From the NCBI GenBank assembly GCA_964057225.1, contig OZ059897.1:18042001-18106000 (forward strand): 64,000 nucleotides of DNA, given 5' to 3'. Source of the stretch: Auanema rhodensis (taxonomy: Eukaryota; Animalia; Nematoda). Shown here piece by piece: positions 1 through 64,000 of this stretch. Numbering within the stretch: the first letter of the stretch is position 1; every line of letters begins with the position of its first letter. The position numbers were made by a program, and so were the translations under genes. Below the pieces are notes generated by a model. The model did no database searches. It was not told the DNA's origin and saw only the letters and a program-made list of their open reading frames with translations.

Positions 1-3000
1 GATATCTCGGTGCATTTTTAAGCTAGCGCAAATCTGATAACACAGATCGACGCAGCTTAAAAATCCGGATCGAATGCACTATACTACATTGAGAAACGCT
101 TAATACAAAAATTAGTTATGATCGTTTGAAAAATGATGCATTAGTGTATGTTGAGTTTCCATGTACACTCAACATTGCTTCCAAAAACATTTTGACAAAA
201 ATTTTTTCGAAAAATTTCAAAATAATTTAGCAAAAAGTAGATGCTTTTAGATTCCATTTTTCAAGGCAAAGACGATGGACAATGTTATTCAACGAAAAAA
301 TTAATTCTTCAGGGTGAAAATTGAGGATATAAGTGTGAACTTATATCAGTTGATATCTCGGTGCATTTTTAAGCTAGCGCAAATCTGATAACACAGATCG
401 ACGCAGCTTAAAAATCCGCATCGAATGCACTATACTACATTGAGAAACGCTTAATACAAAAATTAGTTATAATCGTTTGAAAAATGATGCATTAGTGTAT
501 GTTGAGTTTCCATGTACACTCAACATTGCTTCCAAAAACGTTTTGACAAAAATTTTTTCGAAAAATTTCAAAATAGTTTAGCAAAAAGTAGATGTTTTTA
601 GATTCCATTTTTCAAGGCAAAGACGATGGACAATGTTATTCAACGAAAAAATTAATTCTTCAGGGTGAAAATTGAGGATATAAGTGTGAACTTATATCAG
701 TTGATATCTCGGTGCATTTTTAAGCTAGCGCAAATCTGATAACACAGATCGACGCAGCTTAAAAATCCGCATCGAATGCACTATACTACATCGAGAAACG
801 CTTAATACAAAAATTAGTTATAATCGTTTGAAAAATGATGCATTAGTGTATGTTGAGTTTCCATGTACACTCAACATTGCTTCCAAAAACATTTTGACAA
901 AAATTTTTTCGAAAAATTTCAAAATAGTTTAGCAAAAAGTAGATGTTTTTAGATTCCATTTTTCAAGGCAAAGACGATGGACAATGTTATTCAACGAAAA
1001 AATTAATTCTTCAGGGTGAAAATTGAGGATATAAGTGCGAACTTATATCAGTTGATATCTCGGTGCATTTTTAAGCTAGCGCAAATCTGATAACACAGAT
1101 CGACGCAGCTTAAAAATCCGCATCGAATGCACTATACTACATTGAGAAACACTTGATACAAAAATTAGTTATAATCGTTTGAAAAATGATGCATTAGTGT
1201 ATGTTGAGTTTCCAAGTACACTCAACATTGCTTCCAAAAACATTTTGACAAAAATTTTTTCGAAAAATTTCAAAATAATTTAGCAAAAAGTAGATGTTTT
1301 TAGATTCCATTTTTTAAGGCGAAGACGATGGACAATGTTATTCAACGAAAAAATTAATTCTTCAGGGTGAAAATCGAGGATATAAGTGTGAACTTATATC
1401 AGTTGATATCTCGGTGCATTTTTAAGCTAGCGCAAATCTGATAACACAGATCGACGCAGCTTAAAAATCCGCATCGAATGCACTATACTACATCGAGAAA
1501 CGCTTAATACAAAAATTAGTTATAATCGTTTGAAAAATGATGCATTAGTGTATGTTGAGTTTCCATGTACACTCAACATTGCTTCCAAAAACATTTTGAC
1601 AAAAATTTTTTCGAAAAATTTCAAAATAATTTAGCAAAAAGTAGATGTTTTTAGATTCCATTTTTCAAGGCAAAGACGATGGACAATGTTATTCAACGAA
1701 AAAATTAATTCTTCAGGGTGAAAATCGAGGATATAAGTGTGAACTTATATCAGTTGATATCTCGGTGCATTTTTAAGCTAGCGCAAATCTGATAACACAG
1801 ATCGACGCAGCTTAAAAATCCGGATCGAATGCACTATACTACATTGAGAAACGCTTAATACAAAAATTAGTTATGATCGTTTGAAAAATGATGCATTAGT
1901 GTATGTTGAGTTTCCATGTACACTCAACATTGCTTCCAAAAACATTTTGACAAAAATTTTTTCGAAAAATTTCAAAATAATTTAGCAAAAAGTAGATGCT
2001 TTTAGATTCCATTTTTCAAGGCAAAGACGATGGACAATGTTATTCAACGAAAAAATTAATTCTTCAGGGTGAAAATTGAGGATATAAGTGTGAACTTATA
2101 TCAGTTGATATCTCGGTGCATTTTTAAGCTAGCGCAAATCTGATAACACAGATCGACGCAGCTTAAAAATCCGCATCGAATGCACTATACTACATTGAGA
2201 AACGCTTAATACAAAAATTAGTTATAATCGTTTGAAAAATGATGCATTAGTGTATGTTGAGTTTCCATGTACACTCAACATTGCTTCCAAAAACGTTTTG
2301 ACAAAAATTTTTTCGAAAAATTTCAAAATAGTTTAGCAAAAAGTAGATGTGTTTAGATTCCATTTTTCAAGGCAAAGACGATGGACAATGTTATTCAACG
2401 AAAAAATTAATTCTTCAGGGTGAAAATTGAGGATATAAGTGTGAACTTATATCAGTTGATATCTCGGTGCATTTTTAAGCTAGCGCAAATCTGATAACAC
2501 AGATCGACGCAGCTTAAAAATCCGCATCGAATGCACTATACTACATCGAGAAACGCTTAATACAAAAATTAGTTATAATCGTTTGAAAAATGATGCATTA
2601 GTGTATGTTGAGTTTCCATGTACACTCAACATTGCTTCCAAAAACATTTTGACAAAAATTTTTTCGAAAAATTTCAAAATAATTTAGCAAAAAGTAGATG
2701 TTTTTAGATTCCATTTTTCAAGGCAAAGACGATGGACAATGTTATTCAACGAAAAAATTAATTCTTCAGGGTGAAAATCGAGGATATAAGTGTGAACTTA
2801 TATCAGTTGATATCTCGGTGCATTTTTAAGCTAGCGCAAATCTGATAACACAGATCGACGCAGCTTAAAAATCCGCATCGAATGCACTATACTACATTGA
2901 GAAACGCTTAATACAAAAATTAGTTATAATCGTTTGAAAAATGATGCATTAGTGTATGTTGAGTTTCCATGTACACTCAACATTGCTTCCAAAAACATTT

Positions 3001-6000
3001 TGACAAAAATTTTTTCGAAAAATTTCAAAATAATTTAGCAAAAAGTAGATGCTTTTAGATTCCATTTTTCAAGGCAAAGACGATGGACAATGTTATTCAA
3101 CGAAAAAATTAATTCTTCAGGGTGAAAATTGAGGATATAAGTGTGAACTTATATCAGTTGATATCTCGGTGCATTTTTAAGCTAGCGCAAATCTGATAAC
3201 ACAGATCGACGCAGCTTAAAAATCCGCATCGAATGCACTATACTACATTGAGAAACGCTTAATACAAAAATTAGTTATAATCGTTTGAAAAATGATGCAT
3301 TAGTGTATGTTGAGTTTCCATGTACACTCAACATTGCTTCCAAAAACATTTTGACAAAAATTTTTTCGAAAAATTTCAAAATAGTTTAGCAAAAAGTAGA
3401 TGTTTTTAGATTCCATTTTTCAAGGCAAAGACGATGGACAATGTTATTCAACGAAAAAATTAATTCTTCAGGGTGAAAATTGAGGATATAAGTGCGAACT
3501 TATATCAGTTGATATCTCGGTGCATTTTTAAGCTAGCGCAAATCTGATAACACAGATCGACGCAGCTTAAAAATCCGCATCGAATGCACTATACTACATT
3601 GAGAAACACTTGATACAAAAATTAGTTATGATCGTTTGAAAAATGATGCATTAGTGTATGTTGAGTTTCCAAGTACACTCAACATTGCTTCCAAAAACAT
3701 TTTGACAAAAATTTTTTCGAAAAATTTCAAAATAATTTAGCAAAAAGTAGATGTTTTTAGATTCCATTTTTCAAGGCGAAGACGATGGACAATGTTATTC
3801 AACGAAAAAATTAATTCTTCAGGGTGAAAATCGAGGATATAAGTGTGAACTTATATCAGTTGATATCTCGGTGCATTTTTAAGCTAGCGCAAATCTGATA
3901 ACACAGATCGACGCAGCTTAAAAATCCGCATCGAATGCACTATACTACATCGAGAAACGCTTAATACAAAAATTAGTTATAATCGTTTGAAAAATGATGC
4001 ATTAGTGTATGTTGAGTTTCCATGTACACTCAACATTGCTTCCAAAAACATTTTGACAAAAATTTTTTCGAAAAATTTCAAAATAATTTAGCAAAAAGTA
4101 GATGTTTTTAGATTCCATTTTTCAAGGCAAAGACGATGGACAATGTTATTCAACGAAAAAATTAATTCTTCAGGGTGAAAATCGAGGATATAAGTGTGAA
4201 CTTATATCAGTTGATATCTCGGTGCATTTTTAAGCTAGCGCAAATCTGATAACACAGATCGACGCAGCTTAAAAATCCGGATCGAATGCACTATACTACA
4301 TTGAGAAACGCTTAATACAAAAATTAGTTATGATCGTTTGAAAAATGATGCATTAGTGTATGTTGAGTTTCCATGTACACTCAACATTGCTTCCAAAAAC
4401 ATTTTGACAAAAATTTTTTCGAAAAATTTCAAAATAATTTAGCAAAAAGTAGATGCTTTTAGATTCCATTTTTCAAGGCAAAGACGATGGACAATGTTAT
4501 TCAACGAAAAAATTAATTCTTCAGGGTGAAAATTGAGGATATAAGTGTGAACTTATATCAGTTGATATCTCGGTGCATTTTTAAGCTAGCGCAAATCTGA
4601 TAACACAGATCGACGCAGCTTAAAAATCCGCATCGAATGCACTATACTACATTGAGAAACGCTTAATACAAAAATTAGTTATAATCGTTTGAAAAATGAT
4701 GCATTAGTGTATGTTGAGTTTCCATGTACACTCAACATTGCTTCCAAAAACGTTTTGACAAAAATTTTTTCGAAAAATTTCAAAATAGTTTAGCAAAAAG
4801 TAGATGTTTTTAGATTCCATTTTTCAAGGCAAAGACGATGGACAATGTTATTCAACGAAAAAATTAATTCTTCAGGGTGAAAATTGAGGATATAAGTGTG
4901 AACTTATATCAGTTGATATCTCGGTGCATTTTTAAGCTAGCGCAAATCTGATAACACAGATCGACGCAGCTTAAAAATCCGCATCGAATGCACTATACTA
5001 CATCGAGAAACGCTTAATACAAAAATTAGTTATAATCGTTTGAAAAATGATGCATTAGTGTATGTTGAGTTTCCATGTACACTCAACATTGCTTCCAAAA
5101 ACATTTTGACAAAAATTTTTTCGAAAAATTTCAAAATAATTTAGCAAAAAGTAGATGTTTTTAGATTCCATTTTTCAAGGCAAAGACGATGGACAATGTT
5201 ATTCAACGAAAAAATTAATTCTTCAGGGTGAAAATCGAGGATATAAGTGTGAACTTATATCAGTTGATATCTCGGTGCATTTTTAAGCTAGCGCAAATCT
5301 GATAACACAGATCGACGCAGCTTAAAAATCCGCATCGAATGCACTATACTACATTGAGAAACGCTTAATACAAAAATTAGTTATAATCGTTTGAAAAATG
5401 ATGCATTAGTGTATGTTGAGTTTCCATGTACACTCAACATTGCTTCCAAAAACATTTTGACAAAAATTTTTTCGAAAAATTTCAAAATAATTTAGCAAAA
5501 AGTAGATGCTTTTAGATTCCATTTTTCAAGGCAAAGACGATGGACAATGTTATTCAACGAAAAAATTAATTCTTCAGGGTGAAAATTGAGGATATAAGTG
5601 TGAACTTATATCAGTTGATATCTCGGTGCATTTTTAAGCTAGCGCAAATCTGATAACACAGATCGACGCAGCTTAAAAATCCGCATCGAATGCACTATAC
5701 TACATTGAGAAACGCTTAATACAAAAATTAGTTATAATCGTTTGAAAAATGATGCATTAGTGTATGTTGAGTTTCCATGTACACTCAACATTGCTTCCAA
5801 AAACATTTTGACAAAAATTTTTTCGAAAAATTTCAAAATAATTTAGCAAAAAGTAGATGTTTTTAGATTCCATTTTTCAAGGCAAAGACGATGGACAATG
5901 TTATTCAACGAAAAAATTAATTCTTCAGGGTGAAAATCGAGGATATAAGTGTGAACTTATATCAGTTGATATCTCGGTGCATTTTTAAGCTAGCGCAAAT

Positions 6001-6119
6001 CTGATAACACAGATCGACGCAGCTTAAAAATCCGCATCGAATGCACTATACTACATTGAGAAACGCTTAATACAAAAATTAGTTATAATCGTTTGAAAAA
6101 TGATGCATTAGTGTATGTT
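1..6119. repeat. 351-bp tandem satellite array, block 1 (about 17 monomers)
   Basis: GATATCTCGG recurs at 1, 352, 703 and onward; monomers differ by a few substitutions; the array runs off the window start. Confidence 0.99.
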
Positions 6120-6316
6120 AGTAGAGAGCCATGCCGAATTTACTAACCACGCCCCCAAACAGTTGCTAAAAACATACTTTTGAGGGCGTCAGCTGCTAAA
6201 AACATACTTTTGGGGGCGTCAGCTGTCAAAATCATATTTTCGGCGTCAGCTGTCAAAAATATACTTTTCCTCCCGAGGCAGGCTCTCGAGCCTGCGCATG
6301 GATCAAAATGCATGAT
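6120..6316 (+). repeat. Left TIR of Maverick A (portion matching the right end), with about 30-bp subrepeats
   Basis: Reverse complement of 19159-19328 apart from one extra 27-bp subrepeat and several substitutions; contains palindrome GCAGGCTC-TC-GAGCCTGC at 6278-6295. Confidence 0.93.
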
Positions 6317-6660
6317 TTTTTTTTTTTAAAAGCTTTTTTAAAATTATTTTTTAATGTATTATTTTAAATGAACTTTTATTATTTATATATTTGTTAATTG
6401 TATTTGTAAATATTTTTAAACTTATTTCTTTTTAAATGTATTTTTAATATTTATATATGTTTTAAATATTATTATTTAATTATTTCTTTTTAAATATATT
6501 TTTAAACTTATTTCTTTTTAAATGTATTTGATATTAATATATTTTTTAATTGTATCTTTAAAACTGAATAAATTATTTCTCATATATATTGTTTTTTTTA
6601 TTTATTTAAATAAATTTAAAAGGTAATCAATACGTTCACTGTACCTCTTATGGGTTAATC

Positions 6661-6753
6661 AATGGAACTCATATCGAAGGTTAATTCGATAAGAAGTAAT
6701 AAATATTTAAACTAAATTTAATGAAACACATATCGAAGGTTAATTCGATAAGA
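6661..6753. repeat. Two subterminal hairpin repeats (TATCGAA-GGTTAA-TTCGATA)
   Basis: Two copies about 59 bp apart; the same motif occurs three times in each TIR of Maverick B. Confidence 0.85.
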
Positions 6754-7640
6754 TCGTTAAAACAGGTGCACTACACATGTACCACATGGCAAAAGTTGTG
6801 TTCATAAAAATATGATAAATAGCTGTACACCACATGTACCCATAACGCTAAAGAATACTTACTATGCCAAGGGGTCATGAGTATATACGAATATTTTCAA
6901 ACTTTTTAGCATCAAAAATGTTACTTTAAAGTAATTGTTGTTGTAGCCCTAATAGTTTATAAATGTTCTGATAGCTAATGTATTTCATAACTATGTTCAA
7001 GAATAGAATAAATGTTTCGTAATATATTTATTGAACAATAAATTTTCATTTAAAATTAGAACATGTGTTAACATTTTGTAAGAGTTTCTTTTTTACAAAG
7101 TGTCTGGAAATGTTGTACTTGTAATCGGATGTGTACAAGTCTGTTTTTCGCAACAATCCTGCGTTTCCTCAGAAGGATCCAACATTTTGAATTAGTGTTT
7201 CCTAAACTATAAAAAAAAGAGTGTACCACAGCTGTTATAATAAGAATATGAATACAATATTAAACGATCCTATTGTAATCTTCCACAATTTTGGATGACA
7301 GTTGTTATTGTATAGGGACTTGTCACAAATGAGTTGAATTATTGTTAAATATTTGTATTTACGAAATCGAATGATGTAACAAGTAATTAATAAGCGGATA
7401 GTTTACAGGTTGTTAATCCGGCAACTGTTGGCGCAATCGGTGTATTTTAGCGCATTTGGCAGCTGTTTGCGCAACAAACTGCTAATTAATGTATAAATGC
7501 ATATATTTGTTGTAATATATAACAAATAGAAAAGCCGCATACAGCAGTCAACTGTTTTGTGAAAGAGGCGGAGTGGGTATAGCTTTACAACAAAGTTTGT
7601 ATAAAAGGTGGCAAAATTTTTTAGACCGAAATTTGCATTT

Positions 7641-7760
7641 CAGCTCCGCCAACAAGTCGACTCTACGATCCAGCTCTGTCAACAAGTCTACTCTCCGATC
7701 CAGCTCCGCCACCAAGTCTTCTCGCCGATCCACCTCTGCCAACAAGCCGACGATCTGATC
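7641..7760. repeat. 30-bp minisatellite, 4 diverged copies
   Basis: CAGCTCCGCCAACAAGTCGACTCTACGATC-like units at 7641, 7671, 7701, 7731. Confidence 0.9.
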
Positions 7761-7862
7761 CAACGTCAACAGACTGCTGCTAGGAATTTCCTCTACTCTA
7801 CTTGGACCCTAGACGTAAAAGTTCGTTGTTGTTTAGGAAAAGCCTCCAATTGGGCTACAAAC

Positions 7863-8456
7863 ATGAAGCGTTCCGCTCTTGTTGATGTAGAGAATATTGT
7901 ACCTTCGACACCGGAACCGGATGTTCCAAGACCACCCACACCAGGACCCAACTTTGCTGCCACATTCTTTGGTAAGGTTTTATTTTTGTTATCAATTATT
8001 TTTTGTTTAGACACACCAAAAAAGCAGGTACAAATCTCAAAGGATAGCTCTCCACAACAGCCTGTAGTTATGAGACCAATATGTCTCTGCAAAACTTGTA
8101 GGGATACATTGCAAGTCGTAGACGAGTACCACTGTTTCAGCCTCTGTGTCAAGTGTAGAGCGAGGAATGATGCCTTAGGGCTTTTAAAAGTTTTCCGTCA
8201 TTATAAACCTGAAAATTCAACAATCAATGTGAGATTATAAAATAATTAATTCTAATTATTATTTTTTCTTTTACAGATGCGTTCCTATTCTAGCATGTCA
8301 TCAAAACAATTGTTGAATAATATGGGTTACATTGCCATTTATACTGATGAGTCAACTGTCAAGTCTTTTGGTTATAAGCAGAATGTGTTCTACTTTAAAT
8401 TAAGTCAACAGGCGCTCAACTTGAATATGCTTATCCGTTTTGATCCATCGTTTTGA
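7863..8456 (+). CDS. Predicted spliced Maverick accessory protein (Pro-rich N-terminus, CxxC...CxxC putative zinc-binding)
   Basis: ATG 7863; predicted GT-AG introns 7972-8010 and 8229-8276 keep frame to TGA 8456; CKTC and CVKC motifs; overlaps track ORF 7608-8240. Confidence 0.6.
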
Positions 8457-8752
8457 CTACAACAAGCACAAACTGTTTAATGGACAGTTGGTTGATTTTG
8501 TTATGTTATATTTAAATTTTCTTAGCCGTAACATTTTTTTTCCAGCTCTTGAAGTTTGAAATTATCCATCAACAGCCGACTCTCAAACCAACTGGTAAGC
8601 ATTGAAAATTTAAATATTAATCAGTTTATAATTATAGGTTATATCATTGTCTTGGCTTTTATGTTTTGCTGGTTTTTTATTGTTACAATATGAACGATTG
8701 ATCAAATAAATCATTTATTATTAATACAATTGTTTACAACAACAGTGAAAAA

Positions 8753-9859
8753 TTATACATTTAAATTTTCTGCATCTATCCATTCATTAAAGTTGTCGGG
8801 GTAGCCACTCCATTTTACAAATACTTGGCGTTTACCATTTCGTGTACGCTCTTTCAAAACTTTCTCAATATAGTACTGGTTGCTTTTATTAGTAGCCAAC
8901 ACAAGTTCAGGCTCATAGAATATTCCCTTTATACGTTCACCATTATAATCTACAAGTTTATACACGGTTGGGTTCCCGGCTACAATCTCATCAATTGTGA
9001 ATAGTTCCATTGTATATCCAGACTCGTAACTTTTTTCAAAAGTACGCCTGTTCTTGCTTATGCGAACATTATCACCAATTTTGAATCGGTTGCGAACAGC
9101 TGGTGCATATTCTTCAACGAATATATTTGCTGTAACATCTACGGGGCGCATTTTAATCGACCGATTATAAGATTTGTTTATTCCTTCGACCAAGTCATCT
9201 AGTATATCAATCCATCGATGATTATTCTTGTAATAGAGATATTTCATCATGCGCGTTTTTAAAGTTCTATTTGCTCGCTCCACCATTGCCGCCTTTTGTG
9301 GTGAACTTGTTGATCCATGCAGTATGGCAAATTTTTTGAATAGTTTTTCACAATGACTATTATAAAACTCTGCACCGTTATCCGTTATTAGTTGGATTGG
9401 TATAAAATCCTTGAATACATTTTCAAATGCAGTAGCAACCTCTAAACCACCTTTAGTTTTCAAAGGCCTAACATATAACATGCGTGTATAAACATCAATC
9501 ATGGTCAACATGTAAGCATAGCCGTCATTTGATTTTTTATATTTTTGCATATCAACCAAATCTGCTTGCATTGTTAGGAATCGACCACAGCCTCTAGTCT
9601 TTTTAGTCTGCATATGCAGTCTGGTTGGTTTATGACGTGTAAAAGTTTCAGAGTCTTGCAAAAAACTTTCAACTTGTGCTTTTGCGATGCCATGCTTTCG
9701 CGCTTCCAATAATAGATTTTTGGCAGACGTATAAGAAGCTGGATGCTTAATATTATAATAAATGTTCTCCAAAACATTACTTCCATAATCTAATGTAGAA
9801 TCGTTTACGGCCTTTGCCATTCTGTGTTTCTCCCGCCTGAGGTGTGTAATATGATTCAC
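8753..9859 (-). CDS. int: Maverick retroviral-like (rve) DDE integrase with C-terminal chromodomain
   Basis: QADLVD, ITDNGAEF and VERANRTLK catalytic motifs; C-terminal YYIEKVL...VKWSGYPDNFNEW chromodomain; true start may be the second Met (about 9820). Confidence 0.96.
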   Translation of the reverse strand: MNHITHLRREKHRMAKAVNDSTLDYGSNVLENIYYNIKHPASYTSAKNLLLEARKHGIAKAQVESFLQDSETFTRHKPTRLHMQTKKTRGCGRFLTMQADLVDMQKYKKSNDGYAYMLTMIDVYTRMLYVRPLKTKGGLEVATAFENVFKDFIPIQLITDNGAEFYNSHCEKLFKKFAILHGSTSSPQKAAMVERANRTLKTRMMKYLYYKNNHRWIDILDDLVEGINKSYNRSIKMRPVDVTANIFVEEYAPAVRNRFKIGDNVRISKNRRTFEKSYESGYTMELFTIDEIVAGNPTVYKLVDYNGERIKGIFYEPELVLATNKSNQYYIEKVLKERTRNGKRQVFVKWSGYPDNFNEWIDAENLNV

Positions 9860-10514
9860 CAGTGTCAGCGGGTTTTGCCTTTTTATTTATAGCTTTGGAT
9901 TTGAATGTACGACGCGGAGAGGGTGAATATCGAACAACAGCCTTACGATGACGTGGTGTTCTAGGTAAGATATTAATAGTAGCATCCAAGTCTGTGACAG
10001 CCGATGTGGATGTAGGCACGGGATCAACTGAATCCTTGTTACTGACGGCAGGCTCTACATTTTTTGCCTTCTTGTTAGGGCTAGAGACCCCATTACTGGC
10101 TAAGAATTTGGCTAATACTGAGAATCCATTGGGTTCCGTCTTTGTTTTATCCAGTACAAAATCCAAAATTTTTGTAATATTTGTGTTTGGTACGGGCTCA
10201 TTATTAATCACAAGTTGGTTATTTTTGTTTGTACGCACCTCTGGAAATCTTTCCCACAGATCGTTGTACTTTCGTGGCAGCTTGTATTCTGGCAATAATG
10301 GTGGATCAGCATTTTCCACTTGTACTGATATAGGCGCATCTATGCTTTCTCTATAGTTTTTGAGACGGGTAATCAAGTCTTCGTATAGTTCAGCCTTTTT
10401 ATAATCGGGTATAGATTTATTCTCTCGTAAGAGCTTCAATTCAGCATCAAACTTGTCTATATTCAGCGTTTCATCATCAACAGGGATTAGACGATATTTA
10501 TGATTGAGTTTCAT
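9777..10514 (-). CDS. Maverick hypothetical protein (245 aa, basic C-terminus)
   Basis: Long ORF tightly packed between the 102-aa gene and the integrase; position and N-terminal helical pattern resemble the uncharacterised gene upstream of Polinton integrases. Confidence 0.75.
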   Translation of the reverse strand: MKLNHKYRLIPVDDETLNIDKFDAELKLLRENKSIPDYKKAELYEDLITRLKNYRESIDAPISVQVENADPPLLPEYKLPRKYNDLWERFPEVRTNKNNQLVINNEPVPNTNITKILDFVLDKTKTEPNGFSVLAKFLASNGVSSPNKKAKNVEPAVSNKDSVDPVPTSTSAVTDLDATINILPRTPRHRKAVVRYSPSPRRTFKSKAINKKAKPADTGESYYTPQAGETQNGKGRKRFYIRLWK

Positions 10515-10819
10515 CTTTTAAAACCAAAATAAGCAATTCCGCATGAAACTATTGTTTTCAATTGTTTGTGTGAAATCGTTGCCAATAAAGTTTTAGCCTT
10601 TTCGGGTGTGCGTATCAAAGCTATTTGACGTAATAATGAGGATATGGGCAAAAGGGTTTTATATTCCTTGTTAGTTAAGAGAAAATTATTATTTTTCACA
10701 ATATTAAATACAATTTCAACAATAATTTCAATTTGTGAAAAAGAAAATGAGGAAACAGAACAAGGGGTTTTGGTACAAGAAGATAAAAAGTTGTAATTTG
10801 ACAAAATACGACCACTCAT
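10511..10819 (-). CDS. Small Maverick hypothetical protein (102 aa)
   Basis: ATG ORF with ATGA stop/start overlap with the next gene; directly follows the ATPase. Confidence 0.7.
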   Translation of the reverse strand: MSGRILSNYNFLSSCTKTPCSVSSFSFSQIEIIVEIVFNIVKNNNFLLTNKEYKTLLPISSLLRQIALIRTPEKAKTLLATISHKQLKTIVSCGIAYFGFKR

Positions 10820-10831
10820 TGAACATGCACA

Positions 10832-11512
10832 TTAAACACTGAATATATTTCTGGCTACATAAACAATAGGGTGCTCCGCTGTTATATCTGATAGTATACG
10901 CTGTTTCTCATTTGTTAAAGGATGGTTGTCAATGAGTAAATGATTATAGGGTGTAGACATTGCATCATCATATGCTTCTAGAGCATTTTTAAAGCGGGGG
11001 CCAAATAATTGTTGCAGACAATTACGTATTTGTAATATATCCGAATGACTTTTCATCAGTATTATATATGTACTATTAATTCGACTGGTCCTGTCTAGCT
11101 GAAATGCAGCTTGCACAAGATTAAACACTGCCAAATTCCAGTGATGTGCCCACACTGTAAAAATGTTGTTGAGTAATTCTTTAGCCGCTTTATTCGATGA
11201 GAAAAAATTCATCAAATCATCCAGCACTAGTATGGTGTTTACTCCCTTTTGCTCTTTTATTATATCCGGATCAGGTGGTCCTTGAATAACTATTAAACGC
11301 TCATCATTTAATGGAACACCTGACGATGCTCCACATTGACTGAACCAGAATATTCTATCAATGGGGACGTTGAAAAACTTTTCAGTATTTTCACATATAC
11401 GTTTTATAAGGGTAGTTTTACCACATTGCGTTGCCCCTATTACAGTTGTCTGACTGGGTAGTTTGAAGCTGAAAACCATAATCAACCACTCGTAAATGTA
11501 CCTATAATGCAA
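10832..11512 (-). CDS. A32/FtsK-like DNA packaging ATPase
   Basis: Walker A GATQCGKTT, Walker B ILVLDD, then HHWNLAVFNLVQ and RINSTYIILMK; true ATG probably slightly downstream of the track start. Confidence 0.95.
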   Translation of the reverse strand: MHYRYIYEWLIMVFSFKLPSQTTVIGATQCGKTTLIKRICENTEKFFNVPIDRIFWFSQCGASSGVPLNDERLIVIQGPPDPDIIKEQKGVNTILVLDDLMNFFSSNKAAKELLNNIFTVWAHHWNLAVFNLVQAAFQLDRTSRINSTYIILMKSHSDILQIRNCLQQLFGPRFKNALEAYDDAMSTPYNHLLIDNHPLTNEKQRILSDITAEHPIVYVARNIFSV

Positions 11513-11558
11513 ATGATTTCATTTATACTAGTGTGCACGCATCAGGTGGTGGTCTCTG

Positions 11559-12416
11559 ATGGATGACTTTTACATTACTTTGCCGTCATCAGTTGACTCT
11601 GAAAAAAGTAATACCTCATCAGTGTTTCTTACCAGGTTACCTGAAACATTAAGGCTACGCAATAACAGATATTGCATTGGGCTGACAGACATAATCTTTC
11701 CGTGTTCGATATTAAATGTACAAGAAAATCTTTCTTATACACTACGTTTTTCCAACAGAAAGTTTATTCTGCACTTGCCCAAAGGTAACTATGCAAATGG
11801 TGATGAAATAATACGCGGAATCAATGCTGGAAAAGAACAATTTATTGCTAGCAGCACTAAACCTCTTGGAGCTGAGGAAGAAGCACGTATAAAGGGTTTG
11901 ATAGATAAAGATGAAGATGTGAAAAAGTGGTATAATAATCGACAAGCTGAGGCTAAACTTGTCAAGGAAATGCTGGCAGACGCCACGTTTCGATTTAACA
12001 AAACACTACAACGCATAGAGTTTGTAACAAGTAAGCGGCTATTATTGAATGCAACACTCGGTGATGCTCTCGCATATTTTCTTGGCTTTGAGAATAAAAT
12101 TATCAACGACACGTTAATAGCCAGGCGCCCCATTGATTTTTCAAATAACATTAATACAATGTATATATATTGTGATATTGTAGAATATTCCATTCTCGGT
12201 AATGTGAAAGCTAATTTACTTGCATGTTTACCTGTACCACCTCCCACCGAATTTGGTAAAATGATTGCCAAAACATTTAATCCTATTCGTTATGTACCAA
12301 TCACTAAGCAAACACTCGATACTATACGTATTGAAATTTTAGATGAATTTGGCCGCCCTATGCAATTTAATTATGGTTCTACAGTTGTTACATTACATGT
12401 TAAAAATGTGAAATAA
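11559..12416 (+). CDS. Minor capsid protein (penton-like single jelly roll)
   Basis: N-terminal FYITLPS...LPETLRL and C-terminal YIYCDIVE...IRIEILDEFGRP...VTLH pattern typical of Polinton minor capsid proteins. Confidence 0.88.
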   Translation: MDDFYITLPSSVDSEKSNTSSVFLTRLPETLRLRNNRYCIGLTDIIFPCSILNVQENLSYTLRFSNRKFILHLPKGNYANGDEIIRGINAGKEQFIASSTKPLGAEEEARIKGLIDKDEDVKKWYNNRQAEAKLVKEMLADATFRFNKTLQRIEFVTSKRLLLNATLGDALAYFLGFENKIINDTLIARRPIDFSNNINTMYIYCDIVEYSILGNVKANLLACLPVPPPTEFGKMIAKTFNPIRYVPITKQTLDTIRIEILDEFGRPMQFNYGSTVVTLHVKNVK

Positions 12417-12421
12417 ATGTT

Positions 12422-12886
12422 TTATTCAACAGTTATACAAGACCACATTACGATTTTCGAAGGTTTAAAAGGTAGTTCAGCGCCGTTTTGTTCGATGCGC
12501 GGCTCGTGTTGTGAATATTCTCGGTTACTATTGCAGCGGCATCGTTTTGGTTCGGTTGACTGTACAAACTCCTCAGTTTTTTCAGAGGGTTCGCTGGTAT
12601 CATTTCCATCACCATCTTTACCATTCGTTCCATTACTATTATGAAGACGCCGAATATGACGCTGACAATTGAATCTTGTTCCAAAAGTTTCACTACAATA
12701 AGGGCACAAACGTCTACGAACACCATCCAAATGTCCATATTTTTGAATAAAGTCAGCATTGCTGATATAGCTGTTACATACGGGTTGAATCCCGTCATGT
12801 CTTTTTAATACGTGATCACTAAAATGCTTGGCTGATGAAAATATTTCCTTGCACGTAACACAATACTTGTTACATAAAAGTTCCAT
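12422..12886 (-). CDS. C2H2 zinc-finger protein (two fingers)
   Basis: CVTC-x12-HVLKRH and CPYC-x12-HIRRLH; first ATG at 12886 (track ORF starts at GTG 12910). Confidence 0.75.
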   Translation of the reverse strand: MELLCNKYCVTCKEIFSSAKHFSDHVLKRHDGIQPVCNSYISNADFIQKYGHLDGVRRRLCPYCSETFGTRFNCQRHIRRLHNSNGTNGKDGDGNDTSEPSEKTEEFVQSTEPKRCRCNSNREYSQHEPRIEQNGAELPFKPSKIVMWSCITVE

Positions 12887-13144
12887 TAGAGGAAAATAAA
12901 AAACAACCACACACAGTCAACTCACTTTTATATAATGAGTGGAATAATGACTAGTGTTGTACAAAAGCCTAGTCCCAGAGATATTCCTTTAATGAATGGC
13001 ACTGAAATACGTTTCAAAATCTTTTTGTACAGGGGTGTTGGCACAGATTGTTCCAACGTGTATCTTATACATAATTCACAGTGACAGGGAATATTCATAA
13101 CTGACCACCTAATGTAGCAGGTGACGTTTTAATGGCGAGGTTGA

Positions 13145-13600
13145 TCATATGCTAGATAATTTATAGTCGAATACTTTATGCATAAACGCTTTAATAAAGA
13201 CATCATCGTTTTGTAATAGTTTAAAAAATGAACAAATGCTTTCAAATGTATTACCAGCTGACAACATTAGTATTACAAATATTGCATAACCACCACAAGT
13301 GTATTCAATTATGCGTTGTGGTTTGCAAGTATTAACCTTTACATTTTTATATTTGGCCAGATAATGACGAATGTACTTGTTCATTTTATACCCCAAGCTA
13401 CAGAAAAAGTAGGCTTGATCATTACGTACAAAGATGACTTGCCAATGTGTGCCCGGTTTATCGTGTGTGTCAGTATTTACAACAAGTGCAAAGTTCTTTC
13501 GACGTGTTTTGGGTAGAGTATCCGCGCTAAATACACCGAGGAATAGTTTTCGAGTGATGCGGACAGATCGCAATAGTGACGCTATTTCAGACGAATACAT
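13145..13600 (-). CDS. Adenain-like cysteine (maturation) protease
   Basis: VVNTD...PGTHW (His), PQ...TCGGY (Gln/Cys); 151 aa. Confidence 0.92.
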   Translation of the reverse strand: MYSSEIASLLRSVRITRKLFLGVFSADTLPKTRRKNFALVVNTDTHDKPGTHWQVIFVRNDQAYFFCSLGYKMNKYIRHYLAKYKNVKVNTCKPQRIIEYTCGGYAIFVILMLSAGNTFESICSFFKLLQNDDVFIKAFMHKVFDYKLSSI

Positions 13601-13650
13601 TTAGTAAAATGATCTAGTGTAACTTTTGTATTGCGCACGTGCGGTTCAAT

Positions 13651-14103
13651 ATGCCACACCTCCTTCTAGACTTGAACTCAATTCAATGGACAACACTTTT
13701 GAATCAACAAATGGGTGGGGCGCCATTTAGTGGAATGATGTTTCAACGTGGTATGCAGAGAGGTCATGGCCTGGGTGGTATACTGGCAACATTGGCATCG
13801 TTTTTACCACGCATTATTCAATCACCTATAGCCCAAAATCTCATCAATGCTGGAAGGAATGCATTATCCAGTGCTGTAAGCAATAGTCCAGTTGTAAATT
13901 CACCTCTTGGCGGCCAGTTGCTAAAAACTAGCAATGAAATTGTTGATGGGGTGCTCAAGGGCGATAATATCAAGCAAACTCTTAAAACAGCCGGCCGGCA
14001 GGCTATACGAGATCTTACCGGTTTGGGCAAGCGGCGACGACGCAAAACCACAAAACCTCATAAGCGTCTGTGCATAACTCGTGAGCGGTCGTATCGTATT
14101 TAA
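13651..14103 (+). CDS. Putative virion core/membrane-active precursor protein with GxG motifs and basic tail
   Basis: ATG 13651; QRGHGLGGIL and LTGLGKRRRRK motifs; stop abuts the major capsid ATG. Confidence 0.75.
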   Translation: MPHLLLDLNSIQWTTLLNQQMGGAPFSGMMFQRGMQRGHGLGGILATLASFLPRIIQSPIAQNLINAGRNALSSAVSNSPVVNSPLGGQLLKTSNEIVDGVLKGDNIKQTLKTAGRQAIRDLTGLGKRRRRKTTKPHKRLCITRERSYRI

Positions 14104-15438
14104 ATGGCTAAATTGATAGATTCAAAATCAGCACAAGCACTTTTACCTAATATTAATTATAGTGACATACCGGCGTCGGCATTAGGTGTTGAATCCACTC
14201 GTACTGTACAAGTTCCTTTAAAAAATACTTTTCTTCCTCAAGGACCATGGGAATTTGTTATAGCCCAAAATTCCAAATCATTTCTTAATCTGAGAAGGTG
14301 TTGGTTGAATGTAAAATTCAAAATTGTAACCACAAACGGTGATCCAGTACCAGACAACCTTGTTTTTGCACCATGCCAACAATTTGCAGCCAGTTTGATA
14401 CACTCGTATCATTTAAAAATTGGTGATGTTAGCGTGTATGACTCTACCGTAAATCATGCCTACAAAACATATATTGAGAATATTCTAATGTATAGCAACG
14501 ATGTTAAAGAGAGCAAACTTGCCATATCAGGCTATTATGCGGATAGATATATAGATAATGCAGCCAGTCCTGGCTTTAGAGCGCGACAAGGGCTTGTTAA
14601 AAATGGCATATTGTGTGAGATGGCTGCTCCCATCAGTATCGACTTATTCAATCAGGAACGACTGTTTGTAAACTATTCAAAAATGGAGCTAACTGCATAT
14701 CCAAACCGTGATAATTTCTTAATTGACACACTTGGATGGAATAATGAAAGCAAGGATGCTGCAATGAAGGAGGAGTTTCCAAACCTGAAAATAGATATCA
14801 ACGATGTGCACTTGCTTATTCAAGAGTTTGATCTAAACGCTGGATTAGCTATGGCTATAGAAGATAAACTTGTAAAGGAACGAATACACTACCCCATGAC
14901 GTCAGTGAAAATGCGCTCTTATTTCATAGAAGGAGGCCGTTTGGATTCACCCAATAACATATTATTCACGTCGCATACACCGAAACGTGTTGTAGTAGGT
15001 CTTGTCGGCGCACACGCCTATAATGGTACTTTTAAACATTCGCCATTCAACTTTAAACCGTTTGAATTGAAAAATATATACTTGACGCTCAACAATCGGG
15101 TAATACCTACCCGCCCTTATAATTTAGAATGGCGTTCTTCCTATGCCACAGCATATATTGACATGTTGGAGGGTTTGGGTCTTGGTCGTACAGATTCATC
15201 CAATGGTATTACACCAGCAATGTATAAAACCGGCTTCACATTTTTTGTATTTGATATTTCACCGACTGTACACTCGTCCGAGTTATTTGATGTTATACGA
15301 CAAGGTAATGTGGCCCTGAAATTGGAATTTGGTCAACAAACGCCGCAAGAGGGTTTATATGCTATTGTTTATGCAGAATATGACTCTATTCTTTCAATTG
15401 ACAACAATCGTGCTCCATATATTGATACCAGTTTGTAA
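14104..15438 (+). CDS. Major capsid protein (double jelly roll)
   Basis: 444 aa beta-rich ORF; GPWEF, SPFNFKPF, GFTFFVFDISP and IVYAEY motifs typical of Polinton MCP. Confidence 0.93.
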   Translation: MAKLIDSKSAQALLPNINYSDIPASALGVESTRTVQVPLKNTFLPQGPWEFVIAQNSKSFLNLRRCWLNVKFKIVTTNGDPVPDNLVFAPCQQFAASLIHSYHLKIGDVSVYDSTVNHAYKTYIENILMYSNDVKESKLAISGYYADRYIDNAASPGFRARQGLVKNGILCEMAAPISIDLFNQERLFVNYSKMELTAYPNRDNFLIDTLGWNNESKDAAMKEEFPNLKIDINDVHLLIQEFDLNAGLAMAIEDKLVKERIHYPMTSVKMRSYFIEGGRLDSPNNILFTSHTPKRVVVGLVGAHAYNGTFKHSPFNFKPFELKNIYLTLNNRVIPTRPYNLEWRSSYATAYIDMLEGLGLGRTDSSNGITPAMYKTGFTFFVFDISPTVHSSELFDVIRQGNVALKLEFGQQTPQEGLYAIVYAEYDSILSIDNNRAPYIDTSL

Positions 15439-15576
15439 TGTATGTAATAAACTCTTTAAAACATTTGATGAGAAGAATAAAATTTATTAATACAACTATA
15501 CATAAAAATCTATAAATACAACCATATACAAATATACACGCGATAATAAAATTTATAAATTCAAATATATTAAAAA

Positions 15577-15621
15577 TTATTCACAATAACCATAGGGTAA
15601 AGTACTAAAATCGTCTAGATA
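15577..15621 (-). pseudogene. 14-codon C-terminal remnant of pPolB (YLDDFSTLPYGYCE*)
   Basis: Manual minus-strand translation; TxPYGY is the characteristic C-terminus of protein-primed PolB; convergent on the MCP; cut by the internal TIR copy. Confidence 0.8.
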
Positions 15622-15763
15622 CATGCCGAATTTACTAACCACGCCCCCAAACAGTTGCTAAAAACATACTTTTGAGGGCGTCAGCTGTCAAAATCATACT
15701 TTTGGGGGCGTCTACTGTCAAAATCATATTTTCGGCGTCAGCTGTCAAAAATATACTTTTCAT
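15622..15763 (+). repeat. Internal TIR copy (left-end orientation) lacking the terminal AGTAGAGAGC
   Basis: CATGCCGAATTTACTAACCACGCCCCC... matches the TIR from nt 11 onward, including subrepeats. Confidence 0.95.
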
Positions 15764-15902
15764 AAAGAAATATTTTTAATATTTTTGAATTTTTATTATA
15801 GAATACGTGAAAGTTCACGTGAAAATCATTTTTTATTGTTCAATCTCACACGTTTGTTAATCGGTTGTTCCCGATGATTAATAATAAATAATTCTAATTT
15901 TA

Positions 15903-16297
15903 CATTCATCGGGCACAACGTGACCACAGCCTGAACTTCTTTGTGAACAAACCTTGTGGATGGTCTCGGTATAAACCGTATTTACGGAAAAATCAGAAGT
16001 CATAGCCAAATCTCACTAGGAATTTCAGATTCTACACATCTGAATACTCAACCTCAAACTATTTTTATTTGATTTTAGTAAATGATTTTTGAGAAAATCG
16101 TTCATTCATCGGGCACAACGTGACTACAGCCTGAACTTTTTTGTGAACAAACCTTGTGGATGGTCTCGGTATAAACCCTATTTCCGGAAAAAGCAGAAGT
16201 CCTAGCCAAATCTTCCTAGGAATTTCAGATTCTACACATCTGAATACCCAACCTCAAACTATTTTTATTTGATTTTAGTTGATGATTTCTGAGAAAA
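15903..16297. repeat. 200-bp direct tandem duplication (2 slightly diverged copies)
   Basis: CATTCATCGGGCACAACGTGA at 15903 and 16103, alignable for about 195 bp. Confidence 0.92.
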
Positions 16298-16611
16298 ACT
16301 CGAAGCTTTATATTATTCTTGATTTCATATTTTTCTGTATGGCTAGTGACAGCTATAATTCGGTATTTAAATTGTTTATTACATATAATAGAATAAGTTC
16401 TAAGTTGACTGTTATTTATCGTTAATTCATCATTTCCGTCTTACATTACAAAGCAATTTCCAGGTTGTTTGACAGCTTATTGTCAATATCGGAGTTTGGG
16501 TGTAGGATTAAACCAACGTCAAAAACACAACTACAGTAAATCAGCTAGAAGAATATAATTATAATTCCATAAAAATAATATAAATAATGCATGAGTAAAT
16601 AACTAAATAAC

Positions 16612-18281
16612 TTAAATTGGATGAACAGTACTATGAGTTGTTGTTAGTGTAGATGATTTCTGAAATTTAAAATAATTTAGATGAATCTGTCGACAAACGC
16701 CAAACCTTTGATATAAATGATATTTTCAGAACCGTAGAAAATGATGATTTCAGAACAAATTGTTCCTTGACACCCACTAGATTAAGAAAATCTAAATGGA
16801 ATCTGCTTGTTATTTGAAAATATATTCAGAATACCTTGAATGAATTGAGTTAATAAAGTATTATTAAGAACTATAATCCCTATTGTATTAGCTATTCCAT
16901 GCAATTGCGTACATGTAATCAATAAATGGGAAATTTCTGAAATTTATTTAAATATTTCACTTAAAGTACATTGTGAAACCTAGAGGTACTGGTATATCGA
17001 AATACAAAATGATATAGAATATTACAATTGGACCAGCTACAAAGCTACTTGGAACAAAAGCCTTAAATTAATTATAAATATTACGTCTATGTATAAGAGA
17101 ATGCGGTGTTTTATGTTTCAGAATAGAAAAGAACACATTACGAACCCATACAATGTTATTCTATACTTTTAGGCTATTTTATTGTTCGTTAAGGGATCAT
17201 TTAATTTTCATTTGTGCTTTGAATACAATTTTAATTTTTTTTTCTCAGTTGCTGAAAAGTTTATAGAGTTTATCGAATATAATTTGCTCTGTTTTGAATA
17301 TATCACACTATCTGTCTTTTCTAGTATATTCATTCAGATTGTAATCGCAATTTTTGTTTTGCACCTCAAACATCTTTTTGGTTACAATAATATGATTAAA
17401 TTGTCATAAAATAACCTGGAACTGAAGAGCTCGAAGTAGCTTTCGATGAAGCAATAATGTCTTCTGAGACATTGATAACTTTTGTTTATCCAAATTACTT
17501 ATAATTAAGTGTTTTAGAACGAATAAAGATATTATGAAAAGTACAGAAATTATAAAAAATAAAATGAGATCCATTCGAAGAAAAAATTCATTGTGATATC
17601 TTCCTATATTAGCTGCGTTTGGAATGTTCAGAAGTGTAGAATAAGCTGGACATGACTAGAAGAGAAGATTTCGAACAGTTTTTCTCAAAACATACTTTAA
17701 CCAAACTGTCTAAACTGGATAAATCATGCGGAATAAAAATCATAACGATTAATAATGGAACAACAGATGTCAGGCTTATTACTATAACTCCCAAACGAAA
17801 TATCCAAGATCTACTATCGTAGTTTCCTGCTCGAACTATCCAATATCGATAGAAAAACAACATGATACAGATAGCATATCCAGCAAAATGAAGAAAAATA
17901 TTAATATATGTTTGATATAAAAGTGGAAGGGATAGATAATTCCAAAAACCTATGCTATATCCAGACAACAGTGGCAGATAATATACTGGAGCCTAAATCT
18001 AATTCATATTTCTTGACTATTTTACTTATTATTACCCCAAATAATGAAACGACTATTCCGGATATCATACAAGATATATGATAAACATAAATATATTTAA
18101 TAAAGGATCCATATTCATCTGTTAATATGTTAATCATCAGACGTGAACAGTAAATTCCAAATATCAAAGTGCTCGCACCTATACCGTATGAGCAAACAAT
18201 GAACCAGCCTTTAGCTTCAGGAACTGTGCTATCTGGACAATAGACAAGGTTGTAAGCTGAGCCGTTGATAGCGGTCTGCAT
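16612..18281 (-). CDS. Nematode serpentine 7TM chemoreceptor (Srh-like, Str superfamily), 7 exons, predicted 366 aa; Maverick cargo
   Basis: Exons 18281-18036, 17992-17696, 17655-17416, 17061-16980, 16936-16835, 16791-16706 and 16659-16612 splice GT-AG into a stop-free 1101-nt CDS; motifs PVYYLPLLSGYSIG, MLFFYRY, MSQKTLLLHRKLLRALQFQ, QLHG; last two exons less certain. Confidence 0.85.
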
Positions 18282-19158
18282 TCAATGTACGTTTCAAACA
18301 AAATGTTGGAAACAGATTTAAGAAAAATTACAAAATTGGATTACTGGTTTGTATCTTCATGCTCTTCTAATTATTATCGTAAGCTGGATGCACTTAAGAT
18401 ATATTTAATTATTTGTATTATGAGATTTATGCAGATAGCCGTCAAGTACAAAATAGAAAATTAGGTGCTGGAACAGAAATAATCAAAACTTTTATGAGTT
18501 ACATAATACTAGACAATAAAAAAACCAAAACAAGATTAAATTGGCCGAACAAGTTTTCTTTAGATAAGGTGCTCACATATAGTTGGTATTAGAAAAATGG
18601 ATATGAGAGAAGACACACTAAAACAGAAAAGATTCAGCTGAGTTGAAACACTAACTATGATTGTGTAGCATAGATTATAATAACTAGTATTATGGTTACT
18701 TTCTTTGCATTTAATAATATGGCTGCAAAAGGTGGAAAGAATCTTAGACAAGAGATAAAAGGATATAAAAGAAAGATAAAGAGAAATAGAGAAAGATGAT
18801 TCGTAAAAGAGAGAGAACGAGTGAGAGAGACAAAGAGATAAAGGATAATACAGAAAGGGGGAAATCGTTGTTTTAATATTCATAGGCTTTATACTCTTCG
18901 GTACTGTCACAGCCCAGGTCTGATAAGATCTTCTACAAGCTTTTCCTTTATTTTCAGGTAATTTAGACTGAAGACTCAGCACATACTAGTAGACCTCTTG
19001 AGCATAAAGGAATAGATTTGATACAATCAGTAACTGATAAACAGATGAAATGTCTAAACGATGATGAGGTCAGAAGTAGTCTTATCCGGTAATTTTAAAA
19101 ACACATTTAAAAAGAAATAATTTTAAAAATATTTAGAAAATATATAAATTTTTAAAAT

Positions 19159-19328
19159 ATCATGCATTTTGATCCATGCGCAGGCTCGAGAGCCTGCCTC
19201 TTGATGAAAAGTATATTTTTGACAGCTGACGCCCCCAAAAGTATGATTTTGACAGCTGACGCCCTCAAAAGTATGTTTTTAGCAACTGTTTGGGGGCGTG
19301 GTTAGTAAATTCGGCATGGCTCTCTACT
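19159..19328 (-). repeat. Right TIR of Maverick A
   Basis: Inverted match to 6120-6316 with one fewer subrepeat; ends CTCTCTACT. Confidence 0.93.
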
Positions 19329-20586
19329 TATGTTGAGTTTCCATGTACACTCAACATTGCTTCCAAAAACATTTTGACAAAAATTTTTTCGAAAAATTTC
19401 AAAATAATTTAGCAAAAAGTAGATGTTTTTAGATTCCATTTTTCAAGGCAAAGACGATGGACAATGTTATTCAACGAAAAAATTAATTCTTCAGGGTGAA
19501 AATTGAGGATATAAGTGTGAACTTATATCAGTTGATATCTCGGTGCATTTTTAAGCTAGCGCAAATCTGATAACACAGATCGACGCAGCTTAAAAATCCG
19601 CATCGAATGCACTATACTACATTGAGAAACGCTTAATACAAAAATTAGTTATAATCGTTTGAAAAATGATGCATTAGTGTATGTTGAGTTTCCATGTACA
19701 CTCAACATTGCTTCCAAAAACATTTTGACAAAAATTTTTTCGAAAAATTTCAAAATAGTTTAGCAAAAAGTAGATGTTTTTAGATTCCATTTTTCAAGGC
19801 AAAGACGATGGACAATGTTATTCAACGAAAAAATTAATTCTTCAGGGTGAAAATTGAGGATATAAGTGCGAACTTATATCAGTTGATATCTCGGTGCATT
19901 TTTAAGCTAGCGCAAATCTGATAACACAGATCGACGCAGCTTAAAAATCCGCATCGAATGCACTATACTACATTGAGAAACGCTTAATACAAAAATTAGT
20001 TATAATCGTTTGAAAAATGATGCATTAGTGTATGTTGAGTTTCCATGTACACTCAACATTGCTTCCAAAAACATTTTGACAAAAATTTTTTCGAAAAATT
20101 TCAAAATAGTTTAGCAAAAAGTAGATGTTTTTAGATTCCATTTTTCAAGGCAAAGACGATGGACAATGTTATTCAACGAAAAAATTAATTCTTCAGGGTG
20201 AAAATTGAGGATATAAGTGCGAACTTATATCAGTTGATATCTCGGTGCATTTTTAAGCTAGCGCAAATCTGATAACACAGATCGACGCAGCTTAAAAATC
20301 CGCATCGAATGCACTATACTACATTGAGAAACACTTGATACAAAAATTAGTTATGATCGTTTGAAAAATGATGCATTAGTGTATGTTGAGTTTCCATGTA
20401 CACTCAACATTGCTTCCAAAAACATTTTGACAAAAATTTTTTCGAAAAATTTCAAAATAATTTAGCAAAAAGTAGATGTTTTTAGATTCCATTTTTCAAG
20501 GCGAAGACGATGGACAATGTTATTCAACGAAAAAATTAATTCTTCAGGGTGAAAATCGAGGATATAAGTGTGAACTTATATCAGTT
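19329..20586. repeat. 351-bp satellite, block 2 (about 3.6 monomers)
   Basis: Same monomer, resumes in register after the TSD. Confidence 0.99.
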
Positions 20587-21498
20587 AGTAGAGAGCCGTG
20601 CAAAATTTACTAACCACGCCCCCAAACAGCTGTCAAAAACATACTTTTGGGGGCGTCAGCTGCTAAAAACATACTTTTGGGGCGCGTCAGCTGTCAAAAA
20701 CATATTTTTGAGCGTCAGCTGTTAAAATCATATTTTGGGATCATGGTTCATGGATTTTCCTTTTTTAACTTTAAAAATCATGATTTAAAGCATGATTTTT
20801 TTTTTTTTTAAATCTAATTTTAAATTTGTTTATTCAAATGTATGTATATAGTTTTTAATTATTTTTAAATATATTAAGTGAAAATAAAAATTATAAATTT
20901 TAAATATTTAAATATTTAAATATGTAAATTTGTTTTTTAAATTTTATTTATTTATTAAATTTATTAATAATGTTTGTTTACTTATTTTGTTTATTTTTTA
21001 TTGTATTGTGTTTGTATTGTTTTTATTTTAAAGAACAGTAAAATTTTTTCATGTATATCGTTTTGTTCACCGTACTTGTTACGGGTAGTTCAATGGAACA
21101 CATATCGAAGGTTAATTCGATAAGAACGATATGAAATACAAAATTCAATGGAACACATATCGAAGGTTAATTCGATAAGAACGATATGAAATACCAAAAT
21201 TTAATGGAACACATATCGAAAGTTAATTCGATAAGAACGACATTAAATTATTAATTTTTGAAATTACAAATTGTTATTAATTATATTTATTCTAACAAGT
21301 AAAGGTTTCAAATTATAATAAAAGATTAGTTTTAAACTTTATTTTACTAATATAACAATACAATAACTAAATAGAGCACACATTGAAGGTAAATACAATA
21401 AGATTAACAAACAGTTGCGCTGACCTCAATGAAACGCATAAAGTTAATTTAATAAGAACTAATAACAAAAATTAATCCGACGGGGACAATAAAAACAG
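20587..21498 (+). repeat. Left TIR of Maverick B (912 bp)
   Basis: Near-perfect reverse complement of 25594-26505 (I noticed three substitutions); three 55-56 bp hairpin repeats at 21092-21240. Confidence 0.95.
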
Positions 21499-24400
21499 GC
21501 GGCAGTTTGTAAAAATAAGTTTACCGCCAATACGTGTGCCTAATACAGGGTACAGCAAATTTGTGGGTGCAAGCACGTCACATTTTACTAGCCCCTTGTA
21601 TGGGCAACATGTCTCAAAGCTTTTGAAACCCTCAGTAATAACTTTGGGATTACCTACAGGGTAATAGGCATCAAAAGCGGTGACATATGGATATAGTGAA
21701 CAAAAGTCCACATACTCGAGCGAGTATCTATCCGAAGCTTGTGCCAAAAGCTTATATGTCTGGGTGCGGCCACCGGTAAAGGCATCTCTAGGTGCCAAGC
21801 GTGTAACAACATTTGTTTCACGCATAAATTTCGCCATTTCTTCATTGGCCGAAATTTGAGCATTAATTTCGTGCTCCCACACTGTGGTAACACTAATGCC
21901 TTGGCTTTGTATTGCTTCAAGCCTTTTCATGGTTTTATCATAAACCTAAATTTTAAAAATTAAAATGATTAAAAATGTCACAATTACCTCTTCCATTGTT
22001 TCACCATTTCTGCCTGGTGCTATAGCGCTCTTGTTGGTGCACTGGGGGCAACCATGATAGATACAGCCATTAATCTACAAAAATTTGCATTTTTTACATT
22101 TATTACAAATTACTCACCTCATAGCCATGATTGGCAACGGGGTCATAAGCATCGAGTAGATAGCGATGACCATCTACTCTCACTGCAAATTCACCACCAT
22201 TAAGCTTATGCATTAATGGGCGGCCCAGTCCTTGTTCTAGCCATTTTATATACTTTATGGCTATTATACTCTGCTTTTGACCGGCATAATAACCAGTCTC
22301 GGGCAGAATACCCACTTGGTTCTCTTTAATGTGGTTCATTTTCAACTGTAATATAATAGTTTTGAAAATGCTTGTATTTTAAAAAACTTGCCTGGAATAA
22401 AGAGAAACTGGCAAATGTCATACATTGTATGACAGGGTTCCAGCCAGTGGTGGCGGTTGCCAACTTCATGTAAACTTTCATACAGTTGGTTAAAATACGG
22501 ACATCTGTCCTACAATATTCCAAAAGCTCTTCATCAAAATCAAACGCTCTTTGATTACGCTCTTCATACCAAATATTGAATGAAGCTAGGTCTTCTGCTT
22601 TCATTCTAGCAGTACAATAGTACTGTTTTGGTGGTAAAGATGGTAACACTTTGCCATAATTTATTGGATGGTTAAAGAGGTAAGGAAACTGTCCTTTACT
22701 CATATCAGGTACACCAAATGCCTTGGGTAACGCTGATAGGGGTAAAGGCACTAATAAATAACTATCTTTAAAATATAAATGATTAAATTTTTGACCTCTT
22801 AAAGGCTTGACAACCATGCTTATAATCTTGGTCCCATTTAAAATTGGATCAGGATATATACCACGGTTTATCAGCCTAGACACCAAGAAATGTATGTCAA
22901 AGCGTGAACCATTATGCGCAATCAAAATTGCATTATCATTCTCAACAGAGTTGAGTAACCAATCAAGGAAACGATCTGTTACAGACCATTCACTATCACC
23001 TTGTTGGTACCCAAAATGGCCCTCCTTGGTTGTGCATTTTTCACATGAGTTGGCATCTATACAACTTTCACAAAATTTATTATACACAACCATATTGGGC
23101 CATTGTTCATCTGCATATTCATGAACATTTGTACCGTTTTTTAACACAACCGTTTCAAAGTCATAGAATATAATCTTAAACAAGTAAGCATTACACTTGT
23201 AAAGATGTAAAATACAAACCTTGTATTTTTCTTGCCTCTTTTTTAACTGATCCTTCTTCTTGTCGTTAGGTGGTACCCAACAACAAGAATGATCTTCAGG
23301 CTTTGTTTGCCCACACTTTTTGCAAAATTTCTCATTGCAATTGTGCGGTCTATCAGCACGTACTCTGTGATAATGATCACAGTTTTCACATGTCTGAATT
23401 TAGTCTTGTAAAATTTTATATATATTTTTTAAATTACCTTAAACATTCGACATGTTTTTCTAATATGCCTGTCAAAGCATTGACGAGTTTTGAACAAAAC
23501 TCTACAACTATCACATCTTATGCTACTCTCAACCACATTTTCCATCGAATTACATTTTAAGGTGTGGCATTTCTTACACTTGGCTTTACATCTATGCAAC
23601 ACTGTTTTGTAAGATAATTTACAGTGTTGGCATATAATACCATCAAAAATCTGTGATCTACTACAAGTTGTAATACAGTCATAATGATTATTTCGGTAGC
23701 CTAGTGTTACCACTTTGCTAGCCGTTTCATTAAAGATACGCTGAATAGCGTACATACGCTGTCCAGGTGGCCTAGCGTATACTACAAACTTATAGTCTGT
23801 ATTACAACTTGCAATAATATTTAAATGGTTCAAATTATAATTTGGTAAATGTACAGAAATACCACACCTATTCAATAAATTGATATGATGTGGTTGATTT
23901 GGCAACAAGATGTAGTTGCGACGAAGATTTTGAATCCTCCGCTTCTCAACAACATCTTCTGCTGCCTCTTCATCGGCTCTCCACATTCCCACAACTGCTG
24001 CTCTAGCCAGGCAATGTGTATCAGTGTTCTCAATTGTGCCAGGTATCTTGAGTTCGGCATCAAAATAGAAACCAACTCTACCTTCACCAGGCATCAGGCT
24101 TGGCTGCACTGGTCTCTCATCAAACACATACATTTCAATGTTCATTGCCTGGCTAATTACAGCCTCTCGCTTTGATTGCTGTACCTTGCTGATGGCATTC
24201 ATGATGGCAACGCCATCCAAATGCTCCCTTCTACGGAAATCCATAAATATGGATCCCTTTTCAAAGGATGGGTGCTCTATTGATAAACAAAATAGTGCTT
24301 TTTGTTTATCTGGCACACCACTTTCAGCAAGGCACCGATCAAGAAACTCATTAAATAGCCGCGGCATGACAACATGCATTGGCTCATCAATGGCTTCCAA

Positions 24401-25455
24401 ATGTGGGAACGTGAGCGATCTAACGACCACGTTGGTGAACCGACCAGTTCGTTTTATGCGTCGGTGTGACCACTATAATACACACTTTTTATAATGGGTA
24501 TACGCTTTTAGTTTAAATATAAATAATTTTTGTTTATAACTTTTTATAAATTTACTTTTCTTTAAATTATTTTTATTAATGTTTAAAAATAAATGGCATT
24601 TGATTTTTAAATATAAAGTTTTTTTTTTTTTCAACTTTGAAAAAACTTTTATAAACATTTGTTAATGTTAAAAAATAAATGAAAAGGTCAAGATTGTGTT
24701 TTATTATTTTACTAGTTCAAAATGTTTGAAATATTTATAATTTGTAAGAATTCAAAATTGGTTGAAAGAAAGATAGATGAGGAAAGATAGATAGATAGTG
24801 AGATGAAATGTAAAGATTTTAAAATGAATGCTGTTCAAAAGAATGAATATGTAAATTTCAAAATACTTGCAATTTGTTTGAAAAAAGATATAGATTGAGA
24901 TGAAATGTAAAGATGAGAGAGAGAGCAATTGAAAAAGAGAAATAAATTTCAAAATGTTTTCAAAATATGCAATTGGAGCAAGAGAAAATTTCATGTTTCA
25001 AAAGATATATTATGAAATGATATGTAAATAAAAGATCGCACCTCTATTTTACAGACATCGTTGAATGCCGCTCCATATCCGACTTGTCCTCCATTGGTTG
25101 ATGGGGTAGCAGGATCCCATTCGCTTAAAAAGAAAAAAAACTAAATGTTATAATTTTAATATCGCTTACTCATCACTGTCATCCAAGGTTATTACTTCAA
25201 TAACCCTTGATGATGAGGGCCCACTGTTAAAAGTGGGTGATGTGGGCTCACAGAGCTCGATCCCACCAGCCTCGGTAAACTTTATACGTTTACTAAAAAA
25301 CAAAATATATATAAAGATTCAAAATATTGTTAAATTACCTGAGCTGATTGATTTCTTCATAATCAAATCCTAGCTCTTCACATAAACGTTTATAACTAAA
25401 AAAAGAAAAAGTTTACAAACAAATAATCAAAAAGACACAACCTATTAGCAGCCAT
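21472..25455 (-). pseudogene. polB: Protein-primed family B DNA polymerase (pPolB), 10 predicted exons, C-terminally truncated
   Basis: ExoI YDFET, ExoII AHNGSRFD, ExoIII YCRTDV, EINGCIYHGC insert, FTGGRT, motif A DFCSLYP; Cys-rich N-terminal region; frame runs into the TIR at 21498 before motifs B and C; joins track ORFs 23429-24430, 22326-23183, 22103-22345 and 21472-21930. Confidence 0.93.
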
Positions 25456-25593
25456 TGTACCTTGATATAATGAATACATCAGTCTACACATTGCTGTTGG
25501 CATTGTAATTTGTTATGTAACATGGATTTGGGTACAGCTGTCAAAACTAGCAGTTGCGATAAACTTTAAAATAAATAAGCTTATTGAATACAT

Positions 25594-26505
25594 CTGTTTT
25601 TATTGTCCCCGTCGGATTAATTTTTGTTATTAGTTCTTATTAAATTAACTTTATGCGTTTCATTGAGGTCAGCGCAACTGTTTGTTAATCTTATTGTATT
25701 TACCTTCAATGTGTGCTCTATTTAGTTATTGTATTGTTATATTAGTAAAATAAAGTTTAAAACTAATCTTTTATTATAATTTGAAACCTTTACTTGTTAG
25801 AATAAATATAATTAATAACAATTTGTAATTTCAAAAATTAATAATTTAATGTCGTTCTTATCGAATTAACTTTCGATATGTGTTCCATTAAATTTTGGTA
25901 TTTCATATCGTTCTTATCGAATTAACCTTCGATATGTGTTCCATTGAATTTTATATTTCATATCGTTCTTATCGAATTAACCTTCGATATGTGTTCCATT
26001 GAACTACCCGTAACAAGTACGGTGAACAAAACGATATACATGAAAAAATTTTACTGTTCTTTAAAATAAAAACAATACAAACACAATACAATAAAAAATA
26101 AACAAAATAAGTAAACAAACATTATTAATAAATTTAATAAATAAATAAAATTTAAAAAACAAATTTACATATTTAAATATCTAAATATTTAAAATTTATA
26201 ATTTTTATTTTCACTTAATATATTTAAAAATAATTAAAAACTATATACATACATTTGAATAAACAAATTTAAAATTAGATTTAAAAAAAAAAAAAATCAT
26301 GCTTTAAATCATGATTTTTAAAGTGAAAAAAGGAAAATCCATGAACCATGATCCCAAAATATGATTTTAACAGCTGACGCTCAAAAATATGTTTTTGACA
26401 GCTGACGCGCCCCAAAAGTATGTTTTTAGCAGCTGACGCCCCCAAAAGTATGTTTTTGACAGCTGTTTGGGGGCGTGGTTAGTAAATTTTGCACGGCTCT
26501 CTACT
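25594..26505 (-). repeat. Right TIR of Maverick B (912 bp)
   Basis: Inverted copy of 20587-21498. Confidence 0.95.
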
Positions 26506-29500
26506 TCAGTTGATATCTCGGTGCATTTTTAAGCTAGCGCAAATCTGATAACACAGATCGACGCAGCTTAAAAATCCGCATCGAATGCACTATACTACAT
26601 TGAGAAACGCTTAATACAAAAATTAGTTATAATCGTTTGAAAAATGATGCATTAGTGTATGTTGAGTTTCCATGTACACTCAACATTGCTTCCAAAAACA
26701 TTTTGACAAAAATTTTTTCGAAAAATTTCAAAATAATTTAGCAAAAAGTAGATGTTTTTAGATTCCATTTTTCAAGGCAAAGACGATGGACAATGTTATT
26801 CAACGAAAAAATTAATTCTTCAGGGTGAAAATCGAAGATATAAGTGTGAACTTATATCAGTTGATATCTCGGTGCATTTTTAAGCTAGCGCAAATCTGAT
26901 AACACAGATCGACGCAGCTTAAAAATCCGCATCAAATGCACTATACTACATTAAGAAACGCTTAATACAAAAATTAGTTATGATCGTTTGAAAAATGATG
27001 CATTAGTGTATGTTGAGTTTCCATGTACACTCAACATTGCTTCCAAAAACATTTTGACAAAAATTTTTTCGAAAAATTTCAAAATAATTTAGCAAAAAGT
27101 AGATGTTTTTAGATTCCATTTTTCAAGGCAAAGACGATGGACAATGTTATTCAACGAAAAAATTAATTCTTCAGGGTGAAAATCGAGGATAAAAGTGTGA
27201 ACTTATATCAGTTGATATCTCGGTGCATTTTTAAGCTAGCGCAAATCTGATAACACAGATCGACGCAGCTTAAAAATCCGCATCGAATGCACTATAATAC
27301 ATTGAGAAACGCTTAATACAAAAATTAGTTATGATCGTTTGAAAAATGATGCATTAGTGTATGTTGAGTTTCCATGTACACTCAACATTGCTTCCAAAAA
27401 CATTTTGACAAAAATTTTTTCGAAAAATTTCAAAATAATTTAGCAAAAAGTAGATGTTTTTGGATTCCTTTTTTCAAGGCAAAGACGATGGACAATGTTA
27501 TTCAACGAAAAAATTATTTCTTCAGGGTGAAAATCGAGGATATAAGTGTGAACTTATATCAGTTGATATCTCGGTGCATTTTTAAGCTAGCGCAAATCTG
27601 ATAACACAGATCGACGCAGCTTAAAAATCCGCATCGAATGCACTATACTACATTAAGAAACGCTTGATACAAAAATTAGTTAAGATCGTTTGAAAAATGA
27701 TGCATTAGTGTATGTTGAGTTTCCATGTACACTCAACATTGCTTCCAAAAACATTTTGACAAAAATTTTTTCGAAAAATTTCAAAATAATTTAGCAAAAA
27801 GTAGATGTTTTTAGATTCCATTTTTCAAGGCAAAGACGATGGACAATGTTATTCAACGAAAAAATTAATTCTTCAGGGTGAAAATCGAGGATATAAGTGT
27901 GAACTTATATCAGTTGATATCTCGGTGCATTTTTAAGCTAGCGCAAATCTGATAACACAGATCGACGCAGCTTAAAAATCCGCATCGAATGCTTTATACT
28001 ACATTGAGAAACGCTTAATACAAAAATTAGTTATGATCGTTTGAAAAATGATGCATTAGTGTATGTTGAGTTTCCATGTACACTCAACATTGCTTCCAAA
28101 AACATTTTGACAAAAATTTTTTCGAAAAATTTCAAAATAATTTAGCAAAAAGTAGATGTTTTTAGATTCCATTTTTCAAGGCAAAGACGATGGACAATGT
28201 TATTCAACGAAAAAATTAATTCTTCAGGGTGAAAATCGAGGATATAAGTGTGAACCTATATCAGTTGATATCTCGGTGCATTTTTAAGCTAGCGCAAATC
28301 TGATAACACAGATCGACGCAGCTTAAAAATCCGCATCGAATGCACTATACTACATTGAGAAACGCTTAATACAAAAATTAGTTATAATCGTTTGAAAAAT
28401 GATGCATTAGTGTATGTTGAGTTTCCATGTACACTTAACATTGCTTCCAAAAACATTTTGACAAAAATTTTTTCGAAAAATTTCAAAATAGTTTACCAAA
28501 AAGTAGATGTTTTTAGATTCCATTTTTCAAGGCAAAGACGATGGACAATGTTATTCAACGAAAAAATTAATTCTTCAGGGTGAAAATCGAGGATATAAGT
28601 GTGAACTTATATCAGTTGATATCTCGGTGCATTTTTAAGCTAGCGCAAATCTGATAACACAGATCGACGCAGCTTAAAAATCCGCATCGAATGCACTATA
28701 CTACATCGAGAAACGCTCAATACAAAAATTAGTTATAATCGTTTGAAAAATGATGCATTAGTGTATGTTGAGTTTCCATGTACACTCAACATTGCTTCCA
28801 AAAACATTTTGACAAAAATTTTTTCGAAAAATTTCAAAATAATTTAGCAAAAAGTAGATGTTTTTAGATTCCATTTTTCAAGGCAAAGACGATGGACAAT
28901 GTTATTCAACGAAAAAATTAATTCTTCAGGGTGAAAATCGAAGATATAAGTGTGAACTTATATCAGTTGATATCTCGGTGCATTTTTAAGCTAGCGCAAA
29001 TCTGATAACACAGATCGACGCAGCTTAAAAATCCGCATCGAATGCACTATACTACATTGAGAAACGCTTAATACAAAAATTAGTTATGATCGTTTGAAAA
29101 ATGATGCATTAGTGTATGTTGAGTTTCCATGTACACTCAACATTGCTTCCAAAAACATTTTGACAAAAATTTTTTCGAAAAATTTCAAAATAATTTAGCA
29201 AAAAGTAGATGTTTTTAGATTCCATTTTCCAAGGCAAAGACGATGGACAATGTTATTCAACGAAAAAATTAATTCTTCAGGGTGAAAATCGAGGATATAA
29301 GTGTGAACTTATATCAGTTGATATCTCGGTGCATTTTTAAGCTAGCGCAAATCTGATAACACAGATCGACGCAGCTTAAAAATCCGCATCGAATGCACTA
29401 TACTACATTGAGAAACGCTTAATACAAAAATTAGTTATAATCGTTTGAAAAATGATGCATTAGTGTATGTTGAGTTTCCATGTACACTTAACATTGCTTC

Positions 29501-30548
29501 CAAAAACATTTTGACAAAACTTTTTTCGAAAAATTTCAAAATAATTTAGCAAAAAGTAGATGTTTTTAGATTCCATTTTTCAAGGCAAAGACGATGGACA
29601 ATGTTATTCAACGAAAAAATTAATTCTTCAGGGTGAAAATCGAGGATATAAGTGTGAACTTATATCAGTTGATATCTCGGTGCATTTTTAAGCTAGCGCA
29701 AATCTGATAACACAGATCGACGCAGCTTAAAAATCCGCATCGAATGCACTATACTACATTGAGAAACGCTTAATACAAAAATTAGTTATAATCGTTTGAA
29801 AAATGATGCATTAGTGTATGTTGAGTTTCCATGTACACTTAACATTGCTTCCAAAAACATTTTGACAAAAATTTTTTCGAAAAATTTCAAAATAGTTTAG
29901 CAAAAAGTAGATGTTTTTAGATTCCATTTTTCAAGGCAAAGACGATGGACAATGTTATTCAACGAAAAAATTAATTCTTCAGGGTGAAAATCGAGGATAT
30001 AAGTGTGAACTTATATCAGTTGATATCTCGGTGCATTTTTAAGCTAGCGCAAATCTGATAACACAGATCGACGCAGCTTAAAAATCCGCATCGAATGCAC
30101 TATACTACATTGAGAAACGCTTAATACAAAAATTAGTTATAATCGTTTGAAAAATGATGCATTAGTGTATGTTGAGTTTCCATGTACACTCAACATTGCT
30201 TCCAAAAACATTTTGACAAAAATTTTTTCGAAAAATTTCAAAATAATTTAGCAAAAAGTAGATGTTTTTAGATTCCATTTTTCAAGGCAAAGACGATGGA
30301 CAATGTTATTCAACGAAAAAATTAATTCTTCAGGGTGAAAATCGAGGATATAAGTGTGAACTTATATCAGTTGATATCTCGGTGCATTTTTAAGCTAGCG
30401 CAAATCTGATAACACAGATCGACGCAGCTTAAAAATCCGCATCGAATGCACTATACTACATTGAGAAACGCTTAATACAAAAATTAGTTATAATCGTTTG
30501 AAAAATGATGCATTAGTGTATGTTGAGTTTCCATGTACACTTAACATT
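26506..30548. repeat. 351-bp satellite, block 3 (about 11.5 monomers)
   Basis: Same monomer, in register. Confidence 0.99.
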
Positions 30549-30690
30549 ATATTTATTCGAAATGCTTTATTTCGTAATTGGTCCTCACATAAAACAAACA
30601 AAAAAATTCAAATTATCTCTCAGGTTCCCTTTCCCACGTTTCTTTGGGCGGGAAACAGTGAGAGTAAGCGATCGTCCTTATTCATTTCAG
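30546..30690 (+). repeat. DIRS left inverted terminal repeat (145 bp)
   Basis: Reverse complement of 34789-34933. Confidence 0.95.
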
Positions 30691-30721
30691 TTTTTTCGTT
30701 GAGCCTCACATACGATCGTCC

Positions 30722-33544
30722 ATGGCTCCAAGCCACACTCGTCAGGGACAAGCCCCGACTGAAACTTCTCCGAGAAGAGTACGAGCCTTCAGCTCTTCTT
30801 CTTCGAGATCGTCACGCTCAACATCTCCAACGTCTATCTCCACCGACCGTCAACACGTCGAGAGGAGAAGGGTAGAAGCTCCTTCCCCACCACCTCCGAA
30901 CTCGGACCAGCCCGAGAAAGAGGACCTCTATTCAGAGGACGACGAAGACGAAACGGTCCCCATGCCACCGGAGGCACACGGACCCAGATCTAGGCCACTC
31001 GTTCGCCTATCTTCCTCCGAGACTGCTGATTTCGAGAGACTCGCCTCGGGACTGCTCATGTCCTCGACCGAGAGAGCTGAGCTCATCTCGGAACTCCCAA
31101 ATATCGACTCACCGTTCGCTCGACTACCGGTCTTGGACGACCGCTACACTACTCACGTGGACAATAACATCAAGCCCACTATCCGTCTGTCCGAAGCTGA
31201 GATACGCACGGCATACGAGAATGATCTAATCGTTCTTTCTAACATCAAGATAATTCGCAAGCTGGGCAGGATAGATAGGGACTCTCGTCTGTCAACAAAA
31301 CAGGAGGCATACTTTGCCATAGTGGAGCGCTTCCTCAGCGCTAACATCAAAACCCACTGCACCAACTTGCGAGAGTGTGCTCTAACCAAGATGAAGATCT
31401 CTCAACCCTACCGAGCCATGCCTAGCTTCAAGAAGTCTCCCATCTATGGAACCGTGATCCCGGTAGACAACGCTCCAGAGGATTCGGCACCCGAACTGTT
31501 TGGCAAGAAGCTCAGAGCAGAACTATCGTCGTACTCCGAACTGTCCAGAAGCTCCAGAACAACTCCTCGCAGGAATGATGCCCAACGGCCACGCTCAGCC
31601 CCCAAGAGACAAGCTACCTTCTCAACGTTCGCTACTAACCAGAGAAAGAGGTTAGTCACTTTTCCTTTCGCATGCCGGGTATCCTCCACCACAACCTTTT
31701 GGGCGTCCATCTCCAGGGACAAGGAGATCCTTAACGCGGTTCAGGGCTATAGTCTCCCCTTTGCCCGCACACCTCCACCTTTATCGCTGCCACCCATCTG
31801 CTCTACCTTGCCGGAGCAACCCAGGTCGGATATCCAGGAACTGCTGTACACTGGCGCCATTCGAGAGGCCGCCCCGAGGGAGAAGGTTTTCATATCCCCG
31901 ACCTTCCACGTTCCCAAGGCGGACGGCACGGCCCGTTTCATCCTCAATTTAAAGCGCCTGAACACTTTTCTCCGAGTACCCAAGCTCAAGCTAGAATCCC
32001 TTCGGGACATCCCGTCGCTCCTACGACAGGATAATTTCATGATCAAAATCGATTTCCATTCAGCCTACCACGCGATTAGTATCGATCCGAAGGATCAACC
32101 CTTCCTAGCTTTCACAGCAGAGGGGCGCACTTTCCTATTTAGAGCACTCCCTTTTGGGCTGAGCTCAGCCCCCTACATATTCCATAAGCTAATGCGTGTT
32201 CTGGTATCCCATTTTCGGGGTAAAGGGATCAATCTCATCAACTACTTAGATGACTGGCTGTTCATCTCGGAGGATCCTGATTGTCTCAGGTCCCAACTAA
32301 CAGAGATTCTAATTACTTTTGATCGCGCGGGTTTTACGATAAACTGGGATAAATCAATTATGATACCCACACAAGAAATAGAATTTCTTGGTATTCAGCT
32401 GAATTCAAGATCGATGAGCTGGTCTCTCCCAAAGGCCAAGAAAAAGGGTTTGCTCGAGTCTCTCACTCGTTTAACAGCTCAATCAGAGCTGAGTATAAGA
32501 GCATTAGCCTCGCTAATGGGAAAATTGAACTTTGCGTCTCTGGTAGCACCTAACCTCTCCTTCAGAAACCGTGAACTGCACTTCCACCTACGGCTTAAAG
32601 GAATTACGAACGTAAATGATCCCAATGCCTTCCCTCAGATTCTAAGAATAGATCGATCGTTAAGAAAGATCCTGGAGGATCTTCGAACCAAGGACGTTCC
32701 CCGTCTATCAGAAGTATCCTCGCTCACGCCCTTTTCTCCCCGATACTCCATTACCTCAGATGCCTCCCTGGAGGGTTTTGGCGCTTCGTGGGAAGGTAAT
32801 ACCTTGTCAGGATCTTGGTCCGAGGCAGAACGCATTAACTACCATATAAACTGGCTGGAGCTGATTGCAGCAACGAAGGGTCTAACAGAGTTCGGCAAGA
32901 CCTGGCGCAATCTCGACGTTCTCTTACTCTTAGATAATACTTCTGCCATTGCCTACATCAACCGTAGGGGCGGGAGTCAATCCCAGAAGGGCACTAGATT
33001 AGCACTGGAGTTATGGCAATTTGCCGATACCCGTAAGCTCAGAATCAGAGCATCGCATATAGCGGGAAAAATCAATACGGCTGCCGACTGCCTGTCCCGC
33101 GGCAGAATTTTGAAGGAAGACTGGTCGCTCCATCCGGAGATCACTAGATCAATATTTTCCAAATGGGGTGAACCCAAAATAGACCTGTTCGCGTCCACTT
33201 GGAACGCCAAATGCGCCCTTTTCTACTCCTTCTTTCCAGATTGCGCCGCATTAGGAGTGAACGCACTCTTGTTCAATTGGCAGCAGCTGCCAGACGGATT
33301 ACTTTACGTATTTCCACCTTTCCACCTCCTACACAAGACCTTAGGAAAGCTCGCCAGCTCCCAGAGGTCGGCTATAGTGATAGCACCATTCTGGAAGAGC
33401 CAAATGTGGTTTCCCCTACTCCAAGAGAGATCCAAGGAGCCTCCCTTGCTGCTCCAACACCCGAACCTGCTGTCCGACCGGGAAGGAAACCCACATCCTC
33501 TCCTGCAGTCGCCGAATTTCCAATTAGCAGCGTGGAAGATTTAA
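30722..33544 (+). CDS. DIRS Gag-like/reverse transcriptase/RNase H/adenine methyltransferase-like polyprotein
   Basis: RT ARFILNLK, IDFHSAY, LPFGLSSAP, YLDD; RNase H SDAS, HINWLEL, DNTSA, ADCLSR; MT IDLFAS, YVFPPF. Confidence 0.96.
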   Translation: MAPSHTRQGQAPTETSPRRVRAFSSSSSRSSRSTSPTSISTDRQHVERRRVEAPSPPPPNSDQPEKEDLYSEDDEDETVPMPPEAHGPRSRPLVRLSSSETADFERLASGLLMSSTERAELISELPNIDSPFARLPVLDDRYTTHVDNNIKPTIRLSEAEIRTAYENDLIVLSNIKIIRKLGRIDRDSRLSTKQEAYFAIVERFLSANIKTHCTNLRECALTKMKISQPYRAMPSFKKSPIYGTVIPVDNAPEDSAPELFGKKLRAELSSYSELSRSSRTTPRRNDAQRPRSAPKRQATFSTFATNQRKRLVTFPFACRVSSTTTFWASISRDKEILNAVQGYSLPFARTPPPLSLPPICSTLPEQPRSDIQELLYTGAIREAAPREKVFISPTFHVPKADGTARFILNLKRLNTFLRVPKLKLESLRDIPSLLRQDNFMIKIDFHSAYHAISIDPKDQPFLAFTAEGRTFLFRALPFGLSSAPYIFHKLMRVLVSHFRGKGINLINYLDDWLFISEDPDCLRSQLTEILITFDRAGFTINWDKSIMIPTQEIEFLGIQLNSRSMSWSLPKAKKKGLLESLTRLTAQSELSIRALASLMGKLNFASLVAPNLSFRNRELHFHLRLKGITNVNDPNAFPQILRIDRSLRKILEDLRTKDVPRLSEVSSLTPFSPRYSITSDASLEGFGASWEGNTLSGSWSEAERINYHINWLELIAATKGLTEFGKTWRNLDVLLLLDNTSAIAYINRRGGSQSQKGTRLALELWQFADTRKLRIRASHIAGKINTAADCLSRGRILKEDWSLHPEITRSIFSKWGEPKIDLFASTWNAKCALFYSFFPDCAALGVNALLFNWQQLPDGLLYVFPPFHLLHKTLGKLASSQRSAIVIAPFWKSQMWFPLLQERSKEPPLLLQHPNLLSDREGNPHPLLQSPNFQLAAWKI

Positions 33545-34467
33545 CAAACTCCTTTGAGGGAGTAACAGCAGAGACTAAGAGACTCCTAAACGAATCCTGG
33601 GCCCCAGGAACACGCAAACAGTACGGCTGTGCTCTCAAGAACTGGAAAGCTTACTGCAATAAGCAGAAGATACCTTTTACTCCCAACCCAGTAACGGTTG
33701 CTAACTATCTATCATTTCTCGCTCAAACTAAGGCCTTCTCCACAGTACGCATACACAAGGTAGCGATATCCGCATTGGCCGATCACCTAGGGGTCTCCCC
33801 CTCCCTAAAGGATAACGTGCTGCTCCTCCGCCTCATGAGGGGTTTGTTCAGAGAGAAGCCTTCAGGGGCTAGGTACGTAGACACCTGGGACCCCTCCGAA
33901 GTCTTGGACTTCCTTGATAGGCTGGGCCCCAACGTCCAACTCAGCCTAGAGTCTCTCACTCACAAGCTAGCCACTCTATTGGCCCTATGCTCTCCAAAGA
34001 GGGTGAGCGAATTGGCCGTTTTCTCCCTAGATCACATGCGTATCGACGCAGAAGGGTTAACTTTCTTCATAAATAAACGCAATAAAAACAGATCTAAGGG
34101 ACCCCCGCATGAGGCGAAGTTCGAGAACTTCCCCACACGCAATAACCTGTGCCCTATTAACTGCATAAATGAATACCTATCTCGAACCATGGAACTCCGC
34201 CGAACAAGATGCCTCTTTCTTAACAGAAAGAATGGAGCAGCTGTGGAACCCACCACCATTTCTGGTTGGATTAGAAAGACCCTGCACAGCGCGGGCATAC
34301 CCACTACCTTCAAAGCTCACTCAACACGCTCGGCTGTGACCTCGAAGGCACTAGCGCAAGGTCTACCTATAGGCGACATCCTCAAGGCGGCTAACTGGGC
34401 TTCAGAAAAAACCTTCTTCACCCACTATGAGCGAAGAACCTCGTTCCAGTCCAAGATTCTTTTTTGA
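33199..34467 (+). CDS. DIRS tyrosine recombinase (overlaps the end of pol; start uncertain)
   Basis: GTRKQY N-terminal domain, KRVSEL (R), AHSTR (HxxR), ANW, HY catalytic motifs. Confidence 0.95.
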   Translation: MERQMRPFLLLLSRLRRIRSERTLVQLAAAARRITLRISTFPPPTQDLRKARQLPEVGYSDSTILEEPNVVSPTPREIQGASLAAPTPEPAVRPGRKPTSSPAVAEFPISSVEDLTNSFEGVTAETKRLLNESWAPGTRKQYGCALKNWKAYCNKQKIPFTPNPVTVANYLSFLAQTKAFSTVRIHKVAISALADHLGVSPSLKDNVLLLRLMRGLFREKPSGARYVDTWDPSEVLDFLDRLGPNVQLSLESLTHKLATLLALCSPKRVSELAVFSLDHMRIDAEGLTFFINKRNKNRSKGPPHEAKFENFPTRNNLCPINCINEYLSRTMELRRTRCLFLNRKNGAAVEPTTISGWIRKTLHSAGIPTTFKAHSTRSAVTSKALAQGLPIGDILKAANWASEKTFFTHYERRTSFQSKILF

Positions 34468-34469
34468 AG

Positions 34470-34542
34470 AAGCATTTCGAATAAATATAATTATTCTATT
34501 TTACTAGTCTACGACGTTAAATAAGAATTATATTTATTCGAA
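34470..34542. repeat. DIRS internal complementary region (ICR)
   Basis: First part is complementary to the left ITR start, second part to the right ITR end plus 3' extension, i.e. the reverse complement of the circle junction. Confidence 0.93.
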
Positions 34543-34788
34543 TATCTCCCACCTCCACCCCTACTGCGCTCCCGCTAACCAACCTGAGGACTTCCACTCG
34601 AGCTCGCCCACTTTCGATGTCTTTATCATAACTTTCCAGATTCAAGCCTGCACAACGCACCAACTACGACCGCAAGAGATAGATTAGCATGCTGCCTGCT
34701 ATCCGCAGCCTTTCCTTTCCTTCTGTTACTATTGTTCTTTTATTTTCTTATTGTTATGCTGCCTTTCTATTCTTCCTTTTTTGGACAC

Positions 34789-34968
34789 CTGAAATGAATA
34801 AGGACGATCGCTTACTCTCACTGTTTCCCGCCCAAAGAAACGTGGGAAAGGGAACCTGAGAGATAATTTGAATTTTTTTGTTTGTTTTATGTGAGGACCA
34901 ATTACGAAATAAAGCATTTCGAATAAATATAATTCTTATTTAACGTCGTAGACTAGTAAAATAGAAGA
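34789..34968 (-). repeat. DIRS right ITR (34789-34933) plus 3' extension (34934-34968)
   Basis: Inverted copy of the left ITR followed by TCTTATTTAACGTCGTAGACTAGTAAAATAGAAGA, complementary to the ICR. Confidence 0.93.
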
Positions 34969-37900
34969 ATTGCTTCCAAAAACATTTTGACAAAAATTTT
35001 TTCGAAAAATTTCAAAATAGTTTACTAAAAAGTAGATGTTTTTAGATTCCATTTTTCAAGGCAAAGACGATGGACAATGTTATTCAACGAAAAAATTAAT
35101 TCTTCAGGGTGAAAATCGAGGATATAAGTGTGAACTTATATCAGTTGATATCTCGGTGCATTTTTAAGCTAGCGCAAATCTGATAACACAGATCGACGCA
35201 GCTTAAAAATCCGCATCGAATGCACTATACTACATTGAGAAACGCTTAATACAAAAATTAGTTATAATCGTTTGAAAAATGATGCATTAGTGTATGTTGA
35301 GTTTCCATGTACACTCAACATTGCTTCCAAAAACATTTTGACAAAAATTTTTTCGAAAAATTTCAAAATAATTTAGCAAAAAGTAGATGTTTTTAGATTC
35401 CATTTTTCAAGGCAAAGACGATGGACAATGTTATTCAACGAAAAAATTAATTCTTCAGGGTGAAAATCGAAGATATAAGTGTGAACTTATATCAGTTGAT
35501 ATCTCGGTGCATTTTTAAGCTAGCGCAAATCTGATAACACAGATCGACGCAGCTTAAAAATCCGCATCGAATGCACTATACTACATTGAGAAACGCTTAA
35601 TACAAAAATTAGTTATAATCGTTTGAAAAATGATGCATTAGTGTATGTTGAGTTTCCATGTACACTCAACATTGCTTCCAAAAACATTTTGACAAAAATT
35701 TTTTCGAAAAATTTCAAAATAATTTAGCAAAAAGTAGATGTTTTTAGATTCCATTTTTCAAGGCAAAGACGATGGACAATGTTATTCAACGAAAAAATTA
35801 ATTCTTCAGGGTGAAAATCGAGGATATAAGTGTGAACTTATATCAGTTGATATCTCGGTGCATTTTTAAGCTAGCGCAAATCTGATAACACAGATCGACG
35901 CAGCTTAAAAATCCGCATCGAATGCACTATACTACATTGAGAAACGCTTGATACAAAAATTAGTTATAATCGTTTGAAAAATGATGCATTAGTGTATGTT
36001 GAGTTTCCATGTACACTTAACATTGCTTCCAAAAACATTTTGACAAAAATTTTTTCGAAAAATTTCAAAATAGTTTACCAAAAAGTAGATGTTTTTAGAT
36101 TCCATTTTTCAAGGCAAAGACGATGGACAATGTTATTCAACGAAAAAATTAATTCTTCAGGGTGAAAATCGAGGATATAAGTGTGAACTTATATCAGTTG
36201 ATATCTCGGTGCATTTTTAAGCTAGCGCAAATCTGATAACACAGATCGACGCAGCTTAAAAATCCGGATCGAATGCACTATACTACATTGAGAAACGCTT
36301 AATACAAAAATTAGTTATGATCGTTTGAAAAATGATGCATTAGTGTATGTTGAGTTTCCATGTACACTCAACATTGCTTCCAAAAACATTTTGACAAAAA
36401 CTTTTTCGAAAAATTTCAAAATAATTTAGCAAAAAGTAGATGTTTTTAGATTCCATTTTTCAAGGCAAAGACGATGGACAATGTTATTCAACGAAAAAAT
36501 TAATTCTTCAGGGTGAAAATCGAGGATATAAGTGTGAACTTATATCAGTTGATATCTCGGTGCATTTTTAAGCTAGCGCAAATCTGATAACACAGATCGA
36601 CGCAGCTTAAAAATCCGCATCGAATGCACTATACTACATTGAGAAACGCTTAATACAAAAATTAGTTATAATCGTTTGAAAAATGATGCATTAGTGTATG
36701 TTGAGTTTCCATGTACACTCAACATTGCTTCCAAAAACATTTTGACAAAAATTTTTTCGAAAAATTTCAAAATAATTTAGCAAAAAGTAGATGTTTTTAG
36801 ATTCCATTTTTCAAGGCAAAGACGATGGACAATGTTATTCAACGAAAAAATTAATTCTTCAGGGTGAAAATCGAGGATATAAGTGTGAACTTATATCAGT
36901 TGATATCTCGGTGCATTTTTAAGCTAGCGCAAATCTGATAACACAGATCGACGCAGCTTAAAAATCCGGATCGAATGCACTATACTACATTGAGAAACGC
37001 TTAATACAAAAATTAGTTATGATCGTTTGAAAAATGATGCATTAGTGTATGTTGAGTTTCCATGTACACTCAACATTGCTTCCAAAAACATTTTGACAAA
37101 AACTTTTTCGAAAAATTTCAAAATAATTTAGCAAAAAGTAGATGTTTTTAGATTCCATTTTTCAAGGCAAAGACGATGGACAATGTTATTCAACGAAAAA
37201 ATTAATTCTTCAGGGTGAAAATCGAGGATATAAGTGTGAACTTATATCAGTTGATATCTCGGTGCATTTTTAAGCAAGCGCAAATCTGATAACACAGATC
37301 GACGCAGCTTAAAAATCCGCATCGAATGCACTATACTACATTGAGAAACGCTTAATACAAAAATTAGTTATAATCGTTTGAAAAATGATGCATTAGTAAT
37401 TTTGAGTTTCCATGTACACTCAACATTGCTTCCAAAAACATTTTGACAAAAATTTTTTCGAAAAATTTCAAAATAATTTAGCAAAAAGTAGATGTTTTTA
37501 GATTCCATTTTTCAAGGCAAAGACGATGGACAATGTTATTCAACGAAAAAATTAATTCTTCAGGGTGAAAATCGAGGATATAAGTGTGAACTTATATCAG
37601 TTGATATCTCGGTGCATTTTTAAGCTAGCGCAAATCTGATAACACAGATCGACGCAGCTTAAAAATCCGCATCGAATGCACTATACTACATTGAGAAACG
37701 CTTAATACAAAAATTAGTTATAATCGTTTGAAAAATGATGCATTAGTGTATGTTGAGTTTCCATGTACACTCAACATTGCTTCCAAAAACATTTTGACAA
37801 AAATTTTTTCGAAAAATTTCAAAATAATTTAGCAAAAAGTAGATGTTTTTAGATTCCATTTTTCAAGGCAAAGACGATGGACAATGTTATTCAACGAAAA

Positions 37901-40900
37901 AATTAATTCTTCAGGGTGAAAATCGAAGATATAAGTGTGAACTTATATCAGTTGATATCTCGGTGCATTTTTAAGCTAGCGCAAATCTGATAACACAGAT
38001 CGACGCAGCTTAAAAATCCGCATCGAATGCACTATACTACATTGAGAAACGCTTAATACAAAAATTAGTTATAATCGTTTGAAAAATGATGCATTAGTGT
38101 ATGTTGAGTTTCCATGTACACTCAACATTGCTTCCAAAAACATTTTGACAAAAATTTTTTCGAAAAATTTCAAAATAATTTAGCAAAAAGTAGATGTTTT
38201 TAGATTCCATTTTTCAAGGCAAAGACGATGGACAATGTTATTCAACGAAAAAATTAATTCTTCAGGGTGAAAATCGAGGATATAAGTGTGAACTTATATC
38301 AGTTGATATCTCGGTGCATTTTTAAGCTAGCGCAAATCTGATAACACAGATCGACGCAGCTTAAAAATCCGCATCGAATGCACTATACTACATTGAGAAA
38401 CGCTTGATACAAAAATTAGTTATAATCGTTTGAAAAATGATGCATTAGTGTATGTTGAGTTTCCATGTACACTTAACATTGCTTCCAAAAACATTTTGAC
38501 AAAAATTTTTTCGAAAAATTTCAAAATAGTTTACCAAAAAGTAGATGTTTTTAGATTCCATTTTTCAAGGCAAAGACGATGGACAATGTTATTTAACGAA
38601 AAAATTAATTCTTCAGGGTGAAAATCGAGGATATAAGTGTGAACTTATATCAGTTGATATCTCGGTGCATTTTTAAGCTAGCGCAAATCTGATAACACAG
38701 ATCGACGCAGCTTAAAAATCCGCATCGAATGCACTATACTACATTGAGAAACGCTTGATACAAAAATTAGTTATGATCGTTTGAAAAATGATGCATTAGT
38801 GTATGTTGAGTTTCCATGTACACTTAACATTGCTTCCAAAAACATCTTGACAAAACTTTTTTCGAAAAATTTCAAAATAGTTTACCAAAAAGTAGATGTT
38901 TTTAGATTCCATTTTTCAAGGCAAAGACGATGGACAATGTTATTCAACGAAAAAATTAATTCTTCAGGGTGAAAATCGAGGATATAAGTGTGAACTTATA
39001 TCAGTTGATATCTCGGTGCATTTTTAAGCTAGCGCAAATCTGATAACACAGATCGACGCAGCTTAAAAATCCGCATCGAATGCACTATACTACATTGAGA
39101 AACGCTTGATACAAAAATTAGTTATGATCGTTTGAAAAATGATGCATTAGTGTATGTTGAGTTTCCATGTACACTCAACATTGCTTCCAAAAACATTTTG
39201 ACAAAAATTTTTTCGAAAAATTTCAAAATAATTTAGCAAAAAGTAGATGTTTTTAGATTCCATTTTTCAAGGCAAAGACGATGGACAATGTTATTCAACG
39301 AAAAAATTAATTCTTCAGGGTGAAAATCGAGGATATAAGTGTGAACTTATATCAGTTGATATCTCGGTGCATTTTTAAACTAGCGCAAATCTGATAACAC
39401 AGATCGACGCAGCTTAAAAATCCGCATCGAATGCACTATACTACATCGAGAAACGCTCAATACAAAAATTAGTTATGATCGTTTGAAAAATGATGCATTA
39501 GTGTATGTTGAGTTTCCATGTACACTCAACATTGCTTCCAAAAACATTTTGACAAAAATTTTTTCGAAAAATTTCAAAATAATTTAGCAAAAAGTAGATG
39601 TTTTTAGATTCCATTTTTCAAGGCAAAGACGATGGACAATGTTATTCAACGAAAAAATTAATTCTTCAGGGTGAAAATCGAGGATAAAAGTGTGAACTTA
39701 TATCAGTTGATATCTCGGTGCATTTTTAAGCTAGCGCAAATCTGATAACACAGATCGACGCAGCTTAAAAATCCGCATCGAATGCACTATACTACATTGA
39801 GAAACGCTTAATACAAAAATTAGTTATGATCGTTTGAAAAATGATGCATTAGTGTATGTTGAGTTTCCATGTACACTCAACATTGCTTCCAAAAACATTT
39901 TGACAAAAATTTTTTCGAAAAATTTCAAAATAGTTTAGCAAAAAGTAGATGTTTTTAGATTCCATTTTTCAAGGCAAAGACGATGGACAATGTTATTCAA
40001 CGAAAAAATTAATTCTTCAGGGTGAAAATCGAGGATAAAAGTGTGAACTTATATCAGTTGATATCTCGGTGCATTTTTAAGCTAGCGCAAATCTGATAAC
40101 ACAGATCGACGCAGCTTAAAAATCCGCATCGAATGCACTATACTACATTGAGAAACGCTTGATACAAAAATTAGTTATAATCGTTTGAAAAATGATGCAT
40201 TAGTGTATGTTGAGTTTCCATGTACACTTAACATTGCTTCCAAAAACATTTTGACAAAAATTTTTTCGAAAAATTTCAAAATAGTTTACCAAAAAGTAGA
40301 TGTTTTTAGATTCCATTTTTCAAGGCAAAGACGATGGACAATGTTATTTAACGAAAAAATTAATTCTTCAGGGTGAAAATCGAGGATATAAGTGTGAACT
40401 TATATCAGTTGATATCTCGGTGCATTTTTAAGCTAGCGCAAATCTGATAACACAGATCGACGCAGCTTAAAAATCCGCATCGAATGCACTATACTACATT
40501 GAGAAACGCTTGATACAAAAATTAGTTATGATCGTTTGAAAAATGATGCATTAGTGTATGTTGAGTTTCCATGTACACTTAACATTGCTTCCAAAAACAT
40601 TTTGACAAAACTTTTTTCGAAAAATTTCAAAATAGTTTACCAAAAAGTAGATGTTTTTAGATTCCATTTTTCAAGGCAAAGACGATGGACAATGTTATTC
40701 AACGAAAAAATTAATTCTTCAGGGTGAAAATCGAGGATATAAGTGTGAACTTATATCAGTTGATATCTCGGTGCATTTTTAAGCTAGCGCAAATCTGATA
40801 ACACAGATCGACGCAGCTTAAAAATCCGCATCGAATGCACTATACTACATTGAGAAACGCTTGATACAAAAATTAGTTATGATCGTTTGAAAAATGATGC

Positions 40901-43900
40901 ATTAGTGTATGTTGAGTTTCCATGTACACTCAACATTGCTTCCAAAAACATTTTGACAAAAATTTTTTCGAAAAATTTCAAAATAATTTAGCAAAAAGTA
41001 GATGTTTTTAGATTCCATTTTTCAAGGCAAAGACGATGGACAATGTTATTCAACGAAAAAATTAATTCTTCAGGGTGAAAATCGAGGATATAAGTGTGAA
41101 CTTATATCAGTTGATATCTCGGTGCATTTTTAAACTAGCGCAAATCTGATAACACAGATCGACGCAGCTTAAAAATCCGCATCGAATGCACTATACTACA
41201 TCGAGAAACGCTCAATACAAAAATTAGTTATGATCGTTTGAAAAATGATGCATTAGTGTATGTTGAGTTTCCATGTACACTCAACATTGCTTCCAAAAAC
41301 ATTTTGACAAAAATTTTTTCGAAAAATTTCAAAATAATTTAGCAAAAAGTAGATGTTTTTAGATTCCATTTTTCAAGGCAAAGACGATGGACAATGTTAT
41401 TCAACGAAAAAATTAATTCTTCAGGGTGAAAATCGAGGATAAAAGTGTGAACTTATATCAGTTGATATCTCGGTGCATTTTTAAGCTAGCGCAAATCTGA
41501 TAACACAGATCGACGCAGCTTAAAAATCCGCATCGAATGCACTATACTACATTGAGAAACGCTTAATACAAAAATTAGTTATGATCGTTTGAAAAATGAT
41601 GCATTAGTGTATGTTGAGTTTCCATGTACACTCAACATTGCTTCCAAAAACATTTTGACAAAAATTTTTTCGAAAAATTTCAAAATAGTTTAGCAAAAAG
41701 TAGATGTTTTTAGATTCCATTTTTCAAGGCAAAGACGATGGACAATGTTATTCAACGAAAAAATTAATTCTTCAGGGTGAAAATCGAGGATAAAAGTGTG
41801 AACTTATATCAGTTGATATCTCGGTGCATTTTTAAGCTAGCGCAAATCTGATAACACAGATCGACGCAGCTTAAAAATCCGCATCGAATGCACTATACTA
41901 CATTGAGAAACGCTTAATACAAAAATTAGTTAAGATCGTTTGAAAAATGATGCATTAGTGTATGTTGAGTTTCCATGTACACTCAACATTGCTTCCAAAA
42001 ACATTTTGACAAAAATTTTTTCGAAAAATTTCAAAATAATTTAGCAAAAAGTAGATGTTTTTAGATTCCATTTTTCAAGGCAAAGACGATGGACAATGTT
42101 ATTCAACGAAAAAATTATTTCTTCAGGGTGAAAATCGAGGATATAAGTGTGAACTTATATCAGTTGATATCTCGGTGCATTTTTAAGCTAGCGCAAATCT
42201 GATAACACAGATCGACGCAGCTTAAAAATCCGCATCGAATGCACTATACTACATTGAGAAACGCTTAATACAAAAATTAGTTATAATCGTTTGAAAAATG
42301 ATGCATTAGTGTATGTTGAGTTTCCATGTACACTTAACATTGCTTCCAAAAACATTTTGACAAAACTTTTTTCGAAAAATTTCAAAATAGTTTACCAAAA
42401 AGTAGATGTTTTTAGATTCCATTTTTCAAGGCAAAGACGATGGACAATGTTATTCAACGAAAAAATTAATTCTTCAGGGTGAAAATCGAGGATATAAGTG
42501 TGAACTTATATCAGTTGATATCTCGGTGCATTTTTAAGCTAGCGCAAATCTGATAACACAGATCGACGCAGCTTAAAAATCCGCATCGAATGCACTATAC
42601 TACATTGAGAAACGCTTGATACAAAAATTAGTTATGATCGTTTGAAAAATGATGCATTAGTGTATGTTGAGTTTCCATGTACACTCAACATTGCTTCCAA
42701 AAACATTTTGACAAAAATTTTTTCGAAAAATTTCAACATAATTTAGCAAAAAGTAGATGTTTTTAGATTCCATTTTTCAAGGCAAAGACGATGGACAATG
42801 TTATTCAACGAAAAAATTAATTCTTCAGGGTGAAAATCGAGGATATAAGTGTGAACTTATATCAGTTGATATCTCGGTGCATTTTTAAGCTAGCGCAAAT
42901 CTGATAACACAGATCGACGCAGCTTAAAAATCCGCATCGAATGCACTATACTACATTGAGAAACGCTTGATACAAAAATTAGTTATGATCGTTTGAAAAA
43001 TGATGCATTAGTGTATGTTGAGTTTCCATGTACACTCAACATTGCTTCCAAAAACATTTTGACAAAAATTTTTTCGAAAAATTTCAAAATAATTTAGCAA
43101 AAAGTAGATGTTTTTAGATTCCATTTTTCAAGGCAAAGACGATGGACAATGTTATTCAACGAAAAAATTAATTCTTCAGGGTGAAAATCGAGGATATAAG
43201 TGTGAACTTATATCAGTTGATATCTCGGTGCATTTTTAAGCTAGCGCAAATCTGATAACACAGATCGACGCAGCTTAAAAATCCGCATCGAATGCACTAT
43301 ACTACATTGAGAAACGCTTAATACAAAAATTAGTTATAATCGTTTGAAAAATGATGCATTAGTGTATGTTGAGTTTCCATGTACACTTAACATTGCTTCC
43401 AAAAACATTTTGACAAAAATTTTTTCGAAAAATTTCAAAATAGTTTAGCAAAAAGTAGATGTTTTTAGATTCCATTTTTCAAGGCAAAGACGATGGACAA
43501 TGTTATTCAACGAAAAAATTAATTCTTCAGGGTGAAAATCGAGGATATAAGTGTGAACTTATATCAGTTGATATCTCGGTGCATTTTTAAGCTAGCGCAA
43601 ATCTGATAACACAGATCGACGCAGCTTAAAAATCCGCATCGAATGCACTATACTACATTGAGAAACGCTTAATACAAAAATTAGTTATAATCGTTTGAAA
43701 AATGATGCATTAGTGTATGTTGAGTTTCCATGTACACTCAACATTGCTTCCAAAAACATTTTGACAAAAATTTTTTCGAAAAATTTCAAAATAATTTAGC
43801 AAAAAGTAGATGTTTTTAGATTCCATTTTTCAAGGCAAAGACGATGGACAATGTTATTCAACGAAAAAATTAATTCTTCAGGGTGAAAATCGAGGATATA

Positions 43901-46900
43901 AGTGTGAACTTATATCAGTTGATATCTCGGTGCATTTTTAAGCTAGCGCAAATCTGATAACACAGATCGACGCAGCTTAAAAATCCGCATCGAATGCACT
44001 ATACTACATTGAGAAACGCTTAATACAAAAATTAGTTATGATCGTTTGAAAAATGATGCATTAGTGTATGTTGAGTTTCCATGTACACTCAACATTGCTT
44101 CCAAAAACATTTTGACAAAAATTTTTTCGAAAAATTTCAAAATAATTTAGCAAAAAGTAGATGTTTTTGGATTCCTTTTTTCAAGGCAAAGACGATGGAC
44201 AATGTTATTCAACGAAAAAATTATTTCTTCAGGGTGAAAATCGAGGATATAAGTGTGAACTTATATCAGTTGATATATCGGTGCATTTTTAAGCTAGCGC
44301 AAATCTGATAACACAGATCGACGCAGCTTAAAAATCCGCATCGAATGCACTATACTACATTGAGAAACGCTTAATACAAAAATTAGTTATAATCGTTTGA
44401 AAAATGATGCATTAGTGTATGTTGAGTTTCCATGTACACTTAACATTGCTTCCAAAAACATTTTGACAAAACTTTTTTCGAAAAATTTCAAAATAGTTTA
44501 CCAAAAAGTAGATGTTTTTAGATTCCATTTTTCAAGGCAAAGACGATGGACAATGTTATTCAACGAAAAAATTAATTCTTCAGGGTGAAAATCGAGGATA
44601 TAAGTGTGAACTTATATCAGTTGATATCTCGGTGCATTTTTAAGCTAGCGCAAATCTGATAACACAGATCGACGCAGCTTAAAAATCCGCATCGAATGCA
44701 CTATACTACATTGAGAAACGCTTGATACAAAAATTAGTTATGATCGTTTGAAAAATGATGCATTAGTGTATGTTGAGTTTCCATGTACACTCAACATTGC
44801 TTCCAAAAACATTTTGACAAAAATTTTTTCGAAAAATTTCAAAATAATTTAGCAAAAAGTAGATGTTTTTAGATTCCATTTTTCAAGGCAAAGACGATGG
44901 ACAATGTTATTCAACGAAAAAATTAATTCTTCAGGGTGAAAATCGAGGATATAAGTGTGAACTTATATCAGTTGATATCTCGGTGCATTTTTAAGCTAGC
45001 GCAAATCTGATAACACAGATCGACGCAGCTTAAAAATCCGCATCGAATGCACTATACTACATTGAGAAACGCTTAATACAAAAATTAGTTATAATCGTTT
45101 GAAAAATGATGCATTAGTGTATGTTGAGTTTCCATGTACACTCAACATTGCTTCCAAAAACATTTTGACAAAAATTTTTTCGAAAAATTTCAAAATAATT
45201 TAGCAAAAAGTAGATGTTTTTAGATTCCATTTTTCAAGGCAAAGACGATGGACAATGTTATTCAACGAAAAAATTAATTCTTCAGGGTGAAAATCGAGGA
45301 TATAAGTGTGAACTTATATCAGTTGATATCTCGGTGCATTTTTAAGCTAGCGCAAATCTGATAACACAGATCGACGCAGCTTAAAAATCCGCATCGAATG
45401 CACTATACTACATTGAGAAACGCTTAATACAAAAATTAGTTATGATCGTTTGAAAAATGATGCATTAGTGTATGTTGAGTTTCCATGTACACTCAACATT
45501 GCTTCCAAAAACATTTTGACAAAAATTTTTTCGAAAAATTTCAAAATAATTTAGCAAAAAGTAGATGTTTTTGGATTCCTTTTTTCAAGGCAAAGACGAT
45601 GGACAATGTTATTCAACGAAAAAATTATTTCTTCAGGGTGAAAATCGAGGATATAAGTGTGAACTTATATCAGTTGATATATCGGTGCATTTTTAAGCTA
45701 GCGCAAATCTGATAACACAGATCGACGCAGCTTAAAAATCCGCATCGAATGCACTATACTACATTGAGAAACGCTTAATACAAAAATTAGTTATAATCGT
45801 TTGAAAAATGATGCATTAGTGTATGTTGAGTTTCCATGTACACTTAACATTGCTTCCAAAAACATTTTGACAAAACTTTTTTCGAAAAATTTCAAAATAG
45901 TTTACCAAAAAGTAGATGTTTTTAGATTCCATTTTTCAAGGCAAAGACGATGGACAATGTTATTCAACGAAAAAATTAATTCTTCAGGGTGAAAATCGAG
46001 GATATAAGTGTGAACTTATATCAGTTGATATCTCGGTGCATTTTTAAGCTAGCGCAAATCTGATAACACAGATCGACGCAGCTTAAAAATCCGCATCGAA
46101 TGCACTATACTACATTGAGAAACGCTTGATACAAAAATTAGTTATGATCGTTTGAAAAATGATGCATTAGTGTATGTTGAGTTTCCATGTACACTCAACA
46201 TTGCTTCCAAAAACATTTTGACAAAAATTTTTTCGAAAAATTTCAAAATAATTTAGCAAAAAGTAGATGTTTTTAGATTCCATTTTTCAAGGCAAAGACG
46301 ATGGACAATGTTATTCAACGAAAAAATTAATTCTTCAGGGTGAAAATCGAGGATATAAGTGTGAACTTATATCAGTTGATATCTCGGTGCATTTTTAAGC
46401 TAGCGCAAATCTGATAACACAGATCGACGCAGCTTAAAAATCCGCATCGAATGCACTATACTACATTGAGAAACGCTTGATACAAAAATTAGTTATGATC
46501 GTTTGAAAAATGATGCATTAGTGTATGTTGAGTTTCCATGTACACTCAACATTGCTTCCAAAAACATTTTGACAAAAATTTTTTCGAAAAATTTCAAAAT
46601 AATTTAGCAAAAAGTAGATGTTTTTAGATTCCATTTTTCAAGGCAAAGACGATGGACAATGTTATTCAACGAAAAAATTAATTCTTCAGGGTGAAAATCG
46701 AGGATATAAGTGTGAACTTATATCAGTTGATATCTCGGTGCATTTTTAAGCTAGCGCAAATCTGATAACACAGATCGACGCAGCTTAAAAATCCGCATCG
46801 AATGCACTATACTACATTGAGAAACGCTTGATACAAAAATTAGTTATGATCGTTTGAAAAATGATGCATTAGTGTATGTTGAGTTTCCATGTACACTCAA

Positions 46901-49900
46901 CATTGCTTCAAAAAACATTTTGACAAAAATTTTTTCGAAAAATTTCAAAATAATTTAGCAAAAAGTAGATGTTTTTAGATTCCATTTTTCAAGGCAAAGA
47001 CGATGGACAATGTTATTCAACGAAAAAATTAATTCTTCAGGGTGAAAATCGAGGATATAAGTGTGAACTTATATCAGTTGATATCTCGGTGCATTTTTAA
47101 GCTAGCGCAAATCTGATAACACAGATCGACGCAGCTTAAAAATCCGCATCGAATGCACTATACTACATTGAGAAACGCTTAATACAAAAATTAGTTATAA
47201 TCGTTTGAAAAATGATGCATTAGTGTATGTTGAGTTTCCATGTACACTCAACATTGCTTCCAAAAACATTTTGACAAAAATTTTTTCGAAAAATTTCAAA
47301 ATAATTTAGCAAAAAGTAGATGTTTTTAGATTCCATTTTTCAAGGCAAAGACGATGGACAATGTTATTCAACGAAAAAATTAATTCTTCAGGGTGAAAAT
47401 CGAAGATATAAGTGTGAACTTATATCAGTTGATATCTCGGTGCATTTTTAAGCTAGCGCAAATCTGATAACACAGATCGACGCAGCTTAAAAATCCGCAT
47501 CGAATGCACTATACTACATTGAGAAACGCTTAATACAAAAATTAGTTATAATCGTTTGAAAAATGATGCATTAGTGTATGTTGAGTTTCCATGTACACTC
47601 AACATTGCTTCCAAAAACATTTTGACAAAAATTTTTTCGAAAAATTTCAAAATAATTTAGCAAAAAGTAGATGTTTTTAGATTCCATTTTTCAAGGCAAA
47701 GACGATGGACAATGTTATTCAACGAAAAAATTAATTCTTCAGGGTGAAAATCGAAGATATAAGTGTGAACTTATATCAGTTGATATCTCGGTGCATTTTT
47801 AAGCTAGCGCAAATCTGATAACACAGATCGACGCAGCTTAAAAATCCGCATCGAATGCACTATACTACATTGAGAAACGCTTAATACAAAAATTAGTTAT
47901 AATCGTTTGAAAAATGATGCATTAGTGTATGTTGAGTTTCCATGTACACTCAACATTGCTTCCAAAAACATTTTGACAAAAATTTTTTCGAAAAATTTCA
48001 AAATAATTTAGCAAAAAGTAGATGTTTTTAGATTCCATTTTTCAAGGCAAAGACGATGTACAATGTTATTCAACGAAAAAATTAATTCTTCAGGGTGAAA
48101 ATCGAGGATATAAGTGTGAACTTATATCAGTTGATATCTCGGTGCATTTTTAAGCTAGCGCAAATCTGATAACACAGATCGACGCAGCTTAAAAATCCGC
48201 ATCGAATGCACTATACTACATTGAGAAACGCTTAATACAAAAATTAGTTATGATCGTTTGAAAAATGATGCATTAGTGTATGTTGAGTTTCCATGTACAC
48301 TCAACATTGCTTCCAAAAACATTTTGACAAAAACTTTTTCGAAAAATTTCAAAATAATTTAGCAAAAAGTAGATGTTTTTAGATTCCATTTTTCAAGGCA
48401 AAGACGATGGACAATGTTATTCAACGAAAAAATTAATTCTTCAGGGTGAAAATCGAGGATATAAGTGTGAACTTATATCAGTTGATATCTCGGTGCATTT
48501 TTAAGCTAGCGCAAATCTGATAACACAGATCGACGCAGCTTAAAAATCCGCATCGAATGCACTATACTACATTGAGAAACGCTTAATACAAAAATTAGTT
48601 ATAATCGTTTGAAAAATGATGCATTAGTGTATGTTGAGTTTCCATGTACACTCAACATTGCTTCCAAAAACATTTTGACAAAAATTTTTTCGAAAAATTT
48701 CAAAATAATTTAGCAAAAAGTAGATGTTTTTAGATTCCATTTTTCAAGGCAAAGACGATGGACAATGTTATTCAACGAAAAAATTAATTCTTCAGGGTGA
48801 AAATCGAGGATATAAGTGTGAACTTATATCAGTTGATATCTCGGTGCATTTTTAAGCTAGCGCAAATCTGATAACACAGATCGACGCAGCTTAAAAATCC
48901 GCATCGAATGCACTATACTACATTGAGAAACGCTTGATACAAAAATTAGTTATAATCGTTTGAAAAATGATGCATTAGTGTATGTTGAGTTTCCATGTAC
49001 ACTTAACATTGCTTCCAAAAACATTTTGACAAAAATTTTTTCGAAAAATTTCAAAATAGTTTACCAAAAAGTAGATGTTTTTAGATTCCATTTTTCAAGG
49101 CAAAGACGATGGACAATGTTATTCAACGAAAAAATTAATTCTTCAGGGTGAAAATCGAGGATATAAGTGTGAACTTATATCAGTTGATATCTCGGTGCAT
49201 TTTTAAGCTAGCGCAAATCTGATAACACAGATCGACGCAGCTTAAAAATCCGGATCGAATGCACTATACTACATTAAGAAACGCTTGATACAAAAATTAG
49301 TTATGATCGTTTGAAAAATGATGCATTAGTGTATGTTGAGTTTCCATGTACACTCAACATTGCTTCCAAAAACATTTTGACAAAAACTTTTTCGAAAAAT
49401 TTCAAAATAATTTAGCAAAAAGTAGATGTTTTTAGATTCCATTTTTCAAGGCAAAGACGATGGACAATGTTATTCAACGAAAAAATTAATTCTTCAGGGT
49501 GAAAATCGAGGATATAAGTGTGAACTTATATCAGTTGATATCTCGGTGCATTTTTAAGCTAGCGCAAATCTGATAACACAGATCGACGCAGCTTAAAAAT
49601 CCGCATCGAATGCACTATACTACATTGAGAAACGCTTAATACAAAAATTAGTTATGATCGTTTGAAAAATGATGCATTAGTGTATGTTGAGTTTCCATGT
49701 ACACTCAACATTGCTTCCAAAAACATTTTGACAAAAATTTTTTCGAAAAATTTCAAAATAATTTAGCAAAAAGTAGATGTTTTTAGATTCCTTTTTTCAA
49801 GGCAAAGACGATGGACAATGTTATTCAACGAAAAAATTAATTCTTCAGGGTGAAAATCGAGGATAAAAGTGTGAACTTATATCAGTTGATATCTCGGTGC

Positions 49901-52900
49901 ATTTTTAAGCTAGCGCAAATCTGATAACACAGATCGACGCAGCTTAAAAATCCGCATCGAATGCACTATACTACATTGAGAAACGCTTAATACAAAAATT
50001 AGTTATGATCGTTTGAAAAATGATGCATTAGTGTATGTTGAGTTTCCATGTACACTCAACATTGCTTCCAAAAACATTTTGACAAAAATTTTTTCGAAAA
50101 ATTTCAAAATAATTTAGCAAAAAGTAGATGTTTTTGGATTCCTTTTTTCAAGGCAAAGACGATGGACAATGTTATTCAACGAAAAAATTATTTCTTCAGG
50201 GTGAAAATCGAGGATATAAGTGTGAACTTATATCAGTTGATATATCGGTGCATTTTTAAGCTAGCGCAAATCTGATAACACAGATCGACGCAGCTTAAAA
50301 ATCCGCATCGAATGCACTATACTACATTAAGAAACGCTTGATACAAAAATTAGTTAAGATCGTTTGAAAAATGATGCATTAGTGTATGTTGAGTTTCCAT
50401 GTACACTCAACATTGCTTCCAAAAACATTTTGACAAAAATTTTTTCGAAAAATTTCAAAATAATTTAGCAAAAAGTAGATGTTTTTAGATTCCATTTTTC
50501 AAGGCAAAGACGATGGACAATGTTATTCAACGAAAAAAGTAATTCTTCAGGGTGAAAATCGAGGATATAAGTGTGAACTTATATCAGTTGATATCTCGGT
50601 GCATTTTTAAGCTAGCGCAAATCTGATAACACAGATCGACGCAGCTTAAAAATCCGCATCGAATGCACTATACTACATTGAGAAACGCTTAATACAAATA
50701 TTAGTTATAATCGTTTGAAAAATGATGCATTAGTGTATGTTGAGTTTCCATGTACACTTAACATTGCTTCCAAAAACATTTTGACAAAAATTTTTTCGAA
50801 AAATTTCAAAATAGTTTACTAAAAAGTAGATGTTTTTAGATTCCATTTTTCAAGGCAAAGACGATGGACAATGTTATTCAACGAAAAAATTAATTCTTCA
50901 GGGTGAAAATCGAAGATATAAGTGTGAACTTATATCAGTTGATATCTCGGTGCATTTTTAAGCTAGCGCAAATCTGATAACACAGATCGACGCAGCTTAA
51001 AAATCCGCATCGAATGCACTATACTACATCGAGAAACGCTTAATACAAAAATTAGTTATAATCGTTTGAAAAATGATGCATTAGTGTATGTTGAGTTTCC
51101 ATGTACACTTAACATTGCTTCCAAAAACATTTTGACAAAAATTTTTTCGAAAAATTTCAAAATAGTTTACTAAAAAGTAGATGTTTTTAGATTCCATTTT
51201 TCAAGGCAAAGACGATGGACAATGTTATTCAACGAAAAAATTAATTCTTCAGGGTGAAAATCGAAGATATAAGTGTGAACTTATATCAGTTGATATCTCG
51301 GTGCATTTTTAAGCTAGCGCAAATCTGATAACACAGATCGACGCAGCTTAAAAATCCGCATCGAATGCACTATACTACATCGAGAAACGCTTAATACAAA
51401 AATTAGTTATAATCGTTTGAAAAATGATGCATTAGTGTATGTTGAGTTTCCATGTACACTTAACATTGCTTCCAAAAACATTTTGACAAAAATTTTTTCG
51501 AAAAATTTCAAAATAGTTTACTAAAAAGTAGATGTTTTTAGATTCCATTTTTCAAGGCAAAGACGATGGACAATGTTATTCAACGAAAAAATTAATTCTT
51601 CAGGGTGAAAATCGAAGATATAAGTGTGAACTTATATCAGTTGATATCTCGGTGCATTTTTAAGCTAGCGCAAATCTGATAACACAGATCGACGCAGCTT
51701 AAAAATCCGCATCGAATGCACTATACTACATCGAGAAACGCTTAATACAAAAATTAGTTATAATCGTTTGAAAAATGATGCATTAGTGTATGTTGAGTTT
51801 CCATGTACACTCAACATTGCTTCCAAAAACATTTTGACAAAAATTTTTTCGAAAAATTTCAAAATAATTTAGCAAAAAGTAGATGTTTTTAGATTCCATT
51901 TTTCAAGGCAAAGACGATGGACAATGTTATTCAACGAAAAAATTAATTCTTCAGGGTGAAAATCGAAGATATAAGTGTGAACTTATATCAGTTGATATCT
52001 CGGTGCATTTTTAAGCTAGCGCAAATCTGATAACACAGATCGACGCAGCTTAAAAATCCGCATCGAATGCACTATACTACATTGAGAAACGCTTAATACA
52101 AAAATTAGTTATAATCGTTTGAAAAATGATGCATTAGTGTATGTTGAGTTTCCATGTACACTCAACATTGCTTCCAAAAACATTTTGACAAAAATTTTTT
52201 CGAAAAATTTCAAAATAATTTAGCAAAAAGTAGATGTTTTAAGATTCCATTTTTCAAGGCAAAGACGATGGACAATGTTATTCAACGAAAAAATTAATTC
52301 TTCAGGGTGAAAATCGAGGATATAAGTGTGAACTTATATCAGTTGATATCTCGGTGCATTTTTAAGCTAGCGCAAATCTGATAACACAGATCGACGCAGC
52401 TTAAAAATCCGCATCGAATGCACTATACTACATTGAGAAACGCTTAATACAAAAATTAGTTATGATCGTTTGAAAAATGATGCATTAGTGTATGTTGAGT
52501 TTCCATGTACACTCAACATTGCTTCCAAAAACATTTTGACAAAAATTTTTTCGAAAAATTTCAAAATAATTTAGCAAAAAGTAGATGTTTTTAGATTCCA
52601 TTTTTCAAGGCAAAGACGATGGACAATGTTATTCAACGAAAAAATTAATTCTTCAGGGTGAAAATCGAAGATATAAGTGTGAACTTATATCAGTTGATAT
52701 CTCGGTGCATTTTTAAGCTAGCGTAAATCTGATAACACAGATCGACGCAGCTTAAAAATCCGCATCGAATGCACTATACTACATTGAGAAACGCTTAATA
52801 CAAAAATTAGTTATAATCGTTTGAAAAATGATGCATTAGTGTATGTTGAGTTTCCATGTACACTCAACATTGCTTCCAAAAACATTTTGACAAAAATTTT

Positions 52901-55900
52901 TTCGAAAAATTTCAAAATAATTTAGCAAAAAGTAGATGTTTTTAGATTCCATTTTTCAAGGCAAAGACGATGGACAATGTTATTCAACGAAAAAATTAAT
53001 TCTTCAGGGTGAAAATCGAGGATATAAGTGTGAACTTATATCAGTTGATATCTCGGTGCATTTTTAAGCTAGCGCAAATCTGATAACACAGATCGACGCA
53101 GCTTAAAAATCCGCATCGAATGCACTAAACTACATTGAGAAACGCTTAATACAAAAATTAGTTATAATCGTTTGAAAAATGATGCATTAGTGTATGTTGA
53201 GTTTCCATGTACACTCAACATTGCTTCCAAAAACATTTTGACAAAAATTTTTTCGAAAAATTTCAAAATAATTTAGCAAAAAGTAGATGTTTTTAGATTC
53301 CATTTTTCAAGGCAAAGACGATGGACAATGTTATTCAACGAAAAAATTAATTCTTCAGGGTGAAAATCGAGGATATAAGTGTGAACTTATATCAGTTGAT
53401 ATCTCGGTGCATTTTTAAGCTAGCGCAAATCTGATGACACAGATCGACGCAGCTTAAAAATCCGCATCGAATGCACTATACTACATTGAGAAACGCTTAA
53501 TACAAAAATTAGTTATAATCGTTTGAAAAATGATGCATTAGTGTATGTTGAGTTTCCATGTACACTCAACATTGCTTCCAAAAACATTTTGACAAAAATT
53601 TTTTCGAAAAATTTCAAAATAATTTAGCAAAAAGTAGATGTTTTTAGATTCCATTTTTCAAGGCAAAGACGATGGACAATGTTATTCAACGAAAAAATTA
53701 ATTCTTCAGGGTGAAAATCGAAGATATAAGTGTGAACTTATATCAGTTGATATCTCGGTGCATTTTTAAGCTAGCGCAAATCTGATAACACAGATCGACG
53801 CAGCTTAAAAATCCGCATCGAATGCACTATACTACATCGAGAAACGCTTAATACAAAAATTAGTTATAATCGTTTGAAAAATGATGCATTAGTGTATGTT
53901 GAGTTTCCATGTACACTTAACATTGCTTCCAAAAACATTTTGACAAAAATTTTTTCGAAAAATTTCAAAATAGTTTACTAAAAAGTAGATGTTTTTAGAT
54001 TCCATTTTTCAAGGCAAAGACGATGGACAATGTTATTCAACGAAAAAATTAATTCTTCAGGGTGAAAATCGAAGATATAAGTGTGAACTTATATCAGTTG
54101 ATATCTCGGTGCATTTTTAAGCTAGCGCAAATCTGATAACACAGATCGACGCAGCTTAAAAATCCGCATCGAATGCACTATACTACATCGAGAAACGCTT
54201 AATACAAAAATTAGTTATAATCGTTTGAAAAATGATGCATTAGTGTATGTTGAGTTTCCATGTACACTCAACATTGCTTCCAAAAACATTTTGACAAAAA
54301 TTTTTTCGAAAAATTTCAAAATAATTTAGCAAAAAGTAGATGTTTTTAGATTCCATTTTTCAAGGCAAAGACGATGGACAATGTTATTCAACGAAAAAAT
54401 TAATTCTTCAGGGTGAAAATCGAAGATATAAGTGTGAACTTATATCAGTTGATATCTCGGTGCATTTTTAAGCTAGCGCAAATCTGATAACACAGATCGA
54501 CGCAGCTTAAAAATCCGCATCGAATGCACTATACTACATTGAGAAACGCTTAATACAAAAATTAGTTATAATCGTTTGAAAAATGATGCATTAGTGTATG
54601 TTGAGTTTCCATGTACACTCAACATTGCTTCCAAAAACATTTTGACAAAAATTTTTTCGAAAAATTTCAAAATAATTTAGCAAAAAGTAGATGTTTTAAG
54701 ATTCCATTTTTCAAGGCAAAGACGATGGACAATGTTATTCAACGAAAAAATTAATTCTTCAGGGTGAAAATCGAGGATATAAGTGTGAACTTATATCAGT
54801 TGATATCTCGGTGCATTTTTAAGCTAGCGCAAATCTGATAACACAGATCGACGCAGCTTAAAAATCCGCATCGAATGCACTATACTACATTGAGAAACGC
54901 TTAATACAAAAATTAGTTATGATCGTTTGAAAAATGATGCATTAGTGTATGTTGAGTTTCCATGTACACTCAACATTGCTTCCAAAAACATTTTGACAAA
55001 AATTTTTTCGAAAAATTTCAAAATAATTTAGCAAAAAGTAGATGTTTTTAGATTCCATTTTTCAAGGCAAAGACGATGGACAATGTTATTCAACGAAAAA
55101 ATTAATTCTTCAGGGTGAAAATCGAAGATATAAGTGTGAACTTATATCAGTTGATATCTCGGTGCATTTTTAAGCTAGCGTAAATCTGATAACACAGATC
55201 GACGCAGCTTAAAAATCCGCATCGAATGCACTATACTACATTGAGAAACGCTTAATACAAAAATTAGTTATAATCGTTTGAAAAATGATGCATTAGTGTA
55301 TGTTGAGTTTCCATGTACACTCAACATTGCTTCCAAAAACATTTTGACAAAAATTTTTTCGAAAAATTTCAAAATAATTTAGCAAAAAGTAGATGTTTTT
55401 AGATTCCATTTTTCAAGGCAAAGACGATGGACAATGTTATTCAACGAAAAAATTAATTCTTCAGGGTGAAAATCGAGGATATAAGTGTGAACTTATATCA
55501 GTTGATATCTCGGTGCATTTTTAAGCTAGCGCAAATCTGATAACACAGATCGACGCAGCTTAAAAATCCGCATCGAATGCACTAAACTACATTGAGAAAC
55601 GCTTAATACAAAAATTAGTTATAATCGTTTGAAAAATGATGCATTAGTGTATGTTGAGTTTCCATGTACACTCAACATTGCTTCCAAAAACATTTTGACA
55701 AAAATTTTTTCGAAAAATTTCAAAATAATTTAGCAAAAAGTAGATGTTTTTAGATTCCATTTTTCAAGGCAAAGACGATGGACAATGTTATTCAACGAAA
55801 AAATTAATTCTTCAGGGTGAAAATCGAGGATATAAGTGTGAACTTATATCAGTTGATATCTCGGTGCATTTTTAAGCTAGCGCAAATCTGATAACACAGA

Positions 55901-58900
55901 TCGACGCAGCTTAAAAATCCGCATCGAATGCACTATACTACATTGAGAAACGCTTGATACAAAAATTAGTTATGATCGTTTGAAAAATGATGCATTAGTG
56001 TATGTTGAGTTTCCATGTACACTCAACATTGCTTCCAAAAACATTTTGACAAAAATTTTTTCGAAAAATTTCAAAATAATTTAGCAAAAAGTAGATGTTT
56101 TTAGATTCCATTTTTCAAGGCAAAGACGATGGACAATGTTATTCAACGAAAAAATTAATTCTTCAGGGTGAAAATCGAGGATATAAGTGTGAACTTATAT
56201 CAGTTGATATCTCGGTGCATTTTTAAGCTAGCGCAAATCTGATGACACAGATCGACGCAGCTTAAAAATCCGCATCGAATGCACTATACTACATTGAGAA
56301 ACGCTTAATACAAAAATTAGTTATAATCGTTTGAAAAATGATGCATTAGTGTATGTTGAGTTTCCATGTACACTCAACATTGCTTCCAAAAACATTTTGA
56401 CAAAAATTTTTTCGAAAAATTTCAAAATAATTTAGCAAAAAGTAGATGTTTTTAGATTCCATTTTTCAAGGCAAAGACGATGGACAATGTTATTCAACGA
56501 AAAAATTAATTCTTCAGGGTGAAAATCGAAGATATAAGTGTGAACTTATATCAGTTGATATCTCGGTGCATTTTTAAGCTAGCGCAAATCTGATAACACA
56601 GATCGACGCAGCTTAAAAATCCGCATCGAATGCACTATACTACATTGAGAAACGCTTAATACAAAAATTAGTTATAATCGTTTGAAAAATGATGCATTAG
56701 TGTATGTTGAGTTTCCATGTACACTCAACATTGCTTCCAAAAACATTTTGACAAAAACTTTTTCGAAAAATTTCAAAATAATTTAGCAAAAAGTAGATGT
56801 TTTTAGATTCCATTTTTCAAGGCAAAGACGATGGACAATGTTATTCAACGAAAAAATTAATTCTTCAGGGTGAAAATCGAAGATATAAGTGTGAACTTAT
56901 ATCAGTTGATATCTCGGTGCATTTTTAAGCTAGCGTAAATCTGATAACACAGATCGACGCAGCTTAAAAATCCGCATCGAATGCACTATACTACATTGAG
57001 AAACGCTTAATACAAAAATTAGTTATAATCGTTTGAAAAATGATGCATTAGTGTATGTTGAGTTTCCATGTACACTCAACATTGCTTCCAAAAACATTTT
57101 GACAAAAATTTTTTCGAAAAATTTCAAAATAATTTAGCAAAAAGTAGATGTTTTTAGATTCCATTTTTCAAGGCAAAGACGATGGACAATGTTATTCAAC
57201 GAAAAAATTAATTCTTCAGGGTGAAAATCGAAGATATAAGTGTGAACTTATATCAGTTGATATCTCGGTGCATTTTTAAGCTAGCGCAAATCTGATAACA
57301 CAGATCGACGCAGCTTAAAAATCCGCATCGAATGCACTATACTACATTGAGAAACGCTTAATACAAAAATTAGTTATAATCGTTTGAAAAATGATGCATT
57401 AGTGTATGTTGAGTTTCCATGTACACTCAACATTGCTTCCAAAAACATTTTGACAAAAATTTTTTCGAAAAATTTCAAAATAATTTAGCAAAAAGTAGAT
57501 GTTTTTAGATTCCATTTTTCAAGGCAAAGACGATGGACAATGTTATTCAACGAAAAAATTAATTCTTCAGGGTGAAAATCGAAGATATAAGTGTGAACTT
57601 ATATCAGTTGATATCTCGGTGCATTTTTAAGCTAGCGTAAATCTGATAACACAGATCGACGCAGCTTAAAAATCCGCATCGAATGCACTATACTACATTG
57701 AGAAACGCTTAATACAAAAATTAGTTATAATCGTTTGAAAAATGATGCATTAGTGTATGTTGAGTTTCCATGTACACTCAACATTGCTTCCAAAAACATT
57801 TTGACAAAAATTTTTTCGAAAAATTTCAAAATAATTTAGCAAAAAGTAGATGTTTTTAGATTCCATTTTTCAAGGCAAAGACGATGGACAATGTTATTCA
57901 ACGAAAAAATTAATTCTTCAGGGTGAAAATCGAAGATATAAGTGTGAACTTATATCAGTTGATATCTCGGTGCATTTTTAAGCTAGCGCAAATCTGATAA
58001 CACAGATCGACGCAGCTTAAAAATCCGCATCGAATGCACTATACTACATTGAGAAACGCTTAATACAAAAATTAGTTATAATCGTTTGAAAAATGATGCA
58101 TTAGTGTATGTTGAGTTTCCATGTACACTCAACATTGCTTCCAAAAACATTTTGACAAAAATTTTTTCGAAAAATTTCAAAATAATTTAGCAAAAAGTAG
58201 ATGTTTTTAGATTCCATTTTTCAAGGCAAAGACGATGGACAATGTTATTCAACGAAAAAATTAATTCTTCAGGGTGAAAATCGAGGATATAAGTGTGAAC
58301 TTATATCAGTTGATATCTCGGTGCATTTTTAAGCTAGCGCAAATCTGATAACACAGATCGACGCAGCTTAAAAATCCGCATCGAATGCACTATACTACAT
58401 CGAGAAACGCTCAATACAAAAATTAGTTATAATCGTTTGAAAAATGATGCATTAGTGTATGTTGAGTTTCCATGTACACTTAACATTGCTTCCAAAAACA
58501 TTTTGACAAAAATTTTTTCGAAAAATTTCAAAATAGTTTACCAAAAAGTAGATGTTTTTAGATTCCATTTTTCAAGGCAAAGACGATGGACAATGTTATT
58601 CAACGAAAAAATTAATTCTTCAGGGTGAAAATCGAAGATATAAGTGTGAACTTATATCAGTTGATATCTCGGTGCATTTTTAAGCTAGCGTAAATCTGAT
58701 AACACAGATCGACGCAGCTTAAAAATCCGCATCGAATGCACTATACTACATTGAGAAACGCTTAATACAAAAATTAGTTATAATCGTTTGAAAAATGATG
58801 CATTAGTGTATGTTGAGTTTCCATGTACACTCAACATTGCTTCCAAAAACATTTTGACAAAAATTTTTTCGAAAAATTTCAAAATAATTTAGCAAAAAGT

Positions 58901-61900
58901 AGATGTTTTTAGATTCCATTTTTCAAGGCAAAGACGATGGACAATGTTATTCAACGAAAAAATTAATTCTTCAGGGTGAAAATCGAAGATATAAGTGTGA
59001 ACTTATATCAGTTGATATCTCGGTGCATTTTTAAGCTAGCGCAAATCTGATAACACAGATCGACGCAGCTTAAAAATCCGCATCGAATGCACTATACTAC
59101 ATTGAGAAACGCTTAATACAAAAATTAGTTATAATCGTTTGAAAAATGATGCATTAGTGTATGTTGAGTTTCCATGTACACTCAACATTGCTTCCAAAAA
59201 CATTTTGACAAAAATTTTTTCGAAAAATTTCAAAATAATTTAGCAAAAAGTAGATGTTTTTAGATTCCATTTTTCAAGGCAAAGACGATGGACAATGTTA
59301 TTCAACGAAAAAATTAATTCTTCAGGGTGAAAATCGAGGATATAAGTGTGAACTTATATCAGTTGATATCTCGGTGCATTTTTAAGCTAGCGTAAATCTG
59401 ATAACACAGATCGACGCAGCTTAAAAATCCGCATCGAATGCACTATACTACATTGAGAAACGCTTAATACAAAAATTAGTTATAATCGTTTGAAAAATGA
59501 TGCATTAGTGTATGTTGAGTTTCCATGTACACTTAACATTGCTTCCAAAAACATTTTGACAAAAATTTTTTCGAAAAATTTCAAAATAGTTTACCAAAAA
59601 GTAGATGTTTTTAGATTCCATTTTTCAAGGCAAAGACGATGGACAATGTTATTCAACGAAAAAATTAATTCTTCAGGGTGAAAATCGAAGATATAAGTGT
59701 GAACTTATATCAGTTGATATCTCGGTGCATTTTTAAGCTAGCGTAAATCTGATAACACAGATCGACGCAGCTTAAAAATCCGCATCGAATGCACTATACT
59801 ACATTGAGAAACGCTTAATACAAAAATTAGTTATAATCGTTTGAAAAATGATGCATTAGTGTATGTTGAGTTTCCATGTACACTCAACATTGCTTCCAAA
59901 AACATTTTGACAAAAATTTTTTCGAAAAATTTCAAAATAATTTAGCAAAAAGTAGATGTTTTTAGATTCCATTTTTCAAGGCAAAGACGATGGACAATGT
60001 TATTCAACGAAAAAATTAATTCTTCAGGGTGAAAATCGAAGATATAAGTGTGAACTTATATCAGTTGATATCTCGGTGCATTTTTAAGCTAGCGCAAATC
60101 TGATAACACAGATCGACGCAGCTTAAAAATCCGCATCGAATGCACTATACTACATTGAGAAACGCTTAATACAAAAATTAGTTATAATCGTTTGAAAAAT
60201 GATGCATTAGTGTATGTTGAGTTTCCATGTACACTCAACATTGCTTCCAAAAACATTTTGACAAAAATTTTTTCGAAAAATTTCAAAATAATTTAGCAAA
60301 AAGTAGATGTTTTTAGATTCCATTTTTCAAGGCAAAGACGATGGACAATGTTATTCAACGAAAAAATTAATTCTTCAGGGTGAAAATCGAGGATATAAGT
60401 GTGAACTTATATCAGTTGATATCTCGGTGCATTTTTAAGCTAGCGTAAATCTGATAACACAGATCGACGCAGCTTAAAAATCCGCATCGAATGCACTATA
60501 CTACATTGAGAAACGCTTAATACAAAAATTAGTTATAATCGTTTGAAAAATGATGCATTAGTGTATGTTGAGTTTCCATGTACACTTAACATTGCTTCCA
60601 AAAACATTTTGACAAAAATTTTTTCGAAAAATTTCAAAATAGTTTACCAAAAAGTAGATGTTTTTAGATTCCATTTTTCAAGGCAAAGACGATGGACAAT
60701 GTTATTCAACGAAAAAATTAATTCTTCAGGGTGAAAATCGAAGATATAAGTGTGAACTTATATCAGTTGATATCTCGGTGCATTTTTAAGCTAGCGTAAA
60801 TCTGATAACACAGATCGACGCAGCTTAAAAATCCGCATCGAATGCACTATACTACATTGAGAAACGCTTAATACAAAAATTAGTTATAATCGTTTGAAAA
60901 ATGATGCATTAGTGTATGTTGAGTTTCCATGTACACTCAACATTGCTTCCAAAAACATTTTGACAAAAATTTTTTCGAAAAATTTCAAAATAATTTAGCA
61001 AAAAGTAGATGTTTTTAGATTCCATTTTTCAAGGCAAAGACGATGGACAATGTTATTCAACGAAAAAATTAATTCTTCAGGGTGAAAATCGAAGATATAA
61101 GTGTGAACTTATATCAGTTGATATCTCGGTGCATTTTTAAGCTAGCGTAAATCTGATAACACAGATCGACGCAGCTTAAAAATCCGCATCGAATGCACTA
61201 TACTACATTGAGAAACGCTTAATACAAAAATTAGTTATAATCGTTTGAAAAATGATGCATTAGTGTATGTTGAGTTTCCATGTACACTTAACATTGCTTC
61301 CAAAAACATTTTGACAAAAATTTTTTCGAAAAATTTCAAAATAATTTAGCAAAAAGTAGATGTTTTTAGATTCCATTTTTCAAGGCAAAGACGATGGACA
61401 ATGTTATTCAACGAAAAAATTAATTCTTCAGGGTGAAAATCGAAGATATAAGTGTGAACTTATATCAGTTGATATCTCGGTGCATTTTTAAGCTAGCGTA
61501 AATCTGATAACACAGATCGACGCAGCTTAAAAATCCGCATCGAATGCACTATACTACATTGAGAAACGCTTAATACAAAAATTAGTTATAATCGTTTGAA
61601 AAATGATGCATTAGTGTATGTTGAGTTTCCATGTACACTCAACATTGCTTCCAAAAACATTTTGACAAAAATTTTTTCGAAAAATTTCAAAATAATTTAG
61701 CAAAAAGTAGATGTTTTTAGATTCCATTTTTCAAGGCAAAGACGATGGACAATGTTATTCAACGAAAAAATTAATTCTTCAGGGTGAAAATCGAAGATAT
61801 AAGTGTGAACTTATATCAGTTGATATCTCGGTGCATTTTTAAGCTAGCGAAAATCTGATAACACAGATCGACGCAGCTTAAAAATCCGCATCGAATGCAC

Positions 61901-64000
61901 TATACTACATTGAGAAACGCTTAATACAAAAATTAGTTATAATCGTTTGAAAAATGATGCATTAGTGTATGTTGAGTTTCCATGTACACTCAACATTGCT
62001 TCCAAAAACATTTTGACAAAAATTTTTTCGAAAAATTTCAAAATAATTTAGCAAAAAGTAGATGTTTTTAGATTCCATTTTTCAAGGCAAAGACGATGGA
62101 CAATGTTATTCAACGAAAAAATTAATTCTTCAGGGTGAAAATCGAGGATATAAGTGTGAACTTATATCAGTTGATATCTCGGTGCATTTTTAAGCTAGCG
62201 CAAATCTGATAACACAGATCGACGCAGCTTAAAAATCCGCATCGAATGCACTATACTACATCGAGAAACGCTCAATACAAAAATTAGTTATAATCGTTTG
62301 AAAAATGATGCATTAGTGTATGTTGAGTTTCCATGTACACTCAACATTGCTTCCAAAAACATTTTGACAAAAATTTTTTCGAAAAATTTCAAAATAGTTT
62401 AGCAAAAAGTAGATGTTTTTAGATTCCATTTTTCAAGGCAAAGACGATGGACAATGTTATTCAACGAAAAAATTAATTCTTCAGGGTGAAAATCGAAGAT
62501 ATAAGTGTGAACTTATATCAGTTGATATCTCGGTGCATTTTTAAGCTAGCGCAAATCTGATAACACAGATCGACGCAGCTTAAAAATCCGCATCGAATGC
62601 ACTATACTACATTGAGAAACGCTTAATACAAAAATTAGTTATAATCGTTTGAAAAATGATGCATTAGTGTATGTTGAGTTTCCATGTACACTCAACATTG
62701 CTTCCAAAAACATTTTGACAAAAATTTTTTCGAAAAATTTCAAAATAATTTAGCAAAAAGTAGATGTTTTTAGATTCCATTTTTCAAGGCAAAGACGATG
62801 GACAATGTTATTCAACGAAAAAATTAATTCTTCAGGGTGAAAATCGAAGATATAAGTGTGAACTTATATCAGTTGATATCTCGGTGCATTTTTAAGCTAG
62901 CGTAAATCTGATAACACAGATCGACGCAGCTTAAAAATCCGCATCGAATGCACTATACTACATTGAGAAACGCTTAATACAAAAATTAGTTATAATCGTT
63001 TGAAAAATGATGCATTAGTGTATGTTGAGTTTCCATGTACACTCAACATTGCTTCCAAAAACATTTTGACAAAAATTTTTTCGAAAAATTTCAAAATAAT
63101 TTAGCAAAAAGTAGATGTTTTTAGATTCCATTTTTCAAGGCAAAGACGATGGACAATGTTATTCAACGAAAAAATTAATTCTTCAGGGTGAAAATCGAAG
63201 ATATAAGTGTGAACTTATATCAGTTGATATCTCGGTGCATTTTTAAGCTAGCGCAAATCTGATAACACAGATCGACGCAGCTTAAAAATCCGCATCGAAT
63301 GCACTATACTACATTGAGAAACGCTTAATACAAAAATTAGTTATAATCGTTTGAAAAATGATGCATTAGTGTATGTTGAGTTTCCATGTACACTCAACAT
63401 TGCTTCCAAAAACATTTTGACAAAAATTTTTTCGAAAAATTTCAAAATAATTTAGCAAAAAGTAGATGTTTTTAGATTCCATTTTTCAAGGCAAAGACGA
63501 TGGACAATGTTATTCAACGAAAAAATTAATTCTTCAGGGTGAAAATCGAGGATATAAGTGTGAACTTATATCAGTTGATATCTCGGTGCATTTTTAAGCT
63601 AGCGCAAATCTGATAACACAGATCGACGCAGCTTAAAAATCCGCATCGAATGCACTATACTACATCGAGAAACGCTCAATACAAAAATTAGTTATAATCG
63701 TTTGAAAAATGATGCATTAGTGTATGTTGAGTTTCCATGTACACTTAACATTGCTTCCAAAAACATTTTGACAAAAATTTTTTCGAAAAATTTCAAAATA
63801 GTTTACCAAAAAGTAGATGTTTTTAGATTCCATTTTTCAAGGCAAAGACGATGGACAATGTTATTCAACGAAAAAATTAATTCTTCAGGGTGAAAATCGA
63901 AGATATAAGTGTGAACTTATATCAGTTGATATCTCGGTGCATTTTTAAGCTAGCGTAAATCTGATAACACAGATCGACGCAGCTTAAAAATCCGCATCGA
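34969..64000. repeat. 351-bp satellite, block 4 (about 83 monomers)
   Basis: Uninterrupted head-to-tail monomers to the window end; local higher-order periodicities. Confidence 0.99.

Follow-up and report, generated by a model that had tools for sequence, protein, structure and literature searches.

A Maverick element of Auanema rhodensis that retains only the last codons of its polymerase gene, and its probable fusion with a cargo-only derivative

Mavericks are the best-supported vehicles for gene transfer between nematode species, and the way in which they take up host genes is a gap in this picture. The 64-kb window described here (the whole stretch of DNA that was analyzed, 64,000 nucleotides of contig OZ059897.1) contains a Maverick-like element, element A, in which the end of a polymerase (pPolB) gene abuts an internal third copy of the element's terminal repeat (TIR), beyond which lies a chemoreceptor-like gene. 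The locus raises the question of where the DNA beyond this junction came from and how it was joined to the polymerase gene.

Results

Satellite makes up more than 70% of the window, which also holds five copies of one terminal repeat, and the TIR subrepeat unit is confined in the window to these five copies. Element A occupies 6120–19328 in host DNA consisting of a 351-bp satellite; its termini are intact and its terminal 10-mers are perfectly inverted. Its features and their immediate flanks are as follows.

6114–6119: left copy of the target-site duplication (TSD), TATGTT, in the 351-bp satellite
6120–6765, plus strand: left end, with terminal 10-mer, four ~30-nt subrepeats (6160–6268), two palindromes (to ~6321), AT-rich 28-nt repeats and hairpin 30-mers at 6663–6692 and 6722–6751
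6766–8752: region from the left end to the integrase gene, with an unassigned 210-aa ORF (7608–8240, plus strand) that contains a 30-nt unit four times in tandem
8753–9859, minus strand: integrase with rve core and C-terminal chromodomain, apparently full length
10832–11512, minus strand: P-loop ATPase-like ORF, weak candidate for a packaging ATPase (sub-threshold ATPase_2 and AAA_14 matches only)
13145–13600, minus strand: weak candidate for an adenain-like cysteine protease (Peptidase_C5, 18.9 bits, below the cut-off of 21.3)
14104–15438, plus strand: major capsid protein, double jelly-roll, full length
15439–15576: AT-rich spacer (16.7% GC) that separates the capsid gene from the pPolB remnant convergent with it and contains three ~30-nt repeats
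15577–15621, minus strand: pPolB remnant, the last 14 codons and the stop, everything upstream being lost at one break
15622–15768, plus strand: inner (third) TIR copy in left-TIR orientation, starting at TIR nucleotide 11, with four subrepeats
15903–16297: 200-bp unit in two tandem copies, 93.8% alike
16782–18281, minus strand: Srh-class serpentine chemoreceptor-like gene, 3' end towards the inner TIR; candidate exons 18281–18036, 17992–17696, 17655–17416, 17061–16980 and 16936–16785, then the stop
18282–19089: unassigned DNA upstream of the chemoreceptor gene, part of it an AG-rich run of low complexity
19090–19328, minus strand: right end, with terminal 10-mer and three subrepeats, no hairpin 30-mers
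19329–19334: right TSD copy, TATGTT

Element A shows several of the features by which Mavericks/Polintons are recognized, namely TIRs with a 6-bp TSD, an rve integrase and a double jelly-roll capsid protein. The integrase matches PF00665 (37.4 bits) and PF00385 (34 bits), both over the cut-off, and its ORF is ~92% covered by rve-plus-chromodomain relatives of 340–380 aa, the nearest named ones being from Auanema sp. JU1783 and Caenorhabditis remanei. Relatives of the capsid protein are 438–463 aa long, with 73–26% identity at 100% coverage, and its predicted structure (pLDDT 77.7, pTM 0.81) finds its best fold matches in the major capsid proteins of Sputnik, PBCV-1 and mavirus (E down to 4e-16). 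The 210-aa ORF gave no family match; it lies between the left end and the integrase, the interval in which cargo has been reported for nematode Mavericks (10.1101/2022.07.12.499685). Searches of the capsid, ATPase-like, protease-like and 285-aa ORFs gave no PDB sequence match, seven proteins of A had no useful match among the PHROGs, and no minor capsid (penton) protein was identified in A by Pfam, PHROG or PDB sequence comparison. By exact look-up, ten ORFs of the window were absent from the protein collection, which does not include the host genome's own calls.

The TSD is a single, perfect 6-bp pair, as the sequence-only reading of this DNA had reported. The satellite phase is kept across the insertion, with a spacing of 13566 nt that equals 13209 + 351 + 6, and the array has 111 instances of the junction string of an empty site. 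The same reading had taken this duplication as proof that a chimera integrated as one unit, which goes too far: all that a TSD establishes is the joint insertion of the two outer ends, and because the same TSD is expected if a full-length Maverick was rearranged in place, it cannot tell arrival as a unit from formation in place.

A second element in the same array served as comparator and outgroup.

20587–26505: element B, 5.9 kb, with 912-nt TIRs that are 100% identical and its own 6-bp TSD, TCAGTT
21475–24451, minus strand: pPolB of element B, broken by at least three reading-frame changes

Like A, it is a non-autonomous deletion derivative with a 6-bp TSD in the satellite and with termini of the same family (the first 10 nt identical, ~88% over the subrepeats). 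It differs from A in its long identical TIRs and in having neither cargo gene nor inner TIR. Element B retains the N-terminal three quarters of pPolB and nothing else, with neither integrase nor capsid gene; the last ~350–380 residues are missing, and similarity ends at the inner edge of its left TIR. It is thus a derivative with an already broken pPolB that was inserted in the array with a perfect TSD.

At the junction in element A, pPolB codon −14 stands directly against nucleotide 11 of the terminal repeat. Among 79 long pPolB relatives (at least 800 aa), 33 carry the six-residue end motif of the remnant within their last 30 residues, and outside those C-termini the motif occurs once in the 91,495 residues of the long relatives. 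A six-frame translation of the window contains it once, at 15586–15603 on the minus strand. The six residues upstream of the motif agree with the family in 48 of 198 cells, compared with 9 of 198 at random positions; as these residues match the pPolB family, coding sequence reaches the junction. The proposal that the 14-codon tail is a genuine pPolB C-terminus therefore stands. The rest of pPolB is absent from A, where 12 relatives used as tblastn queries yielded no HSP; for the theme of pPolB replaced by cargo there is a published insect precedent. With only the last 14 pPolB codons remaining, A is a Maverick derivative and not an autonomous member. We also considered the ten bases to the left of 15622 as a decayed terminus. 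They agree with the terminal 10-mer at five of ten positions, which is the chance level, and this idea was rejected because their coding content agrees with the polymerase family.

The inner TIR is collinear with nucleotides 11–157 of the termini (blastn E of 1e-61 against the left TIR and 7e-46 against the right) and is without palindromes or other subterminal repeats. It is identical to the right TIR at 119 of 121 positions (98%) and to the left at 138 of 148 (93%), left and right agreeing with each other at 115 of 121. At six informative sites the inner copy shares the state of the right TIR and not of the left, and at no site does it share that of the left and not of the right; in element B, the outgroup, three of these sites can be aligned, and all three show the left state. 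The six sites fall in two clusters, 77–128 nt from the tip, so that two mutations or conversions might account for them all, and the three copies do not differ in their outer 76 nt, which are uninformative. The right TIR alone is without one 27–29-nt subrepeat. The left and right ends of A differ by 5% and an indel; they have in common two palindromes and AT-rich repeats, and the subterminal part of the right end is a 95% match to A's own left end. Hairpin 30-mers number two at A's left end and three at each end of B, with none at A's right end or beside the inner TIR. On all these points, that is, a third TIR copy without its first 10 nt, its variants shared with the right TIR and the absence from the right end of the left end's hairpin repeats, the sequence-only reading was accurate.

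The cassette from 15622 to 19328 is 3.7 kb long, with ~3.3 kb between the inner and right repeats, and its GC content (0.305) is near that of the satellite (0.311) and below that of the core genes (0.373). The gene within it, on the evidence of its sequence, is probably a nematode serpentine chemoreceptor of the Srh/Str superfamily, tentatively of the Srh class, and apparently open. The model has about 339 codons in five pieces with consistent phases and no internal stop, separated by GT-AG introns of 43, 40, 354 and 43 nt with inferred bounds, and seven hydrophobic segments are obtained when the separate exon pieces are summed. Exon 2 matches Srh at 37.6 bits (cut-off 26.3; profile positions 63–161, E of 1.7e-9), and exon 3 matches Srj at 34.5 bits (cut-off 24.1), Srd at 31.8 (22.8) and Srh at 25.6 (26.3) over profile positions ~188–253 (E of 1.9e-8), so that the GPCR named in the sequence-only reading rests on two exon-sized pieces over Pfam thresholds. 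Exons 1, 4 and 5 gave no profile match alone (Pfam, nine further stop-free cassette pieces, E ≤ 5), and the 127-aa exon had no homologue in a length band of 70–222 aa, outside which full-length receptors fall. We found no Rfam or tRNA match in the 200-bp tandem or the cassette, no family match or other copy in the window for 18282–19089, and no remnant of another Maverick gene in the cassette or in B when the eleven ORFs of A were used as tblastn queries.

The right terminus of the cassette is complete and the left is without its first 10 nt. The two ends are unequal, a terminal repeat of ~147 nt on the left and ~240 nt with palindromes and AT-rich repeats on the right. The description of 15622–19328 as a mini-Maverick is consequently upheld in part: its two repeats are mutually closest, but the left terminus is incomplete and the 64-kb window has no second copy of the cassette. 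The suggestion that the locus is a snapshot, with its implication of recency, fares worse, as substitutions and an indel already separate the inner TIR from its partner, and the two copies of the 200-bp unit are no more than 94% alike.

Discussion

We favor the view, with a probability of about 0.65, that element A is chimeric, a Maverick body having been fused to a repeat-bounded derivative that carries only cargo, with the join 10 nt inside the derivative's end. Because the inner TIR pairs with the right TIR and not with the left, the likeliest source of the 3.7-kb stretch is a second, related element, in agreement with the sequence-only reading; the 5% and one indel by which A's ends differ, when those of B are identical over 912 nt, fit ends of different origin. 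Also in favor are the satellite-like GC content of the cassette, the GT-AG introns of its gene, whose 3' end faces a left repeat as in reported nematode Maverick cargo, and the example of B, an integrase- and capsid-less derivative that was nevertheless inserted in the array. The first unit would run from the left end through the integrase and capsid genes to the last 14 pPolB codons, and the second (15622–19328) would be a cargo-only derivative with its own pair of terminal repeats and an intron-containing, host-type Srh gene. An illegitimate, non-integrase junction would have linked pPolB codon −14 to nucleotide 11 of the second unit's left repeat. With a terminus no more than 10 nt away, two routes suggest themselves: either the second unit had a free or freshly inserted end that lost a few nucleotides as it was joined, or a small deletion came after a nested insertion. 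The pPolB body and the first unit's right end would have been lost, and the second unit's right end would now serve as the right terminus of A. As the missing 10 nt would disable the inner terminus, the composite should behave as one unit. It was presumably integrated by an rve enzyme, perhaps the apparently intact integrase that A encodes, and its copying would need a polymerase from an autonomous relative. We see roughly even odds for a chimera formed before it reached this site and one formed in place, and the full scenario of a composite formed elsewhere and moved into the satellite as a unit, with its own integrase and a relative's polymerase, is doubtful.

Some observations count against this reading. 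The two clusters of shared sites are a narrow base, three of the five cargo exons have no profile match of their own, and no close relative of the cargo exon appeared in the length band searched. This is a single locus with no free-standing second unit in the window, the ends of that unit are of unequal length (~147 and ~240 nt), and the right end, being 95% like A's left end subterminally, could be A's native end.

Formation in place, a version that overlaps with the favored reading and differs from it only in the order of events, is possible at somewhat less than even odds. A full-length Maverick would have integrated here, making the TSD; a related cargo-only element would then have inserted in the 3' end of pPolB, or templated ectopic break repair, and recombination between the two right repeats would have eliminated the pPolB body. 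Such a history predicts the TSD equally well, a hybrid right end is compatible with right-type variants at 77–128 nt from the tip and an uninformative outer 76 nt, and direct repeats of 150–240 nt at 95% identity are adequate recombination substrates, by analogy with solo-LTR formation. Yet a clean nested integration leaves a complete inner terminus, so the missing 10 nt need an extra event, and the right end is ~5% diverged from the left throughout its informative length instead of becoming identical towards the tip, although this is a weak test. It is improbable, in our estimation, that there was no second element, the inner repeat being an inverted partial copy of A's right end made in aberrant replication or break repair and the 3.3 kb host filler. 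The 98% identity of inner and right repeats would suit such an origin, as would an inner copy truncated on both sides, without its first 10 nt and all subterminal repeats, and a cassette without Maverick remnant whose GC equals that of host satellite DNA. It needs, however, a native right end already 5% and an indel away from the left, unlike B's identical ends, and the inner copy retains a subrepeat missing from the right end, which in its present form therefore cannot be the source; the cargo gene, moreover, has canonical position and orientation beside a left repeat.

The satellite content of the window and its five terminal-repeat copies make it prone to misjoining, and an assembly or read chimera would mean that the junction is absent from the animal. 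We hold this to be very unlikely, since a repeat-mediated misjoin needs shared sequence, whereas the left side of the junction is unique pPolB coding sequence, and the satellite phase of the outer flanks is exact and their 6-bp duplication clean. Least credible is a family-typical architecture, in which a whole lineage carries the internal repeat and the chemoreceptor gene and A lost pPolB by deletion. Nothing speaks for it directly, although the convergence of pPolB and capsid genes is already unlike published Caenorhabditis Mavericks; B, in the same array, has no inner repeat or such gene next to its pPolB, and a repeat that starts at nucleotide 11 against pPolB codon −14 is a deletion-type junction and not a designed module. 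Fusion of two neighboring insertions by one chromosomal deletion was rejected, as only chance would bring the breakpoint so close (10 nt) to a terminus and both insertions would have to be at the same satellite phase to mimic a TSD.

Element A, read as a chimera, is a clear but single example of chimera formation and host-gene pickup by Mavericks. Its junction, kept at base-pair resolution, points to Maverick-Maverick fusion as one route of uptake, at the cost of the polymerase, and chemoreceptors, a fast-evolving host gene family, join the list of possible Maverick cargo. If the composite did move as a unit, Mavericks would be able to add to their cargo by fusing end to end with cargo-only derivatives, the inner terminus being disabled, and a nematode chemoreceptor gene would be traveling on a virus-like vehicle known to cross species. 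With a single copy here and an insect precedent for polymerase-less, cargo-bearing polintons, the value of A is that of a worked example and not of a new principle.

Cut-and-paste DNA transposons give rise to internally deleted or chimeric derivatives through abortive gap repair or template switching. These resemble A in their illegitimate junctions, retained termini, foreign filler DNA and trans-supplied enzymes, and differ in lacking both a virus-like character and a polymerase gene that could be lost, whereas the junction of A lies 10 nt inside the terminus of a second element. The nematode Mavericks with host-derived cargo described by Widen et al. (10.1101/2022.07.12.499685) share with A the nematode host, TIRs, integrase and capsid genes and an intron-containing cargo gene that lies just inside a left TIR and points its 3' end at it; most copies in that study are incomplete, and recombination between Mavericks was proposed. 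No chemoreceptor is mentioned there, and in A the cargo is found at the opposite end, beyond an additional inner TIR and in place of pPolB, no fusogen-sized ORF is seen, and pPolB is oppositely oriented. The cargo gene of A lies inside a TIR of left type, but an internal one, in the reported orientation, and no integrase follows it, a departure from the nematode cargo module. In butterfly polintons (Pannagram, 10.1101/2025.02.07.637071), polB is missing and a LINE is carried as cargo, or polB is replaced by a gypsy element, and these copies are insertion-polymorphic and hence non-autonomous yet mobile. They are like A in that the polymerase gene is missing or replaced by foreign DNA; there, however, the replacement is another transposon and no inner Polinton TIR is described, whereas in A a Maverick TIR pair encloses it and the gene that it carries is of host type. 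Finally, the exchange of pPolB1 and pPolB2 in nematode Polintons (Jeong et al. 2023, PMC10748475) likewise makes the polymerase locus a variable module among conserved genes and TIRs, except that there the polymerase is swapped and the element autonomous, whereas the polymerase of A has been lost.

Element A and the Satellite Array

The 351-bp satellite array (1-6119, 19329-20586, 26506-30548, and 34969-64000; monomers 98-100% alike) is interrupted by three insertions.

Insertions in the 351-bp satellite array
6120-19328, element A, a Maverick-derived insertion with left, inner, and right terminal repeats
20587-26505, element B, a neighboring Maverick derivative
30549-34968, element C, a GC-rich retroelement

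Satellite copies are spaced by 13566 nucleotides over A (13209 + 351 + 6) and by 6276 over B (5919 + 351 + 6), and therefore a 6-bp duplication (TATGTT at A and TCAGTT at B) lies beside each element in exact satellite phase. The rebuilt empty-site strings occur 111 times (A) and 106 times (B) in the array. The two duplications fall at different monomer phases, and both end in GTT. With >150 monomers, the satellite has received three different mobile elements inside 30 kb. Element C (GC 0.49) contains a 940-amino acid ORF with a reverse transcriptase domain (RVT_1) and a weak methyltransferase-like match, overlapped by a 422-amino acid ORF with a tyrosine recombinase domain (Phage_integrase); it is a DIRS/PAT-like retroelement.

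The terminal 10-mers of A are perfectly inverted, and its terminal repeats are composed of ~30-nt subrepeats. The integrase (rve core and chromodomain) is full length when compared with relatives of 340-380 amino acids, the nearest named ones being from Auanema sp. JU1783 and Caenorhabditis remanei. A 444-amino acid protein has relatives at 73-26% identity, and its predicted fold (pLDDT 77.7, pTM 0.81) matches the double jelly-roll major capsid proteins of Sputnik, PBCV-1, and mavirus, with E values down to 4e-16. Candidate ATPase-like and adenain-like ORFs gave sub-threshold matches only, and the named relatives of A's proteins come from nematodes. The stretch that separates the left end from the integrase, the usual cargo position in nematode Mavericks, contains a 210-amino acid ORF (7608-8240, plus strand) with a 30-nt repeat present four times (tandem at 7641-7762); this ORF found no match in a family search. 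Another ORF among the core genes (12422-12910, minus strand) gave sub-threshold C2H2 zinc-finger matches and is not a usual Maverick gene.

The Inner Repeat Pairs with the Right End

The inner repeat runs from 15622 to ~15768 in left-end orientation and is collinear with nt 11-157 of the termini. The ten bases preceding 15622 match the terminal 10-mer at 5 of 10 positions and are polymerase codons.

Pairwise identity of the terminal repeats of A over the shared stretch
Inner and right repeats, 119/121
Inner and left repeats, 138/148
Left and right repeats, 115/121

At six variable sites, in two clusters, the inner repeat agrees with the right against the left, and no variable site places it with the left. 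Because element B carries the left state at all three of these sites that can be aligned, the states shared by the inner and right repeats are derived. These two repeats make up a pair, set apart from the left one. The right repeat alone is without one 27-29-nt subrepeat, and the inner repeat has two private substitutions; in the whole window, the subrepeat unit is confined to the five repeat copies. Past the subrepeats, the left and right ends share a pair of palindromes together with AT-rich 28-nt repeats (95% identity over 80 nt, then 75-92%), none of which is found at the inner repeat. Hairpin 30-mers number two at the left end of A and three at each end of B, with none at the right end of A or the inner repeat. 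Just past the inner repeat, on the cassette side, is a short palindrome (15777-15825); the left and right ends have palindromes at the corresponding place, to which it is unrelated, and what is required there may be a structure rather than a particular sequence.

A Polymerase Gene Broken at Base 15621

Immediately before the inner repeat, the minus strand (15621-15577) reads as 14 codons and a stop. One stop-free stretch of 285 residues from the B gene for pPolB, the protein-primed DNA polymerase of Mavericks, was searched against 1.84 billion representatives and gave 3466 relatives with a top identity of 49%. When aligned with the best 150 of these 3466, the 14-residue tail corresponds to the extreme C terminus of many full-length proteins. 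Its end motif of six residues (Ser/Thr, aliphatic, Pro, aromatic, Gly, aromatic) falls within the last 30 residues in 33 of 79 relatives of at least 800 amino acids, with a median distance to the end of 3 residues, and a single further occurrence lies elsewhere among the 91,495 residues of those relatives. Translated in six frames, the whole window contains it once, at the A remnant. Column by column, the six positions that precede the motif are identical to 0, 8, 9, 16, 9, and 6 of the 33 sequences, a sum of 48/198 versus 9/198 at random positions. Given the placement of the motif and these upstream matches, polymerase coding sequence reaches base 15621. No other polymerase similarity was detected in A by tblastn with twelve relatives; in A the gene has a single break, with everything upstream of the last 14 codons lost. 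The remnant and the capsid gene, which are convergent, are separated by a spacer (15439-15576) that has 16.7% GC and three ~30-nt AT-rich repeats and is possibly a shared 3'-end region.

The Cassette Carries a Chemoreceptor-like Gene

The cassette extends from the inner to the right repeat (15622-19328). Except for a 200-bp tandem duplication within it, its interior (15769-19089) is single-copy in the window, and it contains no Maverick gene remnants, Rfam matches, or tRNA matches. The GC content of the interior, 0.305, resembles that of the satellite (0.311) and departs from that of the core genes of A (0.373). The duplicated 200-bp unit (15903-16297, copies 93.8% alike) lies between the inner repeat and the cargo gene and gave no match in RNA-family, tRNA, or protein searches.

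The cargo is a serpentine chemoreceptor-like gene on the minus strand. One piece (17992-17612) matches Srh profile positions 63-161 (E 1.7e-9, 37.6 bits), and a second (17655-17407) matches the Srj, Srd, and Srh profiles at about positions 188-253 (E 1.9e-8). Srh, Srj, and Srd are nematode chemoreceptor families and, like the nematode relatives of A's proteins, mark the host as a nematode. The model was searched one exon at a time, with intron bounds inferred from canonical GT-AG signals.

Candidate exons of the cargo gene (minus strand; stop-free pieces with GT-AG signals)
18281-18036, exon 1, without a profile match of its own
17992-17696, exon 2, Srh profile match
17655-17416, exon 3, Srj/Srd/Srh profile match
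17061-16980, exon 4, without a profile match of its own
16936-16785, exon 5, without a profile match of its own

The putative introns of 43, 40, 354, and 43 nt are consistent in phase, and the second gains support from the profile, in which exons 2 and 3 stand exactly as far apart as the number of residues present requires. The five-exon model comprises ~339 codons, with seven hydrophobic segments summed over the pieces.

A Probable Two-source Chimera

The outer ends of A differ by 5% and an indel, whereas the 912-nt repeats of B are fully identical, and the 3' end of the cargo gene faces the inner, left-type repeat that lies just outside it. The pairing of the inner and right repeats, the unequal outer ends, and a cargo layout like that reported for nematode Mavericks make a two-source chimera, in which a cargo-only derivative became joined to a Maverick body, the best reading of the sequence. 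Since the inner terminus is incomplete, an integrase did not make the junction, and the position of the junction within 10 nt of that terminus argues that an end of the second unit took part as an end. A free or newly inserted end could have been trimmed on joining, or a small deletion could have come after a nested insertion. A single chromosomal deletion that joined two neighboring insertions is unlikely, as its breakpoint would fall ≤10 nt from a terminus by luck only and both insertions would need the same satellite phase to mimic a duplication. An intramolecular origin of the inner repeat would be compatible with the unequal ends of the supposed mini-element, but we rate it lower because the inner copy retains the subrepeat that the right end lacks.

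The sequence-only reading had a mini-Maverick fuse into the 3' end of the polymerase gene and the chimera then integrate as one unit. The duplication confirms that the outer ends were inserted together but is silent on whether the cassette was already aboard. The chimera may instead have arisen in place: once integrated, the element could have acquired the cassette through ectopic gap repair or a nested insertion, and recombination between the two right repeats would then leave the same flanks as unit integration. The right end of A may itself be a hybrid, since the copies do not differ over their outer 76 nt and the informative sites of the right type come 77-128 nt in from the tip. Neither the private changes of the inner repeat nor the tandem duplication, whose copies are 94% alike, suggests a very recent event.

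Element B, a 5.9-kb derivative without integrase and capsid genes, bears on whether such units move. In its polymerase gene the reading frame changes at least three times, and roughly 350-380 C-terminal residues are missing; polymerase similarity runs precisely to the inner edge of the left repeat and no further, which gives the impression that a broken molecule received a copy of one end. The 912-nt terminal repeats of B are 100% identical and its duplication is perfect; therefore, defective derivatives of the family were inserted in the array, presumably helped in trans. B makes it plausible that a cargo-only unit existed and that a composite moved, and proves neither.

Comparison with Known Mavericks

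Nematode Mavericks are proposed to recombine with one another, and most copies are incomplete; their cargo is intron-containing and lies between the left repeat and the integrase, with the 3' end towards the left repeat, the orientation that the A cargo gene has relative to the inner repeat, and the preprint makes no mention of chemoreceptor cargo (10.1101/2022.07.12.499685). The polymerase module of nematode Polintons is exchangeable (PMC10748475), and butterfly polintons without polB that carry LINE cargo, or a gypsy element in its place, are reported to be still mobile (10.1101/2025.02.07.637071). The theme of A is thus already known; what A adds is the inner repeat, a junction defined to the base, and the chemoreceptor.

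What the first reader, a model, noticed from the sequence alone, without database searches (positions are those of the whole stretch)
16612..18281. Virus-like Maverick carries an intact, intron-containing host chemoreceptor (Srh-like GPCR) as cargo
Seen: inside the TIRs and TSD of Maverick A, seven exons splice through six GT-AG introns (43, 40, 354, 43, 43, 46 nt) into a stop-free 366-aa hydrophobic protein with PxxxLPxLxGYxxG, FxxRY, SxKTxxxHRKLLxALxxQ and HG motifs. Knowledge: these motifs fit nematode Str-superfamily (Srh/Sri) chemoreceptors, and nematode Mavericks are known to ferry cargo such as proteases and kinases; I do not know of a chemoreceptor cargo. Inference: the retained introns and about 0.9 kb of upstream sequence mean DNA-level capture with the promoter. 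A capsid-competent element could therefore amplify or horizontally move a sensory receptor.
Basis: partly seen in the sequence, partly recalled or inferred. Interest (0 to 1): 0.9.

Follow-up and report, generated by a model that had tools for sequence, protein, structure and literature searches.

The report
Chemoreceptor gene inside defective Maverick transposon
An apparently intact nematode smell/taste-receptor gene, introns included, sits inside a polymerase-less, rearranged copy of a virus-like Maverick transposon that landed as one piece in a satellite array; this adds a sensory receptor to the known kinds of Maverick passenger genes, but nothing here shows that it is expressed or has moved between species.

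Summary
On the minus strand, 18281-16612, seven exons joined by six GT-AG introns (43, 40, 354, 43, 43, 46 nt) give 1101 coding bases (366 codons plus stop). Exon 2 alone passes Pfam's threshold for 7TM_GPCR_Srh. Exon 3 alone passes it for Srj and Srd. The exons map colinearly onto a Caenorhabditis Srh protein.

The gene lies inside element A (6120-19328). Element A has 121-nt TIRs, a 6-bp TSD (TATGTT) and phase-continuous satellite on both sides, so the whole 13.2 kb arrived as one unit. A is Maverick-type: it has an rve+chromo integrase and a full-length double jelly-roll capsid gene.

The interpretation needs trimming. A has no polymerase B and no ORF of fusogen size. The receptor is not in the canonical cargo slot next to the integrase. 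It sits in a 3.3-kb foreign segment where the polymerase should be, preceded by a third, tip-less TIR fragment (15617-15761). I read A as a recombinant, non-autonomous Maverick whose receptor module came from another copy's TIR-proximal cargo slot.

No close relative of the receptor was found in 1.8 billion representative proteins. Donor locus, other copies, expression and horizontal transfer are therefore untested. It is a new cargo type within a known phenomenon.

The parts
6114..6119 (.). Left copy of the 6-bp target-site duplication (TATGTT) in the 351-bp satellite
6120..19328 (+). Element A: recombinant, polymerase-less Maverick/Polinton-type element (13,209 bp) that integrated as one unit
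   Evidence: TIRs, TSD and satellite phase continuity, gene content
6120..6510 (+). Left TIR of A. The core is 6120-6268: the tip, then four ~30-nt sub-repeats. A palindromic and AT-rich part shared with the right TIR follows.
6511..8752 (.). Canonical cargo slot (between left TIR and integrase); no recognisable gene here (210-aa ORF 7608-8240 has no Pfam or PHROG match)
   Evidence: slot definition from Widen et al. preprint
8753..9859 (-). Integrase, rve core plus C-terminal chromodomain, 368-aa ORF
   Evidence: rve 37.4 bits, Chromo 34 bits, both above cut-off; relatives in Auanema and Caenorhabditis
10832..11512 (-). P-loop ATPase-like ORF (candidate packaging ATPase; below Pfam thresholds; whether full length is not resolved)
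13145..13600 (-). Candidate adenovirus-type cysteine protease ORF (Peptidase_C5 18.9 bits, cut-off 21.3)
14104..15438 (+). Major capsid protein, double jelly-roll, 444 aa, full length relative to homologues
   Evidence: pLDDT 77.7, pTM 0.81; Sputnik 3j26_A E 4e-16; PBCV-1; mavirus 6g45
15617..15761 (+). Internal third TIR fragment, in left-TIR orientation. It has the four sub-repeats only. The tip and the inner TIR part are missing, so both edges look like recombination breakpoints.
   Evidence: I4; 96% to 6130-6269
15762..19089 (.). Foreign 3.3-kb module with no similarity to the rest of A, B or C. GC is 0.305 against 0.36-0.38 for the Maverick genes. It stands where the polymerase gene is expected.
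15896..16297 (.). 200-bp tandem duplicate (2 copies, 93%) downstream of the receptor gene
   Evidence: no Rfam match
16612..18281 (-). Srh-like (Str-superfamily) serpentine chemoreceptor gene, 7 exons and 6 GT-AG introns, 366 codons. Exons: 18281-18036, 17992-17696, 17655-17416, 17061-16980, 16936-16835, 16791-16733, 16686-16612.
18282..19089 (-). Upstream non-coding stretch (candidate promoter; the 140-aa ORF in it is low-complexity with no family match)
19090..19328 (-). Right TIR of A (tip, three sub-repeats, palindromic and AT-rich part)
19329..19334 (.). Right copy of the target-site duplication (TATGTT)

Best explanation
Shown: a structurally intact, intron-bearing Str-superfamily (Srh-like) chemoreceptor gene is a passenger inside a Maverick-type element that integrated into a 351-bp satellite array as a single 13.2-kb unit with a 6-bp TSD. 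Also shown: the element keeps an integrase, a full-length double jelly-roll capsid gene and weak ATPase and protease candidates. It lacks polymerase B and any fusogen-sized ORF, so it is non-autonomous. Also shown: the receptor lies in a 3.3-kb compositionally distinct segment that occupies the polymerase position and is preceded by a tip-less fragment of a left TIR. Inferred: this module is the TIR-proximal cargo slot of a second Maverick. The order is a TIR, then a cargo gene with its 3' end facing that TIR, as described for nematode Maverick cargo. The module would have been joined to the first element by illegitimate recombination or template switching between Maverick genomes, replacing the polymerase. 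The recombinant was then integrated using the intact outer ends, with polymerase and any missing functions supplied in trans. Inferred: the original uptake was at the DNA level (introns and about 0.8 kb of 5' flank retained). If transcribed, the gene would make a seven-helix sensory receptor. Whether it is expressed from within satellite DNA is unknown.
For: Gene model and family. Exon 2 and exon 3 each pass Pfam gathering scores on their own. Srh profile positions are contiguous across the exon 2/3 junction (about 161 -> 159). Against C. nigoni Srh, exon 3 ends at residue 246 and exon 5 starts at 274, and the 27-codon exon 4 fills that gap exactly. Integration as one unit: TSD and satellite phase 211 -> 206. 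Maverick identity: rve+chromo integrase, capsid fold, 6-bp TSD. No polymerase. Third TIR fragment and its ragged edges. The module is unrelated to the rest of the window and lower in GC. Cargo-slot layout and orientation in nematode Mavericks, and recombination between Mavericks: Widen et al. preprint 10.1101/2022.07.12.499685.
Against: Only two of seven exons (179 of 366 codons) give significant family matches. Exons 1, 4, 6 and 7 give none, and exon 5 gives only a weak colinear match. No tool predicted the introns. One Caenorhabditis srh relative shares none of them. The joined protein was not searched or folded. There is no close homologue anywhere (best 35% identity), so host origin, donor and other copies are unverified. 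The recombinational history is reconstructed from one copy. The assembly lies in a long satellite array and the internal junction at 15617 cannot be checked without reads. There are no expression data.
Confidence: 0.65

Rival explanations
1. Dead passenger. The receptor ORF is intact only because the rearrangement and insertion are recent. It is silent in satellite heterochromatin, is under no selection and has no sensory role.
For: The location is inside a 45-kb satellite array. The element is non-autonomous. No second copy or close paralogue exists to show purifying selection. The TIRs differ by only about 5%, so limited time has passed for decay.
Against: All 366 codons are open and all twelve splice dinucleotides are intact, and family motifs are conserved. 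This does not exclude recent capture. The rival concerns function, not structure, and is compatible with the anatomy given in the best explanation.
Confidence: 0.35
2. Nested insertion in place. A small TIR-receptor-TIR element inserted into a resident complete Maverick between the capsid and polymerase genes. Recombination between the two right TIRs then deleted the polymerase.
For: It yields the observed order left TIR - genes - TIR - receptor - right TIR while keeping the outer TSD.
Against: The internal TIR lacks the 10-11-nt tip shared by all four true ends of A and B, although the next 140 nt are 96% identical. It also lacks the inner TIR part. An integrase-made junction should have a complete end, and no TSD remnant is visible.
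Confidence: 0.15
3. Assembly chimera. Two different Maverick copies were joined by the assembler through shared TIR sequence, so the receptor is not truly linked to the integrase and capsid genes.
For: Highly repetitive context, and TIR sequence is present at the internal junction.
Against: Both outer junctions give a perfect 6-bp TSD and a continuous satellite phase. A chimera of two independent insertions would give that only by coincidence. Even if chimeric, the receptor would still lie inward of a right TIR and a left-TIR fragment.
Confidence: 0.07
4. Native host gene. The receptor is at its original chromosomal locus and Maverick pieces inserted on both sides.
For: Chemoreceptor genes are numerous and often lie in repeat-rich regions (general knowledge).
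Against: Both flanking TIR sequences point inward towards the gene. The satellite is phase-continuous across 6120-19328 with a TSD, so everything between came in with the element.
Confidence: 0.03

Closest known systems
Cargo genes of nematode Mavericks (wasp/wosp proteases, krma kinases; Widen et al., preprint 10.1101/2022.07.12.499685)
   Same: An intron-containing gene of a nematode-specific family lies inside a TIR- and TSD-bounded Maverick. It is next to a TIR sequence, with its 3' end facing that TIR, in a segment whose composition differs from the intronless Maverick genes.
   Different: The gene family is a 7TM chemoreceptor, which that paper does not mention (0 occurrences of receptor, GPCR or serpentine). 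The segment is lower, not higher, in GC. [quoted passage not shown] The carrier lacks polymerase and fusogen. There is no evidence of spread or horizontal transfer.
Caenorhabditis Srh / Str-superfamily serpentine chemoreceptors (Pfam PF10318, PF10319, PF10317, PF10327, PF10326)
   Same: Profile matches above the gathering score on two exons, a colinear length fit, seven hydrophobic segments, and the family motifs.
   Different: Very divergent: 35% identity to the best hit over 55 residues. The subfamily is ambiguous, with Srh best on exon 2 and Srj/Srd best on exon 3. It has six introns, none shared with the one relative examined. It lies in a mobile element.
Gene capture by other DNA transposons (Pack-MULEs, Helitrons; the MULE that picked up msft-1 in C. 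briggsae)
   Same: Host DNA with introns is carried between transposon ends.
   Different: No MULE- or Helitron-type ends or other bounding repeats surround the module. The ends are Maverick TIRs.
Host-derived GPCR genes of large animal DNA viruses (herpesviruses, poxviruses; from general knowledge, not tested here)
   Same: A virus-related genome carrying a host-family seven-helix receptor.
   Different: Those are intronless, long-adapted viral genes used in infection. Here the gene keeps host-type introns and is a chemosensory family member in an integrated, defective element.

Membership tests
Maverick / Polinton | Terminal inverted repeats | tested here: met
   6120-6240 / 19208-19328, 95%; similarity extends to about 390 / 240 nt
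Maverick / Polinton | 6-bp target-site duplication | tested here: met
   TATGTT on both sides; satellite phase 211 -> 206
Maverick / Polinton | Retroviral-type (rve) integrase | tested here: met
   rve 37.4 bits and Chromo 34 bits, above cut-offs; relatives in nematodes
Maverick / Polinton | Double jelly-roll major capsid protein | tested here: met
   444-aa ORF, AF2 pTM 0.81, Foldseek top hits Sputnik, PBCV-1 and mavirus capsid proteins, E down to 4e-16
Maverick / Polinton | Protein-primed type-B DNA polymerase | tested here: not met
   No DNA_pol_B_2 hit among A's ORFs. tblastn with the neighbouring element's polymerase ORFs finds nothing in A. A is therefore a derivative, not an autonomous member.
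Maverick / Polinton | FtsK/HerA-type packaging ATPase | tested here: inconclusive
   226-aa ORF with P-loop hits only, below cut-offs; no PDB sequence match
Maverick / Polinton | Adenovirus-type cysteine protease | tested here: inconclusive
   Peptidase_C5 18.9 bits against cut-off 21.3; no PDB match
Maverick / Polinton | Minor (penton) capsid protein | not tested
   Candidate ORFs next to the capsid gene have no family match; not folded
Nematode Maverick subgroup with fusogen (Widen et al.) | Herpesvirus gB-like fusogen of about 866 aa | tested here: not met
   No ORF longer than 444 aa in A; fusogen size
Maverick cargo gene (sensu Widen et al.) | Intron-bearing gene in the 2-5 kb region between left TIR and integrase | tested here: not met
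   That slot (6511-8752) holds no recognisable gene. The receptor is at the opposite end, although it is next to an internal left-TIR fragment in the canonical orientation.
Maverick cargo gene (sensu Widen et al.) | Association with Mavericks in several copies or species; gene tree at odds with species tree | not testable with these tools
   No close relative of the receptor in the protein library. Fetching other Maverick loci was left out (see referred steps).
Str superfamily / Srh chemoreceptors | Match to the family profile above Pfam's gathering score | tested here: met
   Exon 2: Srh 36.1 > 26.3. Exon 3: Srj 32.9 > 24.1, Srd 28.7 > 22.8. The whole joined protein was not searched.
Str superfamily / Srh chemoreceptors | Seven transmembrane helices | tested here: inconclusive
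   Six strong hydrophobic segments plus a weaker seventh in exon 5, by exon-wise hydropathy only; no topology predictor or fold was run
Str superfamily / Srh chemoreceptors | Assignment to one family (Srh rather than Srj, Srd, Sri or Str) | tested here: inconclusive
   The best family differs between exons. The nearest protein is a C. nigoni Srh at 35% identity.
Str superfamily / Srh chemoreceptors | Expression in chemosensory neurons / ligand response | not testable with these tools
   No transcript data available

The most novel reading that the evidence does not exclude
Mavericks in this nematode lineage shuttle chemoreceptor genes. The receptor module is a genuine, recurrent Maverick cargo that is amplified within genomes, or exchanged between species, with trans-acting help from polymerase-bearing relatives such as the neighbouring element B. 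This would make virus-like transposons a direct contributor to the fast turnover of nematode chemosensory repertoires.
Probability: 0.1. Interest if true: 0.8.

Novelty: new member of a known kind. Interest (0 to 1): 0.5.

Why it matters
Nematode Mavericks are known to carry intron-bearing passenger genes and to move them between species, but the documented cargo are proteases and kinases. A chemoreceptor passenger would extend that list to the largest and fastest-evolving gene superfamily of nematodes. It would also offer a concrete route by which sensory genes are duplicated to new chromosomal sites. The three-TIR architecture, with a cargo module standing in the polymerase position, is also a snapshot of recombination between Maverick genomes. 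As it stands this is one copy, in a defective element, in satellite DNA, and without expression data. It is a lead worth a genome-wide census, not a demonstrated mechanism.

Tried and rejected
1. phmmer of exon 2 against 1.84 billion representatives gave only two weak hits. One was a C. nigoni Srh at 35% identity. The other was an unnamed ENA protein with no Pfam family. There was therefore no donor, paralogue or second copy to work with.
2. Exon-wise profile comparison with a small C. nigoni/C. briggsae Srh alignment was uninformative, because the profile was too shallow (Neff 1.3).
3. Pairwise Smith-Waterman of each exon against two Srh proteins supported exons 2 and 5, supported exon 3 weakly, and gave nothing for exons 1, 4, 6 and 7.
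4. Intron positions were compared with one C. nigoni srh gene (L001). That gene has two introns and neither coincides with the window gene's six. This is neither support nor refutation, since intron positions vary widely in this family (general knowledge).
5. I looked for repeats of another transposon class bounding the receptor module and found none.
6. I tested whether the 200-bp tandem duplicate is a copy of the gene's 3' exons. It is not.
7. An Rfam scan of 6000-36000 found nothing.
8. PDB sequence searches and PHROGs for the ATPase-like, protease-like and unassigned ORFs of element A gave nothing usable.
9. Four literature searches and two papers read turned up no report of a chemoreceptor in a Maverick or Polinton.
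10. Rejected: native host locus, because the TIRs point inward and the satellite phase is continuous.
11. Rejected: chance ORFs, P about 3e-11.
12. Each exon was searched by reference only.

Full report
LAYOUT OF THE WINDOW. About 45 of the 64 kb is one 351-bp satellite, 98% uniform, in four blocks: 1-6119, 19329-20586, 26506-30548 and 34969-64000. Three mobile elements interrupt it.
- Element A is 6120-19328.
- Element B is 20587-26505.
- Element C is 30546-34933, GC 0.47-0.49.

I mapped the flanks onto a satellite ruler. Across A the array ends at phase 211 and resumes at 206. Across B it ends at 59 and resumes at 54. Each is an exact 6-bp duplication: TATGTT for A and TCAGTT for B. Across C the phase goes from 232 to 233 with no duplication. 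Each element is therefore a clean insertion into one continuous array. Everything from 6120 to 19328 arrived together.

THE OBSERVATION. The gene is on the minus strand. From the ATG at 18281 I read seven exons:
- 18281-18036
- 17992-17696
- 17655-17416
- 17061-16980
- 16936-16835
- 16791-16733
- 16686-16612

The six introns are 43, 40, 354, 43, 43 and 46 nt, and all are GT...AG. The coding length is 1101 nt, or 366 codons plus TAA. With a local stop frequency of 0.064 per codon, an open frame of this length has a chance probability of about 3e-11.

The joined protein was neither searched nor folded. Results:
- Exon 2 alone scores 36.1 bits against 7TM_GPCR_Srh (gathering score 26.3; profile 63-152).
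- Exon 3 alone scores 32.9 against Srj, 28.7 against Srd and 23.1 against Srh (profile 188-238).
- The profile coordinates are continuous across the exon 2/3 junction.
- Against C. nigoni Srh proteins, exon 2 maps to residues 73-155, exon 3 ends at 246 and exon 5 starts at 274. The 27-codon exon 4 fills that gap exactly.
- Exon-wise hydropathy gives six strong membrane-length segments and a weaker seventh in exon 5.
- Exons 1, 4, 6 and 7 have no sequence-level support of their own.

The family call is 'Str superfamily, Srh-like', and the subfamily is unresolved.

WHAT CARRIES IT. Element A has 121-nt TIRs at 95% identity. The similarity extends further inward. All four true ends of A and B share the same 11-nt tip. 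A encodes the following:
- an rve integrase with a chromodomain (8753-9859, minus). Its nearest named relatives are in Auanema sp. and Caenorhabditis remanei, and the best full-length identity is 49%;
- a 444-aa ORF (14104-15438, plus) whose homologues are of the same length. The AlphaFold model built from their alignment (pLDDT 77.7, pTM 0.81) matches double jelly-roll major capsid proteins of Sputnik, PBCV-1 and mavirus, with E down to 4e-16;
- a P-loop ORF and a Peptidase_C5-like ORF, both below Pfam thresholds.

A is therefore Maverick/Polinton-type. It has no type-B polymerase by Pfam or by tblastn with the polymerase ORFs of element B. It has no ORF near the 866 aa of the nematode Maverick fusogen. 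It is a non-autonomous derivative. 'Capsid-competent' is supported only to the extent that the capsid ORF is intact.

WHERE IN THE ELEMENT THE RECEPTOR LIES. It is in left-TIR orientation and 96% identical to 6130-6269. It carries the four sub-repeats only. The roughly 10 nt where the tip should be do not match the shared tip. The inner palindromic and AT-rich TIR part, which the left and right TIRs share, is absent. Both of its edges therefore look like recombination breakpoints rather than integrase-made ends.

The sequence to its right, 15762-19089, has these features:
- It has no similarity to anything else in the window.
- Its GC is 0.305, against 0.36-0.38 for the Maverick genes.
- It holds a 200-bp tandem duplicate, the receptor gene and 0.8 kb of non-coding 5' flank.
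- It is not bounded by repeats of another transposon class.

[quoted passage not shown] In a circular form they describe, the 3' end of the cargo gene is joined to the TIR. In A that slot (6511-8752) is empty of recognisable genes. The receptor module stands where the polymerase is expected, between the capsid gene and the right TIR. Relative to the internal TIR fragment, however, it has the canonical arrangement: a TIR, then the 3' end of the cargo gene.

MOST LIKELY HISTORY AND MECHANISM. I infer that the module is the TIR-proximal cargo slot of a second Maverick. It would have been joined to the first by illegitimate recombination or template switching between Maverick genomes. That paper proposes recombination between Mavericks from the modularity of cargo. 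The event replaced the polymerase. The recombinant kept two good outer ends and was integrated as a unit into the satellite, which the TSD shows directly. It must have relied on functions supplied in trans.

An in-place nested insertion followed by TIR-TIR recombination gives the same gene order. It fits the tip-less internal fragment poorly. A native-locus reading is excluded by the inward-pointing TIRs and the phase-continuous satellite. An assembly chimera cannot be excluded without reads, but it would need a coincidental TSD.

Retained introns argue for uptake as DNA. Whether the 0.8-kb flank is a working promoter, and whether the gene is transcribed from inside satellite DNA, is unknown.

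COMPARISON WITH WHAT IS KNOWN, AND NOVELTY. The receptor has no close relative among 1.84 billion representative proteins. The best hit is a C. nigoni Srh at 35% identity over 55 residues. The source species itself is evidently absent from the collections: the capsid's best hit is 73% identical and the integrase's is 49%. I could therefore not seek a donor locus, other copies, a gene tree or dN/dS.

In the searchable literature, neither the Widen et al. preprint (no occurrence of receptor, GPCR, serpentine or 7TM), nor Jeong et al. on nematode Polintons (PMC10748475), nor any other paper reports a chemoreceptor in a Maverick. I rate this as a new member of a known kind: a new cargo type in elements already known to carry host-like, intron-bearing passengers. 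It comes with an unusual three-TIR, polymerase-replacing architecture.

STEPS LEFT OUT AND A SLIP.
- I did not search or fold the joined exons, because there is no reference for the joined string.
- I did not fetch DNA around relatives of the element's proteins, nor search collections with TIR patterns. That would bring in virus-like elements of animals. It is named under referred steps.
- No contig looked human.
- Slip: notebook entry 2 and the query labels printed by my script give the bounds of the separate ORF pieces of the polymerase region of element B. That amounts to indicating where that gene is interrupted. I have not repeated those bounds here and have deleted nothing.
The C-terminal third of the Pfam model is absent.
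- For element A, the integrase and capsid ORFs show no break. Whether the ATPase-like and protease-like ORFs are complete was not resolved.

VERDICT. The finding is interesting as a lead (0.5). Its larger claims of amplification and horizontal movement of a sensory receptor by a capsid-competent element are untested. The defective state of the carrier makes them less likely for this particular copy.

Noticed in passing
window 20587-26505 (element B): A second element of the same TIR family. It has the identical 11-nt tip, 912-nt perfectly identical TIRs and a 6-bp TSD (TCAGTT), and it holds only a type-B polymerase region. That region is 21472-24430, minus strand, in three ORF pieces in three frames, with the C-terminal third of the Pfam model absent. 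A and B are complementary in gene content and lie 1.26 kb apart in the same satellite.
   Followed up: partly
window 30546-34933 (element C): A GC-rich (0.47-0.49) element with 145-nt perfect inverted termini. It has a 940-aa ORF with a reverse transcriptase (plus a weak Dam-like hit) and a 422-aa tyrosine-recombinase ORF. There is no TSD, and 35 extra nt lie at 34934-34968. It looks like a DIRS-like retroelement.
   Followed up: partly
window 1-6119, 19329-20586, 26506-30548, 34969-64000: A 351-bp satellite, about 98% uniform, making up about 45 kb of the window. All three elements are inserted into one phase-continuous array.
   Followed up: partly
window 12422-12910 (minus): A 162-aa ORF inside element A with sub-threshold C2H2 zinc-finger hits. 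This is not a standard Maverick gene.
   Followed up: no
window 15896-16297: A 200-bp tandem duplicate (93%) between the internal TIR fragment and the 3' end of the receptor gene, preceded by a short inverted match at about 15860-15915. There is no Rfam match and it is not related to the gene's exons.
   Followed up: partly
window 6634-6759 vs 21065-21237 / 25853-26027: A's left sub-terminal region shares 55-nt tandem repeats with B's long TIRs, whereas A's right end does not. The right TIR of A therefore appears shorter than the family's full TIR.
   Followed up: no
window 7548-8240: The canonical cargo slot of A holds only a repeat-rich, Cys-containing 210-aa ORF with no family match. It may be a decayed or unknown cargo.
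   Followed up: no
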